From positions 1 through 64,000 of the IMG/VR virus record IMGVR_UViG_3300033120_000579: DNA of 64,000 nucleotides, one strand, 5' to 3'. The DNA comes from a virus. Its lineage: Duplodnaviria; Caudoviricetes. This document shows positions 1 to 64,000 of this stretch, in pieces. Numbering within the stretch: position 1 is the stretch's first letter; every line of letters begins with the position of its first letter. The notes beneath the pieces are model-generated. The model did no database searches. It was not told where the DNA came from and saw only the letters and a program-made list of their open reading frames with translations. Made by a program: the position numbers and the translations under genes.

Positions 1-180
1 TCAATCCTCGTGCTACAACTCAGAAATAGTGAGCATTAACATAATAATATAATTATTGAAAAAGTTAAATATTACATAAGTACCATAAATCTGATATTCT
101 TAAATGAATACAAAACCTATTGTGGAATAATAGTAAGCAATAGTTATAAATATAGATAATGAAAAGAATAAATACATATT

Positions 181-220
181 AAAAGGTTCTTATACTTAAT
201 TATTAAGAACCTTTTATTTT
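181..220 (+). terminator. Hairpin / probable intrinsic terminator
   Basis: 12-bp inverted repeat AAAAGGTTCTTA (181-192) / TAAGAACCTTTT (204-215) followed by ATTTT. Confidence 0.55.
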
Positions 221-252
221 AAAATTACAAAACTAAACTAAATATTAAAATT

Positions 253-654
253 ATGAAAAATCAAGAAATTACAATAGGAGATTCAGTAACTTATAGTTTT
301 ACTGATGGTACAAAAGTTACACAACCTATTACAAAACAAGGTTTAACTAATCTTAAAGGTCACAAAAAGTCTCCTCAAGAAATTGAAACAATGTTAGAAA
401 CTACAATGATTGATAAAGGAGCTATTTCATATTCAGTTAATGCTGAAACAGTAGATACTGAACTTCAATTAGTAAAACAACCTGAGTTTACTAAAAAAGA
501 AAGATATAATGCTAAAAAGGATTACAAGGATTTTCAAAAATATAATCCATCAGGATTTAATAATTCATTAAAACAATTCAGAGCTATGGTAATTGATAAA
601 TTTACCAATACTAAGATGAGAGTTAGAATGAATGTAACTGTTGTTGGAGTTTAA
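253..654 (+). CDS. Hypothetical early protein
   Basis: 133-aa ORF with A-rich AAATTATG start context; no recognisable motif. Confidence 0.6.
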   Translation: MKNQEITIGDSVTYSFTDGTKVTQPITKQGLTNLKGHKKSPQEIETMLETTMIDKGAISYSVNAETVDTELQLVKQPEFTKKERYNAKKDYKDFQKYNPSGFNNSLKQFRAMVIDKFTNTKMRVRMNVTVVGV

Positions 655-666
655 ATTAAAATTATA

Positions 667-720
667 AAGTGTTGCTAATCTATCCCGTGATACAATCTGG
701 TTTGAATCAGATCAACACTT
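667..720 (+). ncRNA. tRNA-like mini element (acceptor stem + T-like arm)
   Basis: AAGTGTTG/CAACACTT stem closing a TATC-CCGT-GATA mini hairpin and an ATCTG-GTTTGAAT-CAGAT T-arm-like hairpin. Confidence 0.35.
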
Positions 721-736
721 ATTTTAAAATTATAAT

Positions 737-803
737 AACTCTTAAAGTAAGGTATTATTCGTGTCACTATTTATAAACAAGGATAGTACCAGAAATAAGA
801 GTT
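737..803 (+). ncRNA. Structured intergenic stem-loop with AGUA/GAA (loop E-like) internal loop
   Basis: AACTCTTA/TAAGAGTT outer stem; AAGTAA/AGAAA internal loop; 10-bp GGTATTATTC/GGATAGTACC inner stem with G-U pairs. Confidence 0.45.
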
Positions 804-833
804 TTATTTATTAACTAATTAAAATTAAAAATT

Positions 834-1121
834 ATGAAAACAATATTATTAAGTATAATACCAGAATTAATATATATCTTTTGGTTTACATTATTAGTTG
901 CTTTTGGAGTTATTTGGTCAATTATAAAAACTACTCCAAATTTAGATGATAATATTAAGGAAACTAATATTAATATAAATATTCAAAAAATTAACAAAAT
1001 AGGTTATAATCCTGAAGAGGATGATGAAATAACTGGTTATGAATATGCTGAGAAACCACATGTTGAAAAGAATGGTGGTTATATTAATGAACATTTAAAA
1101 TCTGTAATAAATGAAAAATAG
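834..1121 (+). CDS. Small membrane protein
   Basis: N-terminal hydrophobic helix (LIYIFWFTLLVAFGVIWSII). Confidence 0.6.
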   Translation: MKTILLSIIPELIYIFWFTLLVAFGVIWSIIKTTPNLDDNIKETNININIQKINKIGYNPEEDDEITGYEYAEKPHVEKNGGYINEHLKSVINEK

Positions 1122-1190
1122 AATTAGTATTTGGAGTATATTTCATAATGAACAAAGTTGTTTTGGTTATTATAAAATACTTTATAAATT

Positions 1191-1478
1191 ATGAAAAAAT
1201 TATTAATCATATTAATATTATTATTTAGTATTAATATATATTCACAAGATACTTTATATACTGCAAAATCTATTTACAAAGGTAAATATATTACAGGATA
1301 TGTAATTGCTAAAATTACAAAAGATACAACAATATTTATTAGAATAAATAAATATAGTAAATTAAATAAAACAATTTCTTGGAAAAAACAATATAAATTA
1401 TATATTGAAAATTATCCTAAAAATTTACTTTATTTAAATGAAGAATATAGAAATAATTTAAGATCTAATAGATTATGA
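1191..1478 (+). CDS. Secreted hypothetical protein (Sec signal peptide)
   Basis: MKKLLIILILLFSINIYS|QD: signal peptide with Gln at predicted +1. Confidence 0.6.
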   Translation: MKKLLIILILLFSINIYSQDTLYTAKSIYKGKYITGYVIAKITKDTTIFIRINKYSKLNKTISWKKQYKLYIENYPKNLLYLNEEYRNNLRSNRL

Positions 1479-2008
1479 GTGAGAAAAAACAAGTGTTTCT
1501 ATCATTAGAAACTGCTAGAAAAATGTGGAAATATTATTCTGATGATGAAAATGAAGATTCACCAGGACAATTATTTCTATTAGAAAACTTCACTAAAGAA
1601 GAATTAGAAGCTAAAGAATTACCTAAAAGTTGGGAAGAATTAAACCCTATTGAAGTAGCAAAAGGTTATTATATAAATTATGATTCTAGAATTATTGTAA
1701 ATGCTAAGGGATTTGGATGTCATGAAAATAATAAAAATATATTTCCAACTAAAGAATTAGCTGAAGCATCATTAGCATTATCTCAATTATTACAATTAAG
1801 AGATAGATATAATGGTAATTGGAAAGTTGATTTAAATAATAGACCAAATGAAATTAGATACACTATTTCTAATGTATATAACAATATAACAAAAGATTAT
1901 TGTAAATCTGGAGGTAATTTAATATTATCATTTCAAAAAGAATCTATCAGAGATCAATTTATTGAAAATTTTTCTGAACTTATAAATCAAGCACTTCCAT
2001 TATTATGA
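1475..2008 (+). CDS. Hypothetical protein, distant paralog of the DGR target
   Basis: Same architecture as 3541-4035 (LLENFTKEEL vs LEETFGKEFF; LSFQKESIRDQFIENF vs FYFKDEETAKHCANKF); no TR-matching DNA. Confidence 0.55.
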   Translation: MSEKKQVFLSLETARKMWKYYSDDENEDSPGQLFLLENFTKEELEAKELPKSWEELNPIEVAKGYYINYDSRIIVNAKGFGCHENNKNIFPTKELAEASLALSQLLQLRDRYNGNWKVDLNNRPNEIRYTISNVYNNITKDYCKSGGNLILSFQKESIRDQFIENFSELINQALPLL

Positions 2009-2244
2009 TACAATTAGGACATTTAACAGTAATTTTTGTAGTTTTAATATTATATGTATTATGGTCATATTATTCTTGGAAAGATATAAATAAACAATCT
2101 AATAAACCTTTTCCAAATTTTAACGAATATACTGCGATATATATGATATTTCATATAATTACAATAATAATAGGTTTACTAATTTTAGTTAGTTACTATA
2201 TTATTAGATTTATTGAATATTTAAATAAATATCAAATACTTTAA
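2005..2244 (+). CDS. Small two-TM membrane protein
   Basis: Two hydrophobic segments; ATGA overlap with upstream gene. Confidence 0.6.
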   Translation: MIQLGHLTVIFVVLILYVLWSYYSWKDINKQSNKPFPNFNEYTAIYMIFHIITIIIGLLILVSYYIIRFIEYLNKYQIL

Positions 2245-2285
2245 TTACATAATTATTTTATGTGATTTTAAAAATAACTAAAATT

Positions 2286-2466
2286 AAAACCATTTAATCC
2301 TTAAAATGGCTAGGAGTGAAATTATATGTACACTGTCAGCAGTTAATTATAATGGAACTTGTGAGAGTTAATAGTTATATAAAATTATAAATCCATTATG
2401 TTTTTAACATTCAAGAAATATAAAAATAATATAATAATATTTAACGCCACTCACTTAGATGGTTTT
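2286..2466 (+). ncRNA. Candidate ~180-nt structured ncRNA
   Basis: 11-bp closing stem AAAACCATTTA/TAGATGGTTTT, ATAATGGA/TCCATTAT stem, GNRA-capped AACTT-GTGA-GAGTT hairpin, possible TGGC/GCCA pseudoknot. Confidence 0.45.
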
Positions 2467-2481
2467 TATTAATTAAATTCT

Positions 2482-2643
2482 ATGGGAATTACTAAAAAAG
2501 GATTAGGTTATTCTGATAATGCTAAAGAATTATATCAAATAGCTTTAGATAATTATAACAATAATCCAAATGATGAAATATTATATGAATTATTTCAAAG
2601 ATCTATTGATTATAATAGAAGCATTGGAATAGAATCATACTAA
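2482..2643 (+). CDS. Small hypothetical protein (53 aa, below ORF-track cutoff)
   Basis: MGITKKGLGYSDNAKELYQIALDNY...IGIESY* read directly from sequence. Confidence 0.45.
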   Translation: MGITKKGLGYSDNAKELYQIALDNYNNNPNDEILYELFQRSIDYNRSIGIESY

Positions 2644-2668
2644 CTAATTAAAAAATAAATTAAAAATT

Positions 2669-3169
2669 ATGAAATTAAAATTATTACTATGTTTATTAAT
2701 GATAACAAATTTATCATTTGGACAAAAAGATTCTACAAATGTAGATAATTTTCAAGAAACTGATAAAGTATTATCAGAAGTAGTTAAAAAAGCATTAATT
2801 GTTGCTGAAAAAACTGGAGATTTTGTTATTGAACAAGCTCCATTATTATTACAAGAGTTTTATGCTTGGCATATTACATCACATATTTTTGGAATAATAT
2901 TATCATTACTTATATTTTTAACAGGTAGATATCTTCCATACATATGGATAACTTATAAAGAATGTCAAGGAAATAATTCTATTAAATTTTTTAATAGATA
3001 TACTTCTAATTCTTATTATGATGATTCATTAATACCTGCTTATATTATTATGGTTATAGGTTCAATAACCTCTGTTATAATATTATCTATTAATATATAC
3101 AATCTTATATATATTTTAGTTGCACCTAAATTGTATTTAATAGATTATTTTATTAATCAAAATCAATAA
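2669..3169 (+). CDS. Membrane protein with signal peptide
   Basis: MKLKLLLCLLMITNLSFG|QK signal peptide followed by two TM helices. Confidence 0.65.
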   Translation: MKLKLLLCLLMITNLSFGQKDSTNVDNFQETDKVLSEVVKKALIVAEKTGDFVIEQAPLLLQEFYAWHITSHIFGIILSLLIFLTGRYLPYIWITYKECQGNNSIKFFNRYTSNSYYDDSLIPAYIIMVIGSITSVIILSINIYNLIYILVAPKLYLIDYFINQNQ

Positions 3170-3359
3170 TTATGAGTAAATCTTCAAATAAATCAAAATT
3201 AAATCAACTAATGAGTTGGTTAGAATCTAGTAAAGTAATTAAACCAATTATTACTTTATACAATTAAAATACACGTTTATTGCCGACTTGAACAAAAGTT
3301 CTCGAATAAAATGTTCCTTTATAATACGTCTTGGCTTAGGAACCATATATTTTAATAAA

Positions 3360-3423
3360 GATGAAATAGTTTAGTGTTTAAAACTGTATTTATACAACGT
3401 AGGTTGGAATCCTACAATCATCT
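3360..3423 (+). ncRNA. tRNA-like RNA with truncated anticodon arm
   Basis: GATGA/TCATC acceptor, U8-A9, GTTT/AAAC D-stem, GTAGG-TTGGAAT-CCTAC T-arm; anticodon arm only ~10 nt (GTATTTATAC). Confidence 0.5.
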
Positions 3424-3540
3424 TGTCGTAGTCTTATAGAGAGGCTTTAACAAATTATCTCTTGTAATGAGGCTCTAAGGATATATTTAAATTAATATGT
3501 CCTTATAGAGTCTTAATTAACTAAATTAAACAATATTATT

Positions 3541-4035
3541 ATGAGTAAAGATAAAATATCATTAGTAATTGATAGTTCAAAAGCTAAATTACTATATAAA
3601 AATGCAGATACATCTTTAAAAACAATTTTAGAAGAAACTTTTGGAAAAGAGTTTTTTAGTGAAAAATTAATAGATCGTATAAACACAATTGAAGATGTTT
3701 ATAAAGAATTGAATAGAAAACAACCTATACTTTCAGATTATAAATTTCTACCAGTTGAAAAAAGAGAAAAAGCAATGTGTAATCAATATGCTGAAGATAT
3801 TTCTGAAGTATTTGCTGAAGGCTTAAAATTTGATTTTACAAATTTAAATCAAAGAAAATATTATAATTGGTATGAAAAAAAACAAAACAGTTGGGTGTTG
3901 GACAGCGTCCTTTACGGCTGCCTCTGTTCGGTCTTTGTTTCTGGTTTTTACTTTAAAGACGAAGAAACAGCTAAACATTGTGCTAATAAATTCTTAGATT
4001 CTGTTTATTCAAAGGTTTTAGAACCTTTAGGTTAA
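3541..4035 (+). CDS. DGR target protein (variable protein)
   Basis: Contains VR 3889-3952 encoding SWVLDSVLYGCLCSVFVSGFY, which differs from TR only at TR adenines. Confidence 0.9.
   Translation: MSKDKISLVIDSSKAKLLYKNADTSLKTILEETFGKEFFSEKLIDRINTIEDVYKELNRKQPILSDYKFLPVEKREKAMCNQYAEDISEVFAEGLKFDFTNLNQRKYYNWYEKKQNSWVLDSVLYGCLCSVFVSGFYFKDEETAKHCANKFLDSVYSKVLEPLG
3889..3952 (+). repeat. DGR variable repeat (VR)
   Basis: 64-nt ungapped match to 4056-4119; all 43 non-A TR positions identical; 16 of 21 TR adenines substituted (9 G, 5 T, 2 C). Confidence 0.95.
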
Positions 4036-4055
4036 TATTAGAACAAGTTTTAGAA

Positions 4056-4119
4056 AGTTGAGTGTTGAACAACGTCAATTACAACTACATCAATTCGAAC
4101 TTTGATTCTAGTTATTACT
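4056..4119 (+). repeat. DGR template repeat (TR)
   Basis: Non-coding, AAC/AAT-rich in the VR frame (AAC AAC GTC AAT TAC AAC TAC ATC AAT TCG AAC), lying between target and RT. Confidence 0.95.
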
Positions 4120-4224
4120 CAAATTAAAAATTAATATTAACCCTACCTATTGGTAAAAAATGTAAAGACTTAAAAAGATATTAGTATCAGATGATGAGAA
4201 AATTTCTTACGATAAGTAAAATTA

Positions 4225-5175
4225 ATGAAACGATACAATAATTTATATAATAAAATATTTCATATGGATAACCTAATCCTAGCTGATAAAAAAGCTAGGA
4301 AAGGGAAATCTAAAAGTAAAGAAATAATTGAATTTGATAAAAATAAATATGAATATTTACAACAATTACAAAATTTATTAATTAATAAAGAATACACTAC
4401 TTCAGAATATGAAATATTTACAATTACAGATCCAAAATTAAGAGAGATATATAAATTACCATATTTTCCTGATAGAATATTACATCATGCAATTATGAAT
4501 ATTTTAGAACCTATATTTGTACAAACATTTATATCAACGACATTTAATTGTATTAAAGGTAGAGGTATTCATAAAGCTCATAAATATATTAGGAATTCTT
4601 TACAAGATATAGAAAATACTAAATATTGTTTAAAATTAGATATTAAAAAATTTTATCCTAACATAAATAATGAAATTCTAAAGTTATTGTTAAGAAAAAA
4701 ATTCAAAGACAAAGATTTATTACAATTATTGGATAATATAATTGATTCTGTTCAAGGTCAACCAATTGGAAATTATATTTCACAATTTTTTGCTAATTTT
4801 TATCTTAGTTATTTTGATCATTGGATTAAAGAAGTTTTAAAAGTAAAATATTATTGTAGATATTGTGATGATTTAGTATTTTTACATAGTGATAAAAATT
4901 ATTTAAGAAATACTTTAAAAGAAATTAAAGAGTATTTATCTATAAATCTAAAATTAGAATTAAAACATAATTACCAAATATTTCCAGTAAAATCTAGAGG
5001 TATAGATTTTGTAGGTTATAAATTTTATCATTATTATATACTATTAAGAAAATCCATTAAATATAGATATATTAAAATGATAAAACATAATTATAATTAT
5101 AAATCAATAGCATCATACAATGGATGGTTAAATCATTGTAATAGCATAAATTTAAGAAATAAATATGAAATATGA
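4225..5175 (+). CDS. DGR reverse transcriptase
   Basis: RT motifs PKLREI..LPYFPDRILHHA, CIKGRGIH, LKLDIKKFYPNI, QPIGNYISQFFAN, RYCDDL, GIDFVGY; 316 aa, no maturase or endonuclease domain. Confidence 0.95.
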   Translation: MKRYNNLYNKIFHMDNLILADKKARKGKSKSKEIIEFDKNKYEYLQQLQNLLINKEYTTSEYEIFTITDPKLREIYKLPYFPDRILHHAIMNILEPIFVQTFISTTFNCIKGRGIHKAHKYIRNSLQDIENTKYCLKLDIKKFYPNINNEILKLLLRKKFKDKDLLQLLDNIIDSVQGQPIGNYISQFFANFYLSYFDHWIKEVLKVKYYCRYCDDLVFLHSDKNYLRNTLKEIKEYLSINLKLELKHNYQIFPVKSRGIDFVGYKFYHYYILLRKSIKYRYIKMIKHNYNYKSIASYNGWLNHCNSINLRNKYEI

Positions 5176-5192
5176 ATTAAAAAATAAATAAT

Positions 5193-5423
5193 ATGAATAC
5201 AATTCTAATAACATTATTAGTTATAATAACAATGATTGTTTGTTATTATATCAACAAATATATTATGAAGATATATTTGAAAGCTGGAAATATATATGAT
5301 TGGTCATTAGTAAGAACTAATTTATTAATGAGTTTGTTAATATTTCCATCCATACTATATTGGTTAGCTGTATTATTATACAAAATACCAAATATTCCAG
5401 AAGAACCACCAAAATGGTTGTAA
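5193..5423 (+). CDS. Small two-TM membrane protein
   Basis: Two hydrophobic helices. Confidence 0.55.
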   Translation: MNTILITLLVIITMIVCYYINKYIMKIYLKAGNIYDWSLVRTNLLMSLLIFPSILYWLAVLLYKIPNIPEEPPKWL

Positions 5424-5435
5424 CTAATTAAAAAT

Positions 5436-5519
5436 GCTGATGTGATGGAATGCAGACATGCAAGACTTAAACTCTTGTGAGCTTAATAGCTCGTGCCAGT
5501 TCAACTCTGGTCGTCAGTA
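5436..5519 (+). tRNA. tRNA-Leu (UAA)
   Basis: GCTGATG/CGTCAGT acceptor, CAAGA-CTTAAAC-TCTTG anticodon arm, long variable arm GAGCT..AGCTC, GCCAG-TTCAACT-CTGGT T-arm, discriminator A; CCA not encoded. Confidence 0.9.
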
Positions 5520-5576
5520 CAAACTGAATTTCATAATTTTAGTTAGCTTCTTAGGAAGTGTTTAGTTAGTTTTTAG

Positions 5577-5605
5577 ACCCTATCAGAAATGGTAGGGTTT
5601 ATTTT
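5577..5605 (+). terminator. Intrinsic terminator
   Basis: ACCCTATCA-GAAA-TGGTAGGGT followed by TTATTTT. Confidence 0.7.
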
Positions 5606-5663
5606 AAATAACTATAAATTATGAATATAAAAACAAGCTAATAAATAACAAATAATAAAAATT

Positions 5664-7304
5664 ATGAATAAAAATGAATTAAAAGAAGGAGAAATTTATA
5701 ACTATAAGATATATAATCATACATATATCATTAAATTAAATATTAAAAATAATAATCCTAAATTCAAAAATGGATTTGGTGGGAAATACGTTTTTGAATC
5801 TTCTATAAATAAAAAATTTGCAAAAGAAAGAACTATACATTATTTAGATAAAGGTGTTTTTACAAAAGCAACTCCAGAAGAAAAACATTGGTTAAATAGT
5901 TGTATTGACGCTGATAAATTTATATCTTATGAAGAAGCTATGAAATCATTTATTCCTGAATATGTTGAATGTATCAAATTATTTAGACATGATTGGAAAT
6001 TTACAATAAATAAGATATATAAATGGCCACAACCTATTGATAATGTTGGTAAAAAACATCTTGCAATTAATACTTATAAAAGTTGGATTAAATATTTCAA
6101 ACCATCAACAAAAGAAGCTTATGATGCTCAATTTAGAAAAGAAGTAATTAAAGTTAAACCTTTTGACATTGTTTCAGTAATTGGTAGATTTGGTAATGAA
6201 TTATTTTTAAATAAAGATGAATATTATAGAAATAAAGATAAAACTATTTCTGTCTATATACGTGCCAATGATTTAGATAATTATAAAATTAATTCAGTTA
6301 TCAATGAAGAAGGTAATATCTTTATGATTGGTGATATAATTACTCCATCAATAGTAGAAAGTCCTAATAAAGGTAAAGGATTTAAAATTATTGGATTTAG
6401 ACTTAATGTTGATAAATCTATGATTTGTGCTATTACTGATACACATACTCCATATGGAATTGGTATTGATAAAATAGAACATTTCATTGAAAAAGATGAA
6501 TTTGTATTACCTGAAAAATGGTATATTAAATTAACATTAGAAAATATAGAAATAATAGGAAATTGGTTTAAAATTAATAAACATCCAAAAAGTTCAACAG
6601 ATTATCATTGTTTAGATGTAAGAACAAATACTAAACCAAGATATGAAACAATTCATTATCCAGCAATAGAAAATAGATGGGGTTATTATCATGGATCATT
6701 TCGCTCAACAGATTATATAGAAATAACTTTTGACCAATTTAAAAAATATGTTTTAAAAGAAGAAAATAAATCTAATTTAGAAATTCATAATGAAAAAGTA
6801 CTATCAATTTTACCTTTACAAAGTGAAAGAAGATCTGCTGTTATAACTGAAAGTCATGTAGATCAACTAAGATTAAAAGAGGTTGAAATAGATTCTATAG
6901 TTATACCTAATGAAACTTTATTAGAAAAAGCTAAAAGATTATATCCTATTGGAACTAAAATAAAAAGCGCAATTAGTAATTATACTGGAACAATTATTGA
7001 ATTTCCTAAAGAACCTTTAAACAGTAATAACAATATAGTTGTAAATGTTAATAATTCAAATAGTCCTTCTAATATGATATATCTTTACAAATATAATAGA
7101 TGGGCTACAATTATTGAGGATAAACCTAAAGTTGGTGATAAATTTACTATACCTACCAAATCAACTAGCTATAACAATAATATTACTTTTAATGAAAATA
7201 GTATATTTAAAATTCATTCTATCGAAAATAATATTGTTAAATTTATTGGTGGATATGATACAATTGAAACAGTTTTACTCAAAAATATAAAAATTGTTAA
7301 ATAA
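5664..7304 (+). CDS. Mosaic multi-module hypothetical protein
   Basis: 546 aa of short modules; YKINSVINEEGNIFMIGD shared with 7858-8640. Confidence 0.7.
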   Translation: MNKNELKEGEIYNYKIYNHTYIIKLNIKNNNPKFKNGFGGKYVFESSINKKFAKERTIHYLDKGVFTKATPEEKHWLNSCIDADKFISYEEAMKSFIPEYVECIKLFRHDWKFTINKIYKWPQPIDNVGKKHLAINTYKSWIKYFKPSTKEAYDAQFRKEVIKVKPFDIVSVIGRFGNELFLNKDEYYRNKDKTISVYIRANDLDNYKINSVINEEGNIFMIGDIITPSIVESPNKGKGFKIIGFRLNVDKSMICAITDTHTPYGIGIDKIEHFIEKDEFVLPEKWYIKLTLENIEIIGNWFKINKHPKSSTDYHCLDVRTNTKPRYETIHYPAIENRWGYYHGSFRSTDYIEITFDQFKKYVLKEENKSNLEIHNEKVLSILPLQSERRSAVITESHVDQLRLKEVEIDSIVIPNETLLEKAKRLYPIGTKIKSAISNYTGTIIEFPKEPLNSNNNIVVNVNNSNSPSNMIYLYKYNRWATIIEDKPKVGDKFTIPTKSTSYNNNITFNENSIFKIHSIENNIVKFIGGYDTIETVLLKNIKIVK

Positions 7305-7780
7305 TGGCTCAAGATACTAAAATATATTTAAAATTAAATAAAAGACCTAAAAATGTTGCAGAACTAATTGATAAATTATGGTCAGAACCTTATGATAAAT
7401 CAGTTGAAACATATCATAATAAAGAATGTACAATTAAACAATGTGCATCTTATAAAAATAGAAGTTTTGATGATTTTTATTATTTGTGTAAAACCTATTT
7501 TCCAAATGTAACTCCTAAAAAAGTATTTCATGAATTAATTATTTCTAATAGAAATAATAAAATTATAGCATGTTCACATTGTGAAACTATTAGAAAAACT
7601 ACAATATTTTTTTATGATTATAAACAATTAGTTTATGCATGGGTTAATATTTATATTTATAATATAAAAATGAATAAATATAACTCTAAATATTCATGGG
7701 AAGAATTATATCATTTATTAAATATTCATAGTAATGAAGATTTGATTGCTTATAGAGAAAAATATAATATAAAATTATAA
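7304..7780 (+). CDS. Hypothetical protein, RS-xx-D/KTYFP paralog family member 1
   Basis: ETYHNKEC..QC..NRSFDD..CKTYFP..CETIRK. Confidence 0.7.
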   Translation: MAQDTKIYLKLNKRPKNVAELIDKLWSEPYDKSVETYHNKECTIKQCASYKNRSFDDFYYLCKTYFPNVTPKKVFHELIISNRNNKIIACSHCETIRKTTIFFYDYKQLVYAWVNIYIYNIKMNKYNSKYSWEELYHLLNIHSNEDLIAYREKYNIKL

Positions 7781-7857
7781 ATTATGAAAGAACAACATTA
7801 TTTAGATTCCATGCAAGAAGATTGGATGGATGGAGATAAAGATTTATACATATCATC

Positions 7858-8640
7858 ATGAAAAGGTATAAACTCATAAAAACTTATCCAGATTCTCCTA
7901 AATTAGGATATATTTTAGAACAAAAATCTGGTAGTGTAGATTGTGAAAATTATCCAGAATTTTGGGAATTAGTTGTTGAAAAAGAATTTGAAGTATTAAG
8001 TTTTATATATAATAATAAAACATTAAAATTTAGTGAAAATCAAAATTGTTTTATATATGAACCATATGATGGATATAATCATCGACAATTAGATTTTTTA
8101 TTAAGAAATTCAAATGTTTACAAAATTCATTCAGTTAAAAGATTATCAGATGGTGAAATATTTACTATTGGTGATGAAATTGATTTAACAAAATATGAGT
8201 TTAATTTTCCTAAATCAGATATATTAACAGAAATAAAAATTATTGATAATAAAATTAGATTTAAAATGAATTTTCAAGAAAAACATGATTGGAATTCATC
8301 TTATACTTTAGATTATATTCAAAAACTTAAACAACGATTATTCACAACTGAAGATGGAGTTGATGTTTTTGAAGGTGATAATTATGTAATAGTAGATAAT
8401 AAAGATTGGTATATAGACAGTACAGGTGGAAAAAATTTAAATGAAAAAGATTATAGACTTTATTTCTCAACAAAAGAAAAAGCTGAAGAATATATTGTTT
8501 TAAATAAACCTTGTTTAAGTTTTAATGAAGTATATTCATTATTAGGTAAATTATCAACCGCTGCTTTAAGACAATCTGATTATCAATCTTTAAATACAAA
8601 ATTAAAACAAATAGTTAAAAATAAATTAAAAATTAAATAA
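7858..8640 (+). CDS. Mosaic hypothetical protein
   Basis: YKIHSVKRLSDGEIFTIGD module shared with 5664-7304. Confidence 0.7.
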   Translation: MKRYKLIKTYPDSPKLGYILEQKSGSVDCENYPEFWELVVEKEFEVLSFIYNNKTLKFSENQNCFIYEPYDGYNHRQLDFLLRNSNVYKIHSVKRLSDGEIFTIGDEIDLTKYEFNFPKSDILTEIKIIDNKIRFKMNFQEKHDWNSSYTLDYIQKLKQRLFTTEDGVDVFEGDNYVIVDNKDWYIDSTGGKNLNEKDYRLYFSTKEKAEEYIVLNKPCLSFNEVYSLLGKLSTAALRQSDYQSLNTKLKQIVKNKLKIK

Positions 8641-8649
8641 ATAGAAATT

Positions 8650-8928
8650 ATGAAAACAGATCAGACAAGAGTATTTTTCAATTATGGAGAAAATGGTGAA
8701 ATTAAAGCAATTATGCAAAGTGTAGAAACGGATGAAGTAATTGCAAGCAGAAAAGTAAAACTTCGTCATGGTGATAAACCAAATAAAATTGTTGGTAGAA
8801 AATATGCATTCAAGAAACTTATGACTCATAGTCTTGAAAACAATTTAATTCCAAAAACTGAAATCGGTTTATTATGGAAACTATTTGGTTCTACTTGTAA
8901 ACAACCAAGTTTTAAATTAGCTTATTAA
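8650..8928 (+). CDS. Hypothetical protein
   Basis: 92-aa basic ORF in a tightly packed operon. Confidence 0.6.
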   Translation: MKTDQTRVFFNYGENGEIKAIMQSVETDEVIASRKVKLRHGDKPNKIVGRKYAFKKLMTHSLENNLIPKTEIGLLWKLFGSTCKQPSFKLAY

Positions 8929-8929
8929 T

Positions 8930-9196
8930 ATGAAAAAGAATATATCAATATTCTTATTAGGTATATTTGCATCAATTTGTATTGGTGCAGGTATATCTAA
9001 TTCAGAATTATTAACAGTAAAACCTGCAACTCCTAAATCAACAATTGTAAAACAATTTAGATCTATGTTTTTTTTAGAAAATGAAGTTTCAGATTTTATA
9101 CGTTCTAAAGTAAAAGAAGGTTACATATTAAAATCTTCAATGATTTGGGATGATGAGGATTGGTCTAAAGGTGTAGTAGTCATGGAAAAATATTAA
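8930..9196 (+). CDS. Membrane-anchored or secreted small protein
   Basis: N-terminal signal/TM segment. Confidence 0.6.
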   Translation: MKKNISIFLLGIFASICIGAGISNSELLTVKPATPKSTIVKQFRSMFFLENEVSDFIRSKVKEGYILKSSMIWDDEDWSKGVVVMEKY

Positions 9197-9198
9197 TT

Positions 9199-9429
9199 AT
9201 GAAAATGAATTTATTTCAAAAGATATTATTTGTACCTCATAATATTATAAGCTTTTTAAATCTTATTTTTGGAATTCCAATTATAATATTATTAATTTAT
9301 TTTTTAACAAATTTAAATTGGGTATTATGGTTAATTCCTATTTATATTGGAATTGATTTCTATAAAGATTATATTGCTAAAAAACAAGGTGGTAAAGGAC
9401 AATTACCTATTTATAAATTTAATAAATAA
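9199..9429 (+). CDS. Small membrane protein
   Basis: Two hydrophobic helices. Confidence 0.6.
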   Translation: MKMNLFQKILFVPHNIISFLNLIFGIPIIILLIYFLTNLNWVLWLIPIYIGIDFYKDYIAKKQGGKGQLPIYKFNK

Positions 9430-9431
9430 TT

Positions 9432-9716
9432 ATGTATATACATAAAACAACAGGTAATAAAATTACAGTAAGCTTTTATCAACAACTTTCTTATAAAGAT
9501 AAACAAGATTATAGAGAAGAAAGATCTACAGGAGAATATTCTTCATCTAGAGATATTGTTGGTACAGTTATAGATATTGGTATTGGGATGGCTATTGGAA
9601 GTATGTTTGATAGCTCATCTAATTCAGATAGTAACTCATTTAATGATTCATCAGGTTTTGATGGAGATTTTGGTGGTGGAGATTATTCTGGAAGTGGTTC
9701 TGGAGGAGATTGGTAA
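9432..9716 (+). CDS. Small protein with Gly/Ser/Asp-rich tail ending GGDW
   Basis: C-terminus GFDGDFGGGDYSGSGSGGDW. Confidence 0.65.
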   Translation: MYIHKTTGNKITVSFYQQLSYKDKQDYREERSTGEYSSSRDIVGTVIDIGIGMAIGSMFDSSSNSDSNSFNDSSGFDGDFGGGDYSGSGSGGDW

Positions 9717-9724
9717 AATAAATT

Positions 9725-9791
9725 AATAATTAGGTGCTTATTGATGATAAGGTAAATAGCGACCAGAGATACTGCAAACAGCCTAATTATT
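9725..9791 (+). ncRNA. Multibranch RNA structure upstream of DNA polymerase
   Basis: 10-bp AATAATTAGG/CCTAATTATT stem enclosing CTTAT/ATAAG and CTG-CAAA-CAG hairpins. Confidence 0.35.
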
Positions 9792-9839
9792 TTATTTCTC
9801 ATAGTATTAAAAGTTATGACTCAACTTTAATACAAATAT

Positions 9840-11720
9840 ATGAGAAAGGAATTATATGATATAGAAGTTTTTAAAAACTTCTTCTGCGTTGGTATAAGAA
9901 ATTATAATACCAAAGAATTAGTATTTTATGAAATATCTGAAGAAAAAAATGATTTAGATTTAATTTATAAATGGTTTAATGAATTTGATGGATTTTTAAT
10001 TAGTTTTAATGGAATACATTATGATAATATGGTTATCAAATATTTTATTAAAAATTATAATAAATATAAAAATTGGAATTGGTCTAATATTACATTAGAT
10101 TTAAAAGCTTTTTCTGATAAAATAATTTATAGTGATATTTATGATGACGAAATTAAACAAATTAAATATTTTAAAACTAAATGGATTGATATAGATTTAT
10201 TTTTATATTGGTCTAAAATGTTAAGAATGTCTAAAAAGATTAGTTTAAAATCATTAGGTATTCAATTAGGTTATCATACAGTACAAGAATTACCATACCA
10301 ACATGATTTTATTTTAACAATAGAAGATTTACCTAAATTACGTTATTATAATTATACACATGATTTAGGAATCTTAGATTTATTAACTTCTAAAATGGAA
10401 GATGATATTAAATTAAGAGCAAATATTGTTAAAGAATATAATATTAATTGTTGGTCAATGGATGCTACAAAAATTGCTTCTGAAGCATTATTGTTAGATT
10501 ATTGTAGAATTACTAATAAAAATCCTTTTGAAGTAAGAAAACAAAGATTTCAACGTAATACTATTTATCTAAATGAAGTTTTAAAAGGATTTAATCCTGA
10601 ATTTAAATTACCAATATTTCAAAATTTATGGGCAGAAATATTAAATTCTAAAGATAAATTTAGCAAAGAACTTATAATTAATCATAACAATACTTCAATT
10701 AGATTAACTTATGGAGTTGGTGGATTGCATTCTATAAATGAAAATGAGCAATATTATACTAGTGAGAATTTTAAAGTCATAACAAGTGATGTTGCTTCAT
10801 TATATCCAAATCTAATTATTAATTATAAATGCATTAGGTTTCCTGAAGTTCTTAATAAGTATATTCAAGTAAAAGATGAAAGAATTATTGCTAAAAAAGC
10901 TAAAGAAAAACAAAAAGATACATTCTTTAAATTAATTTTAAATTCAACATCTGGATTATTAGATATGGAACATGGGTGGTTATATTATCCTGAAGGTGCA
11001 ATGAGAATGCGTTTAATTGGTCAATTAATATTAACTAAATGTATTGAAGTATGTCTAATTAATAATTGGCAAGTTATTTCAGCAAATACTGATGGTATTG
11101 AAGTAATTGTTCCTACATATCAAAGAAAACAATATCAAGAACTTTTAAATATTACTTGTTCTAAATTTAATCTAGAATTAGAACATGAAGAATATGAAAA
11201 AATTATTTATAAAAATGTTAATAATTATATTGCGAAAACATTAGTTGGTGATATTAAACGTAAAGGTTTATTCAAACTACCGTTTAATGAAAAAGGTCAA
11301 AAAGAAATTCCTTTAGGAGATTCTACAGATGAATTAGTTATTTCTAAAGCATTACATAATTATTATATTCATAATATTAAACCTGAAGAATTTATATCTA
11401 ATCCTGATAAATATGAATTACATCCATTTGATTACTGTAAAAGTAATAAGATAGGTAAAGATTTTAAAGTTTATCATAATGGTCAAATTCAACAGCAATT
11501 AAATAGATATTATTTTAGTAAAAATGCTCCATATTTATTTAAACAAAAAAATGGAGTTGGAACAATGCAACATGTTAATGTCGGAGAAGGTATAATCTTA
11601 TTTAATGATTATGAAAAAAAAAATTGGAAAGATTATAATATAAATTATAAATATTATATTAGTAAAACTAATAAAATTATAGAAGAAATCAATAGATTAA
11701 ATCAATTAAGCTTATTTTAA
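9840..11720 (+). CDS. polB: Family B DNA polymerase
   Basis: Exo YDIE and FNGIHYD; Pol motifs DVASLYPN, KLILNSTSG, ANTDG, KRKG. Confidence 0.92.
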   Translation: MRKELYDIEVFKNFFCVGIRNYNTKELVFYEISEEKNDLDLIYKWFNEFDGFLISFNGIHYDNMVIKYFIKNYNKYKNWNWSNITLDLKAFSDKIIYSDIYDDEIKQIKYFKTKWIDIDLFLYWSKMLRMSKKISLKSLGIQLGYHTVQELPYQHDFILTIEDLPKLRYYNYTHDLGILDLLTSKMEDDIKLRANIVKEYNINCWSMDATKIASEALLLDYCRITNKNPFEVRKQRFQRNTIYLNEVLKGFNPEFKLPIFQNLWAEILNSKDKFSKELIINHNNTSIRLTYGVGGLHSINENEQYYTSENFKVITSDVASLYPNLIINYKCIRFPEVLNKYIQVKDERIIAKKAKEKQKDTFFKLILNSTSGLLDMEHGWLYYPEGAMRMRLIGQLILTKCIEVCLINNWQVISANTDGIEVIVPTYQRKQYQELLNITCSKFNLELEHEEYEKIIYKNVNNYIAKTLVGDIKRKGLFKLPFNEKGQKEIPLGDSTDELVISKALHNYYIHNIKPEEFISNPDKYELHPFDYCKSNKIGKDFKVYHNGQIQQQLNRYYFSKNAPYLFKQKNGVGTMQHVNVGEGIILFNDYEKKNWKDYNINYKYYISKTNKIIEEINRLNQLSLF

Positions 11721-11724
11721 AATT

Positions 11725-11937
11725 ATGACTAAACCTTATTCAGAGTTATCTTTTGCAGTGGATTTAATCCAAGAAGAATTTAAATTAAACAATCCTATTG
11801 ATATTGTAGATAAAGTAGAAGAAGAATTAGGTATTGAATTATCTATTCATGCTGTATCTGATTATTTAGATATTAATAGACAAGAGGATTACGAAATTGA
11901 ATCAATAAAAATGAATTATTATAATGAATATTATTAA
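11725..11937 (+). CDS. Small acidic hypothetical protein
   Basis: 70-aa ORF, possible HTH-like helical bundle. Confidence 0.5.
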   Translation: MTKPYSELSFAVDLIQEEFKLNNPIDIVDKVEEELGIELSIHAVSDYLDINRQEDYEIESIKMNYYNEYY

Positions 11938-11940
11938 AAA

Positions 11941-12222
11941 ATGGAAAATTTTGAAATAAATGATAATGTTGAAGTTATCAACAATAAACCTCTAAAAGGT
12001 AATGAACATTGTCCTAAATTAACAATTGGTGACAAATATCAAATAAAAAATATTGTTTTAGATAAACAAGGTAATCAACATTTAGATATTGGATTAAAGT
12101 CTAATCTAAATTTTGTAACTAGTTATGAAACTAAAGAAGAATTACCTCAAGGACATCTGATTCATTGGTGTCATCCTAGTAGATTTCAATTAATTGGTAG
12201 AGAAGTTAAAGAAGAATTATGA
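11941..12222 (+). CDS. Hypothetical protein (SH3-like barrel)
   Basis: FEINDNVEVI...LTIGDKYQIK...HPSRF pattern. Confidence 0.55.
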   Translation: MENFEINDNVEVINNKPLKGNEHCPKLTIGDKYQIKNIVLDKQGNQHLDIGLKSNLNFVTSYETKEELPQGHLIHWCHPSRFQLIGREVKEEL

Positions 12223-12992
12223 TACCATTTATAGATAAATTATATGAAAATAATGTTCTAAAATTTGATAATAATTTTTTAGATAGATTTTTAAGTATAA
12301 GGATGATACTTTTATTAATTTGTATAGTTGTTATTTCAATATGTATTGTAATAATATTTATACCTATTACAATATTTAATATTATAAATAATATTTTAGA
12401 TTTAAGTAAATATATTTATATTGAACTTAAAAATCATCCTAGATTTCAAAAAAGTAGAATTAAATATATAATGTGTAATTATTATTCTAAATTAGAAAAA
12501 GAAGAATTATTATATTTACAATATAAAGATACTACTTTTGAAGAAGATAATTTAAAAGATTTTATAATTAACTTTTTTACTATTTATAATAAAAAATATA
12601 ATACTTATTTAGAATCTATCACAAGAATATCTGAAACAGAAAACGATCTATTTCCTCCACTAGGTAAATTTAGTTTTGAATTTATAAGAAATTCCAATCA
12701 TAAATATAATAGTGATTTATATTATTATGATTGTTATTGTACTACAAATCGTAGAAGAAGCTTAGGTGATATTTATAGAATATGTAAAACTTATTTTCCT
12801 AGTACTAAAATAGAAGAAGTTTTAGAAATCTTAATAGATTTATGTGAATCTAAGGAACTATCAGGTTCTTACTGTAATACTATTCAAAAATTTGTATTTC
12901 ATAAACAAAATGAAAATTTCTATCCTAAAGGTAAAACTGAATATGGAGATATCACATTTAAAGATGTAATTTGGTATATTAAAAATAAATAA
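12219..12992 (+). CDS. Membrane-anchored RS-xx-D/KTYFP paralog family member 2
   Basis: N-terminal TM; C-terminal YC..RRSLGDIYRICKTYFP..CNTIQK. Confidence 0.7.
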   Translation: MIPFIDKLYENNVLKFDNNFLDRFLSIRMILLLICIVVISICIVIIFIPITIFNIINNILDLSKYIYIELKNHPRFQKSRIKYIMCNYYSKLEKEELLYLQYKDTTFEEDNLKDFIINFFTIYNKKYNTYLESITRISETENDLFPPLGKFSFEFIRNSNHKYNSDLYYYDCYCTTNRRRSLGDIYRICKTYFPSTKIEEVLEILIDLCESKELSGSYCNTIQKFVFHKQNENFYPKGKTEYGDITFKDVIWYIKNK

Positions 12993-12994
12993 TT

Positions 12995-13183
12995 ATGATT
13001 GTAATTAAAAAAGACTGTCCAAAATGTATTGGCACAGGTGAAATTATGGAAGGTAGAAAAGACTCTAAAGGATTTCAATATAATAAATGTAATCTTTGTA
13101 AAGGAGAAGGTATTGTTGATATTGATATAGCTGAAGATTATATATTGTCATTAGATGAATCTCAAATTGATGATTATGAATGA
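12995..13183 (+). CDS. DnaJ-type zinc-finger small protein
   Basis: CPKCIGTG...CNLCKGEG. Confidence 0.7.
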   Translation: MIVIKKDCPKCIGTGEIMEGRKDSKGFQYNKCNLCKGEGIVDIDIAEDYILSLDESQIDDYE

Positions 13184-13556
13184 AGAATTAATAACATTTG
13201 AAACAGCTAAATTAGCTAAAGAAAAGGAATTTGATTGGACTTCTAAGTGTTATCATTCAGATGGAAGTTTTCAAGACAGAGAATATCTACAAAACTATAA
13301 TCATTCTGTTTTTATAGATAAAGATGAGTATTTAATCTCAGCTCCTACACAATCTCTGCTTCAAAAATGGTTAAGAGAAGTTCATAATATTCATGTATTT
13401 CCTGTAATAGAGCCTTTAGGAAGAAAATACAGAGGATCTACTGTTTATAATGAAAAGAAAGATAATTATATTGAATCTAATTTTTATTATAATTCTTATG
13501 AAGAAGCATTAGAAATAGGATTACAAGAAGCTTTAAAACTTATTTCAAATGAATGA
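13155..13556 (+). CDS. Conserved-looking phage hypothetical protein
   Basis: ITFETAKLAKEKEF...APTQSLLQKWLREVHNI...YEEALEIGL; true start probably 13177. Confidence 0.65.
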   Translation: MNLKLMIMNEELITFETAKLAKEKEFDWTSKCYHSDGSFQDREYLQNYNHSVFIDKDEYLISAPTQSLLQKWLREVHNIHVFPVIEPLGRKYRGSTVYNEKKDNYIESNFYYNSYEEALEIGLQEALKLISNE

Positions 13557-13634
13557 TAATATAGTAGGATTTTTATTAACAATTTTTTATGTAGGTGTCA
13601 TAATATACTTAAGTAAATTAAAAAACAAAATAAA

Positions 13635-13850
13635 ATGAAAAATAAATCTAAATTAGAAGGTAATTCTCAAGCGGTAGATGATTTTTGGACATCAGTTGCA
13701 ATTATGCAAGGTCCTGGAAATGCTTCTGTAAGAACTCAGAGAATAAAAGATTTAGATTCTGGTAAAATTAATATTCATCAAGCTACTCCAAAAGGAGAAA
13801 GTGCTTTAGGATTAGTTTTAACAGGTATGATTATTAAATCAAGAAAATAA
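13635..13850 (+). CDS. Hypothetical protein
   Basis: 71-aa ORF in operon. Confidence 0.5.
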   Translation: MKNKSKLEGNSQAVDDFWTSVAIMQGPGNASVRTQRIKDLDSGKINIHQATPKGESALGLVLTGMIIKSRK

Positions 13851-13853
13851 TAT

Positions 13854-14465
13854 ATGAGTGAAAAGTTAGCATTAATTCTAGACTTTAATGTATTAGAACA
13901 AAATGAACTTTCATTAATGGAATTTATAACATTATTAAAATTAAATCATAATGAGATTGATTTAGATATAAACGATAATGTATTAGATAGTTTACAAAAT
14001 AAACAATTTATAAAAATAGTTAAAGATAATGAAGAAAATATTGTAATAGTTCGAGAGAAAAGTAAACTATTAATAGATTTCTTATTAATAGAAGGTTTAA
14101 ATTCAAATTATAAAGATAAGAAAATTACTAAAAAGTCTAGTAGAAGTATTAATGAAGGATTTGAAGAGTTTATAACTGAGTACAGAAATTTATGGAAAGG
14201 TCTTAAAGTAGGTTCAATGGGTAGTCACAATAGCTGTTCTGATAAACTATCTCGATGGTTAAAAGAAAACCCTCAGTATTCTAAAGAAGATGTCTTAAAA
14301 GCAGCTAAAATCTATATTAATTCATTAGATAATTATCAATATCTTCAACAAGCTGATTATTTTATTTATAAAAAAGATGCTTATGGAGAAAGTAGTAGAT
14401 TGTCTAGTTTTATAGATGAAACTGAAGTTAATAATAATACAGATTGGACAAGTCGTCTTAGCTAA
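13854..14465 (+). CDS. Putative replication initiator / helicase-loader-like wHTH protein
   Basis: N-terminal wHTH-like segment (LDSLQNKQFIK), helical C-domain (FITEYRNLW...YFIYK), upstream of helicase. Confidence 0.4.
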   Translation: MSEKLALILDFNVLEQNELSLMEFITLLKLNHNEIDLDINDNVLDSLQNKQFIKIVKDNEENIVIVREKSKLLIDFLLIEGLNSNYKDKKITKKSSRSINEGFEEFITEYRNLWKGLKVGSMGSHNSCSDKLSRWLKENPQYSKEDVLKAAKIYINSLDNYQYLQQADYFIYKKDAYGESSRLSSFIDETEVNNNTDWTSRLS

Positions 14466-14468
14466 ATT

Positions 14469-14669
14469 ATGAAAAATAAAACCTTAACATTTGAAGAATT
14501 TGAAAAAAGTTGTTATCATATACAATATTATGTTATTGTACCTTTATTAAATAGAATGAAACTTAATAAATTAGAGTTTTTAACAAAAGGTAAATATGAT
14601 AAAGAGAAACTTAAAAGTAAATTATTAGAACTTTATGATTCTAATTTAGATAAACTAAAAATTAATTAA
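14469..14669 (+). CDS. Hypothetical protein
   Basis: 66-aa ORF in operon. Confidence 0.5.
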   Translation: MKNKTLTFEEFEKSCYHIQYYVIVPLLNRMKLNKLEFLTKGKYDKEKLKSKLLELYDSNLDKLKIN

Positions 14670-14690
14670 AAATTATGAAAAATAACAAAA

Positions 14691-15119
14691 ATGGCAATTT
14701 ATATCAAAGAATCTGATGTTCCTAAAACTGGAACTAGAAAAGATCTAATTAGAAAATTCTTTAGAGGACAAATAATTCCATCTTATACTAATCCTGAATG
14801 TACTAATCTTCAATGTGATGGTAAAGGTGAATCTGGTAAAGGTTCTAGTAGAAGTATAACTGAATTACATGAGATTGTAAAATCACGATTTCCTGTAACA
14901 AGTTTAAAAGCAATTATTAAAATTATTTATCAAATTATTGAAGAAGATAAATCTATTATTTTAATTTGGTGTAATAAGATTAATAAAGTTGTAGTTAAAT
15001 ATGAACCTAATAAATCTGCAAATTGGATTACTAATTATAGTAGAAAAAACTATTTTACTCAAAAAGGTGAAGATGGTTATAGTTTAGAAGATTTTGAAGA
15101 AATTAAAGAAACATTATAA
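14691..15119 (+). CDS. RS-xx-D/KTYFP paralog family member 3
   Basis: PSYTNPEC..QC..SRSITE..VKSRFP..CNKINK. Confidence 0.7.
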   Translation: MAIYIKESDVPKTGTRKDLIRKFFRGQIIPSYTNPECTNLQCDGKGESGKGSSRSITELHEIVKSRFPVTSLKAIIKIIYQIIEEDKSIILIWCNKINKVVVKYEPNKSANWITNYSRKNYFTQKGEDGYSLEDFEEIKETL

Positions 15120-15122
15120 ATT

Positions 15123-15512
15123 ATGATTAATTATTCAGATAAAACTTTAGATAAAAAACAACAAAAAATTTTAGCGAAGTACCCTTTAATTAAATTTAAA
15201 GAAGATATTAAAATAAATAAAATTGAGGATGTTTTTGATAATTTATTTAATAAAGGAATTGAAACATATGATTTAAATAATAAATTTCATTGTGGAAAAA
15301 ATAAAGGTAGAAGTTATTATGATTGTTTTTTATTAAGTAAATATTATTTACCTAATATAACCTTTAAAGAAATGTATAGAAAATTATATTCTTTAGTTGA
15401 AGATCAAAATCCTAAACATAAAGATCATCAATATTTTTGGGGAAATAAACCTGGATTTTTTACATGTTATACAATAGGTAAAACTAGATTTAATGGAAAA
15501 TTAAAATTATAA
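15123..15512 (+). CDS. RS-xx-D/KTYFP paralog family member 4
   Basis: ETY..HC..GRSYYD..SKYYLP..CYTIGK. Confidence 0.7.
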   Translation: MINYSDKTLDKKQQKILAKYPLIKFKEDIKINKIEDVFDNLFNKGIETYDLNNKFHCGKNKGRSYYDCFLLSKYYLPNITFKEMYRKLYSLVEDQNPKHKDHQYFWGNKPGFFTCYTIGKTRFNGKLKL

Positions 15513-15524
15513 AAATAGATAAAA

Positions 15525-16136
15525 ATGAATGAAAAAATTAAATGTGTTGATAATAGAGGATATTCTTTAACAGATGATCAAGAATATGAAATAATTAAAA
15601 GAGAAGGTAATTTTATATTTATTAATAATGATAAAGATAAATTAGCTAGATATTCTATAGAAATGTTTGAAGAACCTGCTCCACCACCACCTGCTAGAAC
15701 TGAACAAGACTGTATCAATAGTATTACTAATAATGAATCTCAAACGAGATATGTTAATTTAAATAATGAAACTAAAATTATTACAAATAGTTTTACTTTA
15801 ACAGATGCTACAACTGATTTTAGTTGTGGAGTTAAAATGGTATGTAATATTAATGTTACAATGAATAATATAAACAATATCACACAATCAGATCAAGATG
15901 TCGCAGGAGATGATTTATTAGATCTACAAAAAGCTCTATTAAAATCTCATTTGAAAAATTATATGAGAAGATTAGGTAATAGTGGTGGTATTTATTTAGT
16001 ATCAACTAATGTTAATCATAATGAAGATTTAGTAGAAGCAATTGATGAAATTTCAGATTTTCAATCAGAATCTGAATTAAATCCTAACAGTCAAAATCCA
16101 ATTAAAGTTTGGGGATTTTTAAAAAGTAATTTATGA
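15525..16136 (+). CDS. Two-domain protein (SH3-like N-domain, poly-Pro linker, SCG-motif domain)
   Basis: IKCVDN..LT..EYEII; EEPAPPPPAR; FSCGVKMV..YLVST..NPNSQNPIKVW. Confidence 0.6.
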   Translation: MNEKIKCVDNRGYSLTDDQEYEIIKREGNFIFINNDKDKLARYSIEMFEEPAPPPPARTEQDCINSITNNESQTRYVNLNNETKIITNSFTLTDATTDFSCGVKMVCNINVTMNNINNITQSDQDVAGDDLLDLQKALLKSHLKNYMRRLGNSGGIYLVSTNVNHNEDLVEAIDEISDFQSESELNPNSQNPIKVWGFLKSNL

Positions 16137-16534
16137 TTTATGTAAGAGAGGCTAAACGTTTAAAAAATGAAAAATTTAATGATTTTTTTAATAGAATACT
16201 TTTAAAGTCTAGCTATTTACCAGCAACTTATCATGATAAAGAATGTTTAAATCTTCAATGTGTAAGTGGTAAATATCGGAGTTTTGAAGATTTAGTTGAA
16301 ATTGCTAAAACATATTATTCTAACATATCTGATAAATCTGTTGCTAAATGTATTAAACAAAATGGTAATTTTAGTTTTTTATATTGTAATGCAGTTAAAA
16401 AATGGACAATGCCAAAAGTAATCTCTAATTGTAATATTTCTTGTTTATATAATTATAGTAATTGTAAAAACTTTACAAATAAAATTGGAGAAAAATATTC
16501 ATTTGATATGATACAAGAATTAATGAACAAATAA
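16133..16534 (+). CDS. RS-xx-D/KTYFP paralog family member 5
   Basis: ATYHDKEC..QC..YRSFED..AKTYYS..CNAVKK. Confidence 0.7.
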   Translation: MIYVREAKRLKNEKFNDFFNRILLKSSYLPATYHDKECLNLQCVSGKYRSFEDLVEIAKTYYSNISDKSVAKCIKQNGNFSFLYCNAVKKWTMPKVISNCNISCLYNYSNCKNFTNKIGEKYSFDMIQELMNK

Positions 16535-16604
16535 TAGTCTTATTTAAAAATAGACAAAAATAATTAAAAACTTATAAGATTATTAGTAAATACTAATAAG
16601 ATTA

Positions 16605-17720
16605 ATGAGTGAAAAAAAAGTAAGTCTTTTTGATAGAACTTACAAGAATATTACAGAAAAAAGAAACAGAATATTATCAGGTAAAATAAATAGTATCCCA
16701 TTAGGATTTCCTAGATTTGAAAATGAAATGCCTGGAATTGAACAAGGTAAATCAGTTTTAGTATCAGCCAATAGTAAGGTAGGTAAATCCCAAATTACAG
16801 ATTGGATGTTTCTTTATAATCCAATTCAACAAGTTATTGATAGAGGTTTAGATATTAGATTAAAAATCTTTTATTTTACTTTAGAAATGACTGCTGAACA
16901 AAAGATGTTATCAGCATTTTCAAATATTCTTTATATTAAAGAAGGTGTTAGAATAGCTCCTAAAGATTTAAGATCTAGTAAAGAAGATAAAATATTATCT
17001 GAAGAAAACTTAGCTTTAATTTCTAAATATGAACCTTATTTCAGAAAAATAGAAGAAATTGTTGAATTTATCGATGATATTAGAAATCCATATGGTATTT
17101 ATACTACAGTTCGTGATTATGCTTTAGCTAATGGTAAAATACACACTAGAAATATTGAAACAAAACCTGGTGTTTTTATTCAAGTTGAAGATTATTATGA
17201 ACCTAATGATCCTGAAGAATATGTAATAGTTATTGTAGATCATATAAGCCTTATACAGCCTGAAAAGAACAGAGATACTGGTTTACCTATGACTCTACAT
17301 GAATCAATAGGTAAACTTAGCTCTGATTATCTTATTAAACTTAGAAATAGATTTAAATATATTCCAGTTGTTGTACAACAACAAGCTCAAGCTCAAGAAA
17401 GTGTTGAAAATAAAAAGTATAACAAACTTAAACCTTCATTAGATGGATTAGGTGATAATAAAATGACTCAACGTGATTTTGATTATATACTTGGATTATT
17501 CAGTCCTTTTAGACATGAAATACCTGAATATATGGGATATGATATAACTAGGTTTAAAGATAATATTAGATTTCTTGAAATACTTGGAGGAAGAGAAGGT
17601 GGTGGAGGTACAGTATGTCCATTATATTTTGATGGTGCTGTAAATTATTTTAAAGAATTACCACTTCCCAATGATTCTAAAATTAAAGAAGTTTACGAAT
17701 TTATAAAAAATATTAAATAG
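16605..17720 (+). CDS. dnaB: DnaB-like replicative helicase
   Basis: Walker A ANSKVGKS, FTLEM, Walker B VIVDH, VVVQQQ motifs. Confidence 0.85.
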   Translation: MSEKKVSLFDRTYKNITEKRNRILSGKINSIPLGFPRFENEMPGIEQGKSVLVSANSKVGKSQITDWMFLYNPIQQVIDRGLDIRLKIFYFTLEMTAEQKMLSAFSNILYIKEGVRIAPKDLRSSKEDKILSEENLALISKYEPYFRKIEEIVEFIDDIRNPYGIYTTVRDYALANGKIHTRNIETKPGVFIQVEDYYEPNDPEEYVIVIVDHISLIQPEKNRDTGLPMTLHESIGKLSSDYLIKLRNRFKYIPVVVQQQAQAQESVENKKYNKLKPSLDGLGDNKMTQRDFDYILGLFSPFRHEIPEYMGYDITRFKDNIRFLEILGGREGGGGTVCPLYFDGAVNYFKELPLPNDSKIKEVYEFIKNIK

Positions 17721-17730
17721 TTATGAAAAA

Positions 17731-18309
17731 ATGAGATCTCAATCTTGGAACAATAATTGGGTATATTTTAAACTTATTACTAAAGAACAAACTTGTGATC
17801 GTTTAAAAAATGGTAGTGCTTGTTATTCTAGTATTTCCAAAACAAATATTGATTTAGAATCTAAATTAACATTATCTAATTTTCATAAAAAAGAAACTGA
17901 AGAATATATTAAAGAATATGTTTTAAAATTATCTAAAATATTTAAATTTAAATACAAATTTAATAATGAAGATGAAATTGAAATTACAGAATTAAGATCT
18001 ACTTTTTATATGAATACTTTTTTATGTATATTTCGATATTTATTTGAAAATTTATTAAATAATGGTAATTTAAATAAAGAACTAATTACAACTTTTGTTC
18101 AAGATAAAAGAAGAAAAGATTTTTTATGGAAATTTACAGATGCTTTTAATACAAGTAAGTTTAAAATGGGAGGCTCCAATCATTGTATTAATTATAATGG
18201 TTCTATAAATAATTTAAGATTAAGAACAACAAAAGAACTTGAAGAATATGATAAAATTCCAAATAAAGGATACTCACCAATTCATAGTTTTTTTAAAAAA
18301 GAAGAATAA
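17731..18309 (+). CDS. Hypothetical protein
   Basis: 192 aa; ACYS..FRYLFE..NHC motifs, weak similarity to 39219-39965. Confidence 0.6.
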   Translation: MRSQSWNNNWVYFKLITKEQTCDRLKNGSACYSSISKTNIDLESKLTLSNFHKKETEEYIKEYVLKLSKIFKFKYKFNNEDEIEITELRSTFYMNTFLCIFRYLFENLLNNGNLNKELITTFVQDKRRKDFLWKFTDAFNTSKFKMGGSNHCINYNGSINNLRLRTTKELEEYDKIPNKGYSPIHSFFKKEE

Positions 18310-18416
18310 ATTAGTTTATAATTAAAAATATCTAAAAATATATAAAACAAACTAAAAATAAATATTATAAACTCTATTAACAATTAAATAGAGGTAGGAT
18401 ATGGTCGGTTTTTTAT

Positions 18417-19187
18417 ATGATGATAGAACTTCCTAAAGAGAAGATTAAAGCAAGTAGAATTAATCCTAAAAAACTAATACTGTTTTCAAAAGCTAAAGTT
18501 GGTAAAACAGAAGCAATAAGTAAATTAGAAAATTGTTTAATATTGGATTTAGAAGATGGTTCTAACTTTGTAGATGCCCTTTCCATTAATATAGTAAAGG
18601 AAGCTAAAAAACAAGATATAAGTATTATCGCAGCATTAAAACAAGTTATTAATCAAATTAAAGAAGCTAATAAAGCTAAAAATGGATTTGTTTATAAATA
18701 TGGTGCAATTGATACTGTTACAGCTTTAGAAGATGCTTGTTTAGTATTGGCAAATAAATTATATCGTGACACAGCTCAGGGTCGTAACTGGCAAGGAGAT
18801 GATGTTACTCAATTACCTAATGGAGCAGGTTATCAATACACTAGACGAGCTTTATGGATGGTTTTAGAAGAATTGGAAGAATGTTTTGATACTTTAATTA
18901 TTCTTGGTCATCTTAAAGATAAATTAGTAGAAAAAGAAGGTAAAGAAATGACAGAAAGAGGTCTTGATTTGATAGGTAAATCAGCATCAATACTATGTTC
19001 TCAAGTAGATGCAATTGGATATGTATATCGAGATGAAAATAAAACTATTGTCAATTTTGCACCTTCTGATTCATTAATTTGTGGAAGTCGTAGTGAGCAT
19101 CTTAAAAATCAAAAGATTACATTAATTGAAGCTGATGAAGCTGGTAAATTAACTGTAGATTGGAGTAAAATTTTTATAGAAGAATAA
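18417..19187 (+). CDS. AAA/RecA-like ATPase (Sak4-like recombination protein)
   Basis: SKAKVGKT P-loop, LDLEDGS, AIDTVT, GAGY, ILGH. Confidence 0.8.
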   Translation: MMIELPKEKIKASRINPKKLILFSKAKVGKTEAISKLENCLILDLEDGSNFVDALSINIVKEAKKQDISIIAALKQVINQIKEANKAKNGFVYKYGAIDTVTALEDACLVLANKLYRDTAQGRNWQGDDVTQLPNGAGYQYTRRALWMVLEELEECFDTLIILGHLKDKLVEKEGKEMTERGLDLIGKSASILCSQVDAIGYVYRDENKTIVNFAPSDSLICGSRSEHLKNQKITLIEADEAGKLTVDWSKIFIEE

Positions 19188-19216
19188 AATTAAAAATAGT
19201 TACATTTCTATAAAAA

Positions 19217-19828
19217 ATGATTAATAATATAAACCATACAAATAAAAAGAAGAATATGAATTTCAATCTAAATGAAAAGGCTCAAGGAGGTATTACCGTT
19301 TTTAACAACGGTGTTGCAGGAAAAGTAGAAAATGTATCAATTACAGTAGAAAAAAGACGTGCTGATGAACCAGACTCTTATCCTACATATAAGTTAATTG
19401 TAGATGATGGTTCTGGATCAACTCCATTAAATCAAGGTTTCTATATTAATGAAAGTGATGATGAAAATAGACAAAATATGACTTTTCAAAGAGTTAAATC
19501 TATTGCAGATTCTGTAGTAGCTGAAGATTTTGTTTATCCTGAAGTTAATGGATACATGGACGCTATGAGTACTTTATTTAAAGTAATTAAAGAGAATGCG
19601 GATGGTAAAAAAGTTTCTGTATTTACAACATATGGTTATGTTGATAAAGATAGAATTCCACATCCATCAAAATATTTAGGATTAAGAATGTTTGACTTTA
19701 TTCAAGGTCCAAATACTACTTATGATAAAATGAAAGCCAAACCTGCTGATATTTTAGAAAGACCAGTTGCTGATGCTCCAAACACAGAATCTGAATCTCC
19801 TAAAGTAGCTACAGAAGAAATTTGGTAA
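19217..19828 (+). CDS. Putative single-stranded DNA-binding protein
   Basis: Position between Sak4-like ATPase and primase; acidic tail ending in aromatic residue (ATEEIW). Confidence 0.45.
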   Translation: MINNINHTNKKKNMNFNLNEKAQGGITVFNNGVAGKVENVSITVEKRRADEPDSYPTYKLIVDDGSGSTPLNQGFYINESDDENRQNMTFQRVKSIADSVVAEDFVYPEVNGYMDAMSTLFKVIKENADGKKVSVFTTYGYVDKDRIPHPSKYLGLRMFDFIQGPNTTYDKMKAKPADILERPVADAPNTESESPKVATEEIW

Positions 19829-19840
19829 TATTAAATTAAA

Positions 19841-19911
19841 TGTGTTGTTTCCTTGAGAAAGAAATTACAGGTAACAAGAAACAGAGTGAGGGATCCGTTC
19901 ACTACAACACA
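19841..19911 (+). ncRNA. Candidate small structured RNA
   Basis: TGTGTTGT/ACAACACA closing stem, T-loop-like TGAGAA hairpin, GTGA/TCAC hairpin; terminator directly downstream. Confidence 0.4.
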
Positions 19912-19934
19912 AATGAATTCTCGACATTAAATAT

Positions 19935-19964
19935 AAAGGCTACTGTAACAGGTAGCCTTTTTTA
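19935..19964 (+). terminator. Intrinsic terminator
   Basis: AAAGGCTAC-TGTAACAG-GTAGCCTTT plus T tract. Confidence 0.8.
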
Positions 19965-19982
19965 TTAACTAAAAACTAAATT

Positions 19983-20171
19983 ATGAAAGATTGGAAATTT
20001 ATAAAACCCTCTGAAAATTTATCTTTAAAAGAAAAAATTTCTTATACAGAAGGTTATTTTTTAGCATTAAGTCAGATTCATAGTAATTTATCAGTAGATA
20101 CAAATGATAAAGAATTTAATCACTTAAATATTGAAATTCAAAAATATATGAGAAAATTAAAAAAATTATGA
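19983..20171 (+). CDS. Hypothetical protein
   Basis: 62-aa ORF coupled (ATGA) to primase. Confidence 0.5.
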   Translation: MKDWKFIKPSENLSLKEKISYTEGYFLALSQIHSNLSVDTNDKEFNHLNIEIQKYMRKLKKL

Positions 20172-21196
20172 CAATAGATTTAAATAAAACTAAAAAACTT
20201 ATTAGTAAAAAGGATATTTTAGATAGATTTAATGAAATTGAAATATTTCAAAAATATATCAATGAACCTATATTTTTAAATAAACTAATATTATCACCTT
20301 TACGTAAAGAGAAGAATCCTTCATTTGGATTCTTTATAGGTGAAAATAGAGAAATATGTTTTAAAGATTTTGTATTAGGTGCAGGAGATTTTGTTAAATT
20401 TATAATGTTGAAGTTTGGACGCTCATATTTTGAAGCTTTAAGTACAATTGCTTGTGATTTTGATTTACAAGATGAATTTATATGTAAAATATATAATAAA
20501 ACTAATTTTCAAAAATCTAAAACAACTCAGCCAACTAAAGATGAATTATTAGCTAAATATACTGGTTATAAATTAGGTAAAACTAAAAGAAATTGGCAAG
20601 ATCATGATACTTTATTTTGGCAACAATATGGGATTACTTTAGAAACTTTACAGAAATATAGAGTTGAAGCAATTAGTCTTATATTTATTGGAGATGACAT
20701 ATTTCCCGCAGATAAATATACATATTGTTTTAAAGAAATGAAAGATGGTATTGAGACATATAAAATTTATCAACCTTATAATGAGAAATATAAATGGATT
20801 AATAACCATGATAATTCTGTATGGCAAGGTTGGACACAATTACCTCAATCTGATGATCATTTGATTATTACTAAATCCTTAAAAGATGTAATGACTCTAC
20901 ACGAATTAGGATGGAATGCAATATCATTACAATCTGAAAATCTAATTCCAAAAAGACATGTGTTTCAACAACTAAAAGATAGATTTAAATACATTACAGT
21001 ATTATATGATAATGATTTTGATTCTGAAACTAATTGGGGAAAATTATTTGGTGATAAATTATCAACTGAGTTAGGTACTATAGAATGTTATATTGATGAT
21101 GAATATAAATGTAAAGATGTATCTGATTTAGTTAAAAAATATGGTAAAGTACAAGCTAAAGAAATTTTAGAAAAACATACATTATTACCATTTTAA
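20168..21196 (+). CDS. dnaG: DNA primase (TOPRIM)
   Basis: SPLRKEKNPSF, FKDF, ITKSLKDVM, YDND, KDVSD; crAss-type primase. Confidence 0.85.
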   Translation: MTIDLNKTKKLISKKDILDRFNEIEIFQKYINEPIFLNKLILSPLRKEKNPSFGFFIGENREICFKDFVLGAGDFVKFIMLKFGRSYFEALSTIACDFDLQDEFICKIYNKTNFQKSKTTQPTKDELLAKYTGYKLGKTKRNWQDHDTLFWQQYGITLETLQKYRVEAISLIFIGDDIFPADKYTYCFKEMKDGIETYKIYQPYNEKYKWINNHDNSVWQGWTQLPQSDDHLIITKSLKDVMTLHELGWNAISLQSENLIPKRHVFQQLKDRFKYITVLYDNDFDSETNWGKLFGDKLSTELGTIECYIDDEYKCKDVSDLVKKYGKVQAKEILEKHTLLPF

Positions 21197-21205
21197 ATAA
21201 AAATT

Positions 21206-21826
21206 ATGGGTAGAAGTAAAAGAAGTAAAAATAAACAAAAAAATATGAGACATGCTAAAAAAAATTCTTTTGAATACCAAGAGAAAGCTAAACTCAAATT
21301 AAGAAATAAAGTTAATAGAAAAATGGAAAAAAGACATTTAATAGGGATTTATGATAGTTATAGATTAAATGGTAAATTTAATTATAGATTAAATGATACG
21401 AATTCTAAATTTATAGGTTCTTATAGTACACAACCTATTTATTCAATGTTTGATTTAGGTATAAACGATGTTATGATTATTAAAAATGGTCAACATTCTA
21501 TTAAAATTGAAGTTTGGGAAGTATCTGATAAAATGTTAGCTTCTATTGAACGTGATTATGGTTATTATGATGAATTAACTCAAGAAGGTAATATCTATTT
21601 AAAAGAAGAAATAATTTCTCCATTTGGTAAAATATTATTATTTACATATAATGACATTTACGATGAATCTAAAATGATTATATCAGGAGATTGGATTGAA
21701 TATTTAAATGAACAAAGAGTTAAAAGTAGTACTGTTAATTTAGTAAAAAATAATCCTATGAGGGATGCCTTTGATAAAATAATGAATCATAGTGGATTTG
21801 CAGTTGATAAAGAATTTATGGATTAA
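21206..21826 (+). CDS. Degenerate gamma-glutamylcyclotransferase-like protein
   Basis: IGIYDSYR, IEVWEV, IERDYGY, SGDW parallel the adjacent GGCT, but the conserved LEG glutamate appears lost. Confidence 0.6.
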   Translation: MGRSKRSKNKQKNMRHAKKNSFEYQEKAKLKLRNKVNRKMEKRHLIGIYDSYRLNGKFNYRLNDTNSKFIGSYSTQPIYSMFDLGINDVMIIKNGQHSIKIEVWEVSDKMLASIERDYGYYDELTQEGNIYLKEEIISPFGKILLFTYNDIYDESKMIISGDWIEYLNEQRVKSSTVNLVKNNPMRDAFDKIMNHSGFAVDKEFMD

Positions 21827-21839
21827 TTAAAATATAAAA

Positions 21840-22256
21840 ATGAATAAAAAAAAGAATTTAGTCGCTGTATATGGTAGTTTGCGTAAAGGACTTGGTAACT
21901 ATGAAGATCATTTAGGAAAAGCTACTTTTGTAGGAGAATTTAAAACTGAACCTGTTTATAATCTTCATAGTTTAGGTGGATTTCCAGGTTTAAAAGAAAA
22001 TGGAAATACTTCTGTTGTAATGGAAGTTTATGAAGTTAATGAAGTAGAAGCACATAATATTGATAGATTAGAAGGATATACTCCAGGTTCTAATGATAAT
22101 ACTTTTTATGATAAAAAAGATATTAATACACCTTGGGGAGTTGCATCAGTTTATATATATGTAAAAGATTTACCTAAATCTAGTATCGTAGAAAGTGGTG
22201 ACTGGAAAGAATTTAAAAATAATACGTTGAATTATTACTCAACAAGAAATAATTAA
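21840..22256 (+). CDS. Gamma-glutamylcyclotransferase (AIG2/YtfP-like)
   Basis: VAVYGSLRKG, LGGFPGL, EVYEV, IDRLEGY, SGDW. Confidence 0.88.
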   Translation: MNKKKNLVAVYGSLRKGLGNYEDHLGKATFVGEFKTEPVYNLHSLGGFPGLKENGNTSVVMEVYEVNEVEAHNIDRLEGYTPGSNDNTFYDKKDINTPWGVASVYIYVKDLPKSSIVESGDWKEFKNNTLNYYSTRNN

Positions 22257-22268
22257 AAATAAATAAAA

Positions 22269-22964
22269 ATGGCAAAAAAAAAAATAGGAATTGTTGGACA
22301 CTTCACAGGCGCAAATAGTTTTGGAATTAGTAAACCATATATGGATTTCTTCAGACACTTTGGTACAGTGACATTAATAACTCCTTGGGAAGATGAAATT
22401 AGGAATTTAGATTTATTAGTATTACCTGGTGGTCCTGATGTTAATCCATTAAGATATTTAGAACCTGAAGATGAATTAAGTATTTATGTAGGTTCACCAT
22501 GTCCATTTAAAGAAAGATTTGATAGACATTTACTACCTAAGTATATTGAAGCACAAACGCCTATATTTGGGATATGTAGAGGACATCAATCATTAGCAGT
22601 TCATTTTGGAGTTAAATTAGTTCAAGATATGTATCATGAAACTAATCCAGATCATGATGGTGTTAAAACAATGCATACAGTAATCACTCCTGATTTTATT
22701 AGAGAAATGATTCCTACAATGCATGATTATGTAGATTTAGAATTTGATGTAAATAGTAGACATCATCAAGTAGTTATGAATTGTCCTGAAAATGCTACAG
22801 TAATTGGTAGATATAATGGTAAACACAAACAAGACCATGAAGAAGGTGATATTGAAGCTTTATCTTATTTTCCAAATTATCCAGCACATACAGTGCAATG
22901 GCATCCCGAAGACAAACGAGATTTATTTAGTATTAAGTTAATTCAACATTTATTAAATTTATAA
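22269..22964 (+). CDS. Class I glutamine amidotransferase / peptidase C26
   Basis: LPGGPDV, GICRGHQ, VNSRHHQ, QWHPE triad. Confidence 0.9.
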   Translation: MAKKKIGIVGHFTGANSFGISKPYMDFFRHFGTVTLITPWEDEIRNLDLLVLPGGPDVNPLRYLEPEDELSIYVGSPCPFKERFDRHLLPKYIEAQTPIFGICRGHQSLAVHFGVKLVQDMYHETNPDHDGVKTMHTVITPDFIREMIPTMHDYVDLEFDVNSRHHQVVMNCPENATVIGRYNGKHKQDHEEGDIEALSYFPNYPAHTVQWHPEDKRDLFSIKLIQHLLNL

Positions 22965-23854
22965 TGATAAAACAAATTAAAAAAGTTAAAAATTCCACTT
23001 TATTTAGACCAATGATATATAGTAGACATCCAAGTCATAATATATTACGTGCTCAAAATAAACATATTAAATTGTTACCATATCGTTCAGTTATCAGGTT
23101 TGGCTCAACCACTGAATGTCCAGATACAATTTCTAAAGGTGGTTCTAGAATTGAAATAAATACAATTGAAGCTATTAAAAATAGTGCAAGTAAATTATTA
23201 ATGAAAAATAAATTTACTGAAGCTAAAGTTAGTACTGCATCTTGGGTTATTGGAAATAATTTAACACAGGTTAAGGATAGATTGAAAGAATTATTTGAAA
23301 CTGGAACTCCAACATATCCAATTGTAGCTAAAGCTCATCATGGGAGTAAAGGTAGAGGTAACACTCTAATTAAATCTGAAGAAGAATTTAATGCTTGGGC
23401 TGTAAATAAAAATCTAAATCAATATATTTTTGAAAAATTTATGAATTATGGACATGAGTTTAGACTGCATGTTACAGAAGATGGTTGTTTTTATGCTTGT
23501 AGAAAAGCTTTAAAACAAGGTGTTCCAGATTCAGAAAAGTGGCGCCGTCATGATGATATATGTATTTGGTTTTTAGAAACTTCACCAGAATTTCATAAAC
23601 CTAATAGTTGGAATAATATTGAAGAAGATTGTATTAAAGCTTTAAAAGCTATTGGTGCAGATATTCTTTCATTTGATGTTAAAGTACAAACACCTAATGA
23701 TGCTAAAGGTAATCTTAGATCTTATCAAGAGTTTATTTTAATAGAATGTAATTCAGCATCATCTATGGATAATGGTACAGGAAACATTTCTATTTGTGCT
23801 CAAAAATACATTGAAGAATTACCTAAACTTATAATAAGAAAAGCTACAAAATAA
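22964..23854 (+). CDS. ATP-grasp ligase
   Basis: YPIVAK..GSKGRG, IFEKF, EFRLHV, SFDV, LIECNSA. Confidence 0.85.
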   Translation: MIKQIKKVKNSTLFRPMIYSRHPSHNILRAQNKHIKLLPYRSVIRFGSTTECPDTISKGGSRIEINTIEAIKNSASKLLMKNKFTEAKVSTASWVIGNNLTQVKDRLKELFETGTPTYPIVAKAHHGSKGRGNTLIKSEEEFNAWAVNKNLNQYIFEKFMNYGHEFRLHVTEDGCFYACRKALKQGVPDSEKWRRHDDICIWFLETSPEFHKPNSWNNIEEDCIKALKAIGADILSFDVKVQTPNDAKGNLRSYQEFILIECNSASSMDNGTGNISICAQKYIEELPKLIIRKATK

Positions 23855-24309
23855 TGAATAGAATCAGTACTATAACTGGTTTACCAGTTAGAAAATATAC
23901 AAAAAAAGTTAGAGAAGTTATAAAAGAGGTGCCAAAAAATCTTTTAAAAGTTGAAGATTTTAAAAGATATAATGGAGCCGGAAATTATTATGATTTAAAA
24001 CATGCAACAATTTCTTCTAGATATGGTAATGTACGTATTTACATATCAGGAGGTCCTACACTAAATTGTCAAATGGCAGTTGCAGGAGCATTTGGAAATT
24101 TTTTAAAATCTGCAGACAATATGGTTGAACAATTAAAAATCATTAAGGAACATGTTCGTAAAAATATTTTATTAGTCGACATTAAAGACTCATATATGGA
24201 GTATTTTAATAAAAAAATACCAAAAGAACTTATTATAATGATTTCACCATATAAATCAACTAATGGTAGTAATATGAATATTTGTTTAATCAATATGAAA
24301 AATTTATAA
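23854..24309 (+). CDS. Hypothetical protein in amidoligase cluster (possible GNAT-like)
   Basis: NCQM..ILLVDI..PYKSTNGSNMNICLI. Confidence 0.55.
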   Translation: MNRISTITGLPVRKYTKKVREVIKEVPKNLLKVEDFKRYNGAGNYYDLKHATISSRYGNVRIYISGGPTLNCQMAVAGAFGNFLKSADNMVEQLKIIKEHVRKNILLVDIKDSYMEYFNKKIPKELIIMISPYKSTNGSNMNICLINMKNL

Positions 24310-24310
24310 A

Positions 24311-25279
24311 ATGGAAGAACAATTAAAAAAACAATTAGAAAATTGGTTAGAAAATTTATTACAGAAAGATTCTGAAATAGATCATATTAAAATTAATGAA
24401 TTATTAGGAGTAATTGATTATAATTTATATTGTAAAATACCAATAACTAATTTTAAAGAGGATAAACATTTACAAAAAGTTAATTATGTTATGGAATTAT
24501 TAGAAGAATTACAAAAACCCAAAGAAAAACTTAAATTAAATTTAGTAATTGCTGATGGTAGTAGTTCTTTAGAATACATTCAATATTTATCAACAGATTA
24601 TGAAGTTAATGTAGTTAATTTTAAAGATGTTAAAAATAGAAAAGATATTGATTTAGTATTATTTACTGGTGGTGAAGATGTTGATCCAGAATTATATGGT
24701 GAAACCAAAGGTCAATTTACTTATATTAATAAAGGTAGAGATAAAAAAGAAAGAGATGTTTTTAACTTCTTTAAAGGATATGTGCCTATGTTAGGTGTAT
24801 GTCGTGGAAATCAAATACTTTGTATTTTTAATGGTGGAAAATTAATTCAACACGTTGAAGGTCATGGTAGAGATCATACAATTGTAATTAAAGGTTACGA
24901 ACAACCAGTATCTATCACTTCAACACATCATCAAATGGTGTATCCTTTTAATTTAAAAGAAGAAAACTATGAATTAGTAGCTTATTCTGAATTCTTTAGA
25001 AGTAATACTTATTTAAATGGTAAAAATGAAGAAATCAATTTACATAAAGAATTTTTAGAACCTGAAATTGTATTTTATCCAAAATCTAAATGTTTAGGAA
25101 TTCAAGGCCATCCTGAATATGGAAGTTGTAATCCAAATACTAAAAAGATTTGTATGAAACTTATTAAGAAATATTTACTTAATAAAGATTTTAAAAAACC
25201 TGAACCTAAACAATGGTATTCTGATGAATATTACCCTTCAGAAAATGAAGAAATTCAAATTAAAAGAGAACCTATTTAA
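24311..25279 (+). CDS. Second class I GATase / peptidase C26
   Basis: FTGGEDV, GVCRGNQ, STHHQM, QGHPE. Confidence 0.9.
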   Translation: MEEQLKKQLENWLENLLQKDSEIDHIKINELLGVIDYNLYCKIPITNFKEDKHLQKVNYVMELLEELQKPKEKLKLNLVIADGSSSLEYIQYLSTDYEVNVVNFKDVKNRKDIDLVLFTGGEDVDPELYGETKGQFTYINKGRDKKERDVFNFFKGYVPMLGVCRGNQILCIFNGGKLIQHVEGHGRDHTIVIKGYEQPVSITSTHHQMVYPFNLKEENYELVAYSEFFRSNTYLNGKNEEINLHKEFLEPEIVFYPKSKCLGIQGHPEYGSCNPNTKKICMKLIKKYLLNKDFKKPEPKQWYSDEYYPSENEEIQIKREPI

Positions 25280-25520
25280 TATAAAACTATTCCGATTGGA
25301 AACAACACACTTACTAATAGATCATATACATCTAGTTTAAATCAAGATTTTGTAGAATATGGAGATCTTGAAAAAAGCTAAATTTGAGTATAAAACAAGT
25401 GTTGAAAAAGTGAAAAATTATATTCAAAAAAGAAAACGATATTCAAAATAATGAATTTGAAGCTATTATAAGTGAAAATGATTTACCTTTATAATTAAAA
25501 AAAAAATAAAAATATATAAA

Positions 25521-26333
25521 ATGACAAAAATAAAAAATATTACAATTGGTACAGATCCAGAAATGTTTCTTAAAAAAGATGGAGTTATAATTTCAGCAGT
25601 TGGTAAAATAGGAGGTTCTAAACATGAACCTCTTCCAATTTCTGAAAATGGTCATTTCATTCAAGAAGATAATGTTGCAATTGAATATAACATCCCACCA
25701 TGTAAAACTAAAGAAGAATTTATTTATCATAATAATTTTGTAAAGGATTATTTAGATAATGTTGTTACAGTTATGGGCTGTGAATTAGATTTTTCAGCTT
25801 CTGCAACCTTATCTGATAAAGAATTAGATTCAGATGAAGCGAGGTTAGCTGGTTGTGAACCTGATTTTGATGTATGGAAGCAAGATATTAACATTGCTCC
25901 AGATTTAAGTGCTAGTAATATGCGTGTATGTGGAGGTCATATTAGTTTAGGTTGGGATAATCCTACAGAATCTCAACAAGAAGATATGGTTAAAGCTATG
26001 GATATTACATTAGGTTTAAAATCATTATTTTTAGATTCAGATACAGATCGTAAAAAATTATATGGTAAAGCGGGTTGTTTTAGATTTCGTGAATATGGAA
26101 TTGAATATAGAACTTTATCTAACTTCTGGATTCAATCTGATGAATTTTTAACTTGGGCCTTTGATACAACTATGGAAGCAATTGAATTAGTTAATTCTGG
26201 TAAAATAGATTTAATTAAAGAAAAATACGCTGATAAAATTGTTGAAGCTATTAATACAAATAATAAAGATTTAGCTCAAGAACTATTAAATGAATTTTCA
26301 AAAATTCAAACACCAAAATTAAAATTAGTATAA
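25521..26333 (+). CDS. phiEco32-like COOH-NH2 ligase type 2
   Basis: IGTDPEMFL, QEDNVAIEYN, GCEPDF, GGHI, LYGKAGCFR, YGIEYRTLSNFW. Confidence 0.9.
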   Translation: MTKIKNITIGTDPEMFLKKDGVIISAVGKIGGSKHEPLPISENGHFIQEDNVAIEYNIPPCKTKEEFIYHNNFVKDYLDNVVTVMGCELDFSASATLSDKELDSDEARLAGCEPDFDVWKQDINIAPDLSASNMRVCGGHISLGWDNPTESQQEDMVKAMDITLGLKSLFLDSDTDRKKLYGKAGCFRFREYGIEYRTLSNFWIQSDEFLTWAFDTTMEAIELVNSGKIDLIKEKYADKIVEAINTNNKDLAQELLNEFSKIQTPKLKLV

Positions 26334-26357
26334 AAAATAATTAAAAAAATATAACAA

Positions 26358-28262
26358 ATGTGTGGAATTTTTGGTCAAAGTACAAACAATCCAATAAAAT
26401 TAGATGTTTCTTCTGTAAATATTCTTGGAATACATAATATTGAAAGAGGTAAACAATCTTGTGGTTTAACTTGGGATGGAGATATTCATCATGGAGTTGA
26501 TAAAGACAAACTTTATATCGATTTTATAAAAAATAGACAAATTAAACCAAAATATTTTCCAACTATGTTTGGTCATACTAGACAATCTAGTTTTGGAAAT
26601 GGTATTACTTTAGAAAATGCTCATCCATTTGGATATGGAGTTAGTGCTGATGGTAATAGTTTTGAATTTATATTTGTTCATAATGGTACATTAAAAAATG
26701 CTAAAGAATTAGCTAATAAATATAATATTGATATAAGTGTTAAATATCAAAAAAAATACAGTAATAGTGAAGGTACATATGAAGTAACTAGAGATAAAAT
26801 TGATTCAGAAATTTTAGGTGAAATATTATGGAAAGAAAAATCTTATCATGTATTAAGTGAGTATATAGGAACGGCTGCTTGTGCTTGGATATGGTGTGAT
26901 CAACCTAATAAATTATATTTATGGTCTGGTGCATCTAAATTACATATTGATGATAATGACGATAAAATGTTTGAAGAAAGACCACTATGTGTTTATACTA
27001 AAAGTAAAAATAATATGTTTTTTTCATCATTAGAAGATAGTTTAACAAGTATTGGTGGTACATTAGATACTAATATTGAACAAATCAGTAGAAATGCTGT
27101 TCATATAATTACTAATGGGGATTATAAAAATTGTGAAAAAATTATAGCTACTAGAAAAAATACAGCTCAAGATGATTCTTATCGATATAAAGCACCCAGG
27201 CAATCTAATGCAGGTTTCAACAGAACTCAAAATTATTATGATTCTATTACTAATAACCATGGTTATCCTGATGATAATTTAAATTGTAATGTAAGAAATA
27301 ACAATTCAATATCAGGTTTAGATATAGCTGATGATAAACCTTTACTTAATATTAATGATTATACAGGTAAAGTTTATTCAAAAGGACTTAGATATTGGAA
27401 AAATGGTCATGTAATTAATGGAATTTATATTTACATTTTAGGATATGGATTTAAAAAACTTGGAGATTCATATGTAGAAGCACACACTGAAATTGAACGT
27501 AATAGAGGTAGAGTATTTTTAACAGATGATTGGAGTTTAACTTTAAAAGAAGGTTTTATTCCAATTGAAAAAAATTCTAAAGTACAATTACATTATTTTA
27601 TTGATGGAGCAATGTTAAAAACTCATTCTGATTATATTAAATGTCAAGAACTTAAAAAGAATTTAGTAACAGGTTCTAAATATATTAGTATGATAGAGTT
27701 ATCTTATATGACTAAACATCCTGTAGCTACACTACTTACTACAATTAAACCTCAGACTTATTTAGATGGTAGTTTTTATACAGGTAATACCGTAGAACTA
27801 GGTTTTGAGAAAGTTTATTATTTTCAAAATGGTAAATTTGTTAAATGGGATAAAAGATTAGATATTATTGAAGAAAAACCTGTAATTCAATTACCAATGA
27901 ATTTTAAAGAAGAAACCGTTGTTCATAATGCTGAAATTTTAAACGAATCTGTTAAAAATATTAAAAAGTATGAAAAAGAATGGGAAGATAAACTTGAAAA
28001 AGAAACATTAAATAAAATTATTGAAAATCATTTTGATACTGAAATAGAAGAAGATTTAAATGAAGAAAATATTAATGATTTTATTAATGATTTTCTTAGT
28101 GAAGGATTTTTAACATTAATTACTAATATAGAAAATATGAGAGATGATTTAAAAGATTATAAAGATAATTCTCTTGTAATTGATGCAGATAGAACTTTAG
28201 ATATGCTTCTTAATGTGTGTAATCAATATATTATAGATCCAAAAAATATTAAAAATGAGTAA
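26358..28262 (+). CDS. Class II (Ntn) glutamine amidotransferase with long C-terminal extension
   Basis: N-terminal MCGIFG, RG, GHTR, AHPF, HNGT, DSE. Confidence 0.9.
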   Translation: MCGIFGQSTNNPIKLDVSSVNILGIHNIERGKQSCGLTWDGDIHHGVDKDKLYIDFIKNRQIKPKYFPTMFGHTRQSSFGNGITLENAHPFGYGVSADGNSFEFIFVHNGTLKNAKELANKYNIDISVKYQKKYSNSEGTYEVTRDKIDSEILGEILWKEKSYHVLSEYIGTAACAWIWCDQPNKLYLWSGASKLHIDDNDDKMFEERPLCVYTKSKNNMFFSSLEDSLTSIGGTLDTNIEQISRNAVHIITNGDYKNCEKIIATRKNTAQDDSYRYKAPRQSNAGFNRTQNYYDSITNNHGYPDDNLNCNVRNNNSISGLDIADDKPLLNINDYTGKVYSKGLRYWKNGHVINGIYIYILGYGFKKLGDSYVEAHTEIERNRGRVFLTDDWSLTLKEGFIPIEKNSKVQLHYFIDGAMLKTHSDYIKCQELKKNLVTGSKYISMIELSYMTKHPVATLLTTIKPQTYLDGSFYTGNTVELGFEKVYYFQNGKFVKWDKRLDIIEEKPVIQLPMNFKEETVVHNAEILNESVKNIKKYEKEWEDKLEKETLNKIIENHFDTEIEEDLNEENINDFINDFLSEGFLTLITNIENMRDDLKDYKDNSLVIDADRTLDMLLNVCNQYIIDPKNIKNE

Positions 28263-29997
28263 AGAAAAAAAAGTTGTAACAGTTAAAAATGAAACTTTAC
28301 CAATTTCTAAATGTAGACAATTTGATAAAAATTGGTATAAAATTGGAGATATTAAAGTAGAAAATTCTGGGGATTGTTATTTTATTAAAAATAGATATTA
28401 TAGGGAAGAAGCTAATGATATTGTATTTAATTATAGTATTAATGAATATATTTTAAAAGATGAAACCGTTATTAAAGGAGTAGTTAATATTGATATTAAT
28501 AATAATATTAAATTTGGATATTTTAATAATGATAAAAAATATGCTACACTTATCTTAGAAAATAGAAATAAATATGCTCTTTTTAATGAAGAATGTTTGT
28601 TAAATAATAAATTATATCGAGAAGTTTTATCTACTGGAGATTATAGTCATATAAATTTAATTCCTGCAAGAAAATTTAATGAGATTTTAATTCCAAAACA
28701 AGAATATAAAACTAGTTTACCTTATGACTCAAAGGGAATTACAGACACTTTTTTAAATTTATATAATACAAATTATAATCCTAAAATATTTGAAAATGTT
28801 TCAAAATATTCTAAAATATTAGGAGATTTGACTTTTGGATTGGAATTTGAAACAACAAAAGGTTTTATTCCAACTAGAATTATTAATAACTATGGATTAA
28901 TTCCTTTAAGAGATGGTAGTATTAGTGGTATCGAATATGTTACAGTTCCATTACAAGGTGAAAAAGGTTTACAATATGTAATTGATATTGTTAAAATATT
29001 ACAACATAGAACTCTTTATGATAATACATGTTCCTTACATCAACATATTGGAAATTTACCTAGAACTAAAGAATTTATTTTAGCCTTTTTTAAATTAACT
29101 TGTGCTATTCAAAATGAAATTTTTGAAATGTTTCCATTATTTAAAAAATATAATTTTAAAATAAAAAATAAAAATTATAGTAAACCTTATCCTGTTTATA
29201 ATTTATTAAGTCAGATGGATAGTATTATCAATACTAATAATATTGATGAAAATTTCAATGTTTTATATAACTATTTATCAGGTGGTCAAAACTTTAAAGA
29301 TGTTGGAAATGATTTAGATAATGTAACTTTTCATCCAAGTGATCCAAATGGTAATCAAAAATGGCTTATAAGAAATAGATATTATTTACATAATGTAATT
29401 CCAATTATTTTTGGTAATAAACAAACGATTGAATTCAGAATTCACACCCCAACATATGATGTAAATAAAATAATTCCTTTTATGATGTTAAATAGTATTT
29501 TAATTAATTATACTATTCAAAATCAAAATGAAATATTAGGAATTAAAGGATTTTTGTGTAATAAAGATTTATCTAGTATTGTTGCAGAATATATAGATAC
29601 TTTTAGTTTTAAAGATAATGGTAATTTATATAATTCACTATTAACTTATATTGATAATAGAAAAAAAGATACAGAAACCCAAAACATGAAAGGGGATATT
29701 GTTGGTAATGAAGATAAAATTAGAGGTTGTAATTATGTAGATTGGAATAAAGAAGTTAATGAAAAACTTGAATTTAATATTAATTTTAAACCTGTTTATA
29801 GATACTCTGAAAATTTTATAAGTGACCCTTATGAAAAAGAAATTGAAAAGTTAGAAGAATTTTTACATAAAGGTAGACTTACATCTCAAGATTATATAAA
29901 AGCTGTAAAGAGTCATAGATTAAATCAAAAGAATTATAGAAATAAAACTCATTTACCACCAATTCCAATATTTGAAGACTATGATACTATCACATAA
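28255..29997 (+). CDS. Putative amidoligase (COOH-NH2 ligase family)
   Basis: TFGLEFET, RDGSISG.EYVT, CSLHQHIG, TIEFRIH. Confidence 0.85.
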   Translation: MSKEKKVVTVKNETLPISKCRQFDKNWYKIGDIKVENSGDCYFIKNRYYREEANDIVFNYSINEYILKDETVIKGVVNIDINNNIKFGYFNNDKKYATLILENRNKYALFNEECLLNNKLYREVLSTGDYSHINLIPARKFNEILIPKQEYKTSLPYDSKGITDTFLNLYNTNYNPKIFENVSKYSKILGDLTFGLEFETTKGFIPTRIINNYGLIPLRDGSISGIEYVTVPLQGEKGLQYVIDIVKILQHRTLYDNTCSLHQHIGNLPRTKEFILAFFKLTCAIQNEIFEMFPLFKKYNFKIKNKNYSKPYPVYNLLSQMDSIINTNNIDENFNVLYNYLSGGQNFKDVGNDLDNVTFHPSDPNGNQKWLIRNRYYLHNVIPIIFGNKQTIEFRIHTPTYDVNKIIPFMMLNSILINYTIQNQNEILGIKGFLCNKDLSSIVAEYIDTFSFKDNGNLYNSLLTYIDNRKKDTETQNMKGDIVGNEDKIRGCNYVDWNKEVNEKLEFNINFKPVYRYSENFISDPYEKEIEKLEEFLHKGRLTSQDYIKAVKSHRLNQKNYRNKTHLPPIPIFEDYDTIT

Positions 29998-30691
29998 AGA
30001 AAGTTTAACAGGTAATGCTATTAAAATGAATTGGCAATATGAAATAGGGGGTTGGACAGATCCCCTAGTTTCTTTATTAGAATCTGATTATATTGATGAT
30101 TTAGTAACTTTTATTGATCAAAAATATAAAGAATCTAAACTTGTTTATCCTAAAAGAAATAGATTGTTTAAACCTTTTCAATATTGCAAATATGATGAAT
30201 TAAAAGTTGTAATGATTTCTACCACTCCACCAATAACTGAAAAAGGTTCTGGAATTGGATTTGGTATTAATACTAGTGATGAAAATGAAACACTCCCTTC
30301 TTTTTTAGAAAGTTTTAAAACAGTTATTAAAGAAAGTCTTTATAAAACAGCTACAGGAAGTATTTGTTTTGATACAACATTACAAGATTTTGCTGAACAA
30401 GGTGTTTTATTTTTAAATACATCTATGACTAGAGAAGTTAATAATGATCATCAAATAATTTGGAGAAATTTTATAAGACAAATTATTAAAACTATTAGCA
30501 AAGAAAAACAAAATATAATTTTTGTATTTTTAAATGGTGATAATGAAAAATTTGAAAAATATATTGATATTAAAAAACATTATATTTTAAGAAATAGTGG
30601 TCCAGTACTTCCTCATTTCAGTAATATAATTACTAAAATAGAAGATATAATTTTAGATAAATATGGTTCAAGAGAATATATACAATGGTAG
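29972..30691 (+). CDS. Uracil-DNA glycosylase (family 1) homolog, catalytic residues degenerate
   Basis: LKVVM, GIGF, AEQGVLFLN, H...W and terminal I.W match UNG; GQDPY is STTPP and HPSP is absent. Confidence 0.75.
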   Translation: MKTMILSHKESLTGNAIKMNWQYEIGGWTDPLVSLLESDYIDDLVTFIDQKYKESKLVYPKRNRLFKPFQYCKYDELKVVMISTTPPITEKGSGIGFGINTSDENETLPSFLESFKTVIKESLYKTATGSICFDTTLQDFAEQGVLFLNTSMTREVNNDHQIIWRNFIRQIIKTISKEKQNIIFVFLNGDNEKFEKYIDIKKHYILRNSGPVLPHFSNIITKIEDIILDKYGSREYIQW

Positions 30692-31158
30692 AAAATTTAA
30701 TATGGATTCCTTTCAACACTCCAGCACTTAAAAACTCTAAAGTTAAAACGAGTAGGGGAATATTCAGTTCTAAAACTGTTAAAAAGTATTTAGGTAAATT
30801 AGGAATACAATCTTATTCTTCTAGTAAAAAACTAGTAAAAGGATATGTTAATAGACCTAATGAATTTGAAAAACTTAGACAACAATTTAAAATAGCTTTA
30901 GTTGGTAAAGAATTTCCTATATTAGTATGTTTTCATTTTATTAGAGATAGTAAAAGAGCTTGGGATTTTGGAAATGCCACAGAAATTATATTTGATTTAC
31001 TTACAGCACACGATATTATCCCAGATGATAATATAAAATTCACAATACCTTCTGTAATGAGTATAGAAGGTATTTTACCAACAGAAGAAAACATGCACCA
31101 TATAGATTGGTATAGCATCAATCCTGAAAATAGTGGTGTATGGATTAAAATAATTTAA
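30685..31158 (+). CDS. RusA-like Holliday junction resolvase
   Basis: P..KNS N-terminus; DFGN....FDLL....IPDDN acidic motif. Confidence 0.7.
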   Translation: MVENLIWIPFNTPALKNSKVKTSRGIFSSKTVKKYLGKLGIQSYSSSKKLVKGYVNRPNEFEKLRQQFKIALVGKEFPILVCFHFIRDSKRAWDFGNATEIIFDLLTAHDIIPDDNIKFTIPSVMSIEGILPTEENMHHIDWYSINPENSGVWIKII

Positions 31159-31168
31159 TTTAATAAAA

Positions 31169-31468
31169 ATGAAAAAAGAACTATTACAAAAAATTACAGA
31201 GTTGTGTTATTTTGTTTTAGATGATAAAGAATGCAAAAAATTCTTTACTTATCTATTAAATGACGATATTAATTCAGCAAGATTATATCTTGATAAAATA
31301 ATTGAAAATATTGAATTTTCTTTAGCATTTGAAGAAAACGATGAAGAACTGAAACGTCAATTAGAACATTCTAACAAACTTATGGATTTAGTAATGGAAC
31401 TAACCATAGTGAATGATAGAGACAACGAAGAAGGAAAGCAAGTTAGAGAAACTACTTCAGGAAAATGA
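31169..31468 (+). CDS. Hypothetical helical protein
   Basis: 99-aa ORF. Confidence 0.55.
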   Translation: MKKELLQKITELCYFVLDDKECKKFFTYLLNDDINSARLYLDKIIENIEFSLAFEENDEELKRQLEHSNKLMDLVMELTIVNDRDNEEGKQVRETTSGK

Positions 31469-32450
31469 AGAAATTGATTTAAACTTATCTTATAGTAGAA
31501 TAAGTGATTTTGAAAGAAATGGTCCAAAAGCTTTAGTTCGACCATCTAATCCAGATGGAGAAGGATTAAGATTTGGTTCATTATCAGATGATTTACTTGT
31601 AGATAAGGTAATGAATGATAATACTTTTAAACAAAAGTATTATTTATTTGATGGAAATAAACCTACAGCAACATTAGGTGAGTTATGTGATATAATTTTA
31701 AATAATTATGATACTTTACCTAATGTTGATACGGTTTTAAAAATAGTAAAACACAATGCATTTTGGAGTAATGTTAAAGTAGAACAAGTCTTACTTGAAA
31801 AGTTTGATACTAAAGAATTTTGGAAGTACTTAAATGTAATGTTTGAAATTAAAGATAAAATTATAGTTACTTCTAATGATTATAATGATGCAATTGAATG
31901 TGTTAATTTACTATTAAATCATAAACATACATATAAATTATTTAATAATGATTTTGAAAATCATTATCAATATAAATTTAATTTTACTTACAAAGGATTT
32001 AATTTAAGAGGAATTATAGATAAATTATCCATAGATCATACTAACAAAATAGTGTACATGGAAGATATTAAAACTGGTTCATCTAAAGCTGAAGAATTTG
32101 TTAAAAGTTTTATTAAATATTGTTATTATTTTCAAGAATCTGTATATAGTTTAGCATTTGATACAATATGTAAAGAACTAGGTTTAGAGAATTACACTCT
32201 AGCTCCATTTAAATTTATATTTATTGGAAGATATGAAAAAGTTCCACATGTATTTAATGTTAGTGAAAAATGGCATAATGCTGCTTTAAATGGATTTAAA
32301 ACTAAATCAGGTTATCAATATAGAGGTCTAAATGAGAACTTAGATTTAATATATTATCATTGGAAAAATAAAGTATATGAATTTAGTAAAGCTGTTTATG
32401 AACAGAACGGAAGTTTAATTTTAAATGATGATTTTATAGAAGTAAATTAA
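31413..32450 (+). CDS. PD-(D/E)xK exonuclease (RecB/RecE-like)
   Basis: LSYSRI, FGS, RGIIDKL, EDIKT, YYFQESVY. Confidence 0.8.
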   Translation: MIETTKKESKLEKLLQENEEIDLNLSYSRISDFERNGPKALVRPSNPDGEGLRFGSLSDDLLVDKVMNDNTFKQKYYLFDGNKPTATLGELCDIILNNYDTLPNVDTVLKIVKHNAFWSNVKVEQVLLEKFDTKEFWKYLNVMFEIKDKIIVTSNDYNDAIECVNLLLNHKHTYKLFNNDFENHYQYKFNFTYKGFNLRGIIDKLSIDHTNKIVYMEDIKTGSSKAEEFVKSFIKYCYYFQESVYSLAFDTICKELGLENYTLAPFKFIFIGRYEKVPHVFNVSEKWHNAALNGFKTKSGYQYRGLNENLDLIYYHWKNKVYEFSKAVYEQNGSLILNDDFIEVN

Positions 32451-33010
32451 TGAAGAAAACCCTATATAATAAAAGCAAAACTTATCTTCTCCCATTAATG
32501 TCTGAGGTATTAGATTTAAATCTTAAATTTATGCCTTATTTAATTAATACATATATGTTTGATGAAAAAGATGAATATAAAGATTGTGTTTATATATTAC
32601 ACGAATTCAATTTTAAGAATCCTGAATTCACATCTTATGAACATAAACTTATAAATAATCCTTTATTTATAAAACATATTGATTTAGGTAATCAAGTTGC
32701 TTACATATTTAAGTTTCCAGAAGAATATTTGGATGAATATTATTATTTAATGAATAGTAAATACTCACTATTTGGTGATGATGCTAAGAAATTAATATTA
32801 AAATTCTGGGGGCAAGTATATTCAGGAAATTCATTAGGTGTTAACTTTCTATTAAAAGTAAAAAATATACTATATAAAGATAAAAAATTAAAAGAAAAAC
32901 TCGAAAAAGATTTAGGAGTTAAACTTGATGATAATCAAGAGTTAGGAGATTATGTAAATCTCAAAAATGAAACATTTAAAATAGAAGAATTTGATAAAAG
33001 TAAAGTTTAA
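32450..33010 (+). CDS. Hypothetical protein
   Basis: 186-aa ORF coupled (TAATG) to the nuclease. Confidence 0.65.
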   Translation: MKKTLYNKSKTYLLPLMSEVLDLNLKFMPYLINTYMFDEKDEYKDCVYILHEFNFKNPEFTSYEHKLINNPLFIKHIDLGNQVAYIFKFPEEYLDEYYYLMNSKYSLFGDDAKKLILKFWGQVYSGNSLGVNFLLKVKNILYKDKKLKEKLEKDLGVKLDDNQELGDYVNLKNETFKIEEFDKSKV

Positions 33011-33030
33011 GAAAATAATTTAAATTTTAT

Positions 33031-33061
33031 TAGGAATTCTCATTATTTTTCACTATATTTG
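33031..33061 (+). promoter_or_regulatory. Bacteroidota-type promoter for HNH gene
   Basis: TAGGAATTCTCA...TATATTTG (TAnnTTTG -7 element); same 31-nt architecture at 36020, 53781 and 60969. Confidence 0.7.
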
Positions 33062-33078
33062 TAGAAATACAAATATAT

Positions 33079-33582
33079 ATGGAAGATAAAAGAAGAACAA
33101 ATAAATACCCAAGTGGTAAAATTTATACACAATATTTAAGAATATGTAAATATTGTGAAAAAGAGTGTTGGGTTGATCGTAAAAATATTGAACATTGTTC
33201 TAGAAATTGTGCAAATATATATCTAAGAAAAATAAAAGATCCTTTAGAATTTTACTTCAGAGAAAAACTTTCTAGATTACGTAGCAATGCTAAAAATAGA
33301 AATAAACATTTTGATTTAAAATGGGAAGATTTGTTAGAACAATATTATAAACAAAATAAAAATTGTTTTTATACAAATATAGAAATGACATTAACTTATT
33401 CAGTAAAATCTGAAAAAGTATGTCCTCCTAAACAATTATCTGTAGATAGGATAGATAGTAATAAAGGATATACTAAAGATAATATTGTTTTATGTTTGTT
33501 TTGTATTAACAATTTTAAAGGAGAAATGTCAATAATAGAATTTAAGGAAATTTTAAAAGAAATAAAACTTTATGATAGTTAA
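33079..33582 (+). CDS. HNH-family (His-Me finger) homing endonuclease
   Basis: N-terminal CxxC..CxxxC Zn finger; CFYT..SVDRIDSNKGYTKDNIVLC..CINNFK. Confidence 0.8.
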   Translation: MEDKRRTNKYPSGKIYTQYLRICKYCEKECWVDRKNIEHCSRNCANIYLRKIKDPLEFYFREKLSRLRSNAKNRNKHFDLKWEDLLEQYYKQNKNCFYTNIEMTLTYSVKSEKVCPPKQLSVDRIDSNKGYTKDNIVLCLFCINNFKGEMSIIEFKEILKEIKLYDS

Positions 33583-34000
33583 AATAAAGAAATTAAATGA
33601 AAAAGCAATAATTCCTTCATATCAGAAGGAAGGTGACGGCGGAATGGATTTAACCTCTACTAGTAAACAAATTATTGATAAAGGAAATTATGGTTATATC
33701 GAATATGGTACATCTTTAGCAGTAGAGATTCCAGAAGGATATGTAGGTTTAATTTTTCCTAGAAGTTCAGTATCTAAAACTGGACATTTTTTAGCAAATT
33801 CAATTGGAGTTGTAGATTCAGGATATAGAGGTGAAATTATGTTAAGATTTAAAACTATTCCTAATAGTATTGAATATGCTATTGGAGAAAGAATTGGTCA
33901 ATTAATGATTTTACCATATCCACAAATTGAATTTGAAGAAGTAGAAGAATTAAAAGAAAGTGAAAGAGGAGTTGGATCATACGGATCTACAGGAAAATAA
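33572..34000 (+). CDS. dut: dUTPase (trimeric)
   Basis: GMDL, PRSS, GVVDSGYRGEI, RIGQL, RGVGSYGSTG. Confidence 0.95.
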   Translation: MIVKIKKLNEKAIIPSYQKEGDGGMDLTSTSKQIIDKGNYGYIEYGTSLAVEIPEGYVGLIFPRSSVSKTGHFLANSIGVVDSGYRGEIMLRFKTIPNSIEYAIGERIGQLMILPYPQIEFEEVEELKESERGVGSYGSTGK

Positions 34001-34105
34001 TAAATAAAAAAGAGTATTATCAACTCTTTAAAAATAGTAAAATTTAATAAAAATATATAAAAAAAACATAGGGTTGATAATATATATAATTATTAAATTT
34101 TATAA

Positions 34106-36007
34106 ATGAGTGAAATAAAAACCCCATGGGGAGAAATAGGATATATTACTTTTAAAAGAACATATGCTAGAAGATTAAAAGAAAATGATATTAATTCTAA
34201 AACTGAAGAATTTGAAGATGTTATTCATAGAGAAATAAATGCTTGTGAAAAACAATTAGGATTAAAATTTTCAGATGAAGAAAAAGATTTTTATTTTAAA
34301 ACAAGATCTGAATTAAAATGGTCTGTTGCAGGTAGATTCATGTGGCAATTAGGTACTAAAACTGTTGAGAAATTAGGATTACCTAGTCTACAAAATTGTG
34401 CAGCAGTTGTAGTTAATGAGCCTATTAGACCATTTACTTGGGCATTTGAAATGTTAATGCTTGGTTCTGGTGTAGGATATAATATTCAAAGAAGTAATGT
34501 ATATCAATTACCTAAATTAAAAAGTAAAATTAAAATTGAACGTTCAGATACTAACGATGTTGATTTTTTAGTTCCAGATAATAGAGAAGGTTGGGTTAAA
34601 TTGTTAGGAAAACTTCTTAAAGCTCATTTTTATGGAGGAAAAGGATTTACCTATGGTTTACATCTAATTAGAGGAAAAGGTGCAGCAATTAAGGGATTTG
34701 GTGGTACGGCGTCAGGACCAGAAGATTTATATAAAGGTATTGAACAAATTCATGAAATTTTAAATAATCGAGCTAATAAAAAACTTAGACCTATTGATTG
34801 TTTAGATATTATGAATATTATAGGTACAGTTGTAGTTTCTGGAAATGTTAGAAGATCTGCACAAATTGCAATTGGTGATTGTGATGATATTGATTTCTTA
34901 AAAGCTAAAAGATGGGATTTAGGTAAAATTCCAAATTGGAGATCAATGAGTAATAATTCTGTAGTTTGTGATAATATCGAAAGATTACCACAAGAATTTT
35001 GGGATACTTATGATCAAGGTGAACCTTATGGATTAATTAATATTGATTTATCAAGATTGTGTGGTAGAACTGGAGAAACTCAATATCCAGATCCTAATGT
35101 TGAAATCTTCAATCCTTGCGCAGAACAATCATTAGAAAATTTTGAAACATGTTGTTTAAGTGAAGTATATTTACCAAACATAACTTCTTTTGATGAATTA
35201 AATAAAGTATTAAGATTAACTTATAGAGTTAATAAACATTCATTATCATTACATTGTTCTTTAAAAGAAACAGAATCTATTGTTAATAGAAATATGAGAA
35301 TGGGTATTGGTATGACTGGAGTGTTACAAGCTACTGATGAACAAAGAAGCTGGCTATCTGATGCTTATTTAATGTTAAGAGATTATGACAAAGAATATTC
35401 TGCTCAAAATAATTTCCCTACATCTATTAAATTAACAACAGTTAAACCAAGTGGTACATTAAGTTTACTTGCAGGTGTTACACCAGGAATTCATCCTAAT
35501 CCAGCAGGTCCATTTTATATTAGACGTGTTAGAATGAGTTCAGATTCTAATTTATTAGATATATGTCAAAAACATGGATATAATATTGAACCTCAAAGAA
35601 ATTTTGATGGAACACATGATAAATCAACAATGGTTGTATCATTTCCTTGTAAATTACCATTAAAAACACCTGTTGCTAATAATTATTCTTGGAAAGATCA
35701 ATTAGAAATGGTTAAATGGATGCAAAAAAATTGGTCAGATAATTCTGTTAGTTGTACAGTTTATTATAAAAAAGAAGATCTTGAAGATATTAAACAATAT
35801 TTAAAAGAAAATTATACTGATAATTTTAAAACACTATCTTTCTTATTAACAAATGATCATGGATTTGATCAAGCACCTTATGAAACTATTTCAGAAGAAG
35901 TTTATAATGAAATGGTTAAAAATACAACACCAATTACTTTTGCAAATATTCAAGAAGAAGATTTAGATATGAGTGATTGTGATTCTGGAGCATGTCCTAT
36001 AAAATAA
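34106..36007 (+). CDS. nrdJ: Class II (B12-dependent) ribonucleotide reductase
   Basis: RTYAR, AGR, QNC, GSGVG, NVRRSA, NPCAEQ, TVKPSGT, C-terminal C.SGACPIK; no small subunit gene. Confidence 0.92.
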   Translation: MSEIKTPWGEIGYITFKRTYARRLKENDINSKTEEFEDVIHREINACEKQLGLKFSDEEKDFYFKTRSELKWSVAGRFMWQLGTKTVEKLGLPSLQNCAAVVVNEPIRPFTWAFEMLMLGSGVGYNIQRSNVYQLPKLKSKIKIERSDTNDVDFLVPDNREGWVKLLGKLLKAHFYGGKGFTYGLHLIRGKGAAIKGFGGTASGPEDLYKGIEQIHEILNNRANKKLRPIDCLDIMNIIGTVVVSGNVRRSAQIAIGDCDDIDFLKAKRWDLGKIPNWRSMSNNSVVCDNIERLPQEFWDTYDQGEPYGLINIDLSRLCGRTGETQYPDPNVEIFNPCAEQSLENFETCCLSEVYLPNITSFDELNKVLRLTYRVNKHSLSLHCSLKETESIVNRNMRMGIGMTGVLQATDEQRSWLSDAYLMLRDYDKEYSAQNNFPTSIKLTTVKPSGTLSLLAGVTPGIHPNPAGPFYIRRVRMSSDSNLLDICQKHGYNIEPQRNFDGTHDKSTMVVSFPCKLPLKTPVANNYSWKDQLEMVKWMQKNWSDNSVSCTVYYKKEDLEDIKQYLKENYTDNFKTLSFLLTNDHGFDQAPYETISEEVYNEMVKNTTPITFANIQEEDLDMSDCDSGACPIK

Positions 36008-36019
36008 TTAACTTTTTAT

Positions 36020-36050
36020 TAGTTATTTACAATAATTTTTACTATCTTTG
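36020..36050 (+). promoter_or_regulatory. Bacteroidota-type promoter for second HNH gene
   Basis: TAGTTATT...TATCTTTG, 31-nt architecture. Confidence 0.6.
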
Positions 36051-36070
36051 TATAATTTTAAATTAATTAT

Positions 36071-36583
36071 ATGTTAGAAAGAGAGAATGCAAAATTTGTA
36101 GAAACTAAAAAATCTAAGTCAGGAAGTACTTATAAAATATTTATATTTGAATGTGTTTTATGTGGAAATGATATTAAAAGTCAATTATCACAATTAAAAA
36201 CACATTCTGGTAAATGTAAAAAATGTACACAAAAGAAAAAACCTTATGAACATATTTTAAATGAATTAATTCATTCTTGTAATAATAAAAGAATTATTGA
36301 TATAAGTTTAGATTATAATGAATTTATAGAAATTATAAAAGATTCTAAATGTCATTATTGTAATAAAAAACTTATATTTAATCCTCATACAAGAGATGAA
36401 AGTTCAAATTATGTTTCAAGAGCTTATCAATTAGATAGAAAAGATAATAATTTAGGATACACAATAGAAAATGTAGTAACTTGTTGTTGGAATTGTAATA
36501 GAATAAAATCAGATATATATTCTTATGATGATTTTATGAAATTAAGTCCAATACTAAAAGAAATACATAATAAAGATGTATAA
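36071..36583 (+). CDS. HNH-family homing endonuclease
   Basis: CxxC pairs; CHYC..LDRKDNNLGYTIENVVTCCWNCNRIK. Confidence 0.82.
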   Translation: MLERENAKFVETKKSKSGSTYKIFIFECVLCGNDIKSQLSQLKTHSGKCKKCTQKKKPYEHILNELIHSCNNKRIIDISLDYNEFIEIIKDSKCHYCNKKLIFNPHTRDESSNYVSRAYQLDRKDNNLGYTIENVVTCCWNCNRIKSDIYSYDDFMKLSPILKEIHNKDV

Positions 36584-36675
36584 ATATCTAGGAATTGAGT
36601 GTTGGATATATACATTATATATCTTAGAAAATAAATAACAAAATTGTGAAAAAAGCATCGTAGTAGCAATTAATT

Positions 36676-36775
36676 AGAAGATGTCAGGATGCTCGAAAGA
36701 CCCGAAATATATCAATATGTATTAGAGATTAAACTTTATTATATTCTGATATATAGTAACGCTGTAACATCTTCT
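36676..36775 (+). ncRNA. Candidate structured RNA (GAAA tetraloop, GAA/AGUA motif)
   Basis: AGAAGATGT/ACATCTTCT closing stem, TC-GAAA-GA hairpin, ATATATCA/TGATATAT stem flanked by GAA and AGTA. Confidence 0.45.
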
Positions 36776-36789
36776 TTATTTTAAATAAT

Positions 36790-36972
36790 ATGGCAACATA
36801 TAGAACATATAAACAATCTACATATTGGTATCCAGATAGTTGGTGGTATGTAATACAAAAGAAAACTATATTTGGTTGGTTTGAATATGCAACTTTTAGT
36901 TATGAATCAAGTTTTAACGATGCTGTTAAACAATTGAAAAATAATGGTAATACTGTAATAAGTAAATATTAA
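36790..36972 (+). CDS. Small hypothetical protein
   Basis: 60 aa, YVIQKKTIFGWF. Confidence 0.55.
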   Translation: MATYRTYKQSTYWYPDSWWYVIQKKTIFGWFEYATFSYESSFNDAVKQLKNNGNTVISKY

Positions 36973-38180
36973 TGAATAACGAATTACAAAATCAAATACA
37001 ACAAGAAGCTATTGAACATTGGTTAAAAGCTGATAAAAAAGGTACTTTAGCTTTAATAACAGGTTTAGGGAAAACTTTTTGTAGTTTACATGCATTATAT
37101 ACAATGCCTAAAGATAATAAACTACATATCTTTCTTGCGGAACAAGTTGATAGACAATCTGATTTAATTAAAGATATTGTTAAATATAATAAAATATTTA
37201 ATAAAGATGTTTTAAATGACTATAATTTACAATTTCAATGTTATCAAACAACTAGAAAATGGGTTGATAAAGAATTTGGCTTAGTTATAGCAGATGAAAT
37301 TCACGACAGTCTTACACCAGCTTATTCAGAATTTTACTTTAATAATAAATATGATGCCATTATAGGTTTATCTGCAACTATTAATAGAAAAGTTGAATAT
37401 GTTGATAAAGATAATAAAATATTTACTAAAGGTGATTTATTAGATAAAATAGCTCCAGTTTGTTTTAAATATACTATGAATCAAGGTCAAACTGAAGGAA
37501 CTAGTAGAAAACTTAATATTTATGTTATTAATCACGAATTAGATGAAATTAATAAAACTGTTAAATCTGGTAGTATAAAGAAACCTTTTTATCAAACTGA
37601 AAAAGAAGCATATTCTTATTGGGATAAAGTATTTAAAAGATCTTTATTTTTAGAAGAAGATGAAGAAATTAAGAATCTTAAAATTAGAGTTGCTTCAAAT
37701 AAACGTAAAGATATTTTATATAAACTTGATTCTAAAATAGTAGTTATTAAGGAATTATTAGAAAATATTAATGGTCAATCTATTATATTTGGAAATAGTT
37801 TAGATAGTTTATTAAAGATAACACCAAATGTTGTATCTTCTAGAAATAATATTAGTAAAAACAATCTAATTAGAAATAGTTTTGATTTAGGTACAATTAA
37901 AGTTATAGGTAGTTTTAAAAAGCTTGAACAAGGTGCTAATTTAAATCAATTAGATAATGTTATACTTCATTCTTATTATGGAGTTGAAGGTAAAATTATT
38001 CAACGTCTTGGTAGAAATAGAATAAATGGTGATAAAGTTGGAAGTGTGTTTGTATTAGTTACTAAAAACTCTCAAGAAGAAGTTTGGTGGTCTAAAGCAA
38101 CAGAAAATATGACAGAATTTAATATTATTAATTGTGATAATATTGATGATTGTATTCAAAAATATAAAGAAAATGGATAA
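36972..38180 (+). CDS. SF2 (DExH) helicase
   Basis: TGLGKT, DEIH, GLSAT, QRLGR. Confidence 0.88.
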   Translation: MNNELQNQIQQEAIEHWLKADKKGTLALITGLGKTFCSLHALYTMPKDNKLHIFLAEQVDRQSDLIKDIVKYNKIFNKDVLNDYNLQFQCYQTTRKWVDKEFGLVIADEIHDSLTPAYSEFYFNNKYDAIIGLSATINRKVEYVDKDNKIFTKGDLLDKIAPVCFKYTMNQGQTEGTSRKLNIYVINHELDEINKTVKSGSIKKPFYQTEKEAYSYWDKVFKRSLFLEEDEEIKNLKIRVASNKRKDILYKLDSKIVVIKELLENINGQSIIFGNSLDSLLKITPNVVSSRNNISKNNLIRNSFDLGTIKVIGSFKKLEQGANLNQLDNVILHSYYGVEGKIIQRLGRNRINGDKVGSVFVLVTKNSQEEVWWSKATENMTEFNIINCDNIDDCIQKYKENG

Positions 38181-38415
38181 ATTAGAAATACAACGTAAAA
38201 TTATAAATCAAGGCAATCATGATATAGGTAATGCTACGTGTACTGTTGGTGTTAATATTGAAGTAATGTTAAGAAAATTAAAAAAGAATGAATTAACATT
38301 TGAAGAATTACCTGAAAGATTTGAAAAAATTTTGAAAGCTTGTGAAAGAATTGATAAAGCTAGTGATTATATTTACTCTGAATCTAAAAAATTAAGAATA
38401 AATGAACAGAGTTAA
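38134..38415 (+). CDS. Hypothetical protein
   Basis: Helical ORF; true start probably 38173. Confidence 0.5.
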   Translation: MIILMIVFKNIKKMDKLEIQRKIINQGNHDIGNATCTVGVNIEVMLRKLKKNELTFEELPERFEKILKACERIDKASDYIYSESKKLRINEQS

Positions 38416-39253
38416 TTTTAAAAACATTAATACTAAATCTATAGATCAATCTTATTTTAAACCTAAAGTTAATGTGAAAGTTAAGAAAGAAATTGAAGAA
38501 AAATCTGTTGAAGTTAAAACTAAATATCAAAAATTTAGTCATGAACAATTAGATAATTATTGGTATTTAAAAGATAGAGTAATTGGTGAAGGACTTTATC
38601 AACAAATTAGACAAAGAGCTAAATATACTCCATATGATATTCCTGAAGAAATGAAACCTAATTCTAAACTTACTAAAAAAGATGTAGAAGATATTCTTAA
38701 TGAAACTTTTTATGATGAAGGTAAACTAGGAACTATTTATAGAGACAAATATGAAGTAGAACCAGGAGAATTTTCTAAAATAGATAATATTGTTGATAGA
38801 AACATAATTGAATCTAAAATTGAAAAACCTAAAGAAAAAATAATTAAAACTTTCATTGATAATGAAAATCGTAAATATAATGATAGAGGTTATCATGGTT
38901 GGCATGGACATTGTAAATATGAATTAAATAATTCTACTATAAAATTATCTGATAATGTTGGTGGATGTGGTGTTCAACAATTATATGGATGGGGAGATTA
39001 TAAAAATACATCAGAAATACCTAAATTATTAGATTATATTTTAAATGATTTACATTATGGTGTTAGTATGATAATGTGTCAAATAGGTAGTGATTATTAT
39101 GATACTTTATTTTGTAAAACAATTGAAAAATTAGGATTCAAATATCATGAAGAATATATTAATTATCAACATGGTGGTAGAGATACAGGTAGAATATATA
39201 CCTTAATTATAAATAAAAATGATAAAAATAAAAGAATTACAGAAGAGGAGTAA
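38402..39253 (+). CDS. Hypothetical protein with C-terminal GCG-motif (GNAT-like) domain
   Basis: GGCGVQQL..SMIMC..KLGFKYHEEYINYQHG..IYTL. Confidence 0.6.
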   Translation: MNRVNFKNINTKSIDQSYFKPKVNVKVKKEIEEKSVEVKTKYQKFSHEQLDNYWYLKDRVIGEGLYQQIRQRAKYTPYDIPEEMKPNSKLTKKDVEDILNETFYDEGKLGTIYRDKYEVEPGEFSKIDNIVDRNIIESKIEKPKEKIIKTFIDNENRKYNDRGYHGWHGHCKYELNNSTIKLSDNVGGCGVQQLYGWGDYKNTSEIPKLLDYILNDLHYGVSMIMCQIGSDYYDTLFCKTIEKLGFKYHEEYINYQHGGRDTGRIYTLIINKNDKNKRITEEE

Positions 39254-39965
39254 ATTAATTGAAGGTAGAAGTTTTGGTACTGGATTTACTATTTTAAATA
39301 AAATTGATGAAAATAAATATAAAACTTATTTACCATTTACAGCATGTAGAGATTATTTTAATGATTTTATATATTGTGAATTAACTAAAGAAGAAATTGG
39401 TATTGCTGCAGGATATAATCATAAAATATTAAATTGTTTTGATGATAAAAAATTATTTTATTTAGGAGTCAACACTCTTCATAATCAAAGAGGTGGTTTT
39501 TATAATGATTTTGATAAACATAAAAAATTGTTAACTGAAAATTATAAAAATTTAGAATCTTTATTAAATACTATAGAGTCTAAATTAAATTTAAAATATA
39601 AATCTAAAATTGAATTAGATGAAGATGCTTTAATTATCGAAGCTCCTATTTATTGGACTAAAAGTACAGCATTAATTAGTGTTTATACATTATTTATTCG
39701 TTGCTTTTTTGATGTACATGAAATTGTTTCAAAAGATAATATTGATAATATTATTATAAATAAAAAACCATTTATTCCTGCAGATCATTATTATAATTAT
39801 TATAAAGAATTTTATAATAAAATGTTAGATATAGATTTTATTAATTTAGATTATCAACCTTCTATGAAATATAATAAAAACGGAGTACATAATTTTGGAA
39901 TTGCTGGTGTTTTAAATCAAATAAAAGATAATGAAAAAAATAATAAAGAAGTTATCCCAGTCTAA
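39219..39965 (+). CDS. Hypothetical protein (CRDY...HN.G motifs)
   Basis: PFTACRDYFND, SVYTLFIR, VHNFGI. Confidence 0.65.
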   Translation: MIKIKELQKRSKLIEGRSFGTGFTILNKIDENKYKTYLPFTACRDYFNDFIYCELTKEEIGIAAGYNHKILNCFDDKKLFYLGVNTLHNQRGGFYNDFDKHKKLLTENYKNLESLLNTIESKLNLKYKSKIELDEDALIIEAPIYWTKSTALISVYTLFIRCFFDVHEIVSKDNIDNIIINKKPFIPADHYYNYYKEFYNKMLDIDFINLDYQPSMKYNKNGVHNFGIAGVLNQIKDNEKNNKEVIPV

Positions 39966-40215
39966 TGAATATGAATATAATTTATTAAAAGCATCAGAAG
40001 AACTTCAAGAATTGTCACTTGCATTGACTCAATTAGTTAATAAGCCTAATAAAGTTGATACTCAAGAAATTATAGATGAACTAGGAGATGTTACTATTAG
40101 ATTGAAAATTCTTAAAGAGTTGTTTGATAAAGAAGCAGTTAAGAAAAGGATTAAATATAAAATTAGTAAATTTAAATCTTATATTAAAAATGATAAATAT
40201 AAAGGTAAAATATAG
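39931..40215 (+). CDS. MazG-like NTP pyrophosphohydrolase
   Basis: EELQEL...DELGDV all-alpha NTP-PPase signature. Confidence 0.75.
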   Translation: MKKIIKKLSQSNEYEYNLLKASEELQELSLALTQLVNKPNKVDTQEIIDELGDVTIRLKILKELFDKEAVKKRIKYKISKFKSYIKNDKYKGKI

Positions 40216-40709
40216 TGGGAGTAGTTAGATATATTTCAGATCCACATTTTGGACATCGAAATATGGCTATTAGACGTGGATTTAAGGATGAAAATGAAAT
40301 GGATGAACATATTATATCAGAATGGAATAAAGTTGTTAATAAACGTGATACTGTATGGATTCTTGGTGATATAACTATGGAAAAATCTAACTATGAAATA
40401 TTAGATAGATTAAATGGAATTAAAAAAGTCATCTTAGGTAATCATGATGAACCTCAACATGTACCTAAATTATTACAATTTGTAAATAAAGTTTGTGCTG
40501 TTCAATACGTTAAAAATAAAGAATTTGGGAATTTAATATTTAGTCATATTCCAATACATCCACAAGAATTAGAATATAGATTTAATATAAATATTCATGG
40601 GCATGTTCATGAAAATACTTTAAATGATAGGAGATATATAAATGTATCTGCTGAAGTTATAGATTATAAACCTAAATTATTAAGTGAAATAATAAAATAT
40701 GAGAAATAA
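40215..40709 (+). CDS. Calcineurin-like metallophosphoesterase
   Basis: SDPHFGH, LGDI, GNHD, SHIP, HGHVH. Confidence 0.9.
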   Translation: MGVVRYISDPHFGHRNMAIRRGFKDENEMDEHIISEWNKVVNKRDTVWILGDITMEKSNYEILDRLNGIKKVILGNHDEPQHVPKLLQFVNKVCAVQYVKNKEFGNLIFSHIPIHPQELEYRFNINIHGHVHENTLNDRRYINVSAEVIDYKPKLLSEIIKYEK

Positions 40710-40986
40710 AAATAGAATTCCAATTGTTTTAAATATATTTGAAAATAATGATAAAGCTTTAATTGAATTTCTAGGTACAAATAGTAGTAAATTAATTCAT
40801 AATATTTATGATAATTGGGATGAAATTGATGAAACTTGGAATAAGTATCCAGATCTAAGATTTGGTCAATTATTAGTTAATTTAAGATTAATTCCTTCAA
40901 TAGATATTGAGAATAAAATTTGGAATATTGAAGAAAATAATTGGTTAATTAAAAACAATTACTTAGATGCAGGAACAAAGATTTAA
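40699..40986 (+). CDS. Hypothetical protein
   Basis: MRNKNRIP...WNKYPDLRFGQLL motif. Confidence 0.6.
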   Translation: MRNKNRIPIVLNIFENNDKALIEFLGTNSSKLIHNIYDNWDEIDETWNKYPDLRFGQLLVNLRLIPSIDIENKIWNIEENNWLIKNNYLDAGTKI

Positions 40987-41290
40987 TGAAGTAGTTGATC
41001 AAACTTTAAATGAAATCAGAGAAACTCTCATTGTCAAAGCAAAAGAGTACAGACGTAATAATAATGTATTTCACAACTTTGATGAAGGTAGTAAACGTTC
41101 TGGACTAATTAGAGAAAAGGTATTAGATGGAATGTTATTAAAACATGAAATATCTATTGCAGATATGACTAATGATTTAACAGAAGGTAAATTACCTAAA
41201 ATAGAAACTGTTAATGAGAAATTTGGAGATAATTTAATATACTTAATACTAAAGAAAGCTTCAATAATTGATAGAATTGAAAATGGTTAA
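40967..41290 (+). CDS. Nucleotide-modification-associated all-alpha domain protein (DUF1599-like)
   Basis: KAKEY..FHNF..KH..EKFGDNLIYL. Confidence 0.5.
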   Translation: MQEQRFNEVVDQTLNEIRETLIVKAKEYRRNNNVFHNFDEGSKRSGLIREKVLDGMLLKHEISIADMTNDLTEGKLPKIETVNEKFGDNLIYLILKKASIIDRIENG

Positions 41291-42143
41291 TTTTATAAAC
41301 AGAAAATCAATGTTAATTAGATATTCAGGAAGATCGAGTGATTATATCACTCCTTCTTTTGGATATGGTTGTTTACTAAATTGTTCATATTGTTATATGA
41401 AAAGACATTTACAAACAGGTTTATCTATTGCAAATAATTATAATGATATATTAACAGAAATTAATAATCATGCTTATTTTGATACTGTTGAAAAACCTAA
41501 TCAAACAGATGATAAATTTATAACATATGATTTTGCTTGTAATGAAGATTTTGCGTTACATCTAAAATATCATAAATGGGAAAAAATATTTGATTTTTTT
41601 AAAGAACATCCTATAGCTAAAGGTACAATTGCAACTAAGATAATACCAGTTGAATTATTAAATTATAATCCTAATAAAAAAATTAGAATAAGATTTAGTT
41701 TAATGCCTCAAATATACTCTACATTATTAGAACCTAATACACCATTAATTATTGATAGAATTAAAGCTATTAATACATTTATTGAATGTGGGTATGATAT
41801 TCATATTAATTTTAGTCCTGTAATTGTAGATGAAAATTGGTTAAAATATTATAAAGAATTATTTCAATTAGTTAATAATAATATTAAAAAAGAATATAAA
41901 AATGAAGTTAAATGTGAAGTTATATTTTTAACTCACAATGAAAGTAAACATTTACAAAATATAAAAAATAATTTACAAGGTGAAGAATTATTATGGAAAC
42001 CAGAAATACAAGAAAGTAAAGTTTCTACATATGGTGGTAAAAATTTAAGATATAAATTTAAATTAAAACAAAGATATATTGAAGAATTTAAACAATTACA
42101 TAATGAAGTAATACCTTGGAACAATATTAGATATATTTTTTAA
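41268..42143 (+). CDS. splB: Spore photoproduct lyase family radical SAM enzyme
   Basis: GCLLNCSYC, ACNED, ATK, RIRFSLMP, EP.T, NFSPVI, YGG..LRY. Confidence 0.8.
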   Translation: MIELKMVNFINRKSMLIRYSGRSSDYITPSFGYGCLLNCSYCYMKRHLQTGLSIANNYNDILTEINNHAYFDTVEKPNQTDDKFITYDFACNEDFALHLKYHKWEKIFDFFKEHPIAKGTIATKIIPVELLNYNPNKKIRIRFSLMPQIYSTLLEPNTPLIIDRIKAINTFIECGYDIHINFSPVIVDENWLKYYKELFQLVNNNIKKEYKNEVKCEVIFLTHNESKHLQNIKNNLQGEELLWKPEIQESKVSTYGGKNLRYKFKLKQRYIEEFKQLHNEVIPWNNIRYIF

Positions 42144-42159
42144 AATTAAATAATAAAAA

Positions 42160-42399
42160 ATGAGTAAATTAATAAAAGCAAATATACCAACACCTAAAAG
42201 TACAGTTATTAAAAGATTATATTTCGATAATAACAGAAATGATTTACGTGTTTATTTTAGAAGTGGTTCTGTATATGTATATACACCAGTTTCAGAAGAA
42301 TTTTTTAATAAAATAAGTAAAGCTGAAAGTAAAGGTAAATTCTTTAATAAGAATATTAAGAATAATGAAGCATTAACTTGTTTAAAATTGATTAAATAA
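42160..42399 (+). CDS. KTSC domain protein
   Basis: STVIK..L.VYFRSGSVYVY..V..F..AESKGKFFNKNIK. Confidence 0.85.
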   Translation: MSKLIKANIPTPKSTVIKRLYFDNNRNDLRVYFRSGSVYVYTPVSEEFFNKISKAESKGKFFNKNIKNNEALTCLKLIK

Positions 42400-42562
42400 T
42401 GATTTATAATATAGAATTAACATCTGAAGAAATTCAAGTAATACAAGTTGCTTTAGATTTTATATCTAATGGTAATATTGGATTTGAAGCTTTAGAAGGA
42501 TATATAGATAAAGATATTGATCCTTGGGAAATTAATAATAGTTTAAAAGAAAAATTTAAATA

Positions 42563-43078
42563 ATGAAATATTATTTATTAACATTTAATGAAGATTATGG
42601 TGATGAACATGATGTTCCAGCATTATCTTGTATGACAGAGAAAGAATATAATAATTGGTTAGAAACTCCTTCTGGAGAATTAAATATTAATTATGAACTA
42701 GAGTTAGAAAAATTTAATACTAATAAAAAAATTAGAGATACTTTTAGTATTAAATGTAAACAAATTTTAGGAGATAATTGGAATTCTATACCATTTACTC
42801 AATGGTCTGACGATTTATTAAAAGAATATAAAGAATTACCTAAAAATAGTTTTAGAGATTATCCTACAAAATTAAATTCTTCTAAAATGTATGCCTCATT
42901 AGGTAATTCAGGCGAATGCTTTTATGAAAATTATATGAATTATTATTTAATGAAAGAATTTGTTGAAGCTAATTTAGTTAAAATATTAGAAGTAACAGAA
43001 GAGTTTTATAATATATTTTATAAAGCAAATTTAAATAATTTAAGTTTATGTAATGTTTTTAAAATAAATGAATATTAA
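42563..43078 (+). CDS. Hypothetical protein
   Basis: 171-aa ORF, last of the plus-strand block. Confidence 0.6.
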   Translation: MKYYLLTFNEDYGDEHDVPALSCMTEKEYNNWLETPSGELNINYELELEKFNTNKKIRDTFSIKCKQILGDNWNSIPFTQWSDDLLKEYKELPKNSFRDYPTKLNSSKMYASLGNSGECFYENYMNYYLMKEFVEANLVKILEVTEEFYNIFYKANLNNLSLCNVFKINEY

Positions 43079-43086
43079 TTAAACAC

Positions 43087-43137
43087 AAAAAGACTCATAA
43101 AGAATCCTTAATTGGAAACTCTACGAGTCTTTTTTTT
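43087..43137. terminator. Bidirectional terminator between convergent modules
   Basis: AAAAAGACTC...GAGTCTTTTTTTT between convergent genes. Confidence 0.75.
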
Positions 43138-43150
43138 ATACCCTATAAAT

Positions 43151-46100
43151 TTATTTACCAAATCTACTGTTTAATCCATTATATAATTCTTCAGAAGTAA
43201 CTTCTAATTTACTTAATACTGGAATTAATTTTTCAGTTTTTCTAACAATTTTTAATTCACCTTTATTTTTACCTGTTTGATATTTATCATCAATTTCAGC
43301 CCAATTCCAAGGTAAAATATATTCAGCTACATCTAATGTTTGCTCAATAATTCTAAGTGATGGAATAGGACTTTTAGTAATTTTAGTAGCCTCTCTAGGA
43401 TCTCTAAATTGACTAAGTTCAGATTCTAATCTTCTTGATAAGAATGCAACTGTCCATAACCATTTGTTATCATCATCTCCATCTGCTGCACCTGCAGCTA
43501 ACATTCCAATTAATGGAAGTATTGCTCCAGTTAAAGCTAATTCCATTACAGACTTTTTAATACCAGCTTTTTTATCATCTGATAATTCATTCCAGTTAGA
43601 ACTTAATATATCAAATTTAAGTTGTCTTAAAGCAGGATAAACCCCATGAATAAGAAATCTAGCTGTACTTACATAAGAACCTTCTTCAGTAGTTCTAAGT
43701 GCGTTATTAAAATGAATATCTTCTTCAGTTAAGTTGTCTTGATGTTTATAAAATGATTGAGCACCTCTAAATCTAGCTACAGCTTGTGGTATTAAATAAC
43801 GTCTAAACAACATTATCATTTTACCCCACCAATGTCTATAAGCTTCAGGTTGTAAATTAGAATCATAATTACCCATTGTGTCAAAAATCTTTTTCTTTAC
43901 AAATAATAATAGTTGTTCCTTACCGCCTTCATTAAGTTTAGAACTTAAACTTCTATTAGTATAAACAACTTTATCATTCATTCTAACAATACCTTTATCA
44001 TCTTTAGCTAACATGTCTAATACTGATACAGCATCTTTTTCACTTACAATTTCACCATTTTTATTAATGTAATTATTATTAATATCCATAACTTTAATAG
44101 ATTCTAGTGTAGCCATAACCATAATAGATTGAACATAGTGTTCACCTCCAGAATGTAAAATTTGTAAAGATTCAAAATTGACTGCTGTTTTAGCAATACT
44201 ATTTTTAATAAATTCTTGTTGTTGAACTGTAAATCCACCAAAAGTATCAAACATTTGATTAACCTGATTTACAAATGATTGTTTAACTGGTCTAGAATAA
44301 TCTCCAAAAATATTAGGTAAATCTTTAGTATAAATTTCATTAGCTTTTTTAACAGAACCTTTAGTTAAATGATTACCTGCAACTCTTTCTAAAAATATTT
44401 GAGCTTGAGCATTTAAAACGTTTGCTGCTGCTGAAAATGTATTTAATGACAAACCTATAGAAGATACCCAACTATTAGTTGTACTAATAATTTTATTAAC
44501 ATCTAAAGGTCCCATTTTACCATAAGTAATATGAAATAAATCATAAATATTCTTTTCAATTAAATTACTAATCATTTTATATTCATTAGAATCAATACCT
44601 CTTTTAGTAGATTCTTTTTCTCTTTTAGCATATTTATTTAAAATAGAAATATTTCCTGCAGTTTTATTATAGTATTCTTTATTTTTAGCAATCATTTTAA
44701 TTGCTTCAACTTGTAATGAAATAGCTTGTTTTTCTTTGTAATTTATACCATTAATACGATTTAAACGATTGATTGTAAATAAGTCTAAAGATTGTTGATC
44801 TGGGCTAATATCACCTCTGTAATGAACTCTTAACATATTTACAGAATTACCTTTACTATCTAAACGTTGTTCAACATATCCAATATCATCAGGTCTAATT
44901 TCAGTTAAATCTTTCCAAGCATCTTTTAAAATACCTTTAGTATTACCTTCAAGAATTCTTTCTTCATTAGATTTGGTTACAGAAGGTAAATTATAATAAG
45001 TAATTCCTAAAAATGGTTGAATTAATGATTGAATACTATTAGTTTGAGTATCTGTAATTTTAGTATCACTAATAAAATGATTAAGAACTTCTTTTTCAAT
45101 TTTACTTAATTTAGATAAATCATTTTTCCATTTACTAGTTGGTATTTTAATTCCATCTACATTAACAGTATTATCTTTTATAAATTTAGAAAATTTATTT
45201 CTAGCTTTAATATATTCAACATCTTTAGAATTATTTTCAGAAGCTTTATATTTAGCTATTTTATCATTTTTTAATCTTAAATATTCTTCTCTAAATTTAA
45301 TAGAGTATTCTCCTTTATAATAAGCTTTACCAGTACTATCAAATTCTAATAAATTGGTATATAATTTAGTTGGGATACTAGAACCTCTTTCTTTAACTAA
45401 TTTATCAAATAATTCAGCATCTTTAAAATCACCTTCTCTAGTTTGTTCAATAATTTTTTCTCTAGCTTGAGTAATTAAGTTAAATGTAATACTAACTAAT
45501 CTAGAATTATTATTAATAGCATCCATAAATTTAACAGAAGCTGAAGAAATATCTGTTCCAATACCAATTAATAATAATTCAATTTCTTTATCTAAATCAA
45601 GTTGTATCTCATCTTTAAATGTAGTATTCATTTGTTGAGAAACCCATTCAGTTTGACTTATATTAGTTAAACCTCTTTGTTTAAATTCAGCATTTAATCT
45701 TTTTCTCCATTTATCTTCAATTTGAGGTAAATAATTAATATTATTTAATTGATTTTTAAGAATATCTATTAATTTACTATTAAGTCTTTTCTCTAATAAA
45801 TCATGTTTACCTGTTGCATCTGATATACTTTTTTCTATTTCATCAACAAGTTCTTGACCAACTTCATCAATTTTATCTTGATTTAAAGAAGTAATTAAAG
45901 TTGAAACATCATCAATTAAATCATAAGAAGACATATAACTTTTATACAATTCAATTATTTCTAAACCATTAGATTGAGTTAAATCTTCATTTTTAAGTCT
46001 AGTTTCTAATTGTTCAATTGTTGATAACATTGATTTAGTATAAACTGCTACACCTTTCCATTGATTAATTCCATCAACTTTATCTATTTCAGAAATTAAT

Positions 46101-47236
46101 TCTTTAATATGTTGTTCAAATTTAGTACCTTTGGCTTCATTATTTTTTTTATAAGACTTACTACGGTCTAATAAATTATCTAAATTATCTTTAGCTTTAT
46201 TTAAAGTTCTATTAAGTCTATCTTCGATTGTTTCAATTTTAGATTTAGAAGATTCTTTTTTATTAGCAAATATTAATTTTTGTAAATTAGTACCTCTATA
46301 ATCTCTTCTATCTTGTTGAACATAATCAACAACTTCTTCAATAAGTTTATCTATTTCCTTAGTCTTAGCTAATCCAAATAAGCGTCTTATAGCGTCAATA
46401 AATTGTTTCCAATATGAAGTATTATTTTCTCGATCTAAAGCTTTTAATTCTTCTCTAAATGCTTTATTAGCATATATTTCAGCTACAAATTCCTTTTCAT
46501 TTGTAAATCCATAACTTTGTATATCTAAAGAAAAATCTCCTATATCTTTAACACTTTTATCAACTTGTTTATTAAAATAATTAATATACCATTTATTAAT
46601 TAAATTTTTAAAATCTTTTTCTTCAAAAGTTTGAGGATTTAATAGAGCTTGTAATGTTTGAGAATGTGCTAATTCATGTAAAAATGTTTCAACTACTTCA
46701 TCTGTAGTAAAATTACCTAATCTTTGTCTATTTGCTTGAATTGTGTTAGTATCACTATTAATTTGCATAACAGTATTTTCATCAGACATTGCTACTTCAG
46801 ATACAAATTGAAATTTAGCTCCAGTTCTACCAATTAATCTTCTAGATTTTTCTAATAATTCAATACCAATAGGAGATAAATTCTTATAATTATTAAGAAT
46901 ATTTTCAAGAATTTCATCTACAGTAATCTTACCTTGTTGATTATTAAATAAAACTCTATTATTTTCATTAGAATAATCAATTGTTTCATCACTAATAACT
47001 TCAGTATTTTCACTCCAATCTAATTCATTTTTTTTAGACCCTTTAAGATTGTTAAAAATATTTTCAACTTTTTCAATTTGTTCAGATTGAATTACATCTT
47101 CAACTTTAGGGTATGAATCTAAACCATTTTTATCTTGATATTGACTTATTCTCATTTCTAATAAAAGTGAAGGAAGCTTAGTAGCTTCCAACAACTCTTG
47201 AAATTCTTTTGAACTGGTGTTAATGCAGTTTACCAT
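43151..47236 (-). CDS. Large ejected virion (cargo) protein with N-terminal zincin-like HExxH domain
   Basis: FLHELAH..EFVAE; hydrophobic segment near C-terminus; follows virion RNAP; only Cys is residue 4. Confidence 0.75.
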   Translation of the reverse strand: MVNCINTSSKEFQELLEATKLPSLLLEMRISQYQDKNGLDSYPKVEDVIQSEQIEKVENIFNNLKGSKKNELDWSENTEVISDETIDYSNENNRVLFNNQQGKITVDEILENILNNYKNLSPIGIELLEKSRRLIGRTGAKFQFVSEVAMSDENTVMQINSDTNTIQANRQRLGNFTTDEVVETFLHELAHSQTLQALLNPQTFEEKDFKNLINKWYINYFNKQVDKSVKDIGDFSLDIQSYGFTNEKEFVAEIYANKAFREELKALDRENNTSYWKQFIDAIRRLFGLAKTKEIDKLIEEVVDYVQQDRRDYRGTNLQKLIFANKKESSKSKIETIEDRLNRTLNKAKDNLDNLLDRSKSYKKNNEAKGTKFEQHIKELISEIDKVDGINQWKGVAVYTKSMLSTIEQLETRLKNEDLTQSNGLEIIELYKSYMSSYDLIDDVSTLITSLNQDKIDEVGQELVDEIEKSISDATGKHDLLEKRLNSKLIDILKNQLNNINYLPQIEDKWRKRLNAEFKQRGLTNISQTEWVSQQMNTTFKDEIQLDLDKEIELLLIGIGTDISSASVKFMDAINNNSRLVSITFNLITQAREKIIEQTREGDFKDAELFDKLVKERGSSIPTKLYTNLLEFDSTGKAYYKGEYSIKFREEYLRLKNDKIAKYKASENNSKDVEYIKARNKFSKFIKDNTVNVDGIKIPTSKWKNDLSKLSKIEKEVLNHFISDTKITDTQTNSIQSLIQPFLGITYYNLPSVTKSNEERILEGNTKGILKDAWKDLTEIRPDDIGYVEQRLDSKGNSVNMLRVHYRGDISPDQQSLDLFTINRLNRINGINYKEKQAISLQVEAIKMIAKNKEYYNKTAGNISILNKYAKREKESTKRGIDSNEYKMISNLIEKNIYDLFHITYGKMGPLDVNKIISTTNSWVSSIGLSLNTFSAAANVLNAQAQIFLERVAGNHLTKGSVKKANEIYTKDLPNIFGDYSRPVKQSFVNQVNQMFDTFGGFTVQQQEFIKNSIAKTAVNFESLQILHSGGEHYVQSIMVMATLESIKVMDINNNYINKNGEIVSEKDAVSVLDMLAKDDKGIVRMNDKVVYTNRSLSSKLNEGGKEQLLLFVKKKIFDTMGNYDSNLQPEAYRHWWGKMIMLFRRYLIPQAVARFRGAQSFYKHQDNLTEEDIHFNNALRTTEEGSYVSTARFLIHGVYPALRQLKFDILSSNWNELSDDKKAGIKKSVMELALTGAILPLIGMLAAGAADGDDDNKWLWTVAFLSRRLESELSQFRDPREATKITKSPIPSLRIIEQTLDVAEYILPWNWAEIDDKYQTGKNKGELKIVRKTEKLIPVLSKLEVTSEELYNGLNSRFGK

Positions 47237-50200
47237 TATTTACATTTTTTAATATACTCTTTAACATATTCTTCTCCAAATTCTCGAATCATATCATTAA
47301 ATTGTTCTTCATTAATATTACTTTCTTCCATTACTTCTTTATTTTGAATCCATAATTTATCTTCTAATTCAGATTCTTTTTTAACAATAACATTCTCTCT
47401 ATAAAATATATCTCTAGGATAAATAGCTTCATTATTAAAAAACTCTAATTGTTGTTTATTCATAATTCCAGCAATACCTTTAGTAGGTTCTCTAAGATTA
47501 ATACCTTCTATATCAAAGTTAATAATTCTATTACCTTTCTTATCTTTTACATTAAGATTTTTAATATCAGTGTATTCACCATTAATATTAGGAATGAATC
47601 TAGTATAAATTCCTTGATAGTTTGAATTATATCCAATTAATTTATAATAAATTGGTGGTAAACCTTGATCATTCTTTTTAATTCTAAAATAACTTACTTT
47701 ACCAGGTTTCTTAACCAAGAATCCATTCAAATTTCTTAATTCTTTTTGAATTTGACCATCTGTAATATTTTTAACAAACTTAGTATCTTCTAAATTAGAT
47801 AAAAAGAATTGATCTATAAAATTATCATCATTAAATTCTTCATAACCATCATATTTAAATGATGTATCAATTATATATCTATTGATATTATTTCTATTAA
47901 ACCATTGTGTAGGAATCATAGTAAAGAATTGACTCATATGATTATTAAATCCAGATGTTAAATATGAATATTTAATAAGTTTATTAGCAAATTCTTCATG
48001 ATCATTTAATAAATCTAAAAATGAATTAGTCATACTATCTTCAAATTCTTTAGATTTTTTTCTATTATTTAAACCTACAAATTGTAGAATATCACCTTGT
48101 TTAATAGTCATTTGATCTATAATAGAATATAAACCTTCATTATCTTCTTTAAATAATTCAAATTCTTTAACAAAATTTAAAGTTAAATCTCTTCTTTCTT
48201 GATTAGTCATTTTAAGTGGTTGAAAACCTGACATAATATAACTATAAAAAGTTTTATCTAATTGTTTACTTAAATTTTGATCTAATAATACTTCATTATT
48301 AACATTATGTGATATTTCATTAAAAGTATCTTGAATAGTGTCATTAGCAATTAAGAATAATTTAGGATTAGCTTTAACTATTTGTTCAGGTTTAATAATT
48401 ATATTTTTATAATATTTACTAAACATACTTTCAGAACCATTTGGATTTGTAAATTTAGAACTAAACCCTAATATAATATTTTTCTTAAATTTAATTTTAT
48501 CTTCATAAGATAAATTATTATATTTTTCTTCGGCATCTAATATAGAATCTACAGCATTTTTAGATATAATTAATGAATTAACACTACCTCCAATACCATT
48601 TACCATAAATTTAGATGCATCAATATTAGTTTTAATTGCTTTAGATGCGGATTGATATTCTAAAAAAGTATTAAATACATCCATTTGAAATTTATCATCA
48701 ATATCCAATATATTACTTCTTAATGTATTTAAATTTTTATTAAAAATATTACCTTTAAAATAATTTTTATATTCTTCTTGACCAAATCTTTGTTTAATAA
48801 AAGCTTCCATAGTACTAAGACCTTGATTTTGAGAACTTTCATATTGTTCAGAAAATTCTACATATTCTTTAATAACTGGCTGTGCTAAGAAAGCATTTAC
48901 ATAAAATGGATGTACACCTTTACGAAGTAACAAATTACCTGTATTAGTTGTCATAGTAACCCAATTACCTTCTGTGATATATGGATCTTTAGCTATATCT
49001 ACAAATGCATTAAGAATTGCAGATAATGAATGTCCAATTTTAATAGATTTTAATTTATTAACTTCTTCTTTACTAAGATTTAATTCTTTAGCATAATAAT
49101 CTAAATCAGATTGAGATAATTCTTGTGAATATTCCATATCTAACTTATCATTACTTCTAGGAACTTCAAAATTAGTTATATTTAAATCAGCTAAACTTCC
49201 TAATACATAATCCATTAATGAGTTAGCTTGTTGTCCTACACCAGCTTTACCCGCTAAGAAACTATATTTAACATCTATATCTTTTAATTGATTAAATGTA
49301 GATAAATTAGTTGTAGGTGCTACTTTAGAAATACTTCTAATATCATTTTTAATATAATCAAAATCTACAGGTGTCATTACTTCACCAATAACATTTTCAT
49401 TTAATAAAACAGATTTATATAACTCTATTAATCTATTTTGTAAAGCTTCTTTAGTTTGTTCTGATTCAGGTTTAGAATTATCATAATTTTGATAAACTAA
49501 TTTATTATTTTCAACTTTATAAGCTGGAAACATTAGATACATTTTATCAATATCATAATCAGACCCTGTTTTAGTAGTAATACCTGTATAAGCTACAACA
49601 GTATCACCAGTTTCTTCTGGTAATATTCCAACTATTTCTAAAGCATCATTAGAAGATAATCCTTGATTAGGAATTCTATATCCAATAATATTTTCTAATA
49701 TTCTTTTATCAATTACTTCATTAAATAATTGTTCTGCTGTATATTTTTTATAATCTGGAATATATTTAGCTATAAAACTACCTGATAATAATATACCACC
49801 AGGTCTAATTACTTTTTTACCATTTTCAGATAATATAAATTCACCATTTTCATCTTTAAGAAATTGTGGCTCATGAGTAGTAGATAGCGCTCTAGGACTC
49901 CATATAACACCTTGTTTATTAGCATTTTCTTTATTAAGTCCAAAGTTACTCATTTGAATAAATGACCCACCATTAGTCTTAATTTTAAGAATTCTTTTAG
50001 TTAAGATAGAACTGAATATATTTTGTAATTTATCTTTAGCTTGAGCTACTCCATAAATACTAATTTCAGATTCTAAAGCATCAATAACATTTTGTGAACC
50101 ACCTCTAGATTTTAATTCAGATATAATAGAATTATAAAATCCTTCAATATTAGTTATAGTTCCATCTTCAGTAACTCCAAATTCTTTTAATACTGATTCA

Positions 50201-53200
50201 TAACCTAAGTTTGATAATTCACCAATCACATTAGCAATATTTCCAATCATTTGATTACCTGAAACTTCTTCATTATTTAAAATAAATTCTTTATCTAAAT
50301 TAAAAGCAAGACCTTGAAATATATTCTTTTGAATTTGAGAACCTACTTCAGTATCATGCATTCCTTTAACAGGTAAATCTTGTTGAAGTTTCCATCCATT
50401 AGAAGGAATTGTAAATGGTTTAAATTCAAAATTATCTAAAAGTTGACCATTATCATTATGAATCTTAGTTGGTTGATTAGAGCCTACTTTAATTGCATCA
50501 AATGTAACTAACTCATCAACTTCTTGAGCAATCATTTGATCATATATTTTTTCAAGTTCATTACCTTTACGTAGTTTAGGTGATAAAACAGCTTGTGAAT
50601 ATTTAAGAAATATTGGAATTCCATCTACAACTTGAAAGTAAACACCTTTTAATGGTGGAGCTACAGCTTTTAACTCTTCTACAGTAAATGGTTCATTATT
50701 ATTACCAAGTAATTTTTCATATACAGAATCATAAATATTATTCCATTTACCAATAGATTGTACTAAAGTTTTCCATCTAGTTGGAGTAATCCAAGCTTGT
50801 GCATCTGCAGAATTAATATTTTTATATTTATTAGCTAAATCTTCACCTAATAATTCAACTAATTCTGGTAAAAAAGGTGAAGCTATCTCAACACTTTCAA
50901 TTGAAGCAATTGTATAATCTTTATTAATATTATCTAATCTTTGATATAATCCATCTGTATATGTAGCAGGTACTCTTTTTTTATAATCTATTGCATTTTT
51001 ATAATATGCAACATCTCCTGCAAACATTTTAGAATATTCAACATGAGATATTAATGAATTTATAAAGAAATCTGCAGAAGCTTTTAATGCATTATCAGAT
51101 TTATAAGACTCCCATATTTTAGTATCCAGTTCTTTATTAACAATACCTTCTGAAGTTTCTTCAAATATTTTATTCTTAATTAAGTTATCTAAAGTTTCTT
51201 GAATACCATTTGATAATTCATTACTTATATAAAATTTAATATCTGATTCAAATTGTGAACCTTTTAATGTACTTAAATAAGCATTACCATTAGCATTATA
51301 TATGTTTTTAAAATTTAAATCTGAACCTTTTAAAGTATTGTTAATTTTATCAAATGATAATGATGGAAATAATTGTGATTTAAATGCATGTCCAGCTCCT
51401 AAATGATAATAAGTTCTTAATTTATCACTATTTTTAGGATCATTCATAAACTCACGTTCAAATTTCATTCTTTTGTATTCAACATCAAAATAGTTAAAAA
51501 CTATATCGATAGCTTCATTATTAATAATGATATTATCATTATCTCCATATCTAGCATTAGTAGATAAATTTCTACTAATTGCTAATTCATATTGGGTTCC
51601 TTTATCAGCAGGAGTTGTGGTTCTATAAAAAGATTGAACTCCTTTAGTAAAACCTAATACTTTATTAATTGTATCTGAAATATATTCTTGTTTTGAAATA
51701 GTTTTATTATCTTTACCTTCTCTTGCATTTTCATCCATTTGATAAGTATTAAAAGAATATATTTCTAATTCATTAATACGTTTTTGAGATTCTTTAATTC
51801 TTTCTTGTTCTTGAACAGGTGGTGGTAAAAACTCATTAACTTGATATGTATTATCTAAAGCTAATAAATATTTCATCCAATCAGAACCTTCATTATATTT
51901 AGAAACTTCATAATGTTTTAAAAGAATATTTCTATCTTTTTTCCAAGCTTTAATTGTATTAGATAAATATGAAGGATATGAATAAACCCACTTCTGTTTA
52001 CCTGCGGTAAATACAGAAGCATCAGAACCTTCAGATATATAAAAAGCTTCAGCCTTAGCTAATTGCTTAAATACAGTTTGATCTGATAAAACATTATCAT
52101 AATTCTTATTTTTATTATCAATAATATTTTTAATAAAATAATTTATATCATTAATTGCTTTAGTAAATATAGTTTTAGATAATTCATTATCATTATTAAT
52201 AAGTTTTAAATCATCAATAAAATGTTGGAATCCTTTATTAGTACTTTCAACACCTAGTTTTCTAAGAATATTAACTATATTTTGAACATTATCTAATTGA
52301 TCATATTTAATTTTATTTAATTCAGTTCTAATATTAGTTAACTTATCTCTATTTTCTTTAGAAATAGTATTATCATCTGTAACAAATTTAGATTTGAAAT
52401 TTTTATTCCATTCATTAAAGATATCAGATTCTTTTTTACCAGTTTCAGATATATTAATATTAGTTACTTCTTTAGTACCATCTTCATTATATTTATTAAT
52501 AGTAGTATTATAATTATTAGTATCTAAATTAAATGCTTGACTAAATTCATCTTTAATATTATTACTTAAATCTGATTGAGATAAAATTCTATATAATTCT
52601 TTAAAATAAGGTTTCTTATTTTCAAATTTTAATATTTCAGATTTTAATATTTCAAATTTATCTTCTTGAACAGCATCTTTAATAATTGCAATTTGATTTG
52701 TTAACTGAGGTAATAATGATGCATATATTTCATCAAAAGATTTATATACAGTATCATTTAAGAAATCATCTTGTTGAATAGTATCTTCAATTAAAGATAA
52801 TCTTAATTTAACATTAGCTGAAATATTATTTTTAGTTGTTCTTTCATTTGAAGATATACCAAATCCTGGATCTTTTTCATTCTCATTAATTTCAATTTCA
52901 GATAAATCAATATCTTCAATATCGTTAAATTTTTCAGAATATTTAATCTTATAAGTTTCTAATGAATTAACTACATTTTTTACAATTTCATCTAAATTTT
53001 CATTTAATGCAATTTCTAATAATTCAGCAGTATCTTCAAATAAATAATCACCACTATCTTTAAATATATTAATTCTTTCATTTAATTTATTAACAATACT
53101 ATCTCTAATTGAAATAGTTTTTGTATTCAAATCAATATTTTCAAAATCAATTTTTAGATTATTTTTAAAATAGTTATTAACAAGTACTTTAGTAATACGT

Positions 53201-53556
53201 TCAATTTGTTCATTTGAAAATAAAGATTTTAATGATTTAGTATTTTCAATAATTTCAACTTTATTCTTATCTTTATCTATATAATAATAGTTACCATTCT
53301 TTTCATTCTTAAAAAGTTTAGGTTCACCATTTTCTTCAATACGAGATATTTCTTGTTGATAACTATAATCTACAGATTGCATTAAAGGTTCTATACCATA
53401 ATCATCAACCCAATTACCAAAATTAGTTAAGAAATCAATATCGTTTTTAAAATAGGAATGAAGAGTTATTGCTAACTCCTCATCACCATTATAAGCTTCT
53501 AGTATTGTATTATATAAATTGGATTCTTGTCCATTTACTTCAAATTTACATGCCAT
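47236..53556 (-). CDS. crAss-like virion RNA polymerase
   Basis: 2106 aa; GYRIPNQ and KTGSDYDIDKMY (DxDxD), ADAQAW, VDIAKD; size and motifs as in phi14:2 gp66-type enzymes. Confidence 0.9.
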   Translation of the reverse strand: MACKFEVNGQESNLYNTILEAYNGDEELAITLHSYFKNDIDFLTNFGNWVDDYGIEPLMQSVDYSYQQEISRIEENGEPKLFKNEKNGNYYYIDKDKNKVEIIENTKSLKSLFSNEQIERITKVLVNNYFKNNLKIDFENIDLNTKTISIRDSIVNKLNERINIFKDSGDYLFEDTAELLEIALNENLDEIVKNVVNSLETYKIKYSEKFNDIEDIDLSEIEINENEKDPGFGISSNERTTKNNISANVKLRLSLIEDTIQQDDFLNDTVYKSFDEIYASLLPQLTNQIAIIKDAVQEDKFEILKSEILKFENKKPYFKELYRILSQSDLSNNIKDEFSQAFNLDTNNYNTTINKYNEDGTKEVTNINISETGKKESDIFNEWNKNFKSKFVTDDNTISKENRDKLTNIRTELNKIKYDQLDNVQNIVNILRKLGVESTNKGFQHFIDDLKLINNDNELSKTIFTKAINDINYFIKNIIDNKNKNYDNVLSDQTVFKQLAKAEAFYISEGSDASVFTAGKQKWVYSYPSYLSNTIKAWKKDRNILLKHYEVSKYNEGSDWMKYLLALDNTYQVNEFLPPPVQEQERIKESQKRINELEIYSFNTYQMDENAREGKDNKTISKQEYISDTINKVLGFTKGVQSFYRTTTPADKGTQYELAISRNLSTNARYGDNDNIIINNEAIDIVFNYFDVEYKRMKFEREFMNDPKNSDKLRTYYHLGAGHAFKSQLFPSLSFDKINNTLKGSDLNFKNIYNANGNAYLSTLKGSQFESDIKFYISNELSNGIQETLDNLIKNKIFEETSEGIVNKELDTKIWESYKSDNALKASADFFINSLISHVEYSKMFAGDVAYYKNAIDYKKRVPATYTDGLYQRLDNINKDYTIASIESVEIASPFLPELVELLGEDLANKYKNINSADAQAWITPTRWKTLVQSIGKWNNIYDSVYEKLLGNNNEPFTVEELKAVAPPLKGVYFQVVDGIPIFLKYSQAVLSPKLRKGNELEKIYDQMIAQEVDELVTFDAIKVGSNQPTKIHNDNGQLLDNFEFKPFTIPSNGWKLQQDLPVKGMHDTEVGSQIQKNIFQGLAFNLDKEFILNNEEVSGNQMIGNIANVIGELSNLGYESVLKEFGVTEDGTITNIEGFYNSIISELKSRGGSQNVIDALESEISIYGVAQAKDKLQNIFSSILTKRILKIKTNGGSFIQMSNFGLNKENANKQGVIWSPRALSTTHEPQFLKDENGEFILSENGKKVIRPGGILLSGSFIAKYIPDYKKYTAEQLFNEVIDKRILENIIGYRIPNQGLSSNDALEIVGILPEETGDTVVAYTGITTKTGSDYDIDKMYLMFPAYKVENNKLVYQNYDNSKPESEQTKEALQNRLIELYKSVLLNENVIGEVMTPVDFDYIKNDIRSISKVAPTTNLSTFNQLKDIDVKYSFLAGKAGVGQQANSLMDYVLGSLADLNITNFEVPRSNDKLDMEYSQELSQSDLDYYAKELNLSKEEVNKLKSIKIGHSLSAILNAFVDIAKDPYITEGNWVTMTTNTGNLLLRKGVHPFYVNAFLAQPVIKEYVEFSEQYESSQNQGLSTMEAFIKQRFGQEEYKNYFKGNIFNKNLNTLRSNILDIDDKFQMDVFNTFLEYQSASKAIKTNIDASKFMVNGIGGSVNSLIISKNAVDSILDAEEKYNNLSYEDKIKFKKNIILGFSSKFTNPNGSESMFSKYYKNIIIKPEQIVKANPKLFLIANDTIQDTFNEISHNVNNEVLLDQNLSKQLDKTFYSYIMSGFQPLKMTNQERRDLTLNFVKEFELFKEDNEGLYSIIDQMTIKQGDILQFVGLNNRKKSKEFEDSMTNSFLDLLNDHEEFANKLIKYSYLTSGFNNHMSQFFTMIPTQWFNRNNINRYIIDTSFKYDGYEEFNDDNFIDQFFLSNLEDTKFVKNITDGQIQKELRNLNGFLVKKPGKVSYFRIKKNDQGLPPIYYKLIGYNSNYQGIYTRFIPNINGEYTDIKNLNVKDKKGNRIINFDIEGINLREPTKGIAGIMNKQQLEFFNNEAIYPRDIFYRENVIVKKESELEDKLWIQNKEVMEESNINEEQFNDMIREFGEEYVKEYIKKCK

Positions 53557-53558
53557 AA

Positions 53559-56500
53559 TTATTTACATCTTTTTTTGTATTCTTGAGGATACATTTCTTT
53601 AAACATTTCAAAATCTCTTAATTCTTTTTCAGTAGTTAAAGTTCCCTCTTGTTTCTTTTTAAATAAAACATCCATTCTTCTAAAATCAGTTTGTCTTTCT
53701 TTAGGAGTTCTTTTAGTATCAAAAACTTTATCTTGAGTTTCTTTTATTTCAGTATTTTCCACAGTTCCAGGTATTTCTGACAAAGATAAGAAATTTTCTT
53801 GAGAATTCCTATTATTTTGTTGATTATTTTTAAATCTTTTAATTACTTCAGATAAAGCTTCTTTAGGATAACCTTTTTCATCTACATTATTTCTCCAAAA
53901 TTCTTCCGCTTTTTCTTCTATAGTTTTTTCTTTTTCAAACAAATCATCAAATCCTGTATTATCAGCTTTAACTTCAACACCTGCTTCTGAAACTTTTGGT
54001 TGATTAGCTACTGTAATACCTGTATTTAAATAAATATTAGTATAACCTTGAAATGTTGGTTCATTAACTACTGCATTTGTAGATAATATATTATTATCAA
54101 CTAAATATTTAAGATAATCTGCAGAATTAGATTTAAGATTAGTTTTGGTATTATCTGTTTCAGATTTCATATTAATTTTAATCTGATGTCTTTTTTGGTT
54201 AACTAAAAAATCTGTAATATTTACTTGTGCTAAATCTATAAATTTTGGAGTTGTAAATTGATCTCCATAATATAAGACACCATTTTCAATTCTTATTCTA
54301 GATTTAATATTATCAGATTGATATACTAATAAATCTACAATTTCTTGAAGTTTAATATCATTTTTATTACCACCAATTATATTTAATTCTGCTTCAAAAT
54401 TAACTGTAATTGCTTCTTTCAATTCTTCATTAATTTCAGAAATAGTTGTATCCAATGATTTCTCATTAGTTATAATCTCTTTATAAATTTCATAAAGTAA
54501 ATAAGCTTCACTTTCACTAATCTTTTTAATATTAAGTTTGAGTGGAAAAAGTTTACCATTAGCTTGAGGAATAGTTAAATATATTTCACCTGCAGCATTT
54601 GGTTTAATTTTATCATTGTTAAATTCAAATATTTTATCATTTAATATATTTTGCAATTTACCAAATGAATTAACTACATATAAATTTTCTCTAATATAAT
54701 TTAAATCTTTAACTCCGTCTAATTGAAGAATATTATTATTAGCAAATCTATTTTCATCTACTTTTAATATACCTTTATATTGATCTTGAATTGTAGTTTT
54801 AATATCATTAATATCAATACCTTTAATTAAATTATTAACAATATCAATTCTTAATAACTCTGTAGCAGGATTGATTTCATCTGTAATTCTTCTAGTTTCA
54901 ATTGGAGCTTTAACTTCATTTGTAAATTGTACATTTATAGGTAAATAATCTATTAGTAATTTAGGATTAGAAAAATCTTTATTATTAAATGCATTTAAAG
55001 CTTCTAATACTTTAGGATTTTTACCAGGATTTTGATTAATTTCAAATCCAACTTCCTTACCAGATTTATTAACAGGTTCTCTCTCGTATTCTAAATATAA
55101 AGGAAATTGTTCTGATATAAATTGTAATGGTAATCCAGTATTTCTATCTGTACTAATAACTTTAACACCTAACCCGCTATCTACTTCACTATTTTGAATA
55201 CTATTAAGCTCTTCTACTGTATTATTTTCAGCTTCTTGAGGTATAAGTTCATCTGTAATAACTGAACCTTCTGTAGCTGTTAAACCATCATAAGTAGTTA
55301 CATTATTGAAATCATTATCTTCTTGTGTAGCATCTTCTCTTTCTTGATTATTAATAACTTCTTCAACAGCAATAATTTCAGCTTCTTTTTCATTAGCTTG
55401 TTGTTGAATTATTGTATCTGCTGGAGTATCTGTTTTAGGAAGATTTTGAAGTTCATCTACAGTTGTAGCATTAGTTATAATTTCAGTAGCTTTATTTACA
55501 ATAGCTTCATTTTCAAGACTAGCTTGTTCTCTTAATTTATTATTATCTTTAATATGTTCTGCAAATTGTTTATTTACATCTTCATCGTTCCAAATAGTAC
55601 CATTAATAATTTCTTCTATTTCAGATATTTCTTTTTCTATAGATTCAATTTGATTATTTATTAATTTAACTCTAGGGTCTGTATCAGTTTTTTTAAATTT
55701 ATAAATTTCTTCTGAAACACCTTCAATAAAGTTTTCATTTAATTCTCTAGTTAATTCATTACTACCCAAATCTTTTAATAATTTAGATTTTTGAATATTA
55801 AGTTTTTTAAGTTCTCCTTTTTGAAAATATTCTGAACCTTTAAGATTAATATATAAATCTCCTAACATATTATAATAATCTATAGTATCTTGAGGAGTTG
55901 CATTTGGATTATCAAGATTAATTAAACTTTTACTAAAATCTTTATAAGTATTTAATTGATCTTGCATATATGTAGCTTGTTCAATTATTTTAGTTTTTAA
56001 AGTTTTAGCATCTTCATTATTAACTATTTCTTCAGTTTTTAAAGTTTCATCTAAATATTGTGATAAAGCTTGAATACCTAATTCACCTTTATTAATGAAT
56101 GGAGTTATAAGTTGATTTATTGCTTCATTCTTTAAAGTTTGAATCACTTGTTCATTACCTTCTTGAATAGCTTGATCAAATAATTGACTTTGTTGTTCAG
56201 TATAATTTAAAGCTTTAGCTACATCTCTTACTTTTACAGGATCATATTGAGGTTGATTATTTTTATAAATAATATCACCATTTTGGTCTCTTTTATAAGT
56301 ATCTGTTTCATTAATTCTATTAAAAGAACCAACTTTTTCTTCAGCTAAACTAAGCACATCTTGAGTTTGTTTACGTGTAGCTATATCAGATTTAGCTCCT
56401 TGATAAGCTGACACACCACTACCTAGAAATCCACCTAAAAAGATTGCTTTTTGACCATCTGTAGTATTTAAAGTATCAATATAACTAGAAACTAATTCAG

Positions 56501-57659
56501 GAATGTTAAAATCTTTTAACATATTGTTAGTTAACTGTCCTTTATTAGCTTTATCTGTAAACATTGTTTCAACAGTAGATTGAGTACCTTCTTCTAAAAA
56601 ACCTTCAGAGGCAGTCGCACCTAATATATTCTTAGTTCTATTACTAATTTTACTCATTAATGAAGGAGTATCTTTAACTAATTGACTACCAACGCCTTTA
56701 CCCCAAATCATCTTAGTTTGAATTGCATTTGGAACTAAAAGTATAGCTAGATTAGATACAAATATATCTCTACCTAATCTAGCTTTTTGAATTTGTAATT
56801 CTTCATATTGAGTTTGATCTATTTCACCAGAAGCTAATCTTCTATCTATATCTTTTTGAAAACTATCCATTGCTGAACCAGCTTCTGAACCAGATTCAAA
56901 TAAAGTATTAGCCATTGTCATCGCTCCTAAATCTATATTATTGGCAGTTATACCTAAACTTTCTAAAGTATTAACAGCTCCAGCTAATTTAGATTCACCA
57001 TTTATCATAGATAAACCTTTAGCAGTAGTACCTAATACTTTCTCACCTAAATTAAGACTTTTTAAAGCTGCTCCAGGTGCAAACATAGATGCTATAAAAC
57101 CTATACCGTCAGCACCTTCGGTAGCCCAGAAATCTATAGATGTTATATTATCCATAAGATTTCCTTCTGAAACTGCTTTTTTTACATATACTGGTAATAA
57201 TTCAGTATTGATATTTTCATTTAATTGAGATAAAGATTTAATCCATTGATTATTAAAAGCAGTATCCCAACCCTCACCTTCTTCTGCAAATGGAGCGGCT
57301 AATATACCACCAACAACTCCAGGCATTTTTAATATTTCTGTTACAGCTTTTGTACCAATTCTACCAATACCTGCTCCAATTTTAGCTAAATTAGATTGAG
57401 ATTGTGCTCTATTTTCATTAATAGAACCTATTGGATCTAATTCATCTAATTGAGAATCAAAATTAAATTCTTCATCATATTTAGAATCACCAAACCCAGT
57501 ATTATAGTATAATTTATTAGAATAAACTTTACCTAAATCTGTAAAATTATTAGGTTTATCTAAATTTTGAGCTACACTTCTAAAAGTTTTAGTTTTAGGT
57601 TCTCCAGGAGAACTGTTTATATTTGGACTTGAATTATTTACCAATTGAGCCATAAGCAT
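53559..57659 (-). CDS. Large ejected virion (cargo) protein
   Basis: 1366 aa; Gly/Ala-rich amphipathic N-terminal part with SEGFLEEGTQ; only Cys is penultimate. Confidence 0.75.
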   Translation of the reverse strand: MLMAQLVNNSSPNINSSPGEPKTKTFRSVAQNLDKPNNFTDLGKVYSNKLYYNTGFGDSKYDEEFNFDSQLDELDPIGSINENRAQSQSNLAKIGAGIGRIGTKAVTEILKMPGVVGGILAAPFAEEGEGWDTAFNNQWIKSLSQLNENINTELLPVYVKKAVSEGNLMDNITSIDFWATEGADGIGFIASMFAPGAALKSLNLGEKVLGTTAKGLSMINGESKLAGAVNTLESLGITANNIDLGAMTMANTLFESGSEAGSAMDSFQKDIDRRLASGEIDQTQYEELQIQKARLGRDIFVSNLAILLVPNAIQTKMIWGKGVGSQLVKDTPSLMSKISNRTKNILGATASEGFLEEGTQSTVETMFTDKANKGQLTNNMLKDFNIPELVSSYIDTLNTTDGQKAIFLGGFLGSGVSAYQGAKSDIATRKQTQDVLSLAEEKVGSFNRINETDTYKRDQNGDIIYKNNQPQYDPVKVRDVAKALNYTEQQSQLFDQAIQEGNEQVIQTLKNEAINQLITPFINKGELGIQALSQYLDETLKTEEIVNNEDAKTLKTKIIEQATYMQDQLNTYKDFSKSLINLDNPNATPQDTIDYYNMLGDLYINLKGSEYFQKGELKKLNIQKSKLLKDLGSNELTRELNENFIEGVSEEIYKFKKTDTDPRVKLINNQIESIEKEISEIEEIINGTIWNDEDVNKQFAEHIKDNNKLREQASLENEAIVNKATEIITNATTVDELQNLPKTDTPADTIIQQQANEKEAEIIAVEEVINNQEREDATQEDNDFNNVTTYDGLTATEGSVITDELIPQEAENNTVEELNSIQNSEVDSGLGVKVISTDRNTGLPLQFISEQFPLYLEYEREPVNKSGKEVGFEINQNPGKNPKVLEALNAFNNKDFSNPKLLIDYLPINVQFTNEVKAPIETRRITDEINPATELLRIDIVNNLIKGIDINDIKTTIQDQYKGILKVDENRFANNNILQLDGVKDLNYIRENLYVVNSFGKLQNILNDKIFEFNNDKIKPNAAGEIYLTIPQANGKLFPLKLNIKKISESEAYLLYEIYKEIITNEKSLDTTISEINEELKEAITVNFEAELNIIGGNKNDIKLQEIVDLLVYQSDNIKSRIRIENGVLYYGDQFTTPKFIDLAQVNITDFLVNQKRHQIKINMKSETDNTKTNLKSNSADYLKYLVDNNILSTNAVVNEPTFQGYTNIYLNTGITVANQPKVSEAGVEVKADNTGFDDLFEKEKTIEEKAEEFWRNNVDEKGYPKEALSEVIKRFKNNQQNNRNSQENFLSLSEIPGTVENTEIKETQDKVFDTKRTPKERQTDFRRMDVLFKKKQEGTLTTEKELRDFEMFKEMYPQEYKKRCK
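53781..53811 (-). promoter_or_regulatory. Internal promoter ~225 nt upstream of virion RNAP gene
   Basis: Minus strand TAGGAATTCTCAAGAAAATTTCTTATCTTTG; first 12 nt identical to the 33031 promoter. Confidence 0.6.
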
Positions 57660-59433
57660 TTAATATAAATTCTTGAAATTTTGCATCAGGAAACTCCTGA
57701 TCTACATTTGTACCATCATTATCGATATAAGATAAATTATAACTATTTTTATTTTTATTATATTTAATTTCTACATTTTTTAAACCGTATGCTTCAAATA
57801 AAGGAGATTTGATTTCATGATAAATACCAGGTTGAATGTCTGCAATTTTACTAATTCCACTAATAGTTTCCATAGCTTTAAATTGAGGAGTATTAAAATC
57901 ATCAGCACCTCTACTTACATATACAGTTTTAACTTCACCAGTTTCTTTATCAATTAAAACTCCTGTTCTAGCACCAATATTTTGTTTAGGATTTGTAAAT
58001 TTATTACCAATATTAGATTTAGGTGTCATATCTCCACTATATGTGAAAGTAAAATTACCTAATTCATTTTTATCAATTTTATTACCATCTTCATCTACCA
58101 TATCATAAGCTCCTCTTTGAACACGTTCTAAAATAAGATTACCTGCTTTTTCTTTACTATCTTTACCTGTTAATTCTTTACTTGCAAACAACATTGCTTG
58201 TGGGTTTGTATTAGGATCTACATATCTATTTTGAACAGTTACATCTTTATTATCTTCTAAATATTTAGTCACAGCATTCTGAACTTTTTGACTTTTTAAA
58301 TCTGAACCAAGTTTTTGGGTTCTAGCAATACCTCTAGCTAATTTTAAATATTCTTGAGAATCTAAGGTTTCTTTTTTTGCTTTTTCTTTAAATTGTGCAG
58401 TATTTAAATTTTGTTTAATTCCAGCTCTAGATGCAACAATATCAATTGGTTGATTATCACTATATGAAATATTTCCTTTTAATCTATTTAATAAATCAGA
58501 ATTTTTAGTAATACTAACACCTTCAACATTAACTGCTTCTAAATTTCCTTCTTCTACATCTTTTTTAGTAAAACCTTGAACATTATAATCAGTTTCTCTA
58601 GTATCATCTAATTTATAAGTTTTCATCATACCTAAACCATTATTAATTTCATTAATAATTCTTTTAGGATCAATTCTTTCAAAATTAGCTGAAGCAGTTC
58701 CTTCACCTGTTGAATTAATCCATCTACTAGCCAAATAATCTTGAGCTTCTTTTAGTTGAGGTATATTACTAGTTTCAACAACTCTACCTTTACCATCCAT
58801 TACAACAAGACTACCATTCGGTCCTTCTTGAAAACTAAATCCATTATTTTTCATAATAGTTCTAGTATTTTCTCCAAGTAAAGATTTTACAGTTTTTAAA
58901 TCTTCCTGTAAAATTAACCTTTTAGGTGCACCATAAGGTGTAATATTAGTTATGTTTTTATTTTCATCAAAACCTGTATATTTAGGTTTATGTAATGTTT
59001 CCCAATTATATAAAGCATCTTCTCTAGAAAAACCTTTATTTTTAGTAGCATCTTCTAAATATTCTTTAAAATTATCAGCATAAACTTTTTTAGCTGTATT
59101 AATTTGACCTAATCTACCTGTTGGAGATATAAGATTCTGATATTCTCTATTTAATGCTAAAAATTGTCCTTGTGTATTTGAATTAACACCTTCTCTACTT
59201 AATAATTCAGCTTGAGATGTTAATTTATCTTCTATTTGAGATTTAAGATTTAAAGCTTCATTCATATGTACATCCAACGGATCAACTTTAGCAAGACCCT
59301 GTTTTAATAACTCCTGTTGAGCTATTAATTGATCATGTTTTTGTCTTTGCATTAAAGGTGTATAAAGTATCTCTTGCATTGATAATGGAGAGAATTTTGA
59401 AACACTTCCTGAACTATAACGATTTACTGCCAT
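57634..59433 (-). CDS. Virion cargo protein
   Basis: 599 aa, Cys-free, MAVNRY..F.PLS..E N-terminus, in cargo gene block. Confidence 0.65.
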   Translation of the reverse strand: MAVNRYSSGSVSKFSPLSMQEILYTPLMQRQKHDQLIAQQELLKQGLAKVDPLDVHMNEALNLKSQIEDKLTSQAELLSREGVNSNTQGQFLALNREYQNLISPTGRLGQINTAKKVYADNFKEYLEDATKNKGFSREDALYNWETLHKPKYTGFDENKNITNITPYGAPKRLILQEDLKTVKSLLGENTRTIMKNNGFSFQEGPNGSLVVMDGKGRVVETSNIPQLKEAQDYLASRWINSTGEGTASANFERIDPKRIINEINNGLGMMKTYKLDDTRETDYNVQGFTKKDVEEGNLEAVNVEGVSITKNSDLLNRLKGNISYSDNQPIDIVASRAGIKQNLNTAQFKEKAKKETLDSQEYLKLARGIARTQKLGSDLKSQKVQNAVTKYLEDNKDVTVQNRYVDPNTNPQAMLFASKELTGKDSKEKAGNLILERVQRGAYDMVDEDGNKIDKNELGNFTFTYSGDMTPKSNIGNKFTNPKQNIGARTGVLIDKETGEVKTVYVSRGADDFNTPQFKAMETISGISKIADIQPGIYHEIKSPLFEAYGLKNVEIKYNKNKNSYNLSYIDNDGTNVDQEFPDAKFQEFILNAYGSIGK

Positions 59434-60929
59434 TATTTTCTTTTATTTTTAAATAAGTAACCACCTAAAGCTTTAGAATTACTATCAATTAATATTCCAG
59501 CTTTTCTAGCGGCTACTTCAGTTTCTTCAGATGTTGCTGTAGGATTCATTTTTTGATATTCTCCAAGCCAATTATATCCAGTAGTTGTACTAGCTATTTT
59601 TTTATATATTTCTTCTTTACCAATATCACCAATTCCATTTCCAATTTCAGCTAAATATTTAGAACGCTCATTATTGTAAGCTGCTTCATTTCTATCATTA
59701 ATATCTAATTCTAAATTATCTTGTTGTAAATTAGTAGCATTAATTCCAGCATTAAATTGTTGACCCTGTACATTAGTTGCCCTATTTTGAGCTTCTGCAT
59801 TTATATAGGCTTCTGATAAAGCTTTAGTTCTATTAAGACCTGCTCCTAAAATATTATTTCTTAATGCTCCAATAGAACCATTACTAGCTCCACTTAAAGA
59901 ATTAATAGTATTATTAGTTTCATTAGATATAATATTTTGTAAACTTCTTTCATCTACATATTCAGGATTAAATCTTTGATCTAATCTATTAAGTTTTGAA
60001 TAACTAGGTTTTTCTAATTCTGATAATTGATAAGCATTCATAGCAATTGGTGTATATCTGGCAGCTTGCCCTAAAGTACTTCCTAATTTAGATAAATCTG
60101 CTTTAGGTAGTTTATAACTTTCTGGAATAATTAAACCATTAGATTCTAGATTAATCCCCTCTGTAATAGCTAAATCATTAATAATCGTATTATCAATACC
60201 TAATCTTTTTAATTTTTCAATTTCTAATAAATCAGCATCTGGATTTAAAGGACCTCCTTTAGCATACATTTTACCACCATAAGCAAAATCATTACTAAAT
60301 TGATTACTTTCTTTAATATGTTTTCTTCTATTAGCTGCTTCTTCTTCAGATTTATTACCTAATTTAGAAATAAATCCACCAGCTAAATCTCCAACTACAC
60401 CACCAATCATTCCACCAATTGGACCACCAATAGCAGTTCCTGCAATAGTAGTACCTGCTTTAACACCTGAATTCAAAGCTTGTTCATTATTTCCAGTTGC
60501 TAAATTAGTTATAGAATCTATCCCTGATTCAACTCCTGGTAATGACATCATTTCCATTTCACCACCTAAAAACATTTGATTTTGACCTAATGTATTTCCA
60601 GGTTCAATTGGTTTCATTAATTCTTGAGCTTCTGCAATTTTAGATAACATTCCGTCTTTAGTAGATAATGAAATTTTATCATTTCTATCTTTAAATTTAT
60701 TATCTATAAACTTAGTAGCATCTGCCATAGTTTTATTAGTTAAAGATTTAGGTAGGTTATATTGTTTAATTATTTCAGGAGTAAGTTTAATTCTATTACT
60801 ATAAACAAAACCATTTTGAACAGTTTCTCCTTCTTCTACAGTATTATTGCTATTCATAGGCACACCACCTAGAATATTTTCTGAATGTAGTCCTCCTTCA
60901 TCAATTTTAGTTAAATCATTTTTTCTCAT
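59433..60929 (-). CDS. Virion cargo protein (crAss C1-like)
   Basis: GGLHSENILGGVP..VEEGET..VYSNR N-terminus, A.GG repeats, Gly-rich TM-like segment; Cys-free. Confidence 0.65.
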   Translation of the reverse strand: MRKNDLTKIDEGGLHSENILGGVPMNSNNTVEEGETVQNGFVYSNRIKLTPEIIKQYNLPKSLTNKTMADATKFIDNKFKDRNDKISLSTKDGMLSKIAEAQELMKPIEPGNTLGQNQMFLGGEMEMMSLPGVESGIDSITNLATGNNEQALNSGVKAGTTIAGTAIGGPIGGMIGGVVGDLAGGFISKLGNKSEEEAANRRKHIKESNQFSNDFAYGGKMYAKGGPLNPDADLLEIEKLKRLGIDNTIINDLAITEGINLESNGLIIPESYKLPKADLSKLGSTLGQAARYTPIAMNAYQLSELEKPSYSKLNRLDQRFNPEYVDERSLQNIISNETNNTINSLSGASNGSIGALRNNILGAGLNRTKALSEAYINAEAQNRATNVQGQQFNAGINATNLQQDNLELDINDRNEAAYNNERSKYLAEIGNGIGDIGKEEIYKKIASTTTGYNWLGEYQKMNPTATSEETEVAARKAGILIDSNSKALGGYLFKNKRK

Positions 60930-60968
60930 ATTATTATATATAATTGTATTAAATTCTTTGTATATCTA

Positions 60969-60999
60969 CAAAGATATAACATATTTGTATTATTTCCTA
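60969..60999 (-). promoter_or_regulatory. Promoter for cargo operon
   Basis: Minus strand TTTG-T-TAGGAAATAATACAAATATGTTATATCTTTG: both TTTG and TAnnTTTG elements present. Confidence 0.7.
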
Positions 61000-61020
61000 A
61001 CAAATTTTAAGTTTTTTTAT

Positions 61021-61069
61021 AACAAAAAAAGATATGAATTATATCTTTTGAATATAAAACATATCTTTT
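61021..61069 (-). terminator. Probable terminator after tail gene
   Basis: AAAAGATATG/CATATCTTTT stem followed by T tract on the minus strand. Confidence 0.5.
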
Positions 61070-61074
61070 AAGTT

Positions 61075-63999
61075 TTAAATACTATATCCTACAACTATAT
61101 CGTGTAGTATTAATTTATAATCATCAACATTATTAAATTGTAAATTTAAATAACACCAAGGATTTCTAATTCTATTTCTAGTATTAGCATTTCTTGGTAA
61201 TTGAATATTCCAATCTCTAAATTTACGTCTAAGATTTCCATTACGATTATTTATTAATTCAATTAAATTAGAATCTTGATATTCATTATAAAGTCTAATA
61301 TGTGTTAATGTTTTATCAAATTGATCTATATTATCTTTATAAACTTCAGATTTAAATATAATGTTATCAAATACTGTATCCAAATTAGCTTCAGGATTAA
61401 TCATTAAAGTTATTTCACTAGGATAATATATTTCATAAAATTGATTATATTCACCTTCATATTGTTTATATAATTTATTTATATCAGGATGTGTTGTAAT
61501 AAAATTGTCACCTTTACTAATATACATACTCGGAATATAATCATAAAAAGATATAAATTGATTAACTGCTTCATTAAATGAAATAGTAAAAGATTCTTTA
61601 TCTTCTTGATGGAATGTCATAAACATATCATTATTAATATAATCATAACCAGAACTAACTCCTTTTTTAATTAAAGGATTATTTATTTTAAGCTCTTCTA
61701 AGCTAATATTATTTGAAAACCATATATGGATACCTTTTGAATCAGATAATCCTTCTACACTACCTTTAAATACGTTAATTGAATTATTAAGAGTATCATA
61801 ATAATAAAATGCTGAAGGAGAATTAACAACAGACCATTTATTAAGTGTTCCAGATTCAGTAGATAAATATTTATATTCATTAAGAACTGTACCAGTTCCT
61901 AATTCTACAGATATACCATCACTACCTTGAACTTGAACTCTAGGTTGTATAGATAAATAAGCTAAAGCATTATCTTGTAAAGTATAAAGTTCATCCTTAT
62001 ATTTATGTAATATATTAATAGGACCATATTTACCATCCAATGTTAATACATTATTAGGTTGTAAGTCTGTCCAACTATCTATAATTTCTCCAGGAACTTT
62101 AACTTTTGTTGCAATAATATTAGTATCAAAAGAATTCACTTTTTTAAATTTATAATCTAAATCTCTACGAAGAATTAAATTACTATCTTGTGAATAAACT
62201 TTGTTATATTTTTGATATTCATCATTTCTAGGTTGAAATCTATTATCCCAATCAGTTAAACTTAAATCATTTCTATTTTTTAAATCTACAGTAGTTTCAA
62301 CTTTGAATTCTACAATTTCAGTTAATTGTTCTGAATTACGATTATATACTTCTGTTTCAGTTTTAACTAATTTTGTAAATTTAAAATTAGAAATAAAAGT
62401 ATCTCCAATATGTAAACAATTATATATATTAGTATTTATTACATTATAATTACCTACTTCAACATAATTAGTTCTTTTTTTAGATTCATAAGAGTTTCCT
62501 CCATATATATTACCAAGATATATTAAATTTTTATCTATTCTAAATTCAGAAATTAGACCTAAACCAGTATCAATCATTCCAGATAAGGTATGTAATTGTT
62601 CTAAAGTTATTCTATCTTCCGTAATTGTAGTATTATCTCCTAATGCAAAAGTTATGTTTTTAGCACCCCAACTATTTACATTTGTTAATATTACATCTGC
62701 AGCTAAAGGTTGTAATGAATTAGAATATCTTAAATCTGAATCATTATTATATGTTGTTAAACCTTGTCCTAAATTTACTATTTCAGGAATACCATAAGTT
62801 TGTATAGAATTATTAAAATTAGATTTAATAAAATTTTCTGTATATTTTCTATAAGTTTGAACAAAATTCATTTTATTTTCTTGACCATGACCAAAAAAAC
62901 CATGAAATTGAATATTATCTTTTTGACCTTTAATTAATTCAAAATTACTTGGAGTTAAAGCTTTTATATCATGAGGATAAATTGCATTAAAAACTTTAGC
63001 TTCATGATCAACAACTTTAGTTTCTATATCTCTAACTTGTTCCCATGCAGCATTATATTCATTTTCAAATCCTCCTATTAAATTTAAATTAACATTACTT
63101 AGATTTTGTAATATATTAAAAGTAATCTCAGGTGTAAACATTTGCATCAATTGTGTAAATTGATATGTACCTGCAGTCCATTGACTTGCTTCTGCAGCTT
63201 TATATACTTCATTTCTAGAATCACCATTCGTTCCAGGAGAATCCCAATTAGGATGATATTCAGTTCCTCTATCAACTCTAAAATAAGTTTTATTTCTCCA
63301 CATAGGAGCTAAATATTCATCAAATCTTCTCATCATAGATGGGATTTTTAAACCATTGTTTGCTCTAGTAATTAATGCTGCATCAATAGTATCACTACCT
63401 GTATTATCTCCAGAAACCTGTGATAACATCCCATTAATAAGTCCTTGACAAAGAATTGTTCTATCTCCTATATTTCTTTCAGCTCTAAGTAATTGATAAC
63501 CTACAGGTTTTAAAAATTCATCATAATTACCATCTTCATCTAAAAAATTATTATTATCATTTAACCATGTATAAAATAAAGCTTTAAATTCTATTTCTAT
63601 AGAAGAATAATATCCATTTAAATTAGATTCATTACCTATGACTATATTTTTAAAATCAGCAATCCATTTAGGTAAACTTATTTGACCATAATTGTTATAA
63701 AATTGTATTCCAATTCTATAAATTTCATTATCTTTTAAAAATTTATTTTCAGAATCTTTTTGTGTAAATCCATCTATACCTATTTGATTTCTTATAATTT
63801 TATATTTAAGATAAGGACCTTCTCCACCTAAAATTGTAGAATTATATTGTTTATTATATAAATCATAATTTTTGTTAATTGTAGAATGATCATATTGTAT
63901 TTTAGGTAATCCTGTAAGTATTGTACTAGATGTTATATTTAATGTAGGTTCATTTGATGTTATAATTCCACCAGATTCAATTAATGAATTATAAACAGG
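61075..63999 (-). CDS. Tail muzzle / stabilisation-like protein, 5' end beyond window
   Basis: Frame appears open from 63999 into the 61075-63429 ORF; DSW..F/L..LDGKYGPIN, FYYYD, FISFYDY, RKFRDW..PR..RIRNPW resemble crAss tail proteins. Confidence 0.65.
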   Translation of the reverse strand, partial: PVYNSLIESGGIITSNEPTLNITSSTILTGLPKIQYDHSTINKNYDLYNKQYNSTILGGEGPYLKYKIIRNQIGIDGFTQKDSENKFLKDNEIYRIGIQFYNNYGQISLPKWIADFKNIVIGNESNLNGYYSSIEIEFKALFYTWLNDNNNFLDEDGNYDEFLKPVGYQLLRAERNIGDRTILCQGLINGMLSQVSGDNTGSDTIDAALITRANNGLKIPSMMRRFDEYLAPMWRNKTYFRVDRGTEYHPNWDSPGTNGDSRNEVYKAAEASQWTAGTYQFTQLMQMFTPEITFNILQNLSNVNLNLIGGFENEYNAAWEQVRDIETKVVDHEAKVFNAIYPHDIKALTPSNFELIKGQKDNIQFHGFFGHGQENKMNFVQTYRKYTENFIKSNFNNSIQTYGIPEIVNLGQGLTTYNNDSDLRYSNSLQPLAADVILTNVNSWGAKNITFALGDNTTITEDRITLEQLHTLSGMIDTGLGLISEFRIDKNLIYLGNIYGGNSYESKKRTNYVEVGNYNVINTNIYNCLHIGDTFISNFKFTKLVKTETEVYNRNSEQLTEIVEFKVETTVDLKNRNDLSLTDWDNRFQPRNDEYQKYNKVYSQDSNLILRRDLDYKFKKVNSFDTNIIATKVKVPGEIIDSWTDLQPNNVLTLDGKYGPINILHKYKDELYTLQDNALAYLSIQPRVQVQGSDGISVELGTGTVLNEYKYLSTESGTLNKWSVVNSPSAFYYYDTLNNSINVFKGSVEGLSDSKGIHIWFSNNISLEELKINNPLIKKGVSSGYDYINNDMFMTFHQEDKESFTISFNEAVNQFISFYDYIPSMYISKGDNFITTHPDINKLYKQYEGEYNQFYEIYYPSEITLMINPEANLDTVFDNIIFKSEVYKDNIDQFDKTLTHIRLYNEYQDSNLIELINNRNGNLRRKFRDWNIQLPRNANTRNRIRNPWCYLNLQFNNVDDYKLILHDIVVGYSI

Positions 64000-64000
64000 T

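Follow-up and report, generated by a model that had tools for sequence, protein, structure and literature searches.

Phage DGRs are commonly pictured as systems that adjust tail proteins with a receptor-binding role and a C-type lectin fold. Accessory genes are absent from the 29% of catalogued DGRs that form Architecture A, lineage 3 is without avd, and genomes that carry Avd-less DGRs did not contain an avd at a remote site either (Wu et al., PMC5758913). The DGRs described so far from crAss-like phages are mostly Avd-less (PMC7290462, PMC12386605). Among the diversified proteins, PC_00007 "Phage_other" has been defined as a viral, FCB, clade-1 target cluster in which the variable repeat (VR) lies at 0.72–0.77 of the protein and of which just 1.6% are predicted to be structural by PhANNs (Roux et al., PMC8144416). 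The same authors caution that unannotated clusters may be uncharacterized structural proteins, and they work on the assumption that VR domains left unassigned are likely to be new variants of C-type lectins (PMC8144416). Furthermore, prophages of Bacteroidota were reported in 2025 to contain second VRs in the vicinity of counter-defence genes (PMC12629997). The spacer between template repeat (TR) and reverse transcriptase (RT) has been described as a site of RNA motifs, with RT-10 located there in BPP-1 and other RT motifs proposed for DGRs (Weinberg 2017, PMC5737381).

Here, we report on a DGR cassette in the first 64 kb of a complete virus record of 102,862 bp with 24% G+C; this 64-kb stretch, which is the whole of the DNA that was presented for analysis, is called the window in the following. 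A preliminary description had read the locus as a minimal DGR whose cassette has no room for an avd gene, and had presented both the Avd-less layout and the non-virion target as new. The anatomical part of this reading stood, whereas the novelty did not: Avd-less DGRs are already documented (PMC5758913), including those of crAss-like phages (PMC7290462, PMC12386605), and the target family is the published PC_00007 "Phage_other" (PMC8144416). Layout and target family are both already catalogued (Roux 2021) and hinted at in PMC12629997, and the value of the cassette is that of a clean, minimal example of a catalogued kind. We read it as an intact, recently active Avd-less "target-TR-RT" DGR of the Bacteroidota-phage type, with a probability of about 0.78.

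Genome Setting and Layout of the Cassette

The plus-strand gene arm of the genome extends from ~97 kb across the record start up to 43 kb, while the minus-strand block from 43 to 96.8 kb encodes giant virion proteins and the large terminase. The latter shares at most 42% identity with its counterparts in cr85_1, IAS virus, and other crAss-like phages, and therefore the genome is that of a divergent Crassvirales member. As part of the replication arm, the target gene lies 4.6 kb upstream of the DNA polymerase gene. The features of the region are as follows:

1475..2008, plus strand: undiversified paralog of the target family, 177 aa, outside the cassette
3541..4035, plus strand: DGR target gene, 164 aa, member of the PC_00007 "Phage_other" family
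3889..3952, plus strand: VR, 64 nt, about codons 117–138 of the target, second hairpin strand and following loop
3943..3952, plus strand: 3' end of the VR, GGTTTTTACT; counterpart TR end at 4110–4119, AGTTATTACT
4056..4119, plus strand: TR, 64 nt, non-coding, adjoining the RT gene on the same strand
4139..4212, plus strand: structured spacer RNA, RT-17-like, between TR and RT
4225..5175, plus strand: DGR reverse transcriptase, 316 aa, motifs IGNYISQ and YCDD
5436–5520: tRNA-Leu
5574..5601, plus strand: terminator-like hairpin, after a 76-aa ORF and the tRNA-Leu
9840–11720, plus-strand arm: DNA polymerase gene, replication arm

The cassette has a total length of 1635 nt (3541–5175), and its order of target, TR, and RT with no accessory gene is that of the Avd-less Architecture A1 of Wu et al. 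2018 (PMC5758913). The ORF-free gaps comprise just 20 nt (4036–4055) and 105 nt (4120–4224), so that there is no space for avd or any other ORF, which agrees with the ~1.6-kb cassette without room for avd that had been noticed at the outset. The distance of ~40 kb between target and structural block that had been given along with it holds true on the linear map, where the virion block begins at 43.1 kb; the other end of this block, at ~96.8 kb of the 102.9-kb record, is only ~9.5 kb away from the cassette if the record ends are joined. The terminator-like hairpin probably closes the transcription unit that carries the cassette. A scan for sigma-70 promoters yielded matches no more frequently than in shuffled sequence. 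In a contig from another run, position 3516 is joined to position 5185 with 236 unrelated letters in between (low-stringency alignment), which suggests a relative that is devoid of exactly the cassette. Thus, the cassette appears to behave as a gain/loss module.

The Variable Repeat Differs From the Template Repeat at Adenines

A repeat search combined with a script-based comparison aligned VR and TR without gaps. No difference between the two repeats falls on any of the 43 non-A positions, and of the 21 TR adenines 16 are changed in the VR (nine A>G, five A>T, and two A>C). The probability that all 16 mismatches fall on the 21 adenines by chance is C(21,16)/C(64,16) = 4.2e-11. Nearly all TR adenines (20/21) are at codon position 1 or 2, mostly within AAY codons, and by our own count the six AAY codons and the four single-A core codons alone allow ~3e9 variants. 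The VR spans 0.71–0.84 of the 164-aa target and is followed by 27 codons, i.e., it is internal, in the 3' part of the ORF. When the whole genome was searched on both strands for TR-like sequences with any change permitted at A, only 3889..3952 was found and no second VR. The preliminary description was borne out: the 64-nt repeats with their coordinates and counts were recovered, and the internal position of the VR was confirmed on the target ORF. The genome-wide search for additional VRs that it had brought up returned none.

A codon-wise comparison of 16 VR/TR pairs revealed that the last 10 nt carry fixed differences between VR and TR, one of which is a non-A difference in four loci. In a search for IMH/IMH* elements, the end with fixed differences comprised just these 10 nt, with no longer common element. 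Judged from the sequences, the two 10-nt ends are a candidate IMH/IMH*-like pair.

The TR contains an in-frame TGA opposite the Trp118 codon of the target. In the window and in five relatives of the crAss clade with the TR in register, TGA or TAG in the TR faces an invariant Trp in every VR, and in those five relatives a TR AGT faces a conserved Gly codon of the VR. TR adenines at the conserved Gly and Trp codons, including the in-frame stop, would make many cDNA copies non-functional. Two explanations are offered for the templated stop, namely that the outcomes are selected, or that the 5' transfer boundary usually lies downstream of the stop.

Reverse Transcriptase and Spacer RNA

The RT ORF matches Pfam RVT_1 with an E-value of 2.5e-14 and phrog_1423 with 1e-112. 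Its best solved relative is 8ub7_A, which aligns over the full length (E 5.9e-40), followed by group II intron RTs as the next class (1e-14). The depositors named 8ub7 just "Reverse transcriptase"; we take it to be the DGR RT of Bordetella BPP-1. Retron, DRT, group II, and generic RT profiles match the protein weakly, and all NCBIfam matches are far below the cut-offs. The marks of the DGR clade are present, with IGNYISQ as the IGxxxSQ-type motif and YCDD as the YxDD motif. The RT shares 47% identity with that of crAssphage LMMB, which was assigned to lineage 3 by the authors of PMC7290462. The RT tree is poorly resolved, with support for two of nine forks and with partial rows for L001 and L004, and we only rely on its supported clade of the window, L004, L012, and L021. 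The RT clade of the window has YCDD, not YADD.

The RNA between TR and RT does not stand out in single-sequence folding (z = 0.06), and its structure becomes visible by comparative analysis alone. An alignment of 12 spacers yielded a structure of 13 pairs with compensatory changes in 12 of them. Paired cells amount to 91.7%, compared to 75.3% in shuffles (0/500 reach the observed value) and 39–50% when the partners are slid. In the window, the helices are placed as follows:

4144–4147/4152–4155, plus strand: spacer helix
4175–4182/4201–4208, plus strand: spacer helix
4187–4188/4196–4197, plus strand: spacer helix

The first hairpin is followed by an A-run. The Rfam model RT-17 (RF03020) matches the spacer with 24.3 bits, below its gathering score of 40.4, and matches the same place in six related loci with 26.4–36.4 bits, all of them <40.4, whereby model positions 1–95 are matched in the seven loci. 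The spacer resembles RT-17 in its position directly upstream of the RT gene, and with sub-gathering scores of 24–36 bits it is a divergent relative and not a curated member of this Rfam family. RT-17-like spacers are also present in crAssphage LMMB and cr115_1. The spacer RNA probably serves as scaffold and primer element of the cassette.

Absence of Avd and of a Conserved Companion ORF

The possibility of an avd homolog elsewhere in the genome had been left to be checked, and the profiles PF05635 and TIGR02436 detected none at E ≤ 10 in the complete 102.9-kb genome. In related loci outside the crAss clade, a conserved ORF of ~100 aa directly follows the RT; L013–L019 have it, as do 16 of the 17 RT-bearing loci from Bacteroidota genomes, and it has no Pfam match. 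A homolog of this ORF is absent from the genome of the window as judged by tblastn and by a profile search that was run without a positive control, and the ORF is also absent from the other cassettes of the crAss clade. On the basis of its sequence context, the RT would work independently of any helper protein.

The Target Protein and Its Family

The target had been described as a small protein of 164 aa without signal peptide or transmembrane segment, and both the ORF and an inspection by eye agree with this. It was not assigned to any Pfam, NCBIfam, or PADLOC family. Weak matches to Pfam DUF5482 and DUF2532 (E 0.002–0.007, below the cut-offs) and to PADLOC PDC-M11A (E 0.0056) were taken as noise. 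A tblastn search with the target against 50,697 GenBank phage records gave no match. The target family itself comprises 551 representative clusters, nearly all of 150–190 aa, and the longer members contain no secretion signals, anchoring, Ig domains, or fibre-like extensions. The family profile aligns to the C-terminal 77 aa of the IMG gene 2523836780 from PC_00007 with 99.0% probability (E 7.7e-18), and the PC_00007 sequences in Supplementary Data 8 of Roux et al. visibly belong to the same family as the target. The undiversified paralog at 1475..2008 was recognized by hhalign (93%, E 3.5e-7) and by a profile match (E 2.9e-4). The tail-collar fibre of crAssphage LMMB was rejected as a relative of the family, with an hhalign probability of 0.4% and just the VR end "GSG(F/Y)(Y/F)F" aligning.

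An AF2 model of the target has a pLDDT of 92.3 and predicts the following segments:

N-terminal part: helices
Residues 106–126: beta-hairpin
Residues 127–137: variable loop
Residues 141–160: C-terminal helix

A second AlphaFold model, of a 30%-identical relative (L019), has a pLDDT of 92 and the same topology: in both models, helices at the N-terminus are followed by a long helix and a beta-hairpin, and a loop then leads to the C-terminal helix. Within the second half of the target model, confidence is lowest in the blocks formed by the VR, and the columns of the VR are the most variable ones of the family. Across seven close loci the VR codons follow NNC/NNT patterns between conserved flanks. 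Both confident models were compared with solved structures, and neither a C-type lectin, the fold for which the preliminary description had suggested a test, nor any other solved structure matched. Likewise, neither the target nor any of 91 family members had a match to a lectin-type DGR target domain in Pfam. In BFVD and the ESM Atlas, the matches were just uncharacterized phage proteins, crAss-like and other. The assumption of a C-type lectin is not supported for PC_00007 by these predicted models.

The Same Arrangement Recurs in Bacteroidota Phages and Genomes

In order to survey related loci, five close homologs, 10 IMG/VR loci, and 25 Bacteroidota genome loci were compiled, giving 40 in total; they come from crAss-like phages, other phages, and Bacteroidota genomes, and most of them have the family as a target diversified by a related RT. 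The wide family alignment (A2) contained no stretch that was conserved enough for a locus search and the narrow alignment (A1) was used instead; the loci are therefore biased toward motif-bearing members. All five closest homologs (50–55% identical) have the order target-VR-TR-RT with 13–17 A-only mismatches. The RT of L006 is divided over two ORFs. A-only VR/TR pairs were present in nine of the 10 IMG/VR loci, each of the nine with an RT. For the genome loci, A-only pairs were found in 21/25 and an RT of 50–62% identity in 17/25 within the fetched stretch; all 25 are from Bacteroidota, including Bacteroidales, Chitinophagaceae, Dyadobacter, Flavobacterium, and Pedobacter. Two distant family members on short contigs showed neither an A-only pair nor a TR spacer. 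Among the relatives, there are usually two to four copies of the family for each TR. The targets in other phages adjoin genes for DNA methyltransferase, the terminase small subunit, or replication. In L018 the target adjoins two DNA methyltransferases, which resembles the Bacteroidota prophages with second VRs near counter-defence genes (PMC12629997).

Activity, Proposed Mechanism, and Alternative Explanations

Our reading builds on the observed anatomy, the adenine-specific pattern, the kinship of the RT, the covariation of the spacer RNA, the absence of Avd, the family membership of the target, and the recurrence of the arrangement with related RTs. Several features argue for recent activity: the RT and the helices of the spacer RNA are intact, and VR and TR do not differ at any non-A position, with an identity among relatives of only 66–86% in the remainder of the gene. 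Judged from the sequence, the cassette is a real and intact DGR that is probably active. In the proposed mechanism, a plus-strand unit would be transcribed through target, TR, spacer, and RT. The RT would then bind the TR together with the structured RT-17-like spacer RNA and, by analogy with BPP-1, would prime on that RNA. The cDNA would replace the VR, whereby the differing ~10-nt 3' end probably sets the direction of transfer. Such a transfer would recode ~10–13 codons in the beta-strand and loop of a soluble 164-aa protein.

It might also be that the cassette is a recently inactivated relic, with a VR that preserves the outcome of earlier mutagenesis. In one public run with the phage, the contigs at ~10x depth contain a single version of the VR, Alpha crAss-like phages often have cassettes that are incomplete or silent (PMC7290462), one relative appears to be without the whole cassette, and the RT ORF of L006 is split. 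However, the RT ORF of the window is full-length with its catalytic motifs, its spacer helices have remained intact, and VR and TR agree at 43/43 non-A positions in spite of a divergence among relatives to 66–86% identity in the rest of the gene, and we consider a relic very unlikely. Somewhat less improbable, yet still unlikely, is a non-autonomous cassette whose RT needs a helper in trans, such as an Avd or ~100-aa companion from a co-resident prophage or a nucleic-acid chaperone of the host. The BPP-1 RT is inactive without Avd. The retention of the ~100-aa ORF behind the RT in 16/17 Bacteroidota genome loci with this RT clade also speaks for a helper, as do the matches of Bacteroides thetaiotaomicron, among the control genomes, to Avd-type families. 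On the other hand, the crAss-clade cassettes (window, L004, L012, and L021) have no conserved neighbor except the RNA, and the genomes with Avd-less DGRs of Wu et al. had no remote avd (PMC5758913). A direct repeat that arose by chance or duplication next to an unrelated RT, be it of a retron, a group II intron, or a defence system, could be suspected from the weak matches to generic RT, DRT, and retron profiles, but is effectively refuted by the A-only mismatches (p ~4e-11), by the same pattern in ~35 independent loci, and by an RT that is far closer to a DGR RT structure than to any other, with its NCBIfam matches far below the cut-offs.

With regard to the role of the diversified protein, the preliminary description had proposed an intracellular binding surface, with an anti-defence adaptor as one example. 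An intracellular function is plausible, and we would give slightly better than even odds to the target binding a ligand within the infected cell and not on the virion, which makes this the most likely reading. It is rather unlikely that the target is instead a virion-associated or extracellular binder, i.e., an accessory adhesin or decoration with which the DGR tunes attachment to host or mucus. The experimentally understood phage DGR targets are all receptor-binding proteins (PMC8144416, PMC7290462), in some phages a PC_00007 member and a tail-fibre target share one TR (Supplementary Data 8, PMC8144416), and the warning of Roux et al. about structural proteins among unannotated clusters (PMC8144416) applies here. 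Against this, the target gene is on the replication arm and not in the virion block, neither the target nor longer family members contain an anchor, fibre part, Ig domain, or signal peptide, the PhANNs share of structural calls within PC_00007 is just 1.6%, and in other phages the neighbors of the target are genes for DNA methyltransferase, terminase small subunit, and replication. A more far-reaching version of the intracellular role, in which a second, non-C-type-lectin scaffold has evolved a tolerance for DGR hypermutation, acts, for example, as a reprogrammable binder of variable defence proteins or other proteins of the host, and is served by a minimal DGR of RT and TR-spacer RNA without Avd or the ~100-aa companion, is tentative and doubtful.

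The target family is common across Bacteroidota phages, and its members are small, without secretion signals, encoded among replication or DNA-modification genes, and of a confidently predicted fold without a solved relative. Should the target work intracellularly, DGRs would have a part in the arms race within the cell as well, and the family would represent a natural scaffold of compact size for programmable binders. With one target and no helper, the crAss cassette of 1.6 kb is the simplest natural version for studying Avd-independent mutagenic retrohoming.

Comparison With Known Systems

The closest described systems are the PC_00007 DGRs from clade 1 of FCB/Bacteroidota viruses (Roux et al. 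2021, Nat Commun 12:3076), which have the same target family, RTs of the same clade (50–62% identical), and, like the window, a non-structural genomic setting. Most of these relatives have two to four targets per TR, full-length and N-terminally truncated ones, as well as the ~100-aa ORF behind the RT, whereas the cassette of the window has one target, no companion ORF, a divergent crAss-like genome as its surroundings, and YCDD in place of YADD. The order target-VR-TR-RT without avd is shared with crAssphage LMMB (PMC7290462), the Zeta crAss-like phages (PMC12386605), and cr115_1, and the RTs of the crAss-like phage DGRs are 47–57% identical to that of the window. Those DGRs diversify long tail-fibre or tail-collar proteins that are encoded at the end of the structural block and have been modeled with C-type lectin domains. 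In contrast to the LMMB fibre, the target of the window has only 164 aa, is encoded on the replication arm, and has no detectable relation to it (hhalign 0.4%). With the Bordetella BPP-1 DGR (mtd-avd-TR-brt), the cassette shares the adenine-specific transfer from TR to VR. It differs from BPP-1 in that it has no Avd and no long GC-rich IMH, its target is neither a tail fibre nor a recognizable C-type lectin, and its VR is followed by a helix of 27 codons.

Flanks of the DGR Cassette and an Apparent Relative Without It

A 3.2-kb contig from another public run bridges window points 3516 and 5185 by 236 unrelated letters, and its right flank shows 2 differences to the window in 116 nt. From this alignment, the contig appears to represent a relative without the entire target-TR-RT cassette. 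The following features were located around the cassette in the window:

1475-2008, +, undiversified DGR-target-family paralog, 177 aa
3360-3423, +, tRNA-like element (Rfam tRNA model, 30.4 bits)
5436-5520, +, tRNA-Leu(taa)
5574-5601, +, terminator-like hairpin of 12 pairs, 3' of tRNA-Leu(taa)

The paralog is located 1.5 kb 5' of the DGR target. The tRNA-like element lies inside an ORF-free leader (3170-3540) immediately 5' of the target, whereby its score barely exceeds the gathering score of the Rfam model (29) and ARAGORN made no call for it. The region 3347-3516 is also matched by a contig from run X2 with ~85% identity. On the downstream side, the terminator-like hairpin may constitute the end of the transcription unit that bears the cassette.

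Template Codons, RT Clade, and Related Loci

Comparison of the repeats revealed an in-frame stop (TGA or TAG) in the TR where the VR has its invariant Trp codon, both in the window and in the related phage loci L003, L004, L005, L007, and L012, and the same set of TRs carries AGT opposite conserved VR Gly codons. The RTs of the window, L004, L012, and L021 form a supported clade (100/99), here called the crAss clade, and contain the motif YCDD, whereas all other related RTs contain YADD. Further features were found in the related phage contigs:

L005:3949-4385, +, tmRNA-like match (37.1 bits, E 2.6e-11)
L012:5989-8094, two-module DGR locus (IMG/VR 94-kb crAss-like contig)
L014:8041-8358, ~100-aa ORF
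L018:5902-6213, ~100-aa ORF
L019:5184-5483, ~100-aa ORF

The tmRNA-like match is under the gathering score of 47. In L012, a single RT is situated between two modules (target-TR-RT-target2-TR2), both of which show A-only mismatches, and target2 is an N-terminally truncated paralog of 131 aa. The conserved ~100-aa ORF, which either adjoins the stop codon of the RT or overlaps it, also occurs at this position in 16 Bacteroidota genome loci; it is absent from the crAss-clade cassettes, and a Pfam search yielded no match. Its product is a candidate accessory protein of the wider RT clade that includes the window RT.

The target-protein cluster PC_00007, to which the window target belongs, includes a 194-aa member that shares its lectin-type VR ("LVLWGG...GSRLA") with the tail fibre diversified by the same DGR (IMG genes 2510129634 and 2519885451; Roux et al., 2021, Suppl. 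Data 8, PMC8144416). It follows that the family scaffold can accommodate a longer VR common to a fibre.

Follow-up and report, generated by a model that had tools for sequence, protein, structure and literature searches.

Cysteines at the facing ends of crassvirus cargo proteins point to a probable covalent tether between protein A, the virion RNA polymerase and protein C

How crassviruses move ~700 kDa of polymerase-associated protein through a narrow tail, and in which order, has still to be explained (PMC10172136, PMC13434306). A feature of the cargo block analysed here bears on this question: its five proteins, which together amount to 5,930 aa, hold only four cysteines, all of them at ends that face a neighbour in gene order. 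The block occupies positions 43151-60929 of the window, by which we mean the whole stretch of 64,000 nucleotides that was analysed (IMG/VR record IMGVR_UViG_3300033120_000579). The reading that we favour, and that sequence comparison makes probable, is that the facing cysteines tie protein A, the virion RNA polymerase (RNAP) and protein C covalently, most likely through disulfides, into what amounts to a single polypeptide.

The cargo block and its four cysteines

The genes of the block, which belong to a crAss-like phage, lie on a single strand in the order muzzle, cargo 1, cargo 2, A, RNAP and C. The muzzle protein, upstream of the cargo block (61075..63429, minus strand), was recognised by the Pfam families crAss_MUZ (1.7e-88) and crAss_MUZ_C and by PHROG 28748; its ORF measures 784 aa from the first ATG, and the reading frame stays open to the window end. 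The homologue of cargo protein 1 (59433..60929, minus strand; 498 aa) matches Pfam crAss_CARG1 with an E value of 4.6e-18, and the second cargo protein (57634..59433, minus strand; 599 aa) is syntenic with phi14:2 g068 and crAss001 gp46. Both are devoid of cysteine, and the orthologues of cargo protein 1 in relatives are almost always Cys-free as well. In the Intestiviridae, cargo protein 1 carries a lone cysteine near its C-terminus, for which a partner is not obvious.

The three remaining proteins are much larger. Protein A (53559..57659, minus strand; 1366 aa), the first link of the putative chain, is the orthologue of phi14:2 gp67 and crAss001 gp47, with blastp E values of 1e-84 to g067 and 2e-08 to gp47. 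The virion RNAP (47236..53556, minus strand; 2106 aa), which is of the two-barrel type and would be the middle link, is a homologue of phi14:2 gp66: phmmer against PDB 6VR4 chain A, which is this protein, gave an E value of 1.4e-223 with residues 51-1377 covered, and tblastn placed its identity to the phi14:2 counterpart at ~34%. The catalytic DYDID (DxDxD) loop of the window RNAP, at residues 1333-1337 (49546..49560, minus strand) in the context GSDYDIDKMY, corresponds to the DFDxD motif described for crAss RNAPs (bioRxiv 10.1101/2020.03.07.982082), and D1333, D1335 and D1337 are invariant in our RNAP alignment (A1). Protein C (43151..47236, minus strand; 1361 aa), the last link, is the orthologue of phi14:2 gp65 and crAss001 gp49 (blastp E values of 1e-127 to g065 and 6e-28 to gp49). 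A regular-expression match within C, HELAH (HExxH; residues 187-191; 46664..46678, minus strand), marks a candidate zincin site; residues 159-196 give a weak and sub-threshold SprT-like Pfam match, and a zincin-like domain has been reported in the literature for phi14:2 gp65. A search of PHROGs returned no match for A, RNAP or C, and a search of Pfam returned none for A and RNAP and sub-threshold matches only for C. Virion packing of cargo-block proteins has been demonstrated by mass spectrometry for phi14:2 and crAss001, and by homology the cargo proteins of the window are presumably packed in the virion and ejected too. No DGR-type repeats were found near the reverse transcriptase.

The first-pass annotation had described four cysteines in 5,930 aa, with their positions and the spacing of the genes, and every one of these numbers was reproduced when we recounted them in the five minus-strand ORFs. 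Protein A has a single cysteine, C1365 of 1366, the second-last residue (codon TGT, 53565..53567, minus strand), in the C-terminus EYKKRCK. RNAP has two and no others, namely, C3 in its start MACK (TGT, 53548..53550, minus strand) and C2105 of 2106, again the second-last residue, in its end EYIKKCK (TGT, 47242..47244, minus strand). Protein C has C4 alone, in its start MVNC (TGC, 47225..47227, minus strand). The outer ends of the chain, that is, the N-terminus of A and the C-terminus of C, are Cys-free. The gap between the A and RNAP genes is 2 nt, and the RNAP and C genes overlap as TAATG.

An AT-rich genome (G+C 22-28%) may simply have few Cys codons, which luck might then have placed at the termini. 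The window nevertheless has 55 further ORFs of 80 aa or more, with 189 cysteines in 12,581 aa (1.50%), a background rate at which ~89 would be expected in the 5,930 aa where four are observed (Poisson ~6e-33), and the probability that all four fall by chance within four residues of the named termini is ~3e-11. Together with the recurrence of the pattern across relatives, detailed below, this background refutes an origin by chance or composition, which we regard as vanishingly improbable.

Conservation of the terminal cysteines in the Crassvirales

The same terminal-Cys rule is present in phi14:2, crAss001, p-crAssphage, crAss002, FpV4, Crevaviridae and Suoliviridae, and its breadth in terms of families includes the Steigviridae, the Suoliviridae, the Intestiviridae (with p-crAssphage) and the Crevaviridae. 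The homologous set gp67-66-65 of phi14:2 (~34% identity) shares with the window A-RNAP-C set the gene order, the DxDxD loop and the cysteines: g067 ends in its sole Cys, g066 has cysteines at 3 and at 2179 of 2180 and nowhere else, and in g065 the only one is Cys 3. In crAss001, where gene 47 is inverted and identity to the window is ~23%, the homologous gp47-gp50-gp49 set obeys the same rule, with gp47 ending in RCNS, gp50 starting with MSKRC and carrying C2404 of 2412, and gp49 starting with MAKKC. The corresponding boundary of p-crAssphage (BK010471) reads SFSCM followed by MSC.

Among IMG/VR relatives, both cysteines were found at 108 of 111 distinct protein boundaries, down to ~25% identity; of the remaining three, one involves a truncated ORF, one has a Cys shifted to position -32, and one is a false boundary. 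These counts exclude L012, L016 and L084-L086, which are fragmented under table 11, probably by stop-codon recoding or introns. The chain proteins of the relatives add up to 385,103 residues with 285 cysteines, 246 of them terminal and 39 non-terminal; the C-terminal ones lie mostly at -1 to -3 and the N-terminal ones mostly at 3 to 5. The upstream cysteine can be far from the end, as in cr273_1 (50 residues) and L044 (32 residues), and the gut Suoliviridae have up to 27 internal cysteines; the purge is thus not absolute.

Alignments single out the same residues. Over the C-terminal 160 aa of A, the cysteine is the one invariant column of a 46-sequence alignment with a mean identity of 13% (A2). 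The N-terminal 320 aa of RNAP (51-sequence alignment A3) likewise have the cysteine as their one invariant position, and RNAP C2105 is near-invariant in alignment A1. Lysine is enriched beside both cysteines, which fits reactive thiolates. A helix pattern said to be shared by the two Cys-bearing C-termini had a narrower reach than first proposed: EYxK(K/R)CK occurs in the window itself and in the close clade around it (L003, L004, L017-L019), but further out the cysteine alone is kept.

The relatives also bear on another possibility, namely, that the Cys codons merely accompany some signal in the nucleotide sequence where the genes meet, for instance an RNA motif or one that serves re-initiation or translational coupling. 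In favour of such a signal, the two junctions in the window are tightly coupled, and each contains the 11-nt sequence ATGTAAATAAT. In crAss001, however, genes 50 and 49 run on one strand and gene 47 on the other, with the rule intact, and 14 boundaries have gaps of 234-6,170 nt. Moreover, the cysteines are encoded by TGT as well as by TGC, each of the three stop codons is represented, and the residues that precede the stop are as diverse as C, CK, CGF, CKTIN and CVPF. The inverted gene, the loci with widely spaced genes and the diversity of these contexts refute the nucleotide reading, to which we attach almost no probability. In L017, three genes stand between RNAP and C, and the rule still holds.

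Fused and split cargo genes

The rule is kept where the genes are separate and is absent where they are fused, and this points to an end-to-end, probably disulfide, tether. First, a 4,726-aa protein in which all three are fused (L011) has no cysteine. Second, fusions of A and RNAP (L066, L070, L072, L074, L075, L076, L079, L083 and FpV4) have one cysteine, at the C-terminus, facing the MxC of protein C, and in FpV4, a cultured phage, the fused protein measures 4,287 aa; in the fusions of L069, cr108_1 and the gut Suoliviridae, the pair at the boundary between fusion and C is kept, together with internal cysteines. Third, fusions of RNAP and C (L036, L045, L068) have an N-terminal cysteine only, opposite the C-terminal cysteine of A. 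Fourth, an extra link in L070 carries Cys4 and Cys1166 of 1167, that is, a new pair at an extra split. Intron-type splits within the GSDYDID motif, which provide an internal control, have no cysteines.

The RNAP tree requires at least four architecture changes, all of them concordant with the rule, and these amount to 5-7 independent contrasts. The starred contrasts are concordant in two of two cases for the A-RNAP boundary and three of three for the RNAP-C boundary, and the per-boundary sign tests are not significant on their own because the contrasts are too few. The phylogenetically independent fusion or split events are a small set, namely, 2-4 at A-RNAP, three at RNAP-C and one extra split. 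Drobysheva et al. anticipate cleavage of the fused polyproteins into their components; if this takes place, those lineages would have no need of covalent continuity, which counts against a tether. On balance, order-wide conservation, invariance of the cysteines, their loss upon fusion and their gain upon splitting strongly support, at the level of sequence, the earlier suggestion that cysteine has been purged from these proteins except at the A-RNAP-C joints.

The proposed tether and other ejection systems

A, RNAP and C are kept Cys-free apart from a single cysteine close to each terminus that adjoins a neighbour in the chain, no more than a few residues from the end. In the scheme that we propose, C1365 of A would pair with C3 of RNAP, and C2105 of RNAP with C4 of C. 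The resulting head-to-tail covalent link, most likely a disulfide, would form once the particle leaves the reducing cytoplasm, and the linked product would be the functional equivalent of a single polypeptide of ~4,800 aa, comparable to the truly fused proteins of some relatives and to the one Cys-free chain of the N4 polymerase. With the cysteines at the extreme ends, stubs of only 1-3 residues would be left over, so the joined chain would be near-linear, and the absence of other cysteines would prevent mispairing. The chain would then be extruded via the tail in gene order, and the host cytoplasm would reduce the link. We infer the bond chemistry, the order of extrusion through the tail and the reduction in the cytoplasm from this arrangement.

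Two circumstances count against a disulfide, as virions are assembled in a reducing cytoplasm and gut crassviruses inhabit an anoxic habitat. None of the CxxC or Cys-rich ORFs of the window is a thioredoxin, a glutaredoxin or a Dsb protein. Prediction of a complex between the last 70 aa of A and the first 320 aa of RNAP (with alignments, one job) gave a median score of 0.11, below the mark, and weighs neither for nor against a docking of the two. The facing termini might instead be joined by a shared metal ion (Zn, Fe or Cu) or by other thiol chemistry, for example a Lys-Cys bridge. Such a joint would not require thiols to be oxidised in an anoxic habitat, the comparisons that indicate pairing leave the chemistry unspecified, and the C-terminal cysteine is flanked by acidic residues at -5 and -6 and by lysine at -3 to +1. 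Nevertheless, each terminus offers one conserved cysteine, with no conserved His, Asp or second Cys nearby, which makes too few ligands for a typical structural metal site; the solved analogue, described next, is a disulfide; and the crAss001 virion uses disulfides widely, with an abundance of them in the tail and portal vertex (PMC10172136). We therefore judge a metal or another thiol bridge unlikely and retain the disulfide.

The analogue is found in cyanopodophage A4 (A-4L), where cryo-EM revealed, in the virion, a disulfide between gp27 Cys1715 and gp26 Cys5 in the pre-ejectosome (PMC12002296). We checked that these are the only cysteines of gp27 (1717 aa) and gp26 (1114 aa). As in the window, consecutive and co-oriented ejection genes encode a lone C-terminal cysteine upstream and a lone N-terminal cysteine downstream. 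The resemblance is one of putative mechanism, not of family membership: A4 gp26-gp29 have no detectable similarity by blastp to the five window proteins, with a best E value of 0.002 over a short stretch. Unlike the crassvirus set, A4 has one pair instead of a chain, and no RNA polymerase; there, as part of a pentameric ring, a C-terminal helix docks in a cleft of the partner protein, in contrast with the C-terminal tails of the crass proteins, which show no conservation and look flexible. The A4 bond was reported as a structural detail and not as a conserved rule (PMC12002296).

This precedent qualifies the novelty that had been claimed for the window. For crassviruses the claim stands, in that a full-text literature search found no description of the terminal-Cys rule, and the phi14:2 and crAss001 papers found make no mention of these cysteines or of a three-protein link; for the bond as such it does not, a similar disulfide having already been seen in A4 (PMC12002296). 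In the literature found, the tether is thus so far not described for crassviruses, and the A4 disulfide is a known precedent instead of a general rule.

The A4 bond also helps to weigh the idea that the cysteine pairs act only after ejection, the proteins exiting the capsid one by one and being joined by a DsbA-type oxidase of the host periplasm during assembly of a trans-envelope complex, or that each cysteine binds a third partner, such as the portal, the capsid interior or a host factor. The periplasm that these proteins cross is an oxidising compartment, and the ejection proteins of N4, T7 and A4 are likewise near Cys-free, which fits avoidance of periplasmic oxidation; the lone near-C-terminal cysteine of the Intestiviridae cargo protein 1 would also suit a third partner. 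However, in A4 the mature virion already contains the bond, and a third partner leaves unexplained the joint loss of both cysteines at every fused junction, their joint gain at a new split and the fact that the two outer ends are always Cys-free. Both variants appear improbable to us, and we keep to a tether formed in the particle.

A tether of this kind would make the crass cargo comparable to N4 gp50 (Schitoviridae), a giant ejected polymerase with non-catalytic N- and C-terminal flanks. The first-pass annotation gave this protein as Cys-free, which our count confirmed (none in its 3,500 aa), and gp51 and gp52, which are ejected with it, have no cysteine either. The N4 enzyme has a T7-like single-subunit fold, in contrast with the RNAP of the window, which matches only the two-barrel 6VR4, and there is no homology between them. 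Being one polypeptide, the N4 polymerase needs no inter-protein link, and in this it parallels the all-fused, Cys-free crass variant L011. For its passage through the tail, an unfolded or a beads-on-a-string state has been proposed (PMC13434306).

If true, a conserved covalent tether would give a concrete answer to the question of tail passage and its order, explain why fusions and splits are freely tolerated in the cargo block, link the crass cargo to the single-chain polymerase of N4, and make the A4 disulfide an instance of a recurring principle rather than a structural detail. A broader extension, which we put forward tentatively, as possible rather than probable, is that throughout the Crassvirales disulfides replace peptide bonds, so that two to four genes would yield one thread of 4,800-7,000 aa that leaves the capsid via the tail in a fixed order; reduction in the host cytoplasm would then cut the thread and free, perhaps switch on, the RNAP. 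The phages that are most abundant in the human gut would in that case harbour a redox-gated 'split polyprotein', possibly a general device of podovirus ejectosomes, as A4 may indicate.

The rule has a practical use as well, given that the 'M-x-C' start aids the choice of true start codons for these giant genes. As judged by it, the annotation of crAss002 gp33 seems to be 32 codons too long.

Cysteines of the cargo block

The genes at 43151-63429 of the window are co-oriented, all on the minus strand, and form a member of the known crassvirus RNA polymerase (RNAP) cargo block. They include those for a muzzle protein (784 aa; crAss_MUZ, 1.7e-88), a 498-aa protein with the crassvirus cargo protein 1 domain, and three chain proteins, namely, A (53559-57659; 1366 aa), an orthologue of phi14:2 gp67 and crAss001 gp47; the virion RNAP (47236-53556; 2106 aa), a clear homologue of phi14:2 gp66 (PDB 6VR4, E 1.4e-223) with the catalytic loop GSDYDIDKMY; and C (43151-47236; 1361 aa), an orthologue of phi14:2 gp65 and crAss001 gp49, whose HELAH motif at residue 187 agrees with the zincin-like domain reported for phi14:2 gp65 (Drobysheva et al.). 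Judged from these homologies, the window is a portion of a crAss-like phage genome. Its G+C content is 22-28%, and the nearest relative found was the IMG/VR contig L004, with an RNAP 86% identical.

The first-pass annotation had described only four Cys in the 5,930 aa of the five cargo proteins, and a recount of the window translations reproduced every detail: A carries Cys at 1365 of 1366, the RNAP at 3 and at 2105 of 2106, and C at 4, with none at the two outer ends of the chain or in either of the smaller cargo proteins. At the 1.50% Cys of the window's other 55 ORFs, about 89 would be expected. The chain genes are separated by a 2-nt gap at one junction and joined by a TAATG overlap at the other. 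All five cargo-block proteins (43151-60929, minus strand) also end in Lys (...CK, ...CK, ...GK, ...GK and ...RK), a residue common throughout this AT-rich genome (~10%).

Facing cysteines in related phages

The same arrangement, Cys-free chain proteins except for one Cys at each terminus facing the next protein, is present in phi14:2 at ~34% identity, where the sole Cys of g067 (1797 aa) is its final residue, g066 (2180 aa) has Cys at 3 and 2179, and g065 (1421 aa) at 3. Two IMG/VR scans yielded 85 loci with 111 distinct chain-protein boundaries after removal of duplicates, scored as positive when the upstream protein had a Cys no more than 12 residues from its C-terminus and the downstream protein one no more than 7 from its N-terminus. 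Conservation and reciprocity of the facing Cys, on which the linkage proposal depended, held up, with both found at 108 of the 111; of the other three, L042 has a truncated ORF, L044 has its Cys shifted to -32, and L079 is a false boundary, with a cargo protein. Among 385,103 chain-protein residues there are 285 Cys, 246 terminal and just 39 (0.010%) internal. Cys is the sole invariant column both in the last 160 aa of A (46 phages aligned, mean identity 13%) and in the first 320 aa of the RNAP (51 phages). Flanking residues are rich in Lys, and residue 2 is mostly Ser or Ala, so that the N-terminal Cys would become the second residue once Met is removed.

Among reference phages, crAss001 gp47 ends in ...RCNS, gp50 begins MSKRC and has C2404 of 2412, and gp49 begins MAKKC; p-crAssphage gp45 ends in ...SFSCM and gp44 begins MSC. 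The pattern also holds in crAss002, cr107_1, the crevavirus cr127_1 and eight Suoliviridae. Gut Suoliviridae retain the boundary pair but are more permissive of internal Cys, with as many as 27. Three recoded gut crassviruses (L096, L098 and L100; Suoliviridae, Oafivirinae) have 13-27 internal Cys in A+RNAP, far above marine relatives, and the purge of Cys is relaxed in this subfamily. The upstream Cys of cr273_1 is set back 50 residues from the end. RNAP and C retain their terminal pair even at locus L017 (16891-22075), where they are separated by three inserted genes whose products contain Cys (781, 500 and 440 aa; 7, 2 and 7 Cys). The annotated start of crAss002 gp33 (NC_055828, 13586-13690) puts Cys at 35; it was probably called too far upstream, since starting at an internal Met 32 codons further on yields MSCTPSN..., exactly as annotated for the orthologue in cr107_1. 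The 170-nt spacer preceding the gp33 start is G+C-rich, with inverted repeats.

That the terminal Cys are a by-product of a nucleotide signal at gene junctions is excluded by three observations: gene 47 of crAss001 lies on the strand opposite genes 50 and 49, yet keeps the pattern; 14 boundaries have 234-6,170 nt between their genes; and TGT and TGC are both used for Cys, as are all three stop codons for termination.

Fusions in the cargo block had been noted earlier, with cleavage expected (Drobysheva et al.); splits inside the RNAP serve as an internal control. In L011, A, RNAP and C are fused collinearly into 4,726 aa without any Cys. Eight A+RNAP fusions (L066, L070, L072, L074, L075, L076, L079 and L083) and that of Flavobacterium phage FpV4 have one Cys, C-terminal, facing the MxC of C, and RNAP+C fusions (L036, L045 and L068) have theirs N-terminal, opposite the C-terminal Cys of A. 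A further link of 1167 aa occurs in L070, where its Cys4 and Cys1166 have matching partners on both sides. Fusions in L069, cr108_1 and gut Suoliviridae retain the boundary pair and have internal Cys in addition. At four loci the RNAP is split inside its catalytic motif without Cys at the split, which is what continuity of the mature protein would predict. Interruptions exactly inside GSDYDID occur in L002 (14119-15050), L019 (14041-14290), L031, L065 (14260-15207), cr131_1 (L098, 19428-20223) and cr108_1 (L089, 17107-17398); in L002, L065 and cr131_1 the pieces are separated by a Cys-rich ORF of ~215-243 aa starting MKTKFNK, and the arrangement resembles that of a mobile intron carrying a homing endonuclease, which would have entered the gene at its most conserved site. 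The RNAP tree implies at least four architecture changes, and the independent contrasts are all concordant (2-4 for the A-RNAP boundary, 3 for RNAP-C), too few for significance by a sign test alone.

Proposed linkage chemistry and known ejection systems

The occurrence of the Cys pair matches the breaks in the polypeptide exactly, with no pair where the chain runs on uninterrupted, and in this respect the pair behaves as a substitute for the peptide bond. This comparative evidence strongly supports pairing of the facing Cys, and we favour, with some reserve, a disulfide as the likely bond between them. A disulfide is the simplest chemistry, since each terminus offers one conserved thiol but no further ligand that is conserved, numerous disulfides are already known to stabilise the crAss001 virion (PMC10172136), and cryo-EM of the cyanopodophage A4 shows the same arrangement, gp26 Cys5 being bonded to gp27 Cys1715 (PMC12002296). 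Both are the sole Cys of their proteins, as checked on the sequences. The A4 proteins are unrelated in sequence to those of crassviruses, and their disulfide, reported as a single structural detail (PMC12002296), is the closest described thing, a functional analogue rather than a homologue. The earlier view that such linkage was undescribed thus stands for crassviruses, in whose literature we found no description of the Cys pattern, but not for A4. The chain would be extruded in order during ejection, and cytoplasmic reduction of the link would release the polymerase; both steps fit the placement of the Cys at the extreme ends, which keeps side stubs to a minimum, and current models in which proteins partly unfold as they are ejected (PMC13434306).

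The N4 vRNAP was correctly held to lack Cys (zero in 3,500 aa), and its two co-ejected proteins are also Cys-free. T7 internal core proteins (L105, 1729-8552) share this avoidance with the N4 and A4 ejection proteins: gp15 (747 aa) and gp16 (1318 aa) are Cys-free, and gp14 has a single Cys at 2. Given these N4 proteins and T7 gp15 and gp16, a general avoidance of Cys among ejected proteins looks real; it is not mentioned in the ejection-protein review examined.

Lone cargo cysteines and other features of the window

In Intestiviridae a single Cys is found close to the C-terminus of the first cargo protein (...QSCR; ...FRCGGKKKIA), and a 598-aa FpV4 protein (L104, 1808-3604) begins MKKKC. Cargo proteins with a lone Cys lie at 5316-7889 in p-crAssphage (L102), 2891-4564 in crAss002 (L091) and 4189-6567 in L101. 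The next protein shows no evident partner Cys for the Intestiviridae and FpV4 residues, which could serve homodimers or another partner.

A plus-strand ORF at 4225-5175 (316 aa; RVT_1, E 2.5e-14) could encode a DGR-type reverse transcriptase, an enzyme already known from certain crAss-like phages; a search of the window for template/variable repeat pairs of at least 60 nt found none. Just upstream of the cargo block, on the opposite (plus) strand, a 291-aa ORF (41268-42143) matches spore photoproduct lyase, a radical-SAM DNA repair enzyme (Pfam SPL, E 3.3e-22).
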